This document shows positions 1 through 64,000 of a stretch of 64,000 nucleotides of DNA, piece by piece; the stretch's first letter is position 1; each line of letters begins with the position of its first letter. The notes under the pieces are model-generated. The model made no database searches. It saw only the letters and a program-made list of their open reading frames with translations, and was not told where the DNA came from. The DNA is from Marsupella aquatica (taxonomy: Eukaryota > Plantae > Marchantiophyta): NCBI GenBank assembly GCA_973895155.1, contig OZ316895.1, positions 6,564,136-6,628,135 of the forward strand, written 5' to 3'. The position numbers were made by a program, and so were the translations under genes.

Positions 1-529
1 GGGCCAAGCCAGGTTCGAGCTCCATTGAACCAAATCATGTCACTATATGATGAACTTCTTCTGCAATGTTAGTCTCAGATGTGGTTTTGTGCAAATAGCA
101 ACTCATAGATTCATGTGTTAATACAAACTCGCTTGCTATAAAGGCTGTTTTGTTTTCCAGTGTGTTTGAACAAGTTGTATTTGGTTAACACTTGGAAAGC
201 CGACACTGGTATTACGTATCGCAAGACTGCCGCATTTCGTTGGCTTAGCCTTCTCCACGAAATTTTAGGGAGGCTGCATTCAGCAACGTTCCTTGTCTGA
301 TGCTCCTTCTAGTGGAGGACTTTTGATGCCTCTGTCTTAGCCTGCCTGTATCTCCTTGTCCCGTGCTTGCGTTAGGGACCTGTGAAGTGTAACATCAATT
401 CGCTCATTCTCTCATTCGTGAAACAGAAGTCCCGAGGATCTTTCTGTTACGTTCTGGTGCTAAGACATCTCGTTCTTTGAGAAGGATTGTGTCACCTTAT
501 TTCCCGAATGACTTCCGCACAACTACAGG

Positions 530-3500
530 TACAGAATGCTGCAATTACCGCCATGAACGAGGAGCAGACACGCCTTCAAGAGGGAGTTTATTATGGCCGT
601 ATCAGTGCCAGAACAGATATATTGGACCACTTTTTGTCTGATGGCGGTCAGCCTCGTTATAACCCCCAAGTAAGATTGTCTACGCTTGATTTTTCCCTTA
701 AAAGGTATTGCAGGTTTTTTTTCCTTTCTCTATGGTGGGACTTATGAGAGCTTTATTGATCACCTCTCGAGCAGATAGTAGGTACCAAAAAGGAAGAGCG
801 CAAGTTCGTCACTCTTTCACGTGCAGTTGCTGAGAAGGGGGAAGTGCTGACTCGTCTCCAGTACCTCCATCACCCTGGATGTAATTCTCTTTAATATTGA
901 TTATGGGTGGCCATTTGACTTCTTTAATTTGGGCTTTACGTGCTTCAGTATCAACAATGAAAGTTGCGCTGTCTCTCATCGTTACAACCTAATGTGTCCT
1001 ATCACTTGCTCGTTTTGTACACCATGAAAATTTGCACTTTAAAGAAATTTTGAAACCCTGATGGGTAACTGATGTTGCAATGGATAATTGCATCACAGCT
1101 GAAGATGAGGTGAAACCCATCACCCACTGGCTCTGTGTGGATCTCTCCAAGGAGAATGGGGTTCGTTTGCTCCAGCAGGCAGTCAATTATCTTGTAAGCT
1201 TCCTCGCAAAGTGGAATTTTTGATGGGTGCTCGTCACTCGAAATGTTGGTCAAACGCTCTTAAAGGTCGTTCACAAGTCCTGGACATTTTTGACGTCTAC
1301 CTTTCCCTCTGTTCTAGGGGATGATGGTTATTCACTGGACGCCAGTGCGTATGTGGACGCATAAGAAACCAATCACTCTCAGATATGAAGTATAATAAAC
1401 GCTGAGGTCCCGTCGTAGCAATCTCCAGCGACGGAAGACTCTTGTGATCATTTAGACCTTGATTCTTCTAAGCGATTTATATCTTAAAGAACTAAGAATG
1501 GTCTTTCTTACTGTGATTGTAGCGCGGGTGGCACGGCTCAAAAGGCCTTGATTGCTACATGTAGTTCGTACACTTTGAAACTTTCCGTCTTACTTGGTCT
1601 TATGAACCTGCAGATGGAAGCCTCCGAGATAGGACGAATTGGAGTCCTACATAACATGAAGGAACCTGGAACTGCAGCCTCTCCAAAATATTCAGTGCTC
1701 GTCCGACTCGTCCTCGCAGCTGCAAACAGCCCAAGGTTAATGTCCAATCGATGTATCCAGGCTCAACCATTCAGAAACGGATGAACTGGGTGTTTACGGG
1801 ATTTGACTTACAATGTTATGTGCCTGTGGAGTAAAATGACGATGACAACTTCTGTACTATTCTAGGTCCTTTGATGCAAAAAACATTGACTTGCGTCTTC
1901 ATTGGACGAAATTAGACAAGGTCATGCTCTTAATACAATGCTGGATTAGGAAATATAACAAACTAAATATGTCTATATATACTGACTTGAAGGACAGTCG
2001 GCGGGCAAAGGTCGTGCCTTTCTTGCAGAGACTGCTTGCTCTGGAGCAGTTGGAGGAGAGCAACATTCAACATGTTCTTGACCTAGCAAAGGAAATGGGC
2101 TTGAACAAAGCATACTTGGAGAAAGCACTTTTGGATCCGGATCACCAAAAACTTTTGCATGACCAGCTCTACGAGGTTAGTTTGTGACTTTGTGAGGGAC
2201 TTCACAAAATCTTTAGAATCTAAGGAGAATTTCTTCTTCCTGTTTTTGAAGAGTAATCTGGTACATGGAGTTGGGATTCCTATCAAGCTGAGAAGATTAA
2301 GGTATGAACGCCTTCTTGCTGTGGCAGGACCGTCATTTTGTATCACGCGTCATTGGTTTAAAGCCTGGTGCAGCTGCTGTGATCACAAACGGCAGGGTAA
2401 GAACTCCCGAGAGACTTGTATTGTCAATCGAGTCATAGACGTTTAAAACTTAAACTCAGATGCTTTGCTAAAAGGGGAGATGAATGTAAGTAGCAGCCTA
2501 GTATTCATAATGCTCGAATGACGTTCGAGTGCAAGGAATCTAATGTTGGCTATCAAGATTTTGTAATGGTAATCTACCTGAAGAAAGGTGGGGAAGTACA
2601 TTTCGTGATTGTGGTATTCATCCCCGTAGTAGCGTTATTCTGCTTGTCTGTGTTGATCGGTTTCTCAGCATACATTTAAACTCTTTCGGCTGGGGGAGTT
2701 TTCTCACGGACTTATGTCTGGGTAATTATAGTTGCTTTACAATGTCAGTCAAAGAGTTTTCCCTGCCCCTCGCTCTCAATGGCCAGGATCGGATTTATCC
2801 TTGTGCAGGTTTACATGCAGCAGAGAAAACGCCATTTTGTTGCAGAAGACTTCGCTTTACTGGACTCGGTTGAGTATCAGAATCGAGTGAAACCCGTGGC
2901 AGATGTTATTGACGGCATTGAGTGGAACGACATGGAGGCTGATGAACTGACCAGGTACGGGATGATCCGGCTGTGTCAATTGACATCACCCTCGGAAGTT
3001 TATGGGGCATATTGTGACAGAAACTTTCCAGTCCTGACCTTTCAGAATTCGTAGCAAAAGCGTCAGCTATGGTTCTTCTTTTCCGTCAAATTTTTGTTTT
3101 GTTCACTGACGTTGTGTTTTATCATGCGAAATGATGTGCGCAGTGAATTTCTAAGCACCATTATTATGGCCGTATCCTCCTCGATGGCAGCTCGGTCACG
3201 CAGTTCAGAGACTGCTCGTTTTGATATGCTGAAGGCTGAGCACAGGTATGCAACCGTTTTCGTTAAGTTTTGTGCTCTCTAGGATCTTTCTTCTGATGCA
3301 GGACAGGGAGTCACCACGAGGACTGGTATTCGCTCCGATTGCTTATTGATCCTTCTGCTTACGAGTAAAGTGTTCCTTCAGATGCTTATGAAGACTTTGA
3401 CTTTCTATGTCTTAAAACCAAATTCATTAACGTTTTTGTAATTAAAATTTTTTCTTTCCAATTTTTTTTTCTTTCTAAATGTAATTGACATCTTGTGTAA

Positions 3501-6500
3501 CTGCCGTGAATCTCAAATTTTCTGCACCAGTGCCATTGTCCGTGACTCAGAAGATGCAAACCTTCACGTGGATGCTGTTATCGACCCTTTAAGCGCTACG
3601 GGCCAGAAGATCACTCCACTTTTGGTGCTTCTTCAGGAGTGGCTGCAGCTTAGTGTGCGGATTGTTCTCAATCCAATGGTGAGGTGCTTTCGTGTTGTGA
3701 AGAGTTTGCCTTTGGTTGTTCTAACAGGGACAGGGGATGTTTAGCTATTCCACCCTGGTATACTTTTCTCTCTTACTTTTGATGGGATCCTGCTTGTGGT
3801 TCTTCTCCTCTATCTCTACCACAGTTGTCACATATTAATGAGTTGTGTACTGTGCAGAACTCTCTTGCTGATTTGCCCTTAAAGAACTTTTACAGATATG
3901 TGGTTCCCTCTAAGGTGCGTCCTTCCCGCACTTTGGGCCCCCTCCAAAAGCATCACACGCAAGATCCAATTTTGCTATTTCTCTTCCATGTTACAATTTG
4001 TTATCTTACAGTCTGAAATCTTAATGAGCTTGTTTTGAACTACGGTGCTATTGGGATTGTGCAGAACGACTTCACAACAGATGGGGCCCTAGTTTCAGGC
4101 CCAGTAGGCGCATTCTCAAATATGCCACCAAGTCGCACACTTACGTTGAACCTTGATGTTCCAGAACCTTGGCTTATAGAGCCGGTCATTGCCATGTAAG
4201 CTTGACCTTTGTCCTACGCTTGAATATCCACGTCGAAATTGCTTTTCTAACTCCAGTTAAAATACGACCCGTACTATCTAGGTTGCATTTGAAGGATTGT
4301 TAAGCGCTCAAACCTTCATCAAACTCTTAATGTGCAATCCAAACTTCTATGTTTCTTATGAGTCAGATGCTCAGGTTATATTGTTTGAGTAGGTATGGAA
4401 CTGTCTGAAGGTTCTTTGCCATGTTTTTTCTATGGACAATGTCCTACAGTCATGATCTTGACAACATTGTGCTGGAGAAGCTCAAAGACGAACGGACTAT
4501 GTCTGCGATGTATGAGTTGGAGGCTTTGGTTGTCACAGGTAATACCCATCACCTATGTTTTTAATAGTCGTGCAGGCAAGGAGAGAATCAATAAATGTTC
4601 GTAGACTAATATCTCTCTCTGATTGGCGCCCATTTTTCTCCTGTTGAATTGATGAAACAAACCTGTGGAAGATCATGACTCAACGGATGAATGCAGGTCA
4701 TTGTTATGAGAAAGGCGGTGACCCTCCAAGAGGTCTACAACTTCTTTTGGGAACAAAACTCCACCCTCATATGGTAGACACTATAGTTATGGCAAACCTG
4801 GGGTATTGGCAGCTGAAGGCAGCCCCAGGTGTATGGGCGCTTAGCCTTGCGCCTGGGCGTTCCTCTGAGATATACACTTTAGAGGGCCGTGGGGAAGGTA
4901 CAGACGAGGGTCCCCTTTCAATGCAGGTTGTCGTCCAAGATTTGAAGGGGAAATTGGTGCGTTTTGAGGTTGTGAAGAGACATGGCCAAGAAGATCAGGT
5001 GATGCTTGATCCTCAGGCAGATGAAGATTCACGTAAAGTAAGTTTCTCTCCTTCGACATGTTTTTCAAAAAGGACCTGAGGCGTAGAAAAATAAAACGGT
5101 TGACTTTTGAAAGGTTTTCTTATTCGTGTGTATGCCTTTTGCTTGGATTTGAACGTTTCTGGCTCATGACTTGTTGGGATATCTGGCTTGTGTGTAACAA
5201 CCAGGATTGTTTGGTTTTTGTGCCGTTAAGGCTTCTAAGTCTGGTTTTGAACTTCGTTTTTATTCGTCGAGGGGCTGTAAAACGTTTGGTTTTTAAATGT
5301 TGTGTACGTTACTCATGTGCGCAGGACAAAAGGAAAACTAATGGCAAGGGGTTCTTAAAGTGGGCATCTGATTTGCTTGGTTCGGGTAATAAGCAGGGAG
5401 AACAAGGAAATGAGCTGGACCTGGTAAGTCACCAACGACAAGGTTTTCTTTGTGTCGCACACGGTCAGACTCGTTGCTATAGTGGGAGCTGTGTTCTGGA
5501 TCAGGAACTTTGGATTTAAAGCTGCGGTGTAGAGAGGTTTCTAAAAAGCGTCGAGATAGAAGTAGCTGAGTGTCTGGCTGGAGGCAATTGTTTTATTCAA
5601 GGCTGATGAATTGGCTAACAGGTAGGAGGAAGTAAGCATTTGGTTCGTAGGAGAGGGGAGACCATCAACATATTTTCCATTGCGTCTGGGCACTTGTAAG
5701 CAGCTAATTGTCTCTTATCCTTACATTTGATTGGTTTTATTTGTTTTGAAAATATAGTGAGGAGTCCAGTCGCTCATGTCTATCTTGTCGCACTGACACC
5801 ATATCCACTCTCTATGAAAGTGTGATGTTCCGTTACAAACGGGGCAAAGCAGATAGGTAATGTAGAGAGAAGGGGCCTGTTATTTTGATGCCTTTTAATT
5901 GTCCCCCTCCCCCCCCCCTTGACGCAGATATGAACGTTTCTTGAAGATCATGATGTTGAGCGTGTTAAAAAACACAAACCGACCCGTCAAGTTTTGGTTC
6001 ATAAAAAACTACCTTTCTCCACAATTCAAGGTGAGTGCTAGTCGTTTTTGGAAACTCGTGGCAACTCTGGGCTTTCTGCAAATTGTGTGTCTCACGAGGA
6101 ACGAATCATGCTTTAGTGATTTATATCTGGGTAAAATTTTAGCGCACTTTTTGGGATCCAACTTCAAATTCTCCACTTACGTGGTTGGACATGTATCGTC
6201 GCACATTCTCTGGCAGGACGTTATTCCTCACATTGCTAAGGAGTATGGATTTGAATACGGCCTTGTTACTTATAAATGGCCATCCTGGCTCCACAAACAA
6301 TCCGAGAAGCAGCGCATTATCTGGGCGTACAAGATTCTTTTCCTCGATGTTATTTTTCCTCTGTCGCTGAAAAAGGTACCATTCTAGTTTTGATTGCGTT
6401 TCCTTGTAAATTATAACATGAATCCCGTTGTTGGGTATCATTACTGTTCTTACTTCACTGGCTAGTGGGCAAACACGAAATTGAATCGATTCACTTGCTA

Positions 6501-8534
6501 TTTTGCATTTCTTTTGTTGCAATGTGTCTTACCGTTCCACGCGAGAGGTCTCATAAAGTACTGTTGACTTGTGCAGGTCATTTTCGTAGATGCAGATCAG
6601 ATTATTCGAACAGATATGGGTGAACTGTATGACATGGATATTAAGGGCCGGCCTCTGGCTTACACTCCTTTTTGTGAGAATAATAAGGAAATGGACGGTT
6701 TTCGATTCTGGAACCAGGTGAGGAAGACAAAGAACTTAGTAGAGGAATCATTATCTTGCACTGATTAGCTCCCTGTATTAAGTCAGAGCTGAGTGTCGTA
6801 CAGTAGCAGTCCTTACAGTGGGGAAAACTTTGTGATACCCTACCCCATGGATGAAGGCTGTATCTCAGGGTGGATGACTTTCGGCAATGACTCATCCGTC
6901 CTTGTCCTTTGACCCAAGGGTAGATTTGTCGACATTCTATAGCAACCAATGATGGTGGGCATGTTGTGGAGTTTGTTAATAAGAACAACTATAATGTTTC
7001 TCTTTACTTGGTTGGTGTCCCAACGATAATGTTTAGAAATTCAGTTGCTGCGTAAAGCTTTGATTTGGTTTTGCGTCGCAATCAGAAGTGGATTGAACTA
7101 ATCAGTGACATAACGCTGTGCAGGGGTTCTGGAAGGATCATCTGCGCGGGAAACCATATCATATCAGGTAATGATATTCGCTTGCCAGGAAGCAGTGTCG
7201 CCAACAGTTTATAATAACCCCGACCTACGTAAAATGCATTCATCCGGCAGAGCAAACTATCCTTTCTCTGCTGAATCGGTTTCACTGTTGAAGATTTTAA
7301 TGTCCAGGATTTCAAATAGGACTTCTCTCACTGGGCCTCATCTTTATCCATCCTTATAGACCGTGTTTGGCTTTTGAAATGCAGTGCTCTGTATGTAGTG
7401 GACCTGGTGAAGTTCCGGCAATCTGCAGCAGGAGATAACTTGCGTGTGTTTTACGAGACATTGAGCAAAGACCCAAACAGTCTTTCCAACCTTGACCAGG
7501 TATGGATGTCACACCTTTCTATCCTTTGCCCTCGCTTAGTCTAGACCATGACTTTGTCGTTGAATTGTCGCTCATGCAGATCAAACGTCATCCACCGAGT
7601 TTTGAAACAAGGTGAAGGGTATTTTTTTGTCTGGAATTAAGGAAAGCAGACCTGTACATACTTGGTAGTTATTGCAGTGAGAGTCTCTCATTCTACATAT
7701 TGTGTTTCACGAGAAACAGAGCTTCAAAGACCCTGCAGGTCTCTGTCATATCTCTGTTATATCTCAAGGGAAAGCGGACTTTAAGAAGGCATTCACTCGT
7801 AATGAACGTGAGGAGAAGGACTTCGAATGTCCGGTCTCACGCAATGCATTGCCACGAGCTTGGGGACATTGCTGCGATTTGATTCAGAGGTCTACAGAAC
7901 CCAGTTAGTTGGACTGTCTCTTGTCAACATATTGGCTTCCAGTTGTACTCATGGAGAATTTCATTGAATGCCTCGCAGGATTTGCCAAATTACGCTCAGC
8001 ACACTGTCCCAATCTTTTCATTGCCGCAAGAATGGCTGTGGTGTGAATCGTGGTGTGGTAATTCCACTAAGTCACGGGCAAAGACCATTGATCTGTGCAA
8101 TAATCCCATGACGAAAGAGCCAAAGCTTCAGGTCTCTCTCGTGCTCTTGAAAGCCTTTTGAATGGCAAATCAATAGGACAATTACGTGAAGTTTATCTAT
8201 CGTGAATGTGTTATATTCAATTATTTCTCCATTCCTTCCAACGACGATTCTCTGAAGAAAAACACTCATCACTGAGTCTGTCTACGCAGTGGGCCTAAGA
8301 TGGATGATCTTGTTGTATTTTCAGGGAGCTAGAAGGATAGTGGCGGAGTGGCCAGCTCTTGACGAGGAAGCAAGGCAGTTTACGGCAAGCATCTTAGGTA
8401 GAAGTGCTGAATTTGATGTAAAGACAGAGATTACACCAGAAATTGCATATCCTGAACCGCAACGCCAAGAGAGAACTAAGGGTGTAATTCTAGATACTAA
8501 GGACAGAGACTTGGAGTCTAAATCAGAACTTTAG
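530..8534 (+). CDS. UGGT: UDP-glucose:glycoprotein glucosyltransferase, 3' part (~22 exons visible; 5' end lies upstream of the window)
   Basis: Spliced exon peptides match UGGT: [21 protein letters not shown] (4697-5036), [11 protein letters not shown] / [28 protein letters not shown] (5622-6029), [31 protein letters not shown] (6216-6375), VIFVDADQ with the GT24 DxD (6577-6717), [42 protein letters not shown]. The C-terminal ER-retention-like SKSEL ends at stop 8532-8534. Internal exon boundaries are approximate. Confidence 0.97.
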
Positions 8535-9401
8535 ATTGCTGTCTAGCTCGGTGACAATTTTGTAGCATTCATAATTTATTGCGTTCTGTCAATCTTCAAG
8601 AGCGGGAATTTGGTTTGGTACTTTGCGCTTTACTTGAGCATGCCAAAACCATGTATTACTTTTTTGTTGATACAAAGATGGTTCAATCGTCCAATTCTCC
8701 ACAGGTCTGGATGAAAGGTCTGTCAAAGCTCTAATTGTTGCTGTGAGTTTAGATTGGCTTGGAAGGCTTCCATCTTCCAAGGCCCGGGTCTTGTAGTAAA
8801 ATAGAAAGCCATGGGCCTTGTATTTAACTTTTGAATGCAGCAGTAAGTTTTGACTGGGGATCTCCTAAGGCTTGTGTTGCGAGAGGATTTTCTACTTGAG
8901 TCAAGGCATGGTTGTCTCATCAAATCACAAATAAAGACTTCTTCTTCGAACACAATTATGACCAATTGAATCCAAACACAAGACCCTTTTCTCAAACACA
9001 AGGTCCTATTCTTGAACAGAAGGCCTGGGCGCCACATGGAGTTTCTATTCTTACCCAGAAAGCCTGCTTTTGTGTTTTTCCAACCACAACATTTACGTCA
9101 AGATTGATGAATAAGTCACTTGTTGACACCATAGGTAATGCATTCGTGCAAATTAAAGGTGTTATCTGAGTCAAACATAACATCTTCAAAACAATCCATG
9201 CAAGTTCCCGGTTGATCCGAGCATCTTGTCAAATATGGTGATATATAGGAGAGACATGGTAATCTATGGGAGCCTTTCGATACGAAGCTTGCATCCTTGG
9301 GAAATTTCTCTCAATAAACAAGAATTATAATACAAGTGCGAAGCTTAAAAGGAAGACGGCCCAGGGCCATGAAGGAGCTTTGATTATTATTGCCCCTTTC
9401 A

Positions 9402-10796
9402 TTAGGAAGGAAGAAAGAGGAGAAGAAACTCCGGATCAAGCTCCAGAGCTTCAATTATATTTGGAGTTGATGAGAGAGACACACTTGCAATGGCAGAGCA
9501 GCTGCTTGGCATGGCCTGTCCTATGAGTATTGTTCCTATTCCCCTGAATATGAACCGAGAATTTACCCCTGATGCAAAGAATGGTCGTCCAAACCCAAAA
9601 TCAATGTCATACATCGGAAAACCAAACCAAGACGTGACTCGCACGCATGCAAATTGAGGGCTCCTAGATGCAACGAAGGCTTCCTCCAATCTCTTCTCAG
9701 CAAGCCACTCGTCCAGAGTTGTTGTGAGCAGCTTCTCACGAAGTTTGCAGGCGATTGATGCCACCGGCATCTCTCGGAGCTCACTGGTGGGAATCCTCGG
9801 AGCAACCATGGCTGCAACAGCATTGCCACATAAGTTGGGTAGAGGTGGGTCGTAGAACCGGCTCCTCCCTTCCACGGCCATGCTGATGGCAAGCTCCTTC
9901 CCATGCCCACCGAGCATGGAGGAAGGTAGCCTCGAGAGAGCTTTCCAGAAATGAGCAACGATGAAATCTCCAGTGCTGGCAAATCCAGGTCCATCTTTGC
10001 TCTCATCGGCTTCCTGCTTCAGGGTTCTGATGGAAGATGCACTCACTTCGAATGCCTTCATAGCCCAGAGGCCTAACTTTGTGGGGCCATCTGCTCCTTT
10101 GGCAGCTGCAGCAGTAGAAGGAGCCTCCGAGGTTTTGTGCCGAGAAATGAAGTGTTTGAAGGATTCTTTCTCTGCCAATTCCCGATTGTGTTCCACCTGA
10201 ATAGTTGTTTCGTTGGACCGGGACAGGTCAGACCATGCTGTCATGAAGTCGAAGAAACCCTTCCCATCAGTGTGCATGTGATTGAAGGTCACGGCAAGAA
10301 CCACTCCCCCACAATTGAAGCGTGTGACTTGGACGAAGATGCAAGGTAGACCGTCTGGCTGCATCTCCTGCCTGAACTGTGTCATGTCCATTCTGAGGAC
10401 GTCATAGCCTTGCAGATCGGGGACAGGTTGGAATGCAGCTGAAGTATGCACTACGGAGTCTAGATCTTTATCGAGGTGGGCCTCTATGAAGGGAACACCC
10501 TCATCGTTGCACAAGAGCTCCCGCTCGCCAGTTCCCCTCGGACTTGCAATCCACCGTCCTGAAAACGAAAAGAATGGTACCAAAACCTTCTGGAGAGACT
10601 CTTTGAGTCGATTTAAGAACTACGAGTACAGAGCCTCTGAATTGTCTGCCAGTCTGTAGGCGAAAAACAGAGGAACATAGGCGTCAGCGCTGGCCAAATC
10701 AATAGAAATTGGTTGAATGGTCTCTATATGAGGCGTTTGTTGGAACGGCTTGACGATTGTGAGCACAACATCCACGAAGGAGAGTGCCAGGGCCAT
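9402..10796 (-). pseudogene. BAHD acyltransferase (HXXXD), intronless, 464 codons with one in-frame TAG at 10620-10622
   Basis: ATG at 10796 (MALALSFVDVVLTIVKP). The frame reads LYS*FLNRLKESLQKVLVPFFSFSGRW straight into ORF 9402-10583, which has the catalytic NHMHTDG (HXXXD) and DFGFG (DFGWG-like) motifs. Confidence 0.9.
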
Positions 10797-11080
10797 GCTT
10801 GACCTCCTGTTTCTCCCCAGCACGACCATCAGTCCTGATCTGGACTCCTGCACTCCTTCGTGTGCTCTTACGTCCAGAATACTTATTTAAAAAAGAACAG
10901 AAAAGGGCTATAACCAGAATCGACAGACTTGTGATGCCATCTCTTGTTAGCGAGACAAGAAAATTCCATCTCCAATATCAGTTAAAGCCAATGTAGGTTG
11001 TCGTTTGTCAGTCTAACACAGCCCATACACATAAGAGCTAACAGACGACAAGCTACTCTTTCAATGAAAATTTCAAAGGC

Positions 11081-11810
11081 CAATAAACAGACGACAAGCT
11101 ATATACCCCACACCACACCCAAACACGGTCTTGTTCTTCTCCTTTTGGCAAGCTCTCGATCCTGCCTGTCTTTTTCTGTCAATTGCCTCTCTTTTGGGAT
11201 CCCCTGGACTTCAACATACATTCATTAACCTGAGCTGTTGGGATATTACGGTTTGGATTTGGGAGTCAACGTCATAATCACGAGTATCCACAACTTCATA
11301 CACAGTGATACTCCTCACCTATCGTCAATTCCTCTCAATTGGTCATTGGGTCCCTGCAGATTTGAACTGGCTACTGATTAATTGCATAGGCGTTAATTGA
11401 GTGTGAGAGAGCCAATAAACAGACTGGGTCCCTGCAGATTTGAACTGGATACTGATTAATTGCATAGGCGTTAATTGAGTGTGAGAGAGCCAATAAACAG
11501 ACGACACGCTATATACCCCACACCACACCCAAACACGGTCTTGTTCTTCTCCTTTTGGCAAGCTCTCGATCCTGCCTGTCTTTTTCTGTCAATTGCCTCT
11601 ATTTTGGGATCCCCTGGACTTCATAACATGAGCTATTGGGATAGTACGGTTTGGATTTGGGAATCAACGTCATAATCACTAGTATCCACAACTTCATACA
11701 CAGTGATACTCCTCACCTATCGTCAATTCCTCTCAATTGGTCATTGGGTCCCTGCAGATTTGAACTGGATACTGATTAATTGCATAGGCGTTAATTGAGT
11801 GTGAGAGAGC
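11081..11810. repeat. Tandem duplication upstream of BAHD: ~330-bp unit, 78-bp partial unit, ~320-bp unit
   Basis: CAATAAACAGACGAC..TATACCCCACACCACACCC starts at 11081 and 11491. TGGGTCCCTGCAGATTTGAACTGG..GAGTGTGAGAGAGC occurs three times, ending at ~11412, 11490 and 11810. Confidence 0.9.
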
Positions 11811-12312
11811 CGTGAATTTAGGGGTCGAAAGGGCAGGTTCGTGCATGCCTTGAACGTACTCGACTCGTCAAACACAAACAGCGAAACTTAAATGCAATTG
11901 ATCCAAACACAAGTACCGGAACTTGATAATGCATAGTAAATCAGCAAGCCACAAAATTTTGCTATGTGAGCAGAAGCACGAGGAGATCCAAAGTTGTCAG
12001 TCCCTACATCCTTCAAAACTTGAGAGTAAACAGCAGTGGATCCGTCCAGTTACTTCAAACTAAAAGTTTGATATCTCATTCTTATCCTTTCTTCTCTTCT
12101 CTTCTCGATCAGTGTAATACAAAACGAATCTTGTCATTCTTACTCTCGATCACTGTAATACAAAAGGAATCTTGAATACTAAATAACTCGAAATTCGCTA
12201 AAAGCACTTTTTGCTCTTCACAATCCACAAAATCTATCTCCCATTCCGGAGGAGTATTTCCAACCTCTAGGCTGACAGATGCCATCACTTACGCATGGAA
12301 TTGCAATTCAAT
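11772..12312. repeat. Non-coding block, paralogous to 22372-23314
   Basis: Colinear near-identical tracts, e.g. GCAGGTTCGTGCATGCCTTGAACGTACTCGACTCGTCAA and CAAAACTTGAGAGTAAACAGCAGTGGATCCGTCCAGT, occur in both places. Confidence 0.9.
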
Positions 12313-12443
12313 CAACTTTTCCCTTTGTTTCTACCCGTGGGTAAGCTGCCGATTCAGAGTGCATGGGGAGAAATCTTTGCAATTGGCTCTAAAGCAAGCT
12401 CTGTGTTGGAATGGTTCCCAGGGTGGAAAATATTAGCAGCCCA

Positions 12444-13980
12444 TCACTGAATCTTTACTGCACGAGTGGGGACAGGTTGTTTCTTTATCTTCGGAACTGT
12501 CACGGTCAGCACTCCGTTTTCCACCTTGGCCTGCACTTCGTCAACCTTCGAGTTTACTGGGAGCTGGAATCGTCTCAAGAAGCGCCATTGTGACCTTTCT
12601 ACTCTATGCCAAGTTTCTTGAAGGTCTATGCCCTCATCCCTATCTCTGTTCCTCTGCCCACTTATCTGAAGTATGCTATCACCTTCCAACTCCACTTTCA
12701 CATCCTCTTTCTTCAAGCCTGCAAAACCAAATGGCATTGGCTTCAGCTCCGAGAAGGGCATAAGAGTAAACTGCAAATAGAGGCCGGCAATGAAGGGAAC
12801 AATCCAAATGAGTATGAATTTGGTCAAGGAATAATCGGTATTGTCAAGAACGACTTATTGGAGAAAATAACTCTCATCCCATATTTCCCTCAACAGACTA
12901 AATTCAATATAAAAATTGGATGTCACGGGGCAAACGTAAAGATATGAAGTGTTGTCCGCATGTAGCATCGACAAGATCGTTACTGTCTAGGTTTGCTGGC
13001 TGTACTTCAGGTCCTCCCAAAATTATTTTTACTTTGACGAAACTGAATTTTTAGAGGCAAACTACACATCGTTGTGAGCAGAGTCGGTTATCAAACATCA
13101 CCTGGTCGAGATCCCAGGTCAAACATACTATATTTCTGATTGGACGACGGTTTCGGAGCAATCAAACGTCTAAACTTCAGGAGGAAGAACGAAGATTTAA
13201 ATTACGATTAAAGGTCCAGATTGGTAGCCTAGTCCCCAGAAATATCCTCAAGGTAGTGACTATGTAACGAATGTAGGGTTACGCTCAAGTGCTGCTGAAA
13301 CTCCAATTTTCCGGGCCTGGTTAGTACTACCTTTACTATGCATCGTCTCTGTCAAGGGATCTTTAACATCAGATTTTGCAGATATACAAAGCAAACGAGC
13401 AGCCTGATAGTCCCGTCAAATCAACGACGTCTATGCTTTGGCCACTGCACCTTTAATTGCCCAATTCTCGAAGAAGGAGTGAGAGTTTACCAGGCATATC
13501 AGCTCTGAAGATGTGGGCATCACCGGTCTCGATCCAGTCGACTTGAGTGGCTGCAACCGCCTCTCCATCTCGTGTGATCCCCTGCAGAGCGGGAGACGAG
13601 TCCAGCAGCTGGTTCCACAGCTTGACTACGCTAGAAGGGTCCCAGAGACCACTGGATCGACCAAACAGGGAGTGCAATTTTTTCAGCCCAAGCAATTCTC
13701 CTACTGAATTGATTCCCGAAAAGGACCCCTGCAGTGAGTGCAACTCACGCGGGTCCTCGACCACGGCAAAGATCCCCAGGATCGCCACCAAAAGCACCAC
13801 AGACGCTATGAACGGAACCCACAGCCAGATAACAATCATAAGTACGATGAGAATCGGTGCAGGTCTCGGTCCGGCTTCAAGCATCTCCTCCAGTGGTCTG
13901 GACTCAGCAACTGGCTTCGTGCTGTCAGCTGCTGGATGGATCTCCTCGTCATAGTCTTCCCACAATTCCGGTCCATCCAT
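12444..13980 (-). CDS. Small heat-shock protein (HSP20/alpha-crystallin domain, class-I-like) with N-terminal hydrophobic segment; exons 13980-13491 and 12718-12444, 254 aa
   Basis: [18 protein letters not shown]|[61 protein letters not shown] intron at 13490-12719 joins the two ORFs in frame (490+275 nt). Confidence 0.9.
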
Positions 13981-14016
13981 GAAAACCGCAAATGAGCAAT
14001 TCGTCCCCGGTTGAGA

Positions 14017-14205
14017 GAATTTCCAAGAAATCTATGACAGCGTTCGCATTCTCCTCTCAGTCTTACCACAGAGACAGAGGAAGGGGAGTACAACCAATTT
14101 CTAGAGGCCCCGCCAGCTCCTTATCTGTAGCTCTCACTGCGATTGCGAAACCCCTCTCTCTGCACCATGTTTCCTATTGACGACTGAGTGCCAAAGGTTC
14201 TAGAA
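14017..14205 (-). promoter_or_regulatory. Imperfect heat-shock elements upstream of the sHSP
   Basis: GAAttTCCaaGAA at 14017-14029 and AAAggTTCtaGAA at 14193-14205 (nGAAnnTTCn arrays, each with one mismatched unit). Confidence 0.4.
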
Positions 14206-14717
14206 ACAGCTCCGATATCAAGGGCAAGTGTTTGCTGACAGGATCCGAAATCAGGCACGGGTTCACATCACTCCCACCGCCTTGCTGTGGCTGACTGGAG
14301 AGATTCTTACACTCCGAAACAGAGCTCCTGAATCAGATTCTGAACTACTGTACTTCTGTTCGAGGTTGGCTTCACTTGGTGGGCACAGGGCAGCAATGCA
14401 ATACAACAATAGAGAAAGAAGGAATCATGAAGGATAAGAGAAATTGAGGAATGACTAAATTTGGAAACTCTGGAGCAGCATTGAAGGTTCTGTGACGTAC
14501 CTTTGATGGGCCACAACCGTACCACAGGTACCCCACCAGACTACCGACCGACCAGCTAAATTGTGGGCGGATCAACAGACGCAAGGAAGGAACTAAAGGA
14601 AGGAATTCTTGGATTTGACTCCTTGATTACTCACCTGGACACCTGGGCAGTCTGTTCTATAAAATTCATTCAAGTAGACTACAGTCCACCACGTATGAGC
14701 GCAGCCAGTATAAGTGC

Positions 14718-14970
14718 ATTCCTTGGTTAACTGCAGGGCTGGCTGTGTGGTCCACTAATATTAGAGCCATTTCCTTTGTAAATGCATCGAAAATTAAAGT
14801 TTGTATACATACATTCCTTGGTTAAGTTCAGGCCAGCCATGAAGCCACCTAATATTACAGAGTTTTGTTAAGTAAATGCATCAAAAAATGCAGTTTGCAT
14901 ATTAAGTGCAGGCCAACCATGTATTAGAGTGATTTCCTTTGTAAATGCACCAAAACTGCAGTTTGCAAAA
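14718..14970. repeat. Three degenerate 70-95 bp direct repeats
   Basis: Recurring TTAA(C/G)T(G/T)CAGG..TATTA(G/C)AG..GTAAATGCA..AGTTTG motif order. Confidence 0.6.
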
Positions 14971-16901
14971 GAGCAAGTAGACCAGCACTAGAGAATAATA
15001 CACAAGTACATTTTTGGGTATAAGCGTACACATGCATTTATCAATTAGTGCAAAGCATGCTCAAGCTAAGGAGCATTTACTGATAAGTGTAGTACTTGAC
15101 AATTGGGAGACAATTACATAAAGTAGTTTGATGCACTTAGCCAGCTGAGTTGTGTAGTACGAGGGGCGGAGGTAGGAGGGGGCAAGTGACAGCAAAGCAA
15201 GCGACCCAACCCAAAGAATGTTCAGTCCAATCTTGAGGGTTGAAAAGGGTGTTGCAATTAGGGTGGAGAACATGGACTACCATCAATTTGTGCAACCTTG
15301 CCAGATGTTGAAGGTCAAATTGTTTCAAGTTAACTATACCTACTTAGTTTGCTTATCCAGCAGTGGAAAAAGAAAATGATGTAGACTAAGTAATAAAACC
15401 AAAAAAGTACAATGGCAAAGCCTGTGTTAGATATAAAGGTCGTGACTGTTTGTGCAAATTTTCCAGAAAGTTTTCAAAAACCTACCCACAAAGTTGCTTC
15501 TCCGGTGAATCTTTTTTTACAAAATTTTTGCACAAATGAAGAAAAAGCGCAGCAAAAAAGAAAATACTTGCATGGAAACTCTTTTGGCACACAATTCCAT
15601 CTATGTTTTTCATGTGTAGTTTGAATATACCAAACCTGTACTATATACCTATCTCTTCCGGCCCAGGGAGTGTGAGGAAGCCAAGGAGTGAAAAAACAAA
15701 TATTTCAAGATAATGGAAATCCCTCCCCTCTTAACTACTACTCACAGTCTTGTTTCCTAAGTTTATGCTTTTTAGTGACTTAATACACGTGTCACCACCT
15801 AAAGTCATTATTTATGGAAAAAACTTGAAAGGCCCACAACTTTTTGAAAGAGATTTATAATATTTTAGCAGCCTCCGGGGTCTCACTAGTATATGAAGGC
15901 CTCCTATCACTTGCAACGTTTCTAGGCCTCAGACCCACTAATATGTAAGAAAAGATTTGGTTAGAAGGACCCTAATGTTCTTAAAGTTATAAAAGTGGAT
16001 TTAAAATACCCTACTATTGTTCTTCTGAGAAAATTCTTAATACTTCCCTTCAAACCAATAAAACAACCCTATCCTTTGTTTGCACATGATGTGTTATTTT
16101 TGTGGAACTGAAACCCCCGAGTTAGCACCTAGATAGTTATGTACCCCTGGTACGCAACTCCTGTAATAGGTAGGGTCTACATTTTTATATGGACTGGAAG
16201 GTTGGCTATAATACACAAATAAAATTCAAAAATACCTGGGTTTCCCATTTACAAAATATTTTGAGTCACATATAAATTTTTGGTTTCTTCTTAAAATTTC
16301 CACATAAGATGAAAAAAATCATAAACATGCTGTTATATTTACAAAAGATTTTAAGAATTTTCACAAATTCCCCCAAACCTGGCTTGTTTGGTTGTAGACC
16401 CTTGGCTGTATTAAAAGATCCATATATTTGGTTTTAATGGAGATTTTTTCACATCAAAACCCCCATTGGTTACATTAATTTTGAATTCCTTGAGTTGAGA
16501 GGTGCTGTACAATCTGAGTTTAATTAGTACACTAAAACAAAACCTAACATTCTCAATTGGATATGAGGTAATATGAGGAACTTACAACTTGTCTAGTAAA
16601 AAGAGCAATTTTATACTCTCGGACCTTATGTACTAGAAAAAATTATGACATGTGGGGATAAAAGTGCGGCCAACACTTTGTCAGGACATGAACAATGAGG
16701 AGAGGGCACATGTACAAGTGGCCCAAACTAATTTATTCTTGCTCTAAGGTGGTGCAAAAACAATTTGATATTAACTCTCAAAAGAATGAATAATTATTCT
16801 TCTCAACTTATATAGGAATCCTCTTGAGCCATAAACACTACAAGATAAGGTACACTGTTCACCCTAATTAGTGTTATGCATGAATTAGTGTTACTAACAT
16901 C

Positions 16902-17237
16902 TGTTGAACTATGACGTCTTCCTTCATGACAATCCAATCATTACTCATTCCATGTACACGTAGTCGACACAATCTCTACGTGGTTCATCTTTTCTCTAAG
17001 GCTACGTTCATACAAACACTAAAGCTTTACTTCAAGAGTAGACAAACACACATGCTCTCCCTCTTCCTCAAGTTGCTTCATTACAATGAGTAAGCATCAC
17101 ATACCAACGGCTTACACTAGCCCTGGTATATACAAGGTCACACACGACTAACCTAACCTCGATCAGCTAAGATCCTAGTTGTGGTTAGCCTAAGTGCCAT
17201 AACCTTTGAGTCACAAGACTAAAAGAAATTCTTAACA
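16902..17237 (-). mobile_element. Solo LTR related to the Copia family at 35031-41846
   Basis: TG...CA ends and a 5-bp TSD ACATC (16897-16901 and 17238-17242). Shares TAGTCGACAC, TACGTGGTTCA, GGCTACGT, GTGGTTAGC and GAGTCACAAGACTA, in order, with the Copia LTRs. Confidence 0.85.
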
Positions 17238-18845
17238 ACATCAATTTTGGTAAAAATGATTTTGAGTCCAAGTAACACCAATTTTTGTTGGTTTCTAAAA
17301 CAGATTTTTTTTCACTTTAGTTTAAATTGCTTGTAAAAAATGGATGACCTTTTGTAACACTAATTGTTGTGGATTTTTCAAAAACCTTTTTTCTCTCTAT
17401 TTTGCCACTCTGAAGACCACGATAACACTAGTTCATGTGCGCAAAAATAGTGTTCACACAAAATTAGTGTGACTAACTCTAATTAGTGTTAGTCACACTT
17501 ATTACAGTGAACAGTGTACTTTTCTTTCTTTTTGAGTATCCACACACTTTTAAGTATGGTAAAGAATACTTTTTTGCTGATTTATCTAGTGAGGATAGTA
17601 GTAAAGGCACTTAATTTATTACTATTTTGGGAAGGATGTTTAAAGTTGGAGCAACCCTTTCAAAAGAACTTTTTCATAGTTATTTACAAACAGGGGCCCC
17701 CAAAAACTACCACCCCACCTCCAAAAGAATTGAAAATGGAAAGACGGAGAAGCTTTCTAAAACATGTAGAAACTGTTAAAAAAAGCCTAAAAATAATCTT
17801 TCTTGGTCATCCTTGGTTTCTCTCTCCCTAGGGGTCCTACGGTCACCACTAATTGAGTGTAGGGTAGCCTGTACAGCTTGCATTTGGCATACATTCAATT
17901 GAGTCGCATTCAATAAACTTGCATTCTTTTACACAGTTTGGATACAGATTCCTAGTATACATTTGTTTAAGCTTATAGCTCATTTTAGGTCATCCCAGGA
18001 CCCATTTTTTGACGCTGTTTGGATTCGATTCCTATACAATTGCTTAAGCTTATGGCTCATAGTTTTAGGTAATCCCAGGGCCCATCAACTGAATAAATCA
18101 AGGTTGTCATGGATTCACTCCAAAAGTTGGTTTCTAAACAGAGTTTTGACTCCTTTTGGCAGGATTGAATATACAAGAGGATTGAATATTAAGGTGCTTG
18201 ATTCTCGTAAGAATTAATGTCGAGAATCTAAAATACTTGAAAGTATGAATCTTAATGACAGTGGGCCACTAGCCACTCGTCTCAGCTGAGTCTTGCAAAA
18301 GCAAAAGCTAGCTTGGACCGAGAACACTTTTTCCTACAAAATTATGGCCAAAAACCTTATTTGATACATCTTAATTAGCATGTTGACATAACTACCCCAA
18401 TAGCAAAGAAATACCATTATGAATGCCCCAAAAGAATAACTAACTAACTTAAGGTATTGTGAGTTTAAAATGCAGAGTCATTCTCACAGTTAATGCTAAA
18501 CATATTTTCTCATCCATTGATATAAAAAATGATGTACGTGCACCTTTTCTTGCATTTGTCTGACCGTTGTGCACCAATAGTCCATAGTCCTCCTTTTTAG
18601 CCGATGATCGATCAAATGCTTCAATCGATGAAATTTAATGGCTAAGGATGGTTGTTGTTCTTTAGATAAACAAATTAAATTTAATGAAATCATTTATCTA
18701 AATTCGTCCTTCCCATCACTGGAGTCGAGGGGCTTCTTGCGTGAGGCTCAAATTTTACCGGAAGGATTAGTACAGAGTTGTGCACTTCGTATGAACTGAA
18801 TCTTGTTGTATCTGAGATCGTGGCGATTATGACGGACCCAGCGAT

Positions 18846-20300
18846 AAATTATGATCACCAGGTCTATTTTGCCTGAGCAGCCAAAGAAGTAACGATGGCA
18901 AATTAAGCTTCTTTGTTTCTATATATAGGCCTTCATTGCGAAAACTGGCATGCACAGAAGTCCCCAATGGATCGCACGCACGTACGTCGTTAAGCAGCCT
19001 TAATGGTTACGGCAGTTCTCTCAACATCACGAGAGCCTTCAGTCAAAACACGAAATACGTCACGGATTACAGAGACAATGATCTAAATTATGATCACCAG
19101 GTCTATTTTGCTTGAGCCAAACAAGTATCGACGGCAAATTAAGCTTCTTCGTTTCTATATTCTTTGCACGAACTAGCATGCACAGAAGTCCCCAATGGAT
19201 CGCACGCACGTACGTCGTTAAGCAGCCTTAATGGTTACGGCAGTTCTCTCAACATCACGAGAGTCTTCAGTCAAAACACGAACTACGTCACGGATTACAG
19301 AGACAATGATCTAAATTATGATCACCAGGTCTATTTTGCTTGAGCCAAACAAGTATCGACGGCAAATTAAGCTTCTTCGTTTCTATATTCTTTGCATGCA
19401 CAGAAGTCCCCAATGGATCGCACGCACATACGTCGTTGAGCAGCCTTAATGGTTACCACAGTTCTCTCAACACCACGAGAGTCTTCAGGCAAAACACGAA
19501 CTACGGTCACGGATTACAGAGACAATGATCTAAACTATGATCACCAGGTCTATTTTGCCTAAGAGCCAAACAAGTATCGACGGCAAATTAAGTTTCTTCG
19601 TTTCTATATATAGGCCTTCTTTGCGAGAACTAGCTTGCACAGAAGTCCCCAATGGATCGCACGCACATACGTCGTTGAGCAGCCTTAATGGTTACCACAG
19701 TTCTCTCAACATCACGAGAGTCTTCAGGCAAAACACGAACTACGGTCACGGATTACAGAGACAATGATCTAAACTATGGTCACCAGGTAGGCAAAACACG
19801 AACTACGGTCACGGATTACAGAGACAATGATCTAAACTATGATCACCAGGTCTATTTTGACTGAGCCGAACAAGTATCGACCGCAAATTAAGCTTCTTCG
19901 TTTCTATATATAGGCCTTCTTTGCCAGAACTCGCTTGCACAGAAGTCCCCAATGGATCGCACGCACGTACGTCGTTAAGCAGCCTTAATGGTTACCACAG
20001 TTCTCCCAACATCACGAGAGTCTTCAGGCAAAACATGAACTACAGGCACGGATTACAGAGGCAATGATCTAAACTGTGATCACCAGGTCTATTTTGCCTG
20101 AGCCAAACAAGTATCGACGGCAAATTAAGCTTCTTCGTTTCTATATATAAGCCTTATTTGTGAGAACAAGGATGGCTACAGAAGTCCCCAATGGATCGCA
20201 CGCACGTACGTCGTTAAGCAGCCTTAATGGTTACGACAGTTCTCTCAACATCACGTGAGTCTTCAGGCAAACACGAACTACGGTCACGGCTTACAGAGTG
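18846..20300. repeat. Tandem array: six ~220-240 bp units plus one ~61-bp partial unit
   Basis: TGATCACCAGGTCTATTTTG recurs at ~18853, 19091, 19319, 19538, 19840 and 20077 (variant at ~19778). CAGAAGTCCCCAATGGATCGCACGCA is present in all six full units. Confidence 0.95.
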
Positions 20301-20604
20301 AATGAATTCACCAAGCTCTTTTGTAAGCTATTGACTGTAAATTAAGCATCGATCATCTTGTCCCGCAGAAGTTATTGAAAAGCATTCAAAAGAGATAAAC
20401 ATACATCACAAAACTGTTCAATCACTCCCCAGCCTATCGCTTGTATCATGCACACACGTAATTACATGGCAAACGTTTCGGCATCGCCGAGACCACTCTT
20501 TCACATTTATTGAGGTCTAATTATGGGACCGCCGCACTTGGCAGCTACAGCTTTCTACCACCCGGGTCGTTCCAAACTGCAGAACTAGCCGGGTGTCTTA
20601 CATA

Positions 20605-20625
20605 ATCATCATCATCATCATCATC
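20605..20625. repeat. (ATC)7 microsatellite
   Basis: Direct reading. Confidence 0.85.
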
Positions 20626-20908
20626 CGGAACGAATCGAAACGGAAAAGTCAAGAAAACAAAAAAGCTAGCATATATTGCGTAATCGCAGGTGCACATACG
20701 AAAGCACCAGCGGAGGAACAGCTCGCTCAATTAAAAGCTGATGGTCTACTCCATAAGATTCCCACGAGGGCTTTCGTATATGTACCAGCAGAAACCTGAA
20801 AGTAAAACATGTTTGGTTGCCCAGGCTAGGGCCCAGGTCTTCTCTGACTAACTTCGTGGTGCATAATCCATCCCCAACGTGCTGAGAGGGAGACTTGCCA
20901 TGCTACCA

Positions 20909-21850
20909 TCACCGTACAATGAGCTTGCTGCGAAAGCCACCGGGAGAATCGAAACTAGTATTGTGAGTATTGCTGTCGTTCTCGCAGCTCTGTATTACTT
21001 CCTTGAGAAACTTAATGTAATGAACGGCCTTGTCCAAAACGGAATCAATGTTCATCTTCTTCTTGCAATTGCAGTCGGGTATCATCACTTGAAGAATACG
21101 CATCCTGTCACCAATTCTCACTCTCCTATGCCTGGCAATCACACTCTGCGGATCCTTGGAGAGTTTCTCTCCCTGCCGTTTTGGCCGACTGTTCGCCACA
21201 AGGTTCATATCAAATCCTCCCGGACCGCGAGCCTTCAACACATCGGTCTGAGCGAATTGCTCCGCGAAAGTCATTTCCCTCAATGCCTGAATCGATTTGG
21301 CGGCCGCGCCAGAATTAACCTTGACATTGATAGCAGCCATACTGTGCTGCGGAGTGCTGCCACCAATGACGCCGCATACCTGCTCCACTTCCGGCGTAAA
21401 CGATTCGCCGCTGTTTCTCGGGACTGGGAGAGTGTTGCAGAGCAAGGGATTTCTTGAGAAGCAGCCAACAGTGCCTATCGCAGCATTGATATCAGCCATA
21501 CAGTACTGCGAAGCGCTGTCACCAACGCCGCCTACCACCTGCTTCACATTCGATATAAGCAATTCGCAACTGTTGCTCGGGATTGCGAGAGTGGTGCCGA
21601 TCATGGCACTTGAGAAGCCATCAGTTTCCCCTATCTCATCGAACATTTCCAGGTAAGTGCCGCCTACCACCTGCTCCACATTCGATATAAGCAATTCGCA
21701 ACTGTTGCTCGGGATTGCGAGAGTGGTGCCGATCATGGCACTTGAGAAGCCATCAGTTTCCCCTATCTCATCGAACATTTCCAGGTAAGTGTCACCAGCG
21801 TCGATCAGGTAGCTATCGACGAATTCTGCTGCCAACGGATCCATCGGTGT

Positions 21851-21934
<84 letters not shown>
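20909..21934 (-). CDS. bHLH transcription factor, subfamily VIIIb (HECATE/IND-like), divergent, intronless; ATG at 21844, or at 21934 through the GA repeat
   Basis: SKDPQSVIARHRRVRIGDRMRILQVMIP..KMNIDSVLDKAVHYIKFLKEVIQS matches the VIIIb pattern [50 protein letters not shown] (recalled consensus). Confidence 0.85.
21527..21790 (-). repeat. Near-perfect 132-bp (44-codon) tandem duplication inside the bHLH N-terminal region
   Basis: TYLEMFDEIGETDGFSSAMIGTTLAIPSNSCELLISNV(E/K)QVVGG occurs twice; units start at 21527 and 21659. Confidence 0.95.
21852..21932. repeat. (CT)40 / (GA)40 microsatellite
   Basis: Uninterrupted dinucleotide run of 81 bp. Confidence 0.97.
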
Positions 21935-21936
<2 letters not shown>

Positions 21937-22371
21937 GACTGACTAGCGCTTGCTTCACAACACCTCGTCAAGTAGTGGCAATCCGCCTTCTGCACAATAA
22001 CGTGTGCTCTCTTTCTCTCGGCACCCTCAAAGCTAATATGGGACTGGCGCTTGCTTTGCTACTACTCGTCAACTAACTAGAGCAATCCGTCTCCTGCCCT
22101 CTCCTCTACGGCATTGTACTTAGAGTAGATCGTTGGTCAGCATGCAAGTCTATCAAGCGAATGAAAAGGATTTGCTTCCGCTCAACTCCAGAGATTAGAC
22201 TCGTCTTCGACATCTCTTCTTCTTCGTTTGGATCATTTCTCGATAATCAGCTACACTGTCCACCAATGTCCACCGTAATTAGTGTGACACCAAAAGAATT
22301 GGAGTGATTAACACTAATCTGTACACAAAGCTTTTTTAGTCAGGAATCAGTCTGTTTCCAGGGTCTAGTTT

Positions 22372-23314
22372 CTGATTAATTGCATATTTCGCGTTAATTA
22401 AGTGCGGGAGAGCCGTGAATTTAGGCGTCGAAAGAGCAGGTTCGTGCATGCCTTGAACGTACTCGACTCGTCAACAAACACAAACCAGCGAAGCTTAAAT
22501 GCAATTGGTCAAAACACAAGCACGGGAATGTTAAATGCAGAGTAAAATCAGCAAGCCACACAATCCTGCTATGATATATGAGCAGAAGTACGAAGAGATC
22601 CAAAGTTATCAGTCCGTGTATCCAATCAAAACTTGAGAGTAAACAGCAGTGGATCCGTCCAGTCACTTCAAACTAAAAGTTTGATGTCTCATTCGATCCT
22701 TTCTTCTCTTCTCGCTTATTCAGTGTAATACAAAACGAACCTTGTCATTCTTACTATCGATCGATATATATATATATATATATATATATTATACCAGGCC
22801 CGTCACCCAAGGGGTTTGGTCACATTAGGCTGAACTTAAAAGACCAAGTATTAAATATACTTAACAAAGACATACAAAGAGAAACAGAACAAAAGAATCA
22901 AGTAAACACAAAACAAATCATTAAATGTTCCCCTCATCTTTTTCCTCTGCCATCATGATCTGGTCTGAATACAAATATTGTATACAATACATTGGATTTT
23001 GTTTTGGTCTCTTTAGAACAAGGGAAATTGTATAGAAGTCCACAATTGCAGTCCATCATATTGGAGAGTCCATTGTATTGCAGTCCATCTCTATTGCAAA
23101 CAAAAGTATCTTGGGGGACTCTTTTGGTCCTATTCACATAGGTGAACATAGTTCACCCAATAAAAGGAATCTTGAATACTAAATAATCTAAATTCACTAA
23201 AAGCACTTTTTGCTCTTACAATCCACAAAAACTATCTCCCAATCCGGAGGAGCATTTATAACATGTAGGTTGACAGATTGTCTTCCTGACTTCCGCATGG
23301 AAATGCAATTTAAT
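22372..23314. repeat. Second copy of the 11772-12312 block, upstream of bHLH, interrupted by a ~400-bp (TA)n-flanked insertion (~22763-23160)
   Basis: Alignment breaks after CTTGTCATTCTTACT.TCGATC and resumes at AAAAGGAATCTTGAATACTAAATAA. Confidence 0.85.
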
Positions 23315-24059
23315 GTGAAGAATGAGGGAGAGAATGCTCTCCCTCCAACCTATACTTCTCAAGGGACCCATGATGTGTGGGCCTAATCTAAGCGGATGTT
23401 ATCCTAAGATAATCCAGGCTATGGTTAAGTAACCCTAGTAAAGCCAAACTCACTAAAGCCAGGAACTCAAGTTAATTCCTAACAATATCAGTACTAAATT
23501 ATGCCCTTTATTGTGTGGTGTGATTCTTTGTGTGAGATATGTGATATCTTTGACTGATACCTGATCTTAGTGTGAGGGGTACTTGATACAGTTGCAACAC
23601 TCATTCAACTGTGGGGAGAATACCTCGATCTATTAGTGTGACCTTGAGTGTGACTATAATGTGATGCGGACTACGGGGCGGACTATTTTATGTGGGACAA
23701 AAAAAATTAGGGCTATGCAATTAGTGGCACTAACACTAGCTAATTGTGGTGGGAAAGGAGTCACCGGAAGGAAGGGTACTTATTGTTCCAAATTAAAGTC
23801 AACTATATGCTGTGTCTATTGTTAATTTAATGGGGGGTTTGCAATCCACTCACTTAACCCCCCATCTTCTCACCAGAGGTGAAGAACATACGCTAGTCTT
23901 CTTTCTGGCTTTGGATGAGATCTCTCTCAAAAAAAGTATTGGGCTTCTTTCTTGTGTGGAACGAGTTTTCTATTAAATATCTATTTAGAAATTAATTATT
24001 ATTTATGTTGGTATATTATATAGGGTGGGGGAGTTAGGAGCTGTCCATTATATATAAGA

Positions 24060-27000
24060 ATGGAAAGAGCAAAAGGTGCCATACCTGGAGACAGAACCCC
24101 TAAAAGGCAAGATACTCAATAAGAGGATTCAAAACAAATCAAGGGAAGACTGAAAAACAGTCCCCAACTAAGGCTAAACAACAAAGACAATGATTAGACC
24201 CTACTATATAAGCAACAATGAAACTGAAAAGTCTGGTATACCTCTGAATGATTTGCTTGGATAGTAGTACCCATAAGTTTGTTTACATGTGATCTAGGGG
24301 GCATCGATCTGAAGCACGGATGGATTGTCTGGCACGTTGTCTGTGAAGCTTGGACGGACTGACAAGTCTAAGATAGATTGTCTCGTAGTGCTGAAATGGA
24401 CTCAGATAACACCTTTTAACTTTTTGACTCCAATGTGACCTTTAAACAGTCTCTCGACCATTTGCAGCAGTTTCAAAGAGATTATTGTTCTCAGATCAGT
24501 TGCCAGGTGCTAGATTCTATCCAAAACCCCCTTTCATTTTCTGTATACACTGGTTGATGAATTCACACAGGTCATGGGATGGGTAGGAAGGGATGAGGTC
24601 TCGGCCATCAGAGTTTTTGGGCTTGATCAAAAGGATATATATAATTACATGGAAATTTGAATTTTACTCCGCGTGAACTCCATGGATGGGGACCTAAAGA
24701 GGGCAGAATAGTACATAAAGTTCCTATCGTGACCCCTGGAGTATTAAATGCCCAAATCAATGGGAAAAGAAGTGAACTAGAGAAGTCTAAGAGAGAACTT
24801 CATGTTCCTTAGATACCCAGAAATCATAGAAAACGGTGAGTCTGGGATACCAGATAGCAAAACAGGTATGGGAGCAAGTGAAATAGATCAGTGAGGGGCA
24901 CCTCTTTTCTGCTAGAACTATCAGTACTCTACAAGTTATATAGCACAGGTGTACGATACCCATTTAGAACCAAAGTGTGTCTACCTCATTCTAATGATGC
25001 TCCTGGACTTGATTCAAAAGGTCACAATCAGTAGTATGTGTTCCCTCCAAAACAACAATAAGCTTCTCATATTGCTCCTCAAAATCCTAGTCCTTTCTCC
25101 TTCTAGCAGGGCAGTGGCGCCAACAAGTAGTGAGTGTTTTTGATTGGAACCGGGGCGGGATCCAGAGGTGGCAGCCACTGCAGTCAAATGGTCCAAAGCC
25201 TCAGAGACGATAGAGTCAGATCTGATCACAATTTATCCTGTTTTTTTTGTTAAGTTAAAAGTTTGCCCATTCCGAGCAAGCCAAATACTCCACAGTATCT
25301 GATCATATATCATGGAGACACAAAGCGTGCTTATTGAAGTTTTCTATCTGCAGGACAACATTAGCTTGAGTAGCCCCAAATCTCGGCTGATAATCTCACT
25401 CCAACAGTAAAGTGCATATCTGCATTGAAAGCAAAGGGGGGGTTTCTCAACCACCCCAAAGCACAGCACATAGAGGCCACTAGACTTCACAATTTTGAGA
25501 GCTTTGGAACCAGGAAAGAGTTCTTGTGCTACAATCCTACAAATATATGAAGGTCTTGGCCGAGAGGACAGATCGGAGGTCCACAAGGCCTTCCGGATTC
25601 CTCTCCATTCCAGCTCAGTCAATGGTTCGCCTCAGATTCTGTTCCGTTTATCTAAATCTGAACCCTTAGTTCTCAGCATCTCATATACACGGTGATTAGG
25701 TAGTCCAAATTAAAGGATCTAGGTTGAGAATCAGTGTCAAGCGCTAGCCACTGCCATAGCTGGAGAGTCCAATTGATTCCCACATGATTAGGTAGATCTT
25801 TGTATTCCTGCTTGTATTGCATGAAAAAACCCATGGAATTGTCCAGGTCAGTCCCTGCGAGTCCCAGCAAGCACTGCATTTTCCGTGTCATATTCTTCCA
25901 CTCACTGTCTATCATTGACCAGATTGAAGTCACTCACCTTGCAGATTCCCAGTTTGCCACAAACCTTCACAATATCTCCTCTACAATTTCAGATTAGTCA
26001 TAAAAATTGTAAAAGCAAAGAAAAAGGGCCTCCACACCCCAATGCCCTGGGATGGCACCAGGGATGGCACTGTCAGTATCGGAACAGCAAATCAGGTTTT
26101 CTCTCACATGTTCCCAGGCTTTCCAGATCTGTCCCGTGTATGAAATTTTGCCGAAGGACTGAGGTACTGAGCACAAAAAGAGCTTATTCTTCATTGAGTA
26201 CTGATTCCTGCAGACAGTCCTAACTATTTCTCCATGCTCGTCTCCATGTTGTCATCTTCAAATTCTCAGCACGCAATGGGATACATTTATTAAAATGCTG
26301 ATCAATCAGGCATTTTTGTATTGGGGGGCTCTACCAATGTGCATGATTGATCACCATTCCAATGTTTTGCTTGGATCATGTATACTACTAGGATAAGCAT
26401 ACATTTCAATTTGAGCTTATTAAAGGAGTCATAAGCTCCAAATGGGATGCCTTGGGAGACTAGTGATAAACTTGGATGGGATACCCAAATCCTCCTTTGT
26501 ATGAAAGTCAAGTTGTCCCATTATAATTCTGTGTCGTCCTAGTTAAACTATACATTGGAAGTGAGACCCTTAAGGGCTTCATTGAGGACTGGTGGTCTTA
26601 GACAATCTGGATTGTGTTCAGCATATGATGTATAATTCTGTGTTGTCTTAGTTAAACTCTAGTACATATATGGAAGTGAGACCCTCGAGGGTTTCATTGA
26701 GGACTGGTGGTATTAGACAATCTGGATTGTGTTCAGCATGTGATTTTTTACATGTACTTTTATTAACCTTATGCACTATCACAAGCACCCTTTTGGCATG
26801 CTCTCTGATGCGCCTTTGGACTAGGTTTGGGCTTGTCTTTAATTTGAAGTTTTGTTTAAATTTATAGCCTTCATTTTTAGATAACCCCAATGCAATGCCT
26901 GACAAATTGAAACAATAATTTTGACATGACAATGCCCTACCTAGGTCACTATGGTATAGCAAATAAGGGGGACCCCCAATTTAGTCAGATTGAGGGATTC

Positions 27001-27700
27001 CAGCCTAGGACTGAGAACCTGGCAGGGTACATCAACAGCACCACTAGATCTCATCGTTGTGGGTATCAAGTGTGCTGAGTGTCAAGTGGCGGGACTAGAG
27101 CAGAAAGTTTTCTCTTTGCATCTCTTATACATATTTCACAGTTCAATTGGTGGGACCAGAGTTGAGAGTCATATTATTGTATCTGTCTTACATATATCAC
27201 ACTGGATCCAAAGAGGCAGGAGACCTGATAAAGGGAGAAAACCCAGCGGTCCCCAAACAGAACTAAAAGCCCTAGTGACCAACAAAGTAAACAGCGTGAC
27301 AAAGCTGTGGAGTAAACCCAGTAGGAGGGTCTTCTCATCTTCTGCTTGGGAGCGTGAGCAGGTGGGAGTAGAGTTGGGAGACGTGGGTTCTTGGACTAAT
27401 AGCAGACCAGCAGGCAGCATAGACTGTGGACCTTTCCTGTCCTATCCAGTTTATTTTCTTGAGTTCTAAAGCAGGTAACAGAAGAGGGCATCCAAGAGTT
27501 GGTGATGGTGCAACTCGTGTGCGACTCGGAGGGGAGGGGAGGGGAGGGGAGGGGAGGGGAGGAGACTGTTTATGGTCGCAACTATAAAAGTAGTTCGTGT
27601 GCTACGAGAGAGGGTGAGGGGAGGGGCGGAGAATTTGAGTGGTTCTGTTTTTGTGAGACTGTTTATGGTCGCAACTGTAAAAGTAGTTCTAACAAGGCAG
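24060..27700 (-). mobile_element. Degenerate L1-type LINE remnant (boundaries approximate)
   Basis: The minus strand at ~25255-25320 reads SMIYDQILWSIWLARNGQTFN, the L1 ORF2 W-x-I-W-x-x-R-N hallmark. It is preceded by a decayed zf-RVT (VLCFGVVEKPPLCFQCRYALYCW). Many stops, an internal ~110-bp tandem duplication (26522-26744) and (GGGGA)n at 27531-27562. Confidence 0.6.
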
Positions 27701-28931
27701 GGCTGGGCAAGCTTATGAGGGTTTGCGTTTAATAGACTTATCGCACTATCAAAGTGATACCAAGTACTTTGTATGGCCAGACTCAGTCAGGAACAACGGG
27801 TCGTAGACTGAGTAACAGTTGACAATTCTGCAAAGACGTTACTGCATGTCAACTGAAATCTCGCCTACAGTACCCCGGACTTGGACACCCCCTTGGCAAA
27901 TCTGCCTACAATAGAAAGTTCCTAGACCAAACCTCGAACTAGGTGGATCACTGGTGTATCATCTCAACGGCCCAGCGAGGAGTCCACTCGAATAGATGAA
28001 AATTTTAGTGGGTAATACTCGTATAAAGTTCCAGCATTGCAATATTATTGGAAAACGAGAGAAGACTTGCAAGCGATATCACTGCCCATGATTTTTGGGT
28101 TGAGAGCCAGAAGCTTTCGCAGCAAACTACTACGAAGGGACCATCGAAGGTTTGTCTGCCCACAATCACGAAGAACGCATGAACCACTTGCACATTTACA
28201 GTCTGACTTCCACCAAAATGCATTAATGCATCTCATAAAATCTTTATTCTTGCAGGCAACAGCTGAGCAATTTAACAAGCCAGCGGCAGTTGCAATGCAA
28301 ACCCAACTTTGTCACCACGTTGAATCTTTTGAGGATGGAAAGTTTCTTGTTTGTGGGGATGCATAGTTCCAGCCAGATAATACTTATTCTGGATTTTCTT
28401 TTAGTAGCAAAACCCACGAAGATCTTGCTCTCAAGTTGCAAACCTACTTGAACCGCCCCTAAGACCCAGCTCCCTATTTGTGTGCACTTGGACGGATGGT
28501 GAGACCCAGTCTGATGAAAGACATCACTCACAGGCTCCCGTTTATATGCCCTGACTAATACTCTCCATGTATTCACAAGAATTTAACCAGTCAATACATT
28601 TCTGTCCACTTGTCGTTGTCAAGAAATGGACATTCTTATCTACAACCAACCTGGAGGGCCGGCTCATTCGTAGTCACTTCAAGCATATAACCATGCTGAG
28701 CCTCTAAAAGATGTAAGGCGCATGTATGCACCAAGGGGGCACCTCTTGAGAGAATCTGGAAAGCCATCATCACCTGAAATAAGAGCACATTCAAGAATCT
28801 GAAGCAGATATCATTCGCTTCTCTCAGGCGGATGTCCTTCAGAACTAGTCAGCTTCGAAATGTCTTTCAGAACAATCTTGAAGATCCACAACTTTTATCG
28901 TCGGGCAAAACTAGCAATCTAAAGTCATACT

Positions 28932-31431
28932 CTACAAGTAAAACGGCCGGTTGACGTCAAATGCCTCGTTTCCTGTCAGCTGTGGTCTCTGTAAGATTCA
29001 GCACGACGCATGACAAAAATTAAAAAAACAGTTTGGCCCCAAACAAAATATACTAGGTTCTTCCCGATACCAACTTTCAGTAACACGTCGTTTCCTATTT
29101 AACTCTTTATAATTTGTATTTTATCGTCCACATTCATGACCTTCAGGCTAAGCCACAACTACTATTGATTGTAAGAATGCTCCTCTCATTTTATCGGTCA
29201 ATTCGCTTCTCATGTCTACAAAAATCATATAGACTTCTCATCTCGAGCAAGAAGCATTTGTCAAGAGTTATTCGAGCAGAACCAACCTGAGTCAATCCAC
29301 CAGCAGTACTGCCTCCACTTAGAAGCATGGTTACAAGTGATGTCAACGGCCCCCCCGGAAGCTGCGTGCCTTGATTTGCAGCTTGGATGGCCTGTCGCAT
29401 GTCATTCAGAAGACTAGCGTAGGTTACCGTTCCTCTACTCCTTTCCACAGCTTGGATAAAGCAGAACGTCATTGCTCCAGTGCTCGTCACCTTAGACAAT
29501 GACTGACATCACGACAGACAGTTTGAGCAAGTCAGAAATGAAGGACACTCAACCAGCCCATTGGGGTAAAAGTCACGAAGGTATGGGACTGTCTGTTACA
29601 AACTACCGTACTTACCTTCTAGGCCTGCTCATCTTTTCTCATGTCAGCCCATTTTCCAAATTGGGTCACTAAAAACAACAAAAGGTTTTGGGTTAGTGAC
29701 TTAACAATCTGACTCAAAATGAACAGGGCAAGCCATATACCGAAGTATCAGCAGAAGTCTGATCGTCGTCACAACCACTAAAGGAATATGCCTCTCCTCC
29801 ATTGGTTCCTTTGTAGGTTTGGTATGACCGCTGATCTTCCCATCGCCCATAACTGTAACATGTGACTGTGTCAGCAGCAAAGCCGCCAAAACGTCTAAAC
29901 GCCCAATCTCAGAATCTATGAAACTACAGCATAGATATAATGACAGCCCGAATGACAGCAAGAACTCAACACGAATTACACAGGACTTTGCAAAAGGAAG
30001 TCACATCCAGGGTGGCAAAGACAGTCTTACTCAATCCGATATAGCCAAGGCAAGTCCAGCACTGTACCGCTGTGACAAGCGTCAATAATTGCATGGAGTC
30101 TTACTCCTGGTGGTAATGGTCGCACAATTGCAGTATTTATCTCATCGTCCACAATCATTCCCTGTGTCTCAAAGTCAACAGGGCATATAGTTTCATCCAT
30201 ACCATCTACCTCATCCCCGATTAGATTTCGTTGCTGGGAGCCATGTCCCGAAAAATGAAATACAAGAGAGTCTCCCGGTCTACACCCTTGTACAAGCCAG
30301 AAAAGAGCCATTCGGATGTTCTGCTTTGTCGGTTTCTTTAGAGGATCTCTCTCCTCCTCTGCACAAGAAACCAAATGCCCTTCACAGATTAAGAATATTA
30401 CCGAGTCTGCAGATATGGCATACTGAGCTTTTCGAGAAAAAAAATCTATACAAGACCCAGTTGTTAGCAATGTCCTCATACAAGCACGATCAAGAGTTCC
30501 CACTTCGCCAGTATTTGGTCGTCTGGACCATGGGCAATTAGTGATTCACATGGCTTGAAAGACTAGAAAGTTATGAATAGCGATCTCGAGGCGTTGAGGT
30601 TGCGCTAGCGCTGCATCTCTCCCTAATGTAATCATAGCAATGATTTTTTCTCAATTGTCGTCTCCACTCTCCGTAAAAATTGAAACTCAATATGCACATA
30701 TGCTATTGAATCAGTTCACCACCTTGTAGCATAAGCTAACTCTACCCTATACTTCCCCTAAAGGAATCCTTGTCACACGAGAAAATGTTATAGGTAGGTC
30801 CGCCAGCAGACTCTTCGACAACACTGCATCTCTAAGAATCCGTCAATTCAAACGACTTTCAACGGAGCGAGACATCTCTAGCAACCGCTCCTGGCAAGGA
30901 ATTGTTTCTCAGGAGCCTAACCCGATTGTTACGTCGTCAGAATTCAATACCTCCATTCTGCTCTGTTGTACTGTGACGAAGGAGGGGAAACCAAATTTTC
31001 AACTATATAGAGACGAAATGGACTAGGTTCAACCATTTGAAGAAACTGGAAAATCAACCGTTTAGCAACATACCTGTCAACATAATAATCGATGCCTCCG
31101 GGAAATTGAACCTATTTTGCAGAAAGTACTGCATGCACTTGGCATCGTTGAGGCAACCTTTGAGCTCGTACTTCGAGTACTTATATTGAATTCCAACGAC
31201 CACAGCCTTTTTAGCACCACCCGGATGAGGGGGAGTAGGGGTGTACTGAATATGATTTTGGGGAGCAAAAGGAGGGGTTGGAGTCGGCTGACCAGGTGCA
31301 TAATTCGATGCCCCACGCTGCTGGTAAACTGATGTTACAGCTTGGCAGATAGCACAGCGGATGGCCGGTGCTCCGGGTGGAAGCTGCAACGGCGTCCTAC
31401 AGTTGCTGCAATTCATTAGCATCATCGCCAT
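28932..31431 (-). CDS. MC1: Type I metacaspase with LSD1-type zinc finger; 5 exons (31431-31074, 30358-30031, 29852-29741, 29502-29287, 28988-28932), 356 aa
   Basis: CSNCRTPLQLPPGAPAIRCAIC zinc finger and Pro-rich prodomain, LKGCLNDAKCM, catalytic FHFSGHG and IIDACHSGT, SGCDDDQTSADTS. All junctions are GT-AG and in frame (1071 nt). Confidence 0.96.
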
Positions 31432-32655
31432 GTCGAAACAAACCACACCTCAAGAAACACTCTCTTCTGCCCGACTTCATCCACAGTCCAAATCTCCTTT
31501 CCTGCTCCCCTTCAGCTCTGCAATCTACACTTCATGTACGCCTTGTCTCCTGCCTCACTCCAACCAAACTGACAACCCTCCAGAAAGACTGACTTCCGCC
31601 CAAATTTATTCACAATCCACACACCCTTTCCTACTTGCCTTCAGCCCCGCTGCAATCCACAATCCACAGCTCCTGTCCGCCTTGCCTCCAGCCCACTTCA
31701 ACCACAATCCACAACTCTTATCCGTCTCCCCTTGAATCCACACCCTTATGTCAAAAGTTGTCTTTGCCCAACTCAAATCCACCTCTCTTGTCCGAAGCCA
31801 CCGCAACAAGAGAGATCTCCACGAAGTTCAACCTGCCCTAATATTGAGACGAATTCCCGACATTCGGAAAGACCACAGCAGAGTAGTAACAGAACACACA
31901 AACACAGCCAGAATGCCACACAAGAGCTGTGATGGCTTATGAATTCCTCACGGCAAGCGTCTCGGATCACCCGTCCCAGGCAAACACCTTGGTCTGAATC
32001 ATCCAACCCAGTGACTCACCACCGTCTCGTAACTTTCCACAAATTCCAAGCTTAACCCTAGCCTTCCGTCACTGCCGTGGTCGGTTGCACCTCCAGCCTA
32101 TCCCTCGATTTCAAGTACCTCAGTGCACTGAACTCAGCTCGACCTCGGCCAGACAACCGAAATTCCCGCTACAAAACTGGCAGATCGAGGAGCTCGAGAA
32201 GCTTGAGAAACCGAAACGCAATCCGTGCACCGCTTGCGGAGCTGTCTCATCATCGAATCTCATGTCCATCTCTAGATAAGGATGGAAGCATACTATTCTT
32301 CTCGGACTGGCACGACGAAGATGGCGACGGTGGGAGCATCGCCAACACTAAGTAACGCGTCCTCTGCCTCGCCGCAACGCTGCATTACAATGGTCCAGTA
32401 TACACGAGAGCATGAGAGCTAGCACGGAAATTTCCTGTCACCGCATTTGCTTCTTCTCCAAGGTTGTTTCTGGACAATGTTATTATAGAGCTCTGTATGT
32501 ACAGTAAAGTAATTCGAAAGCCAGCCGAGCCTTGACCGGACTTGACCGGACTGGATCGGCCCGCACCGACCCACTGACCCGATCCACAATGTGACCCTAC
32601 AACTTACTGTTCATGTTGGAATCGTGTCTTCTAATCATCAGGTCGTCAGGTCTAG

Positions 32656-32790
32656 TACCCCTTGGTTATGTAAGCTTGATCTTATTTGACATTGGTTATG
32701 TAAGCTTGATCTTATTTGACATTCTTTATGTAAGCTTGATCTTATTTGACAATTCTGGTGAGGTACCCCTTGGCTATCTAAGCTTCATCC
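32656..32790. repeat. 30-bp tandem repeat x3 plus a related motif
   Basis: TTATGTAAGCTTGATCTTATTTGACA x3. The related GTACCCCTTG..TAAGCTT.AT occurs at 32656, 32763 and 34011; the last two continue with CTAATCAACA. Confidence 0.85.
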
Positions 32791-35030
32791 TAATCAACAC
32801 GTTCAAGTTTGGACTTCCTACACCCATGTGTTGCACAGCGCAAGGAGGGCCAGCCCAAGGGAGTCGAACCAGTGGGGGCATTTATGGGGCAGCATGGGAA
32901 AGCACATGTGCTCCACGGGTGTCTATTTCCTCCATCAATGGTTAGGGAAAACAGCCAAACGAATCCAATGGTTGTGGATCTTTCCCATCGAGGAGCTTTA
33001 ATTTTTTTTTGTTTGCCTTGAAAACCTAAAGCAAGCCCATCTAACAGAAAATTGATATCCTGCTTTGGAGCATGCATTTCTATGTAGGGTAGTCACAAGG
33101 GGACAATACCCAGGGATCAAGGATCCAGACCAGGAGGGAGAGAGGATTAAACCAGAACCCAAAATGGGCTGAGGAGATAATCAATACTCCCACCACACAC
33201 ACACACATACCCTCCACACACCCTTATGTGTTGAGGAGCTTTTGTGTATGGGACGCAGAAACTCAGGATATAATATAATTGCAAAGGAACCAAAACTCCA
33301 AACGGGGATCCCAAAGGCCCCTCTAGCATCTTGTTGACTTCATAGTCTAGAAAGATCATCTTAAGACTTATCTGGGCCCTTATCACTGTGCATCGTAGTT
33401 TGTTCTTCTAACTCTTTGTTGAACGTGTTACAAGAACATGTGCAACGCCACACAGTAGAGCGTAGTGCTGCACATTTAGGAGCAGTTTCCCTCCGCTAGA
33501 AGTTTCTGTGTGGCTAAAGGAGTGGAATGTTTTGGTTTAATTGGAGCAAATGTTGGTGAGGGAGGGAGGGGAGGGAAGAACTTTGCATAGAAGGGCCTGT
33601 TTACACACCAGAGTGTAAGCATTTCAAATTGACCCAAGATCTGGACTCGATTAAAAAGGGGAGGGAGACAGGATTGCAAGGAACCATTGAAAAATGGTAA
33701 GGAAATCAAGAGGGTGGGAGTCAGAACACACAACAGTGCGATAGGGGCCCAGTTAAGTCTTAAACCACCACTGCCCATATAAAAGAAGAATTGTCCAAGA
33801 CTTCTCACTTTTTCACATTTCTCTCCTCTAGGGTGAGACTTTGCTCCACTCAAGAAAAAGGTGCTAAAAACGGTGAAACCTGGTGGATCCAGGTTTTGTC
33901 ATGGACAGTGGTACTAAAGATGATCTTGCTGGACTGTTAAGTCCACAAGATGCCAAAGGGGCCCTGTTAAGTGCAAACTTGCAACAAGTTCAAGTCACAA
34001 CTCAGGGTGAGTACCCCTTGATAATGTAAGCTTGATGCTAATCAACAAGTTGGAGTCACAAAGAGTTGCATATTGGAATTGGAACAGGTTTGAATATGGA
34101 GGTAAGATTAGATGGAGAAGGGATGAGCAGGGAGTTCTTATACAGGGAGACGGGTTATTGGAAACTAAATAATTTATGAGTCCTTGCTCGCTGCGTGCCA
34201 GTTCCTACCCAAAAACAGTGTGCAACGACAAGAAACTAGTACCCACTTTTGTCCAACAAGTTGTGGTATAGTGGTTGACCACTTGAGTGGGGAGGTGGTG
34301 TGCTTGTGTAGGCGCAATGTTTTTTACATAAACCCCAGTCATCCACAAGTGGGGTTTAGACAAAGCTTGTGACACACAGAAAAATGACAATATTCTGATT
34401 TTTGCAAGCAGCAGACAACCCAAACAGGTGACACAGAGTCTAAAATCCATTATTGACTTTCCAGGGACTTGTCTCAGTCTCTGAAAAGTACTAAATTTAT
34501 AGTATAGCAAGTAGCCAGTGTGGTGACTGTCCATTGCTTGCCTAAGAAGATAGAAGTGGACTAGACACTTCTGTCACCCAAGCATGTGGCAAAATTTCAA
34601 AAATAATAATCAAAACTTCTCTTTGCTAATCTCCTACTACCTAATCCCAAGGCCGGATTTGGCAAATTGCTGCCGATTAAAAAACATTGGGATGAAGGAT
34701 GCTAAATGAAGTGGGTTATAAGGTAGTTAGTATACATTCAATTTCATGAGAAACAAAAAGGAGATTATTCATAATAAGAGTCCGTGCAAAACATTCTCTT
34801 GGTACCTCTAGTACGTATATACAGTCCATGTAACCTTGGAGGTCTCACCACATTTTTAGTCCTCCGACCCCCAAAAAATTTCAAAATCAATTATTTTCAA
34901 TCCCCTATAAATTTGGAAGTTTTTTGGAATATTCCCAAAATTTGATTAAAAAGACCCTAATGTTCTTCCAATAAATTTCCAAAGTTTTTGCTTACAACTA
35001 AGGAAAATGACCCTATGCTTTGTTTCACAT

Positions 35031-38000
35031 TGTTGAGCATAGACGACATTTGTAACGGCAACCCCATGAACCATCCAATGCACAATAGTCGACACACAGA
35101 GATACGTGGTTCACCTCCACATGAGGCTACGTCCACGGGAACATTAGGGTTGTTCTGCACTCTAGGCCGACCGACCATACCAAGCATCCACAGCACAAGC
35201 TCTCCCTATCTCTCAACTAGCTCCGTAACAATGAGCCTAAGTTCCACCAGGGTCTGGCATCAGCCCTGGCTATATGCACAATAGCACTACCGCTAACATT
35301 AGCTAAGTCCTAACCCGAGTTAGACTAACTGTGGTTAGCTCATGAGTCACAAGACTAGAGCAATATCTAACAAACTCCCCCTTGACTCTTGTCTTGGGGA
35401 CTGGACCATATGGATTCCTCAGCGGGAAGTTCTGACAATCACCAAACCAGATATCCCCCTAAAAACCACAAGGGTTAACTAAGGGTTAACTAGAACTAAG
35501 CCGTAGCCTAACAGGAATGAGTAATCCATATACAAATAGTCACACATTGCTAAATAACTCTACTTGCACTACTCTAACTGCAAAACCTGCAAAGTAGCAC
35601 GGTGTCTTGAGAAACTCTCCAAAGGAATCACTTTGGTAAAAGCATCAGCAGGATTGAGCTTTCCATCAATCTTGACTAGCTCAAAAGTTTTATCAGACAC
35701 TGCTTGCCTGATAAAATGGTACCTGATATCAATGTGCTTCACTCTGCTATCCATCACCTGGTTAGCAGCCAAGTGAAGAGCACTTTGACTATCACAGTTT
35801 AGAGTCATTTTGCCATGCTCTAAACCCATCTCCGCGATCAACTTATCCAACCAAATTGCTTCCTTTGCTGCTTCTGCTGCAGCAACATACTCTGCTTCTG
35901 TAGTAGACTGAGATATGCACTTTTGCAAGGTAGATTTTCAACTGATACATCCTCCTCCAAGAGTGTATACAAACCTAGTTGTAGACCTCCTTGTATCCAG
36001 ACAGCCTCCATAGTCAGAATCTACATAGCCAACTAACGTTCTATTTGATCTGTTATCAAATAGTAATCCATAGTCTTGTGTTCCCTTCAGATGCCTGAGA
36101 ATCCATTTCACAGCTTCCCAGTGTACCTTCCCTGGATTTGACATGAATCTGCTGACCTTGCCCATCGCTAGGGCCAAGTCAGGCCTAGTACAAGTCATCA
36201 AATACATCAGACTGCCTACTGCCTTCTCATAAGGAATCTTAGCCATCAGACCTTTCTCCACAACATCCGTAGGAGAGAAAGCCGATGATAACTTAAAATG
36301 TGAAGCTAAAGGAATACTCACTAGCTTATAGTTCTCCATGTTGAATCGTGCAAGTACTTTCCTTGCATACTGGCCTTGACTCAAGCACAACTGTCCAGTC
36401 TCAGAGTTCCTAAAAATCTCCATCCCTAATCCTCTTGGCCTTACCAAGATCCTTCATCCTGAATTCAGCACTCAATTTTGCCTTGAGACTGTCAACCTCA
36501 GATTGATCTTTAGCCACAATCAACATGTCATCCACATAGATAACCATAATGATGAAACCAAACACATCATTCTTGACTGATTTTGTATACACACAAGGAT
36601 CATACACCATCCTTGTAAAATCTTGAGCAAGCATGAAATCATCAAACCGTTTGTTCCACTGTCTGGGAGACTGCTTCAATCCATACAAGGATTTGAGCAA
36701 TCTGCAAACTAAGTTCTCTTGGCCCTTCTTCATAAAGCCTAGTGGCTGTCTCATGAAGATCATCTCTTCCAAGTTGCCATAGAGAAAAGCAGTAACAACA
36801 TCCATCTGATCCATCACCAGACCAAAAAACACAACAAGCTAACACAAGATCCAAATTGTGGAATACTTAGCCACCGGTGAAAAGATCTCATTGTAATCCA
36901 CTCCTTTCTCCTGAGTGAATCCTTGGCAACAAGCCTTGCCTTGTAGATCTTGTCTCCACCCTCTAAAGGATTGTCCTTCAACTTGTAAATCCACTTGCTG
37001 TCCACCACTTGCTGACCTCTTGGAAGCTCCACTAGCTCCCATGTCTTGTTGTCACTCAAAGATTGCAACTCCCTCTGCATTGCTGCATTCCACTCATGCT
37101 TCTGCTCTGAAGCACAAGCCTCACTATACGAAGAAGGCTCTCCTTCTTCCAAGATCAAAGCCATGTCAACATCATCAGGTGCAATGTCAATATCATCTAA
37201 CTTAGATGAGTCTGCCCATTGACCATACCTGGTAGGAGCTCTAGTAGATCGACTGGAAGTTCTTCTAGTAGATGACTCAGGCTGATCTGCTGCTGCTACT
37301 GGTTGAATTTGAGGTACCCCAATAACAATCTGCTCCTCTTGTTCCATCACAGGAACCAGCTCCAACCCTGAAGCTTCTCCATCTCTCCTGTCATGAACAA
37401 CATCATGATTAATCTCCCCCTCAACCCGGTCCAGGATGGGATATTTCCCCTTGTCAGTATGGGAGTCCTGAGAACTCTCCCCTCCTTTGATGATCTGGAC
37501 TCATTAAAGGACACATCTCTACTGACAATTAGCTTACAGGTTACTGGATCCCATAACCTATAACCCTTCACACCTTTCTAATAGCCAAGGAAAATGCACT
37601 TCTTCGACTTGGACTCCAGCTTGGATCGAAGCTGGGAAGGTGTAAGCACATAAGCATCACATCCAAAAATCCTCAGATGTGAGTAATCTGCTGGACGTCG
37701 CCCGTACCTCATTTCAAATGGCGTCTTGAATCCAATAGAACTGGATGGAGAAAAATTTACCAAATAAGCTGCAATGTTGATAGCTTCAGCCCAAAACTTA
37801 TGTGGTAAGCATGATTGACTTAACATACTCCTCGAGCGGTCCAATAGTGTTCGGTTGAGTCTCTCAAAAATACCATTCTGTTGAGGAGTATAACTTGTTG
37901 TGAGATGGTGGGTAATCCTCTACTCCTTACAATACATTCCAAATTCCCCGGAACTGTATTCACCGCCGTTATGCGATCAAAGATATCTCACCTTATTACC

Positions 38001-41000
38001 AGTCTGATTCTCAACTTGGGCTTTCCACTCCTTAAAAGTGGCAAAAACATCAGACTTACTGTGTCGAAAGTATATCCACACATACCTTGAGTAATCGTCT
38101 ATGAACGTGACATAGTATTTAACCGTCCAGAATGTGAGGGAGTAGGGGCTGGACCCCACACATCACTATGTACATACTCAAGTACCTCCTTGCTAGTGTG
38201 AGTTCCAACTCCGAAGGGTTTTCTGTGCTGCTTCCCAAGCACACAGTGCTCACAAAATTTCAACTTACAAGATTGCAAATTAGAAAGTAATCCTTTCTTT
38301 TGAAGAATAACTTAACCTTTTTCACTCATGTGGCCCAAACGGAAGTGCCACAGCCGGGCCGTCTCCTCAGGAGATAAGGTTACATTGGCTTCATCACAAA
38401 CAACACTGCCCTCCAAAATGTATAGATTGCTATGTCTCTTTCCCTTCAATACAACTTTAGTACCAGTTGAAACCTGAAGGACACCATTAGGAGAACTCCA
38501 CTGATGGCCATTTGCTTCTAAAACTCCAAGTGAAATGAGATTTTTCATCATGCTAGGAATATATCTCACATTCCTTAACATTCTCACAACACCATCAAAC
38601 ATATGAAATCTTACAGATCCAAGTCCAACAACTTGACATGGGATTCCATTTCCCATCAACACTGACCCGTTGGAAACCGTGTAAAAACTGAAAAAATCTC
38701 TCCTAGAGCAAATGTGAAAAGTACATGCACTATCTAGAATCCAATCATCACTACCTGGATTTGACACTACGTTGAGAGCATAACCTTGACATCACAATAT
38801 GTCATCATCATCGAGTAAATCTACCTCATACGAGCTCGATCCCGCGTTAGCAGAGGCAGTAGGGACCTTTACTCGACAATCCCTTTTCATGTGGCCAAGC
38901 TTGCCATAATTTCAACATGCAAGAGGCTTCCTCTCTTGCAATTTCCCTCTGGATTTAGATCTCCCCCGTGATGTAGATCTAAACCTGTTCTGCCCATTCA
39001 TGCGCTGCCCTGTTCTTCCCCTATTCATATTCAGTGTAGTGCCAGAAGAAGATGTTGTCTATGATTGACCCAGCTTCTTCTGAGCATCATCAGACAACAA
39101 GGAGCTCACCACCTCATTATACAAAATGGACTTCAGATCTCTATACAAGAGCACCTATTTCAAGCCTTGATATGACGGCGGTAAAGAGCTTAGCAGAAGC
39201 AAGGCCTTATCCTCATCTTCAACTCTTTTTTCCAAGTTTGACAGATCCATCGCTAGACTGTCAAACTCATCCAGGTGATCCTGCATCTTGCTCCCTTCCT
39301 TGAGCCTGAGGCTCATGAAGAGAGACTTCTTGTACAACCGGTCTGACGCATCTTCCCGGTAGTACTTCTCTCTAAGAGCCTTGAACAGTGACGCGCAATT
39401 TGCATAATCATCTAGCTGCTTAATGATGTGCGGCTTGAGATATAGCATCACTGCATTGACAGCAATCACCTGCTCCTGTCTCCATTGTCTCACAAAAATC
39501 TCCTCCTCTCCATCATACAGCTCTTGTGATGAAAGCAGATGAGCTAAGCCCATGGCCCGTAGAACACCCTTCACTTGCTTCTCCCAAAGCAAGTAATCAG
39601 TATGACTATCGTACTTCTCCACCTCAAACTTAACTCCTCCAAATCTAGCCATCTTCCTCTTCTTTCCAACTACCGACAGCTCTGGTAGTAACACAGCTTC
39701 CTCCACTGCACGCCTCACTGGTGATCGTACCGGTGATACTAGTTCCTCCTCAAACGGTAGCAGCTCCTCCTCAGACTCTTCGTCTGACCGTCACGATCCT
39801 GAAGCTTCACCGATGCCAATTCTTCTAGTATCCTCCGAGTCACTCATATGAAATAATCATGAAAAAACGTCTTTTTTCAAAACTTCTCACAAAACTCAAA
39901 ACTCAACACCGCCGCGTAGCCCACAAAGCTAGGAGTCCAATACTGAAAGCCGAAATCAAAATCAAAATTCGACAAAAAAGTTATTCAAATTTTGGTCAGG
40001 GTGGGTAAAACCTTGGGAAACTCCCCCATTTTGACCACCTCGGAGAATAACCAAAATACCCAGTACAACCCGTCGTCGGAATCACAATGTGATCGGTGCG
40101 CCGCGTTGCTAACTCTAGTGGCAACGTGCTCGCCGAAAAAGAACAAAAAAAGTTACCATTCGGCGGACGGAATCTTCGTCGAACGGAATCTTTGTTAGAC
40201 GGCCAAAAAACAGCTCTCCGTTTTTTGGGAATATTCCCGCACAGTCCGATAGGTCTCAGAGGGGGCCATTTCCCCTATCGGAGCAGTTAAAACGGAGGGC
40301 GGCAGGTCTTGGCATCAGCTAAGCCCCTTAAAACAGAAAAATACAAGTGTATAAAAAAAGGTGCATCCGCGTCGCCTATATGCGAGGACAGGGTATCAAG
40401 GCAGGCGAGTACAAAGGAAATAAGCAAGGGTGGGGCAAAAAAGAAAAAACGGTCGGCAGCTCCCAAGGGTCACGTAAGGGCAAGGAGGAGGGCGCGGGGG
40501 TTCCCTCGGGGGCTCATAGGGGCACCAAGCGGGGTCGGGCCCCAAAGGGGGGCGACCGGGGCTGTTGCCTGCCGTTGCAAGGCAGTGCAGGGTGCGAGGC
40601 TTGGCCCGGGCGCATAATGGCGAGGGACGAGGAGGGGGCGACAGCAAATGCGCCGGCCGGCGCTGCGTAAGTTGCCGCTGCGGCACAAAAGATGGTGTGC
40701 GAGGGGGGGGCGAATATTGGTATGCGGGAGGGGAGAACGCCAGTACGAGGTGTATACACCTCGTAAATACCCTCAAAGGGGCCCAAATCACCCCCTTAAA
40801 ATGAAAAATCAGCTTAAAACCAAAAAAGCCGATTACTCACATAAAAAGCCGCTCTTTCTCACGAGAAAAGTGAACGCCGCTGACGAGAAAAGTTGCCGAA
40901 TTGTACCGGCATAGTCTGCAGCTCTAGCAGAGAAAAAACCTTCCGCCGTGTCGCCTTCACTCCGCGTCAAGTGCCAAACCCAGGCTCAAAATGACCACCT

Positions 41001-41846
41001 TGCCGCGATCAAACCGTTGAGCCGTGGCACTTCGCGTTTCTTCCACCAAGTCGGACGTCACGAAGAGAAACCCGGTTCAGATGTGAACAAGCTCCATAGC
41101 TTGTGTAAAAACCTGAACGCCTCCGTCACTCGTCACGTCGCACTCGGTAACAACTCGATAGCAACTTAACTACTGAAATGACCAGCTCGCTTCAACCTTC
41201 AACTTGAGCTATAATGTGTGATCTCCCAAACACCGCACAACTCACACTATTGAAAAAATGCAAACCCTGGTCTCTCCCCCGAAATACCGTCGAACACGAA
41301 TAAACCCTGAACGACGCAAACTTCAATTCCTCCACACCACGGATACCGATCAGTGAGTTCTAACCACCGTTAGAAAGCCCTCTCACTAACCTATCCGCTC
41401 AGCCACACACATTCGAGTTTCATGCGACAAAACTCTGAATGTGCCACCGACAATGAACGCTGGAAAAACCTGTCACGAAAAAACCTCATCACCTCCCAGG
41501 CATGCTTTGATACCACTTGTTGAGCATAGACGACATTCGTAACGGCAAGCCCATGAACCATCCAACGCACAATAGTCGACACAGAGAGATACGTGGTTCA
41601 CCTCCACATGAGGCTACGTCCACGGGAACACACAAGAGCTTTACTGCACTCTAGGTCGACCGGCCATACCAAGCATCCACAGCACAAGCTCTCTCTATCT
41701 CTCAACTAGCTCCGTAACAATGAACCTAAGTTCCACCAGGGTCTGGCATCAGCCCTGGCTATATACACAACAGCACTACCGCTAACATTAGCTAAGTCCT
41801 AACTGTGGTTAGCTCATGAGTCACAAGACTAGAGCAATATCTAACA
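35031..41846 (-). mobile_element. Full-length Ty1/Copia LTR retrotransposon (copy 1), defective
   Basis: LTRs at 35031-35372 and 41518-41846 (TG..CA); TSD CACAT (35026-35030, 41847-41851); tRNA-iMet PBS TGGTATCAAAGC next to the 5' LTR; PPT AGGGGGAGTT at 35373-35382; gag-PR-IN-RT-RH domain order. Confidence 0.97.
35569..39847 (-). pseudogene. Copia gag-pol of copy 1 (stops and frameshifts)
   Basis: gag LLLLSSLPPSY, protease WILDSACTFH, integrase YVTFIDDYSR and GYRLWDP, RT QMDVVTAFLYG and IYVDDMLI, RNase H STTEAEYVA and KHIDIRYHF. Confidence 0.95.
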
Positions 41847-42261
41847 CACATGATGTGCCAATTTGTGGAAGTGAAACGCTCGAGCATGTAACATTCCATG
41901 TACTTCATGCTAATGTTACAATAAGCAATGGGTTTTATTACAATCCCTTGCTATTCCTCTATCCATATAATACATGCAAAATGTTACAAAAATCTCAGGG
42001 TTTTGTTAAACCAATGATAATTGGAAATATTTTTCCAATTAGATTGAAAGTTCATGCCCATAGAGGCATGACTATGTGGTAGTTCACTTGAGCTGAGACT
42101 CATAGGTTTAGGGTGGGCTCCCACCAAAAGTTATGTTTTAATGCTTTCCTGTTAAACTCCAAAAACCGCAGGGTCCCGAAGTACTGTTACCGTCCATAGT
42201 TAAAACCGAAATAATCATCTTCTTAACCACAGGTAGTTAGGGTCGTCATTTTGTGAAGTAC

Positions 42262-42540
42262 TTAAACCACACCTGCCCCTATAAAGGGCTACGGGTAACC
42301 CGTAGCTCTCATTCTAAAGAGTACAAGTTCAGAAATGGGCTTTGAGCTCTCATTCTAAAGAGTACAAGTTCAGAAATGGGCTTTGAACTCCACAAAAGGT
42401 GCTAACTGCAAAACCTAATTTTGGCAAGTACTCCACAAAAGGTGCTAGTATTCCACCTTTTATGGTGAGTAGTGAGACATGGAACGAGGCTTTTATAGTG
42501 GCAGGTGTGATTTAACTAGAGGTGTGATTTAACTAGAAAG
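42262..42540. repeat. Small inverted repeat enclosing short tandem duplications (MITE-like relic)
   Basis: TTAAACCACACCTGCCCCTATAAA (42262) and TTTATAGTGGCAGGTGTGATTTAA (ending 42515) form a 24-bp IR with 2 mismatches. A 41-bp tandem duplication lies inside (~42305-42386). Confidence 0.5.
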
Positions 42541-43840
42541 TCAAGTGCTGAAAAACATGGCACTTAACTTTTGTCAATAGTTTCAAAGTTAAAACTGACA
42601 TTTACTCATGACGGGACGTGGTTTGTGACAAATTCGAAGACCTGATGCGGATGTTCCACATCAAGTCTTCCAACATTGTTCTCGAAGAGGACTTGCACTC
42701 ACATGGTAGGAACCTCTTCCTTTTCCATACATGTTGTTTGCACAATTTCCGATTGATCCCAAGTTAAGTACAATTGAGGCTAAGTTATCAGTGGCTCTAC
42801 TCACGGTATATGGTTGTGAATGTTTTTGGTCTATACCGAATGTTGATTTGCTAAACCTAATCGATCAAGCTTTAGCTTTCTGACTTCACCTGCACTATCT
42901 TTCTCCCGGATTAGATACATGCTAGGCATGGAGTACAAGGAAGGAAATCGAGAAGTCATGTATAAGCTTCTTGCGCTTGGTGTCTGTGTGCCTGCTAACA
43001 CTAAACACGTCCAGCTAGACATTCAAGGTCAGGAGAATGATTGTGATGTATCACCTTCATCTCCCCATCCTGGTTAAAGACCTGCTCAATTCTTGAATGA
43101 CGTCTCCTGCTGCCTGCAATTATGTGCATTTGCCTTGTTTCTCTGGACATGTCAAACTCTAAAGGAGACCTTTGTTTAGGACCATCTTTTAATGCCCATC
43201 ACAATCTACATCTGTGGATGGAAGTAAGAGTGCACCTAGTCGTAGAGCTCAAGACACTTACCTATCTGCTATGTACTTCTGAACATTCATTGTAGAAAGA
43301 TCATTGGGAAACATTGTACTTAGGAAATAAGGACAAATTCAGTGCACCTCATGAAATCTCCTGGATTTTATCCCGGTACCGGATCTGATAGTGGATTGTG
43401 ATGTTAACAGAGGAAGCCTAGATCACTCATAAGATGACAAGGAAAGCACTTTGGGTGGATGTAAAACTCCAGCATGGTTTACTCCAGCCAGGGGCGAAGT
43501 TGATTACTCAGTGCAGACTTCAAATGTCATGTTTGTAAATTTTTGCCGACGTGTATTTAGAAAACGTAGTGACAAGCTCCTAATTGCATCGAGGAGTTTA
43601 ACAACGACATATACCCTGTCCTCAGTGAAACTACCCGAGACAAAATACAGATCGTTCAGAATTCCGATCCTCAAGAGGAAGCGAAGACCTCCAGATTTAC
43701 AGACAAACAAAAACTATCACACCAATCCAATAAATCGTCGATATCACAAAATCATCTCCGATCCTCGAGTCTAGAATTCACACCACTGAAGTCAGTGTAG
43801 AAGGGAGTAGGCACATGCATGATGATGATGCCAAAAACGA

Positions 43841-44125
43841 ATTGCTATTTTGAAAGATCATCTACAACGAGGCATTACTATAGACGTACACATATGTAAA
43901 GTTCAGCAAGTGGGCTTGCAACAAAACGACCTTTCCGCAGCCAAGCAAATTCATGATTTCATCATCGAGGATGGAATGGATAAGAATACATGTGACAATC
44001 ATGCTCATGAATGTATATATCAAATACAGACAAGTGTTGGATGCACGAAGAATTTTTTATCCATCTGTTTAGCAACATCACGGCACAGCGCGAGCTGCAA
44101 TATGGTGGACGGGTACCAAAGGAGG
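43841..44125 (+). pseudogene. N-terminal fragment of a PLS-class PPR protein
   Basis: IAILKDHLQRGITIDVHI..LQQNDLSAAKQIHDFIIEDGMDKN, then a frameshift to MLMNVYIKYRQVLDARRIF (44001), then a decayed SWNAMI.GY-like SCNMVDGY. This is the L-S-P motif order of moss PLS/DYW PPR N-termini. Confidence 0.75.
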
Positions 44126-45253
44126 TAGTAGGCGGAAAATAGGGCAGTAATCACAGCATTGGCCGTAAATTTTCCAAGATTTTTCACCCTCGGTCAAAAC
44201 AGCCAAGAAGTTTGCTCTTGGATTATGAAGCCAATTGGGCGCAAAAACGCTTTGTAACTAGTTAACTTTTGCTAACTTATATATATACGGTGGTTCGTGA
44301 CTCTAGTTACCCTTAACTTTTGGTGGGACTGCACCCTTAGAATTCAAATGTTGTAGTTAACTATTCTCTTTCTGTGTGATTTCACAGATTTACTCTTTAA
44401 AAAATGGTTAATTTTTTTTTTAAAGATAGAAAGTTCATGCATTTTATTGGAAAACATTGATATATCAGTCACAACTCATCCACAAAGTTATTTTCTTTTA
44501 CCCCTTTGTTTTTTATTTGAAGGGTTACTTTTCAATTCAGTCTTATTGTTTTTAATTAGTGTTACCATTCTAACCATTCTTCTTTGCATTGCCACAAACA
44601 TGAAATGTTAGGTTTCAATTGGTTCTTCTTGCACAACCAGCCTTTCTTGTTTGTGACTAGTAGCACTCGTTGATGACAGCACATGCTTCCAGGTATTTTG
44701 GAAGGAGCTTCCTGTACGTGGGGTTCTGTAATTATTATTAGGGTGCTCAAACCAGCTATTCCGCAGAGGTTTCAAATGACCAGAATGCTGTAGACCGGTT
44801 CACAGGTCTTGAATCTGTGCTTCCCAAGAAATGGCCGGTCACTGGTCAATTCTGCAAGCTCCTCAAGTTCACACTGGCGGGGTTCACTACCGGGGGAAGA
44901 ACCTAGGCTGGTTGCCCGCATCAAAAGAAGTCTTGCTACTTTCCCGGCTACTTTAGGCAATGGCAGGTTAGAGCATCTCCACCAGTTTAGCGGCATGTGA
45001 CCGCTATCGGCAAATTTTGCCAGGCGATTTGCGGGCCCCATAGTTTAGGGGCCAACTTTAAATTAGGGAATTCCCCACCGGCACCCCCCAAACATGGGCC
45101 CGCATTTTTGTGCCGACGTTCGTCCCAAGTAAAAAATCACCAAGAAACATCGGGTTTGTGTTTCTCGACTCATCAAGTCTCATGTATTGAAGAGAGGCGC
45201 TTGGAGATTGCGCACATTCATAAACACAGGTTCTTGATTTCATTTCTATAGCC

Positions 45254-46568
45254 ATGGCTGCCACAATTTCATGGAGGGACAACTTGTTGAAGATGATAGA
45301 GGAAGACAAGGAAGTTTGGGAGGAAGAGGCAAAGTTTCTGGGGGCAGATTTTGTTCACAGGACAATTGTCAATTCAATCCATCATACAAGGAGCATCAAG
45401 AAAGAGAAAGCACGGAGGGTCCAAGCCAGGCAAAGCTCCAAATGTGGACAGGAGGAGAGGCAAAGGTGCAGAGGATCTATGGAATGACTACTTCTCGGAA
45501 AATCCTACATATGATGAGCTGAAATTCAGAAGGAGGTATCGTATGAGTTCTAGGTTATTCAATAAGATTCTCCTAGCAGTGTGTGCACATGACAGCTATT
45601 TTCAATTGAAATTTGATGCAACAGGAAAGCCTGGTCTTTCTCCTCATCAAAAAATCACTGCAGCTCTCAGACAACTGGCATATGGTATAGGGGCAGATGC
45701 AATAGATGAATACTGTAGAATTGCTGAAACCACAACTTTGGAGTCTCTATACAGGTTTGTCAAGGCAATCAGACAATTGTATGAACCAGTATATTTGAGG
45801 AAGCCAACAGGGGAGGACTGGAAGAAGAATCTTGCCATAAATGAACAAAGAGGGTTTCCTGGGATGTTTGGGTCCTTGGATTGCATGCATTGGGAGTGGA
45901 AAAATTGCCCTGTAGCTTGGCAGGGTCAATACCAAGACAAGGACAAAACAAAATCCCTGATTTTAGAGGCAATTGCAGATCAGGAGTTGTGGATTTGGCA
46001 CGCTTTTTTTGGGCTGGCTGGAGGGAACAATGACATCAATGTTCTAGACAGATCCCCACTCTTGAATGAGTGGTTGGCAAATGAGTCTACCAAGGTCTCA
46101 TTTCAGGTCAATGGAGTACAATACAATCAAGCATATTTGTTGGGGGATGGTATTTACCCTGAATGGTCTATGTTCATTTCAACTGTGCATGTACCATAGT
46201 CTGAAAAATTGAGGCACTTTGCAAAATGCCAGGAAGGTGCTAGGAAAGATGTAGAGAGGGCTTTTGGAGTTTTGCAAGCCAAATTAGAAATTGTAAAAAG
46301 ACCTGCACGGTCTTGGTTTGTGGCTAACCTCACAAACATTTTAATGGCATGTGTCATCTTGTATAACATGATCCTGGAGGATGAGAGAGAAGAGAACTTC
46401 ACTCCATACTTGATGATTTGTACACCACCAGTGAGAAGAGGGTTGATGCCATGGTTGCAATTCTTGGAAGCTACCACGCAAATTCATGACAAAGGCTCTC
46501 ATTTCAAGCTCAGGAATGACCTTGTGGACCATTTATGGAATACAAAGGGTGCAGGCTATGGAAATTAG
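45254..46568 (+). pseudogene. PIF/Harbinger DDE transposase (frameshift or intron near 45390; in-frame TAG 46197-46199)
   Basis: FRRRYRMS..LF, GFPGMFGSLDCMHWEWKNCPVAWQGQY, WIWHAFFG..NNDINVLDRSP, YLLGDGIYP, RKDVERAFGVLQ. Confidence 0.93.
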
Positions 46569-46852
46569 CAACTGGGTGAGTTTTAACATACACTCCATGC
46601 TTATTTTGAAATATGACGCGTTGTACAATTTGTACAACTTCCTTGCACGCTTCATTCAGTTTCATGTTACTTCATGCAGGCCAGTCATGTGCAATGGGAT
46701 GTGCAACCTTGCGAGGCTCTCGAGGTTGGACCTTGTCACCCTGATTCCTCATTGTTTTGCACTGAGGTTATTGGGCATTTCAGCTTGCCAAGCTCGCACT
46801 CTCGTCAACTTCCATAGCTTGCTCATTTGCATTGTTCGATTCTGCAGCCAGC

Positions 46853-47224
46853 ATGCCTCCCACCAAGAAATCATGGAAGGGTAAAGCAAAAGCTGTAGTG
46901 GAGAAGGAGAATGATAAGAGCAAAGAGCTCACATTGTGGGACTCTGATGACGACAGGATGGAGGTGCGCTTCAAGCACCTGGCTTTGCTGATTTTGAGGT
47001 CCAGGAATGGCCTTGATGCAAACAACCATGAAATTGAGGAGCCAAAGAATGGCTCAGCTGTGGGGGACACAAAGGGTGGCTCATCTGTTGGCGAGGTGAA
47101 GAAGGGCTTGGCTGTGGCGGATTCCAAGAAGGAATCGACTGATGCGCAGAAGGCCAACACTGCTGGGGTTCAGCCAAAGTCCGACTCTGAGGATGAGTAT
47201 GGTGGGGGTTGGGATTGGTATTAG
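46853..47224 (+). CDS. Extra 123-aa ORF inside the Harbinger, function unknown
   Basis: Open ATG-to-TAG frame with protein-like composition: basic N-terminus MPPTKKSWKGKAK and acidic/aromatic tail DSEDEYGGGWDWY. A TGCAG just upstream could instead be a splice acceptor. Confidence 0.5.
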   Translation: MPPTKKSWKGKAKAVVEKENDKSKELTLWDSDDDRMEVRFKHLALLILRSRNGLDANNHEIEEPKNGSAVGDTKGGSSVGEVKKGLAVADSKKESTDAQKANTAGVQPKSDSEDEYGGGWDWY

Positions 47225-47681
47225 GTTTTAGGGCAGCCCTGAGTTCAATACATGATCGAGGTCTCATGCCATGGATTTGAAGCAAGGTTTCTTTTATTTT
47301 TAGGTTGAACCCTAATTTTGAATAGCTCTAGTGTGCTACCCACAAATTTATTTGGGATTGCACGTTTTGGTCCTTGAAAGGGCTTGTAATTCTCAATGTC
47401 ATGAGCTTTTTGGCCTGACAATTGATGAGAATGGAATTTTGAATCATATGAACAACTGTCTGTTCTTTGGCCCTTTTGTTTGCCACTCGATGATTTTCTG
47501 AATGTGGACTGAAATGAAACAGCATGTATTGAATTGGATCTGTATGAATTGACTGTCATGATATTGAAAGAAAGACTCGCCATCTGCACAATGTTGAATT
47601 GCAAGAAACACCAATTTGATTTGTCATACAAGAAAAAAACCTGAATGAAGGCCAATTTTATTTATGTCGTACATACTGATT

Positions 47682-48692
47682 TTACAAAGCTGGTTGTGGT
47701 CCTACAAATGGATCCACTTCCTGTGCAAGCCATGCTACTTCTAGATCGTCTGAAGGGTCCTCGGTGGGCACTGGAGTTGGAGGTGGTGATTGGGGCATAG
47801 GTGTCTCCACTCGAATTGGAGGTGGAACATTGAAATTGTTGGGAGGCATGGAAGATGGCCCAACAGTGTGTGCAAATGAAGCATTTTGCTGGGACACCCT
47901 CTGAATCAATTTCACAGATTCAACCAATTTCCAATCTTCCCATAGCTTGCGCATTTCTGGGCTCATGTGCTCTGTAGGTAGCGAAAGCATGGCCAGAGTT
48001 GAATTGTTCTGGTATGCAAGGGATCGCATAGTATTGGCAGCTGCCATTTCCTTTTGAGCCAAAGCTGACATCTTCAAGGCATCGTCCTGGCTTTTCAATC
48101 TCTTCAGCTGCTCCTTTGCAGCCCGATTTCCAGAAGGCCTTTTTTTGCTGGATCCTTGATTGGACTCTGTCTCATCTCCATTTTCGCCTGGCGAATTATC
48201 AGAATCAAGCTCGACGACCTCTGGAGTGGGACTGTCATTGTAGGGCAGATTTCTGTCCGGTCTCTTGGCCTTCCCTTTTGGCATGTCGTTCTCTGGACTC
48301 ATAAACCTTGGGCAATCCCTTAGAATATAATAGCAACAATCAAAAGCAAAGCTTTTGTTCTTAGGATGATTCTCCTTGTACAGCTCCTTGGCAAATTTCA
48401 AGGTGTCTTCGACATTGGTTCCTGAAACCTGTCTGCTATCAACTTGCTGGTACGCTCCTATAAATTTCTGGACATCGTGCTTGATGTCTGACCACTTGCC
48501 TTCGAGTGATTTCTTGCCCCTCGTCTCGAATTCCCGACCCTTGTTTTTATGATAATGCTCTGCTACTCGATCCCAAAATTTCTCAGCTCTCTGGCCAATT
48601 CCAACGACGGGATCTTGTGAAACATGGAGCACGCTGTAGCACAGTTGCTTCAACTCGCTTTCACTATAATTTTTCCCCCGAGTGCTAGCCAT
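47682..48692 (-). CDS. Harbinger Myb/SANT-like (NAM-associated type) DNA-binding protein, 336 aa, intact
   Basis: MASTRGKNYSESELKQLCYSVLHVSQDPVVGIGQRAEKFWDRV..SLEGKWSDIKHDVQKF..F.FDCCYYILRDCPRF..KRPSGNRAAK, typical of plant PIF ORF1. Confidence 0.9.
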   Translation of the reverse strand: MASTRGKNYSESELKQLCYSVLHVSQDPVVGIGQRAEKFWDRVAEHYHKNKGREFETRGKKSLEGKWSDIKHDVQKFIGAYQQVDSRQVSGTNVEDTLKFAKELYKENHPKNKSFAFDCCYYILRDCPRFMSPENDMPKGKAKRPDRNLPYNDSPTPEVVELDSDNSPGENGDETESNQGSSKKRPSGNRAAKEQLKRLKSQDDALKMSALAQKEMAAANTMRSLAYQNNSTLAMLSLPTEHMSPEMRKLWEDWKLVESVKLIQRVSQQNASFAHTVGPSSMPPNNFNVPPPIRVETPMPQSPPPTPVPTEDPSDDLEVAWLAQEVDPFVGPQPAL

Positions 48693-50181
48693 GATTCTTC
48701 TATGTTGATCCTGCTGGACACGAGATTCGTGCAATAGTGCTTTTGCACGAGGATTTGCAGTTTCGCACGACAAATGCCAGTCCACCGCGGGAAAGTGACA
48801 GAGCGGGAAGTCTTTGCCACCCACCCTACGATGGCAACGCGTGTAGCAATCTCCATCGTTGATTCATTTGGGTCTCGATTTGGAGGTTCCAGGCCCCGAC
48901 CGCCAACGCGACCACATCTGGCGGTCGCGGTCAGCAACTTGAGGGGACACCGTAAATGAAATGGAGGTTGCGGGGTAGCGGGGGAGTGTGTATCCGGAAA
49001 ACCAAGCCGCTATTTCCCAGGAATGGAGGTTACGGGGCTGTTTGCAGGTCCCAATGGAGATGCTCTTAGTTTACCAGTTACCAGTGGAAGTGCTCTGACT
49101 TACAGTATTAGGGCATGTCAAGCTTGGGATTTGTGAGAAAAACCACAGCTTCAAATGAAGTCTCTGGTACGGACTGGTCAAGAACACCTGCTGAAATGTT
49201 GCTTGACTTAATATCAAACCCGAGATCAAACCTGCACTATGAAAAACAACAACCATTGATCTGTGCACAGGTGGACTGTGTGTGCAGCTTGCTGGGCTCA
49301 TGTCTTTGTTACATCTCATCAGATTCAAGTAGCTACTATGACTTGTGAACCACTCAACTTTAGAACGAGCTATGGTGGACTTTCTAGTGTTGAGCATTCA
49401 CTGAGAAATGTAATTGGTCAAAAAACAACCACTGGAAATTAACTTGGTGAGAGCAAGCTAACTTGACAAACCATTTTTTTACTAACTTTGAAAAACAAAA
49501 GTGAGCAAGGACTCAATAACAAGTCCTCGTCCCAGTCCCCCCCCCCCCCCTTTCGGCACTTGGCTTACTAAATAATTCATAAAGGATGTGCAAACACCAC
49601 AAGGGTAATTTAAATTGATTTTGAACTAAATAATCTTTATTATTATATATCCATAACAAGTAAATTTCATGGGGAATCAAAGAGGAATATTAACAAAAGG
49701 TAAATAGGAGAGGGGCTCTATTCATGACTTCTAAGTTTGACATGCCCTACTAGCTTACACTTGACCATAATTTGGATAATGCCATAGAAACCTTGATAGA
49801 AACCAGGAAGTCAAGCTACAGACAAGTGTGGACCCTTCAAATTGCTCAGCCCTTCCTAAATGCACACCCTATTACTGTGTAGACCCCGATTAGTTGCAAG
49901 GTCTTCCCATACAATCTTTCTTGGACCAGTTTTTAATGTGTATATTAGCAATCTCACTAGATAGCATACTAGGTGCAAAATCCTCATCCAGAAGAGTGTG
50001 CATACTCTTATTCTTGAATTCATGTATCTTATCCCAAATTGTTAATGATAATAATATCAAGATATCCACCAAGTGTTGTCAAGATTATGTATAATTATAT
50101 TATGTATCCAGATATCCCAACCTGGGTGGCAACAGTTCTTTTCCATGTGTGAGATGCAATCCATCCATTCAATGTGAGAAC

Positions 50182-53100
50182 TGTTAGATATTGCTCTAGT
50201 CTTGTGACTCATGAGCTAACCACAGTTAGTCTAACTCGGGTTAGGACTTAGCTAATGTTAGCGGTAGTGCTGTTGTGTATATAGCCAAGGCTGATGCCAG
50301 ACCCTGATGGAACTTAGGCTCATTGTTACGGAGCTAGTTGAGAGATAGGGAGAGCTTGTGCTGTGGATGCTTGGTATGGCCAGTCGGCCTAGAGTGCAGT
50401 AAAGCTCTTGTGTGTTCCCGTGGACGTAGCCTCATGTGGAGGTGAACCACGTATCTCTCTGTGTCGACTATTGTGCATTGGATGGTTCATGGGCTTGCTG
50501 TTACTAATGTCGTCTATGCTCAACAAGTGGTATCAGAGCATGCCTGGGAGGTGATGAGGTTTTTTCGTGACTGGTTTTTTCCAGCGTTCATTGTTGATGG
50601 TACATTCGGGGTTTCATCGCATGAAACTCGAATGTGTGTGGCTGAGCGGATAGGTTAGTGAGAGGGCTTTCTAACGGTGGTTAGAACTCGCTGATCGGTA
50701 TCCGTGGTGCGGAGGAATCAAAATTTGCGTCGTTCAGGTTTTATTCGTGTTCAACGGCTTTTCGGGGGAGAGACCAGAGTTTGCATTTTTCAACGGTGTG
50801 AGCTGTGCGGTGCGGGAGGGATCGCACATTATAGCTCAAGTTGAAGGTTGAAGTGAGCTGGTCGTTTTGGTAGCTGGATTGCTACCGAGTTGTTACCAAG
50901 TGCGACATGACGAGTGACGGAGGCATTCAGGTTTTTTCACAAGCTATGGAGCTTGTTCCCATCTGAACCAGGTTTCTCTTCGTGATGTCCGTCTCAGTGA
51001 AAGAAACACGAAGTGCTACGGCTCAACGGTTTGATCACGGCGAGGCGGTCGTTTTGAGTCTGGGATTGGCACTTGATGCGGAGTGAAGGCGACGCGATGG
51101 AAAGTTTGGTCTCTGCTGAGCTTGCAGACTGTGCCGATGAAATTTGGCCACATTTACCGTCGGCGGCTTTCATTTTTCTTGTTGGAAACGGCGGCGGCAA
51201 AGGTAAGTTATTGCCTTTTTTCTTTGGGGAGTCAATTTTTGCTTTTGGGGGGATTTTAGAGGGTTTTTCTCGAGTGTATACACACGAGGTGTATACACAC
51301 CTCGGCCCCATACTCCCGAGTACGCCGTTTAATTCCCCCCCCTCCCGAGCACGTCTTTTGATCGGGCCCAGCCGGCCGTGTAATTGCCCCCCCCTTTCCC
51401 CCCCCGCGCACGCCGTTAAGTGTGGCGCAGCGACGAGTTGTGCAACGCCGGTCGGCGCTTCTTGCGCGCTCCCTGCCCCTGCCCCTTGCTGCCGGTGCCA
51501 GCCTCCGCGTACGCCGTGCGCCCTTTAGCCTGCCCTGACTCCTTCCGGGACTGCGGCCCTGGCCTGCCGATCGGCGACCCTCCTTTGTGGCCCCGCATCC
51601 CTTTGCAGCCCCTATGCAGCGCGACGGGAGGCTGCTGTCGCCGGTCAATCCCTCCCTGGCCCTGCTTTGTATTGTACTCCCGACCCCCGCCTCAATACCC
51701 TGTACGCCCCCTGGCCCGCCTCGCGTATAGGCATCGCGGATGCGCCCTTTTTTCTTTTATACTTATATTTTGTTAAGGGGCTAATCACCCCCTTCAAGGG
51801 CCTATTTTTATCCTGTTTTTTCCTCCCCCTTGTTTTACTTGGTGCTGGGACCTGCCACCCTCTGTGTTAACCGCTCCAACAGGGGGAACGACCCCCTGTG
51901 ACACCTGTCGGACTGTGCGGGAATATTCCCAAAAAAACATAGAGCTATTTTTTGGTTGTCCAACAAAGATTCTGTCCGCCGAATGGTAACTTTTTTGGTT
52001 CTTTTTTGACAAGGACGTTGCCACTGGAGTTAGCAACGCGGCGCACCAATCACATTGCAATTCCGACGATGGGTTGTACTCGGTATTTTGGTTATTCTCC
52101 AAGGTGGTCAAAACGGGGGAGTTTCCCAAGGTTTTACCCCCCCCGGCCAAAATTTGAATAACTTTTCCGTCGAATTTTGATTTTGATTTCGGCTTTCAGT
52201 ATTGGACTCCTAGCTTCGTGGGCTACGCGGCGGTGTTGAGTTGTGAGTTTTATGAGAAGTTTTGAAAAAAGATATTTTTCATGATTGTTTCATATGAGTG
52301 ACTCGGAGGATACTGGAAGAATTGGCATCGGTGGAGCTTCAGGATCGCGACGGTCAGACGGAGAGTCTAAGGAGGAGCTACTACCGTTTGAGGAAGAACT
52401 AGTGACACCGGTATGATCACCGGTGAGGCGTGCATTGGAGGAAGCTGTGTTAATACCAGAGCTGTTGGTAGTGGAGAAGAAGAGGGAGATGGCTAGATTT
52501 GGAGGAGTGAAGTTTGAGGTGGAGAAGTACGATGGTCGTACTGATTACTTGCTGTGGGAGAAGCAAGTGAAGGGTGTTCTACGGGCCATGGGCTTAGCTC
52601 ATCTGCTCTCTTCACGAGAGCAGTATGATGGAGAGGAGGAGATTTTTGTGAGACAGTGGAGACAGGAGCAAGTGATTGCTGTCAATGCAGTAATGCTATA
52701 TCTCAAGCCGCACATCATCAAGCAACTGGATGATTATGCGGATTGTGCGTCACTGTTCAAAGCTCTAAGAGAGAAGTACTACCGGGAAGATGCGTCAGAC
52801 CGGCTGTACAAGAAGTCTCTCTTCATGAGCCTCAGGCTCAAGGAAGGGAGCAAGATGTAGGAGCTTAGCAGAAGCAAATAGGTGCTCTTGTATAGAGATC
52901 TGAAGTCCATTTTGTATAATGAGGTGGTGAGCTCCTTGTTGTCTGATGATGCTCATAAGAAGTTGGGTCAATCACAGACAGCATCTTCTTCTGGCACTGT
53001 GCTCAATGTGAACAGGGGAAGAGCAGCGCAGCGCACGAATGGACAGAACAGGTTTAGATCTACATCACGGGGGAGATCTAAATCCAGAGGAAAATCGCAA

Positions 53101-54572
53101 GAGAGAAAGCCTCTTGCATGTTGGAATTGTGGCAAGCCTGGCCACATGAAAAGGGATTGTCGAGTAAAGGTCCCTACTGCCTTTGCTAACGCGGCATCGA
53201 GCTCGCATGAGGTAGATTTACTCGATGATGATGACATATTGTGATGTCAAGGTTATGCTCTCAACGTAGTGTCAAATCCAGGTAGTGATGATTGGATTCT
53301 AGATAGTGCATGTACTTTTCACATTTGCTCTAGAAGAGATTGTTTCAGTTCTTACACGGTTCCCAACGGGTCAGTGTTGATGAGAAATGGAATCCCATGT
53401 CAAGTTGTTGGACTTGGATCTGTAAGATTTCAGATGTTTGATGGTGTTGTGAGAACATTGAGGAATGTGAGACATATTCCCAGCATGATGAAAAATCTCA
53501 TTTCACTTGGAGTTTTAGAGGCAAATGGCCATCAGTGGAGTTCTGCTAATGGTGTCCTTCAGGTTTCAACTGGTACTAAAGTTGTATTGAAGGGAAAGAG
53601 ACATTGCAATCTATACGTTTTGGAGGGCAGTGTAGTCTGTGATCAAGCTAATGTAACCTTATCTCATGAGGAGATGGCCCGGCTGTGGCACTTCCGTTTG
53701 GGCCACATGAGTGAAAAAGGTTTGGCTATTCTTCAGAAAAAAGGATTACTTTCTAATTTACAATCTTGTAAGTTGGAATTTTGTGAGCACTGTGTGCTAG
53801 GGAAGCAGCACAGGAAACCCTTCGGAGTTGGAACTCACACCAGCAAGGAGGTACTTGAGTATGTACATAATGATGTGTGGGGTCCAGCCCCTACTCCCTC
53901 ACATTCTGGACGGTTATACTATGTCACGTTCATAGACGATTATTCAAGGTATGTGTGGATATACTTTCTATACAATAAGTCTGATGTTTTTGCCACTTTT
54001 AAGGAGTGGAAAGCCCAAGTTGAGAATCAGACTGGTAATAAGGTGAGATATCTTTGATCGGATAACGGTGGTGAATACAATTCCGGGGAATTTGAAATGT
54101 ATTGTAAGGAGCAGGGGATTACTCGCCATCTCACAACAAGTTATACTCCTCAGTAGAATGGTGTTTCTGAGAGACTCAACCGAACACTATTGGACCGCTC
54201 GAGGAGTATGTTGAGTCAATCATGCTTACCACATGAATTTTGGGTTGAAGTTGTCAACACTACAGCTTATTTGGTAAATTTTTCTCCATCTAGTTCTATT
54301 GGATTCAAGACACCATTTGAAATGAGGTACGGGCGTCCAGCAGATTACTCACATCTGAGGATTTTTGGATGTGATGCTTATGTGCTTACACCTTCCCAGC
54401 TTCGATCCAAGCTGGAGTCCAAGTCGAAGAAGTGCATTTTCCTTGGCTATCAGAAAGGTGTGAAGGGTTATAGGTTATGGGATCCAGTAACCTGTAAACT
54501 AATTGTCAGTAGAGATGTGTCCTTTAATGAATCCAGATCATCAAAGGAGGGGGAGAGTTCTCAGGACTCCCA
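50182..54572 (+). mobile_element. Ty1/Copia copy 2 (same family as copy 1), 5' half, interrupted by a CACTA insertion
   Basis: 5' LTR 50182-50525 closely matches the reverse complement of the copy 1 LTRs. PBS TGGTATCAGAGC at 50528-50539; left flank AGAAC. Homology to copy 1 stops abruptly after CAGGACTCCCA (54572). Confidence 0.95.
52294..54572 (+). pseudogene. Copia gag-protease-integrase of copy 2 (stops, internal deletion, truncated)
   Basis: ATG at 52294; zinc knuckle CWNCGKPGHMKRDC; WILDSACTFH; LWHFRLGH..CEHC; YVTFIDDYSR; KGVKGYRLWDP. Confidence 0.93.
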
Positions 54573-55427
54573 CACTAGAAGAATCCGAGGTGAACTGAGA
54601 CCGCAATATATGACTCATTTTGGCTCATGTGACTTCATTGTGACTCAACGTGACTTGACCCACGTTGTGACCCTTGGAGTTGCAAAAGTTGAGACCAAAA
54701 AATGGAAGTCACTATTGATACTGGGCTTTGCAACTTGCTTGATACCCATTTGTGACTGATCTGTGACTTTATTGTGGAGTCTAGCCTTGTTTCGACGTGA
54801 CTGCAATATGACTTCAGCAAGTCACATCGTAAGTCACATACATGACTTACCCGCATTCAACAACGACTAGCGTGTGACTATTTAGTGTCACAGGAGAGAC
54901 CAATGGAGACCCTGGCCCGCGTCACACAACAGAACCATTTGGGACTCTATATACTCATGTTTATAACTAATAAGGTTCACATGCAAGTTATAACCATGAC
55001 TAATGAACACAGAGGGACAGTTCATAAGGAGAGAGAGCACTCGACATTACAATACATAGAAACCTGATGTTCTAACTTTAGAAATATAACACATTCAATA
55101 CAAGAAATGAACATAGCATGAATGACATCCACATGAAACAAAGCATCATATAAGCAGATCCTACATAAAACATTCATAAGAATTAAACACAATCACAATC
55201 TTGCTAAAAAATGAAGATCATTTGAATTCCAATGGAATAGTTTACAATGTGATCAATATAATTTAGACAAAACAGGAACTCATAATTGATGACTGTAGGA
55301 TGAGATAACTGAAAGCACATGCATGATACTATGAATCTCCAAGAGGACATGATTCTTGTACTGCTTCTTGACATCTAAAATCTACATAACATGACTCACA
55401 CTACAAACAAATAATGGCATGACATTG

Positions 55428-58400
55428 TTATGGATCCTCTATGAACTTGCTTGGCCATAATACCAAAGAACCTGCAGCATCTCCAAGTGTCTTTTGAGGA
55501 GGATCATCATTTGTGTTTGGAATGGGAAGGACAGCTTTAGGTTTCACTAGTAATGTGACTAACACTACTGAATAACCTGGGGGAATCCTCTTGCCATGGA
55601 ACGTTGTGGAACCAACCTGCACTCTGCCAAATCCTACTCGTGTTCCACTCTCATCAACAGCTAACAAGCCACTTTGTCCCTCAGCATTAGGTGCTTTCCC
55701 CACTTCCACCTTAGATCTTTCTGCCAGCACTGTTCTTGGAGGTTTGTATGAAACCTTTGATGTGGCTCTGCTCCCACCAACAGACTTGCTTCGTGTGCGC
55801 ATGCTTCCTCTCTTCACAGTAGTGAAGCTAGGCTCAGTAGGTTCCTCTGTTAGGATTGTCACAGTAGCAGGTTCATCACCTGGGAGTGTCATACCAACTA
55901 ACTCTTTGGTTGGATTTATCTCAACAAGAGGCACACCTGTCATTGAGAATGATACATTCTGCAAATCATTTATCTCTGCAATGGAGTCAAGATCTACATA
56001 GCATGAATCTGGCTCAATGGTATCATTGTCATGCTTGCTGATATCCTCATTTGCCCCAACATTGATATCATCCACTCCCTTGCCAATGTCATCCTCATCC
56101 AAACATGGTTGACTGCCCTCTGTCAAACAAGTTGCTTGTACAGACTGCAACTTTGTTGCCTCTAAATTACAGCGAGTATTTACCAGGTTCTCATACTTCT
56201 TCTCTGTAGCACCTGTCTTATTCTCTATGGATACAACAACCACAATATATGTTACTGAAAATAACACATTCAACAAACAATGTCAATTCAAACTATACAT
56301 TTAATAATCATATCCCACACAGTTGTAAAGGCCTTACCTTCAAGCCTACATGTCGTTGGCATGCCAGAAGAGTGCATCGACTTTGCCACCTCAAGTGGTG
56401 ATGGTGGAACTCCTGCAGAATTGGAATCAATTTTATCTCTCACCGACACAACAGCTTCCATTAATGTCTTGAAGTTCACATGGAACAAGTCAGTCAATGA
56501 ATTCAAACGTTCATTGATCTCTGGAAGACATGTTTCGACAGCCTTCAAACAACCACTTATCTCTGTAAGTGAAGATCCACCTCCCTACATGACACAGGGG
56601 TATAGGTTCAATCACTCCATATGAAATGTTGGGCAATATATGCACAATCAATGTTATATACAGTGTACACCTGAAATTCAACGCAGGTCATTCAATTACC
56701 AATCAGAACTCATATAACTTACATGCTTGGAGGATTCAGATGCACCCTCTTGAGCCTGGGTGTTCACAATTTCAACCCTCAACTCTTCTTTTGAAGGGTT
56801 TTGCCCCAATTGGGCTTTCTGCACATGCATGGCAAACACAAGTTATCGATCAATATTCAGGGAACGTACACTAAAAAACAAAGTTTACATGTATGGGTTT
56901 ACACTAAAAACAGTACATAGTGTAGCATAAATTACATAGCTAGGCCATTCATTCTTACCAAACGTTTAGCTGTCGGTGCAGTGCCGGTCCTTCCTGTCAG
57001 ATTAGGGTTCTGAACACTCAACCTGGCCTCGGTCATCTGCGAACTCTTCTTTTTTGAAGCATCTGTTACAAAATAAGCTACTAACCTTGCCCACACTTTA
57101 TCACAACTGGCTGGTGGAGGCATATCTGGCTTCTCCCCACCTTCCTTCCAAGCCTTATGCATTCTCTACCTCTCTTGCTTGATAATTTTACCTGCTGTAC
57201 TCTCTAGGCAACCTATGTCCACGCCATCATCACTGCCCACATAATTCCATTTGGCAGCAACATTTTCACATACAGTCTTCCAATCTTTTGGATGTTGTTT
57301 TTTAAAATTAATAACACTCACATCTAACCAACGCAATACTTCAGCTTTCAAATCAGCATGCCATCGGTTCTTGCGAGGACACTCAGCATCCACCCATTGT
57401 CTCTCATTCAACTTTACGTTCCCTTTCTTTGTCACTGCTCTTGGTAGTACTGGGCATTGTATTGGCCACCCCTTCATTCACCCTACCTGGGGTTCTGAAG
57501 CCACCTGGGAAAATACAATGCCATTCATGCTTGAGAACTACATATAGCAGAATGGATGACGGCAACATTCAATGCTTCACTTCAAGAAAAATTCTTCAAA
57601 CATACATACCTGTAGCTCTGCCTGTAGATGCCTGTGCAAGGACTGCACTCTGAAATTGTTGCGACCCTGGACCACCTGTCCAGCCTAGTACAGGGGCCGG
57701 ATGATGTCACTTTCTAGGTATGTGTGTGCAAACATATGTACTGAAAACTAAGTACAAACTGTAGGAAAACAACTGAACATTCACAGACATACCTGTCCCC
57801 CTTCCGTGCTGCATCTGCATAGGGGCATTAGTGAATACTTGAGTCGATGGTTCGACTGTCCAACCTGCACACATACATTTTCTATCATTATACATGTGCA
57901 GAGTCCCCCCCACGTGAATGGACTCCACATATAATGAGTTCTTCCATTGCTGACAAGATCAGACATTACCTGCTCCTCTTCCAGCGTTTGTAGGTACTGA
58001 ATTTTGATATCCCTGCCAATTACCTTCACCACCTTCCCAACCTTGTTCATTCCACGACCCACCACCATCCTCCCAACCTGGTTCAACCCATGTCTGTCCT
58101 TGTGGACATTGGAATTGATCATTACTAGCATTTGCCCAATCAGGTTGGGCAGAATCTGCATGCAATGGTAGGTGGACAGAATTTCATGTTGTCTGAATCC
58201 AATACATCCCAAACAATGTCAAAAATTGATATGCAGTCTGAAATTCAGGAGTGCCATGCCTTCACAAAGAACTGGCATATAGATATATACTCACATCCCC
58301 ATGGTTGAGGTGGACGTCCATACCCACGAGATTGTGGGTTTGGACCTGCTCTGCCTCTACCACGGGCATAACCTAGAGCTTGCCCCCTGCCATAGTATTG

Positions 58401-59116
58401 GGCACCAGCCTGGGATCTACCACTACTACCACCTCGCCAACCTTGATCAGAGGTCAGCCCCCCCTGCTGGTATGGTGCATGCACAGGCTTCGAAGGCAAA
58501 ACAGAACTGGCAGGACGCTGCATCACATCACCAACTACAATGTCAGGAACTAAGCAAGGTACATATGTGTAGTACTGAACATATGAAACCTCTAAACAAG
58601 AGTTTTTAACTCAAAACCTTGTTGGGAAAACTACTTACATGTTTCTTTTGGGGCTGCTCTGCAATGTATTCATCTTCATAACCCCCATCCTCATCCATTT
58701 CCTCTGGAAAATACTCATCATCTGCATCTTCTTGTCTAGTGTCTGCACCCACCTGTGCAGCATCAATGTCATCTCCACATTCTGCCATTGTAGGTACGAC
58801 CTTCTTGCTCAACCTGTCACTCCGACGCACAGGCCCAGAGATAGTGCTGGTCACCCTTCTTGCGTACTCCTTTTGTTTCTTTGAAAATGCTGTGGCTCTG
58901 CGACATTCCAATATGAGAATACAGTCACAATTTCAGTGCCACATTGAACTATTCATGTCACACAAACTCAGCGGAGGGGTGTAGTTGAGAATCGTTCCCT
59001 TACAATTCAGCCACATCCTTTTCCAGATCCAGTTCTGCGATTTTGGCTTTCACGTATGCTCGTTGTTCCATAGCTTTCCTTTCATACTCACACATCTCTG
59101 TATCACTCTGTTCCAT
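55428..59116 (-). pseudogene. CACTA ORF2/TnpA-like multi-exon gene (in-frame TAG 57166-57168)
   Basis: N-terminal YERKAMEQRAYVKAKIAELDL; W..LV.YF..KSSQMTEAR..GRTG (Ptta/En-Spm-like); C-terminal VGFGRV..FHGKRIPPGYSVVLV..LPIP..TLGDAAGSLVLWP domain. Exon boundaries are approximate. Confidence 0.8.
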
Positions 59117-59272
59117 CCTACTGGACCACAAAAACATGTCATCTATGGTCACCCCGTATAACACAATGCAACCACAATCACCAGGCATCCATCCATACAT
59201 CTGTGTTGCTTCAGAATTACTTTATTACACATCCTTCCCCTCACTAATGTCCATGCAAACAATTCACATTAC

Positions 59273-62200
59273 TCATGGCACAGACACACTGTTGGCATCT
59301 GCATCTCTGAATTCGCCTCCTTCAGCAAATGCATCTACCCTTGTCACAGGAATGAAGTCCCCGCTATCATGAACTACAGGCACTTGGTTTGAACGCCGAC
59401 GATCAAAGGCACTATGAGAGTGTAAATGAAACTCAAGGTTTGATCCTTCCATCCGACGTTGCCTGGCCTGTTTATGACACACTACACGCCAACCTGGGGA
59501 GTCTTCCACATCCAGGAAGAAAGCTTGCTCCACCTGACTAGGAAACACAAATGGCTCAGACCATTCGGGCAATTTCCCTCTGAAATTGGCCAGCAAGAAA
59601 CCGTCGTTGTCTCTCTTCATGGTAGCCCTGTTACCAAGCCAATCCTGCCGCACCCATGAACCTTTCATAAGAATCACAGGACTGGACACCGCCCCATAGT
59701 CCAGAGCCCATATGTCAACTAATTCTCCCACATATCCCATCTCCATCCAGGCCCTGTCGTGATTGTGGCTCTGTTGCTCAAATACAGTGATGAGCCCGCA
59801 GTCATTCGTCACCTTGTAGGCATTGTCACCATCCTTCACTCGGAAGTGATTCCCAAATGCTCTCATCCGTTTGTAAGTCTTCACTTTCAGGCTAGGGGCA
59901 TTAGACAGTAGGTAAACATCTGCATCCATGTCTGGGTGGGTCTCGTGATGCTCTCTAATTGCCACTCTGATCCACTCCATGAAACCTGGAAAAGTTGTTC
60001 CTGCAGTGGGATGGGCCGCCTTCAATGACTCATACTCCCTGAACGAACAACCACATAGCATTAGCTTGGGTAAACATGAACAGGCTGAAGGAGAAAACCA
60101 CACGAACACAACATTTAAGCTCATGAACTGGATTATAGCACATGTATGCACTCACTGTATCCAGGGTTCCATCACCACAGTGTTGTGCAATACAAAGTCA
60201 TGTGCCAAGTCTCTCATAGATATGGTCAGGTTCTTTGTGGTTGCAGCCCCTTCCAGTACTTCACCTATCACCCCTTCCTCCTCATCAGAATTCCACACCC
60301 TGGTCTTCACATGCTCATATTGTGCTATGTATTCGGTCAGAAATCCCAGAGTCTCATCCTTGATGTAACCTTTAGCCATGCTTGCTTCAGGTTTGTAATA
60401 TGTTCTCACGTGACCTTTGAGTAGCTTCATGTACCGTTCCAAAGGGTACAACCAACGAGCACTCACAGGCCCAAATTGGTGTAGCTCTTCCACAACATGG
60501 ACAAGTAGGTGGGTCATGACATCAAAAAATGCGGGAGGAAAATAAATCTCCAGGTCACACAGCACCTGAGCGACATCTTCTGTCAGTTGTGGGAAGTGTG
60601 TTTCATCCCAAACCTTCACACAAATACGACGAAACACATCACTGAGTCGCATGATCACAGTACGAACAGGCTTCTGCAACAGGCCCCTCAGGCATAAAGG
60701 CAATACCTGTTGCATCAACATATGGTAGTCATGGCTTTTCATACTACCAAGCTTTCTAGTCATGATATGCTTCTTGAAAGCACTGCCATAGTTTGAAGGA
60801 ACCTTCAAAGAACTCAACCTCTACACAAATAGTTCCCACTCTGTGTCTGTCAGAACATAGGGCACTTGGTACTTCAAGAGCACATCAGCTCTGTGGGCAT
60901 GTGGCCTCAACCAAAGATGGGGTTTCATTCCCCTCTGTTCAAGATCCAATCTCACTGAACCAGTGTCTTTCTCTCCACACAAGAATCTGAGTAGACTCTC
61001 ACAAATATTCTTTTCAATGTGCATAACATCAATGTTATGTTTGCTTGGCTCAAACTCCTGCATCGTTGCAATGCAAAAGCGTCAGGAAATGCCTCAAGTT
61101 TAGTCTCTCTCTTCGAAATGAATGCACATGCTCTGAACCAAAACATGTATCCCAATTAGCATCAACTCCAAGAGGCTTACCCTCCAGTACTTGAGCTCCA
61201 AGTCCAATATGCTCAGTCTTTTTACACCATATCGCTTTATTGGATCACTCACTCCATCTTCCCTGCCCCCTCGTTTGATATAGTCATCCCTCAGTGCTCC
61301 CCACTGCCTGATCTCCTCTTTGGTCACTCGTGCCGGGGGTCCACGTTGCTCAATCTCATTGCCAAAGTGTGCAATCAGTGCCTGTCTTTCTCTGTAAGGG
61401 TGATCTGCCTTCAGAAAACGACGATGGCCCATGTATATCACTTTCTGCAGGGCTCTGGAGTACTCACTGGTGACATTGCGCCCACAGATAGTACAAGCAC
61501 AATATCCTTTTGTTGTTTGGCCTGATATCATCCCATGGGCTGGGTAGTCAGCTATAGTCAGAATGACAATGGCTCTAAGGATGAATGGGTTTAACCTCCC
61601 AAGCCTCTGTAGGACATCATATGTGAGAACTCCTTCCTCCCAAAGCTTTCTCAATTCCTCCACTAGGGGAGCAAGAAACACATCTATGTTGGCAGATACA
61701 GCACTGTCTGGCCCTGGTATCAGTAGGACCATCAGAACAAAAAATCGCTTTGTAGTCATCCAAGGAGGAAGGTTATAATTCAAAATAGTTACAGGCCAGC
61801 ACGAAAATTTGTTGTTCTTGTCTCCAAATGGGTTTACCCCATCCAATGATAGCCCAAGTCTGACATTCCTCGGCTCAGCAGCAAATTCGGGATACATCTC
61901 ATCTATGAGTTTCCATTGCCTTGAATCTGCAGCATGTCGTTGTAGCCCATCATCACTTTTCTTGTCAGTTGCCCAAGTCATCATCTCCGAGATGGCACGG
62001 CTTCTGAACATCCGCTGAAGTCTGGGAATGAGTGGAAAATGACGAAGTACCTTGGCGGGAACCATAGACTTTCCTGAGTTCCGATACTTGTGCTTCCCAC
62101 ACTTAGGGCATGTCAACGATTCTTTATACTCCTTTCTGAAAAGAACATGCCCATCAGGACAGGCATGGATCGAATCATAGTTCAATCCAAGATTAGATAT

Positions 62201-62863
62201 GCATCTTTTTGCCTCGTACATGTTCTTGGGCAAAATATTACCATCTGGTAGCACAGTTGTTCGCAAGAATGCCAACAACTCAGAAACCAAAACGTTGGGG
62301 ACATTGTGGTTGCCGCAAATGTTCAGGAACATGATGACAAATCCCAGTTTAGAACATTTGCTACCGGGGTACAAAGACTTCCTGCCTTCCTGTATTTGCA
62401 GGGGAGAGCCAAACATCCCATCATGCCCAGGGGTTTCCTGCCCTATCTCAAACTCATCAAGAGGCTCTTCGACAGGGGGCACACTTGCATCTGCAGCCGT
62501 ATCCTCTTTGTTGTCCAGCCCATCATGAAATGCATCCAAGTCTTGGAAGATGTCTCTCACCATCTCTTCCACATGAATTCCTTCGTCACGTGGTGCTGCC
62601 TGAGCACCATCCCGTTGGAGAGCTGACAACCCACAGAGACCAGCTACAACATTTTCAAATGCACCAGGCAGAACCTCACTTGCCCGTCTTGCAGCATTGG
62701 CAGCATCAAATTCTAACCTCCACTCCTTGTCGGAAGAATCTTCCTCTGCAGGATCATTCCAAACTCGATGTCGTGGATCTCTTCCATGAACCGCGATATG
62801 CCGCCAAACCTCATTCAGACCCCTGGTACGGGATCCTTGGCAGATTGCACAAGGACATCTCAT
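59273..62863 (-). pseudogene. CACTA TnpD transposase (spliced; in-frame TAG 60821-60823)
   Basis: CPCAIC; IHACPDGHVLF; YPEFAAEPRNVRLGLSLDGVNPF; YNLPPW; IADYPA; DVMHIEKNICES; MKSHDYH; FPPAFFDVMTHL; EPFVFPSQVEQAFF (Transposase_21, DUF4218 and DUF4216 pattern). Confidence 0.95.
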
Positions 62864-63437
62864 CCTACTGGCTCCTGAAAGTCTGGTTCGTAACCTTTCA
62901 CGCTACCAAAGCTTATTATCATGGCGTGATATCCTTGTGGGATGATGCAAAGGCAGTGCCTGTGCCCTGGGCTGGGTCTGGGGAGGGTGGTGACCAGGGT
63001 GCATTGTAACAGGCTGGGAGCTCTGCAGTCATGGACAGCAGTGAACAAGGATGCCTAATGGTGGTATTTGTGTTCCATATATCCCTGTCTGTATCTGCCA
63101 AAAGAGTTAACATAACGTGTACTAAATTCTCACAACCCCTAAACCACCCCAAAAGAAAAAAACAGGTTCGCAAGTAGTGTACCTATTGTCAAGTGAATGA
63201 CACAAAATTCCTAAATGTTGGAGGGTGTCACCACCTCCTCCGCTGTCCTCAAATGTACCGCCTCTGCATGTACGTTTACAGTGACACCCCCAGGCAGCAG
63301 GAAACAACAATCCGCCAACAGTAAAATAAGCCCAACTGCCACCAACCATAACAAGGTACATTAGTTCAAAGATCACATTTATTTCAATGATCTGATTTAT
63401 ACAAAAAAACTTGTGTCCAAACTGATGCTACTACTCC

Positions 63438-64000
63438 TCACTCTGATTCAGAATCGCTAATGACCCATTCCTCACTTGTTGTCTCATAGTCCTCTCTATA
63501 AGGATCCTGACCCTTCCGTGGCCAGGCCTCAAAAAGATCATAGTCCATTGGGTTTTGACGCTTCCCAGCTGCTACTGATTCCACAAGCCAAGCATATGAA
63601 ACCACAAACACATTATGGGACATGACATAAAAGCGAATGTCTCCCTTTCCAAACTTGCGGCAGGCTTTGGGATATGACTTAGTAATGACATGAGTGGTGT
63701 CCTCTGTTATATTCTCCTCCACTGTCCCACCTAGGTCAAGCACTGTGGACTTGTACACTTTGCACTTAACCTCTCCAATTCCCGCCTCCACAAATACCAT
63801 GCTCAGCCCTTTCAGAATGGGGGTTGGTTGCTTCGTCTCCTCAGCCAACATACTCTTCAGCCTTGTAGAGCTCTGTCCTTTGTTGAGTACAGGTCCATAT
63901 TGGAGATCAGCAAGCCGTGCCTTTGCTTCCCAGACTTCTTGTTCAGCCCAAGCTGATGTAGTAGCTTCTTCATCCTCCCACAACTCATATTGCTCAGTAT
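63438..64000 (-). CDS. BRCT-domain protein (5'-incomplete) inside the CACTA element
   Basis: The frame is open to the window edge. ILKGLSMVFV..LGGTVEENITEDTTHVI..VVSYAWLVESVAAGKRQNPMDY has the BRCT hallmarks (GG, THV, W-x-x-x-S) at ~63821-63534, followed by a short acidic tail and a stop at 63438. Confidence 0.8.
   Translation of the reverse strand, partial: TEQYELWEDEEATTSAWAEQEVWEAKARLADLQYGPVLNKGQSSTRLKSMLAEETKQPTPILKGLSMVFVEAGIGEVKCKVYKSTVLDLGGTVEENITEDTTHVITKSYPKACRKFGKGDIRFYVMSHNVFVVSYAWLVESVAAGKRQNPMDYDLFEAWPRKGQDPYREDYETTSEEWVISDSESE

Follow-up and report, generated by a model that had tools for sequence, protein, structure and literature searches.

The window analysed here, a 64,000-nucleotide stretch of Marsupella aquatica contig OZ316895.1, contains several features of land-plant genomes, including an LSD1-type metacaspase, a BAHD transferase and a PIF/Harbinger-type element, as indicated by a Pfam scan of eight stretches. 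The last of these is a pair at 45300-48863, in which a Plant_tran nuclease is encoded on the plus strand and a NAM-associated (Myb/SANT-like) ORF on the minus strand. Two copies of one Copia family are also present in opposite orientation, at about 35900-39800 (minus strand) and 52400-54572 (plus strand). The latter, a Copia-type retrotransposon at 52423-54572, is interrupted by a CACTA element, and comparison with the other copy (97% identity over 279 nt) places the break at CCA, directly before the terminal inverted repeat (TIR). The CCA at 54570-54572 (plus strand) is the predicted 3-bp target-site duplication, whose second copy would lie beyond the window; the Copia sequence does not resume before position 64000.

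The CACTA element is located on the minus strand and runs from the TIR at its 3' end, recognised by sequence match at 54573-54587 (plus strand), up to the window edge. This CACTA-starting repeat is the single exact match in the window, and the four others found at up to three mismatches all fall within 17577-39830; the other end of the element lies beyond the window. In its general layout, the element resembles plant CACTA/En-Spm elements, which encode TnpD and TnpA. It shares with them the CACTA-starting TIR, the predicted 3-bp target duplication, spliced ORFs downstream and a transposase of the Transpos_assoc/Transposase_21/DUF4218/DUF4216 type, and it differs from them in that TnpD is preceded by an additional tandem-BRCT gene, probably without introns, which is sequenced at a depth of about 1:1 to the transposase. 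The spliced ORFs at 55428-58911 (minus strand) can be called TnpA-like by position only; no Pfam match was obtained in the three stretches of these exons that were scanned. They include Gly/Arg-rich and acidic low-complexity stretches.

TnpD itself is a multi-exon transposase gene at 59273-63003 (minus strand), with strong Pfam matches to Transposase_21 (PF02992, E 1.4e-70) and DUF4218 (E 2.3e-28) and weaker ones to DUF4216 and Transpos_assoc. The present copy carries in-frame TAG codons at 62903-62905 and 60821-60823, both of which are sense codons in most other copies; at 62903-62905, the sense codon accounts for all of the depth across four public runs. Therefore, the TnpD frame reaches at least the ATG at 63003, and a start at the ATG at 62863, which comes after the TAG at 62903-62905, is too late. 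In effect, the distance of 575 bp between the BRCT ORF and the TnpD start, as given in the initial annotation, has to be shortened to at most about 435 nt. The present CACTA copy is probably non-autonomous, with its BRCT frame still open. At most of the positions where this TnpD copy alone differs, it has A/T and the family G/C, a pattern that the decay of methylated cytosines would produce.

The spacer between the likely TnpD start and the stop codon of the BRCT gene (63004-63437) contains neither a TIR nor Copia sequence and is covered at family depth. The absence of a TIR between TnpD and the BRCT ORF, as noted in the initial annotation, holds at up to three mismatches. A TAGTG at 63175 was considered as a TIR and rejected, as it agrees with the TIR in 7 of 15 letters and no CCA comes after it; moreover, a contig of one public run (62938-63273) reads straight through it. 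Inspection by eye reveals an intron-like GT...AG pair at 63097-63180 (minus strand) in this spacer, upstream of TnpD.

At 63438-64000 (minus strand), co-oriented with TnpD, lies a stop-free frame of 186 codons, which extends inward from the window edge and ends with the stop codon at 63438-63440. It encodes one complete BRCT domain (PF00533, E 9.3e-8, 32.6 bits against a cut-off of 21.3, residues 58-141), and the frame stops 31 codons past this domain with no polymerase domain after it. Thus, the uninterrupted ORF with a BRCT and without a polymerase domain, proposed at the outset, is confirmed. Its description as a stand-alone protein with one BRCT most likely results from the cut at the window edge, where the frame is open, since the family is of the tandem-BRCT type. 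The closest relatives, P0001 (295 aa, 53% identical) and P0003 (294 aa, 47%), carry two BRCT repeats each, as do P0004, P0005, P0006 and P0021, so the ORF is likely the 3' part of a tandem-BRCT gene. The ORF aligns to residues 105-289 of P0003, and together with the open frame, this suggests that about 105 N-terminal codons with the first BRCT lie beyond position 64000. The gene is probably intronless, because its relatives are called as single open frames. These relatives, of 264-321 aa, contain BRCT domains only, and the catalytic 8-kDa, fingers, palm and thumb parts of Pol X are absent from the ORF.

Most likely, the part of the gene that falls inside the window comprises the end of repeat 1, the linker, repeat 2 and the acidic tail. 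According to the alignment with P0003 and its model, the stretch at 63828-63998 (minus strand) encodes the final residues of repeat 1 and then the inter-repeat linker, which is predicted to form a long helix followed by disorder. Repeat 2, tentatively assigned as Pol lambda-type from Pfam, profiles and alignments, corresponds to 63534-63827 (minus strand). An AlphaFold2 model of P0003, based on a nine-sequence alignment, displays two BRCT folds (mean pLDDT 74, pTM 0.42), with a helix at residues 114-142 and pLDDT under 50 at 138-163. The possibility that the domain is the C-terminal BRCT of a larger host protein, for instance an FCP1-type phosphatase, was discarded, given that the relatives are full proteins of 264-321 aa and have their second BRCT at the N-terminus. 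Among 822 candidates, no longer fused form of the ORF was found, which is weak evidence. A close-alignment scan for relatives confirmed none of the 196 metagenome, 164 viral and 134 prokaryote contigs that had matched by pattern, and a scan of viral contigs with P0004 gave no match.

The C-terminal end of the protein is an acidic, Ser/Thr-rich tail (63441-63506, minus strand), with sites that we take to be of the CK2 type from their consensus. The tail, singled out previously for its loose resemblance to FHA-docking motifs, is conserved within the subfamily, where residues Y279, T281 and E284 are invariant in all four members, but it is absent from three distant family members. The tail of P0005 contains a Ser-Thr-Asp-Glu run, presumably similar to the FHA-docking sites of XRCC1 and XRCC4. 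The tail of the window ORF is one residue off the spacing of this run.

Public sequencing data link the BRCT gene to the element. Nine public runs from seven studies contain the whole stretch or a part of it, and depth was compared between single contigs within one run, a summed depth being no measure of copy number. No RNA dataset is listed among these runs, which speaks neither for nor against expression. In run X1, depth reaches 1799 over the BRCT (63601-63980) against 1554, 1693, 1863, 1782 and 1775 over TnpD, and in run X2 it is 4538 and 4734 over the BRCT against 4166 over TnpD. In run X4, two BRCT subfamilies with depths of 31 and 11 stand against TnpD values of 40, 53 and 42, with 39 over the spacer. 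Each of these three runs carries a different organism code. In four runs, coverage extends over all 30 bins between the TIR and the window edge, and contigs span 62938-63273 in X4 and 63400-63607 in X7; in the runs compared, no single contig bridges the BRCT gene to TnpD. CpG observed/expected ratios are 0.27 for the ORF and 0.38 for TnpD, compared with 0.55-0.69 for three host-gene stretches. The BRCT gene thus reads as carried by nearly every copy of the family, with the 5' TIR beyond the window. The original placement of the ORF inside the CACTA element agrees with the depth of about 1:1 to TnpD in three organisms and with the lack of an intervening TIR or Copia, although the 5' TIR is not reached. 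A second subfamily of the BRCT gene, seen over 63400-64000 in X2 and X4, is about 95% identical and present at a quarter to a third of the depth in the two organisms.

The reading frame may be retained under selection. All 33 differences recorded among copies of the gene lie in the ORF, and 15 of them are synonymous with no stops, against a synonymous expectation of 22-28% (one-sided p 0.002-0.02, rough omega 0.33-0.46); these differences are not independent, and eight come from single low-depth contigs. Within the BRCT, 10 of 17 differences are synonymous, compared with 5 of 16 in the remainder of the ORF. The sole indel inside the ORF is 3 nt long and in frame. For the marker differences of the second subfamily, 6 of 17 are synonymous, which is not significant (p 0.14-0.33). 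Frames are intact among relatives at 47-57% identity, and intact relatives are found down to 25%. A scan with P0021 gave one 1404-nt contig, L001, which is 98% identical to P0021 and has its frame broken by a stop; its CpG ratio of 0.28 fits a multi-copy methylated family. No transposase match was obtained in the 467 nt downstream of the BRCT gene of L001.

The most probable donor of the domain is Pol lambda, which several sequence comparisons favour over the other BRCT classes. A phmmer search of 1.84 billion representatives returned 15 hits, seven of them from the family. Among the eight others, four have Pol lambda as their best PDB match, namely P0015 (E 2e-13), P0013 (2e-8), P0010 (6e-3) and P0012 (0.2, its only hit); two are BRCA1-type, one is named TopBP1, and the eighth, P0008, is unclassified. 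P0015 falls into one cluster with a named snail Pol lambda. The 261-aa gene model P0012 lacks a catalytic domain, and its identification depends on weak matches; its label, jgi/Mesen1, presumably denotes the streptophyte alga Mesotaenium. It is the best non-family match on both profiles, with 56.8 bits for repeat 2 and 44.6 for repeat 1, and the repeats score each other at 36-57 bits, a range that includes P0012. Since, outside the family, both repeats score best on the same algal lambda-type domain, internal duplication is indicated instead of the capture of a ready-made pair. An N-terminal BRCT followed by a Ser/Pro-rich stretch, as in P0012, is also described for AtPol lambda in the available part of PMC4444747. 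Full-length relatives of P0012 were absent from 176 candidates.

Profile-profile comparison and phylogeny agree with this donor. The hhalign scores are 88.5 for P0012, 79.2 for snail Pol lambda and 70.4 for the BRCA1-type P0016. In a tree of 32 domains, in which all outgroups are themselves matches to the ORF and no land-plant Pol lambda is included, 15 family repeats and four lambda-type rows share a branch with 86/93 support, with one long TopBP1 repeat inside it; repeat 1 forms a clade (99/94) adjoining P0012 (84/81). Four long rows, comprising two TopBP1 repeats and the second repeat each of P0011 and P0016, were then dropped; in the reduced tree, eight of the nine remaining others are set apart from the family and the lambda-type rows by a 99/96 branch, and one long TopBP1 repeat still stays on the family side. 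In topology tests, joining the family and lambda in one clade costs 2.4 log units (AU p 0.41), and joining the family with the BRCA1-type costs 17.5 log units (AU p 0.062), so that the test does not reject the latter grouping.

Other searches do not single out Pol lambda. The ORF alone has BRCA1 as its top PDB match (E 0.01), with no Pol lambda among 27 rows, and in a search with the family profile, Pol lambda (28.2 bits) comes after Rtt107, REV1 (31.5 bits) and several BRCA1 chains. When the ORF is scored against a generic profile built from 13 other BRCTs, it reaches 58 bits, nearly as much as the 62 of a three-row lambda profile, and look-ups in a protein-cluster atlas gave generic BRCT clusters only (best 0.89 and 0.91). 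Fold searches confirm the BRCT but do not separate its subfamilies: for the P0003 model, the top match is PARP4 (Z 14.6, with an rmsd of 2.1 over 96 residues), many other proteins also rank ahead of Pol lambda (Z 10.1 and 9.7), and the first Foldseek entries are Rad4, ligase IV, TopBP1 and BRCA1 tandems (TM 0.23-0.28, rmsd about 17-22). Thus, the Pol lambda likeness put forward in the initial annotation is upheld as the best-supported donor by matches, hhalign and trees, while the ORF-alone PDB search, the family profile and the fold ranking do not favour it, and the BRCA1-type placement retains an AU p of 0.062.

Comparison with the N-terminal BRCT of Pol lambda (human 2jw5/9g9l and AtPol lambda) reveals a match over the full-length domain, a Gly at the position of G52, and conservative residues at R57, L60 and F61 in the window ORF. 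The family differs in having two repeats, an acidic tail and a variable Ku-contact surface, and in lacking a Ser/Pro linker or a catalytic domain after the BRCT. At the R57/L60/F61 positions, the window ORF has Lys/Val/Tyr and P0003 has Lys/Met/Tyr; P0001, which is 53% identical to the ORF, has Thr at the R57 position. Across the family, this position is basic in 6 of the 14 repeats that cover it (1 of 6 for repeat 1 and 5 of 8 for repeat 2), and the L60 position is polar in six of nine repeat-2 rows.

The biochemistry of Pol lambda suggests what such a domain might do for a transposon. According to the accessible text of PMC12056208, the BRCT of human Pol lambda binds the Ku70/80 bridge with R57 and L60 as key contacts, and gap filling falls below the knockout level in the presence of catalytically dead Pol lambda, except when R57 is mutated. 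The available portion of PMC4444747, citing Roy 2013 and Huefner 2011, reports that the BRCT of AtPol lambda mediates its binding to AtLIG4/AtXRCC4 and that the enzyme is active at transposon excision sites. We favour, with a probability of about 0.4, the reading that this gene is a conserved CACTA passenger encoding an enzyme-less two-BRCT protein of about 295 residues, derived from Pol lambda, that docks on the end-joining machinery at the breaks made by the element. Its parts stand at different strengths: the passenger gene is well supported, the Pol lambda origin is likely from the comparisons above, and the role in NHEJ is a plausible but hypothetical mechanism.

As to its origin, one or more BRCT exons of Pol lambda would have been captured and duplicated internally, with loss of the catalytic part and retention under selection. 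The resulting two-BRCT protein would dock on Ku and XRCC4-ligase IV at element-made breaks. Repeat 2 could take the Pol X site on the Ku bridge, in a manner similar to catalytically dead Pol lambda, and with the bridge occupied, end joining by gap filling would proceed more slowly at the emptied donor site. Repair of such a site can in general copy the element back from the sister chromatid, and a shift toward this route would raise the copy number. Alternatively, the excised ends might be kept unjoined, with the same effect on copy number. The acidic tail may provide a second contact controlled by phosphorylation. The further step, in which the doubled Ku-docking domain serves as a decoy or a two-ended tether that steers excision repair to raise copy number, is put forward as a tentative one.

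The same origin and location are compatible with another function. The twin BRCT may be an adaptor for the element's own business, which would, for example, link chromatin or a degradation target with the transposase or with further passenger proteins and would no longer contact Ku. Such an adaptor role in the element's own gene set is nearly as likely as the Ku decoy or tether. It is in line with the poor conservation of the R57/L60 surface across the family, in which the folds and the family-specific aromatic motifs are yet kept, and known transposon passengers mostly act on silencing, as KIU and VANC do in the accessible text of PMC13317346. On the other hand, the window ORF and P0003 retain the conservative Lys/hydrophobic/Tyr pattern at the Ku-contact positions, which counts against this role.

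Two further readings concern the origin of the gene and its place in the element. An unlikely one is that a tandem of the BRCA1, TOPBP1, REV1 or ligase IV type was captured, which would read phosphorylated damage marks or wrap XRCC4, the lambda likeness being generic. The BRCA1 match of the ORF in the PDB, the three BRCA1-type and TopBP1 hits among the eight outside the family, the AU p of 0.062 and the Foldseek order are all in its favour. Ligase IV carries a long linker in its tandem BRCT, and the family linker of about 55 residues is similarly long. These tandems also share with the family two BRCT folds per chain, but the family differs from them in that a phosphate pocket is not conserved, the repeats take no fixed arrangement in the model and the profile scores are weaker. 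The BRCA1-type pocket consists of Ser/Thr-Gly and Thr/Ser-x-Lys motifs, neither conserved in the family alignments, and in the P0003 model, the repeats are unpacked and joined by a disordered linker, at a pTM of 0.42. Moreover, the non-family match that both repeats prefer is one lambda-type domain, and the 99/96 branch places eight of the nine other rows apart from the family. Less likely still is that the ORF lacks a function for the transposon, being neutral cargo in the manner of Pack-CACTA, a separate nested element or a neighbouring host gene. The 5' TIR beyond the window, the missing contig between the ORF and TnpD, the stop in L001 and the non-significant synonymous test within the subfamily all leave some room for it. 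Against it stand the depth equal to TnpD in three organisms, the intact relatives from 57% down to 25% identity, and the overall synonymous excess without stops among 33 differences. Furthermore, with the element inserted in Copia, a host gene could not fit in ahead of the second TIR.

Captured passengers conserved in DNA transposons are already known, and within the literature searched, a BRCT passenger in a CACTA element is undescribed. TET/JBP genes are reportedly carried by fungal DNA transposons. Together with KIU/Ulp1 and VANC, they share with the present case a host-derived domain kept intact in a DNA transposon family across diverged lineages; they act or are thought to act on silencing, whereas the donor here is an end-joining factor. 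KIU/Ulp1 and VANC of MULEs are the conserved transduplicated plant passengers covered in the available text of PMC13317346, in which the terms 'BRCT' and 'DNA repair' each have a count of 0; the term 'transpos' likewise has a count of 0 in the available text of PMC10386641. The Pack-CACTA elements described in that portion of PMC13317346 also hold host-derived coding sequence, but the present element differs in having its own transposase gene and a cargo that is old, duplicated, family-wide and apparently under selection. The literature search revealed no BRCT gene in a CACTA or other DNA transposon, with most subscription journals, Repbase and supplements outside its scope; the TE annotation tables of non-seed-plant genome papers could still mention one.

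The importance of such a gene lies in the fact that copy gain of cut-and-paste elements depends on the repair pathway that closes the donor break. It is usually assumed that the host decides which pathway this is. If the favoured reading is true, the element would encode its own modulator of eukaryotic NHEJ, in contrast to the passengers in the accessible text of PMC13317346, which act on silencing and not on repair. If the BRCT protein damps end joining, it might also serve as a compact tool with which genome editing in plants is pushed toward homology-directed repair. Should the link to Ku fail, the gene would still represent an undescribed class of conserved CACTA passenger.

Within the wider family, P0004, P0006, P0009 and P0020 form a distant branch whose members are devoid of the acidic tail and end in Tyr-Thr-Pro; P0006 is situated on a 13.4-kb contig.
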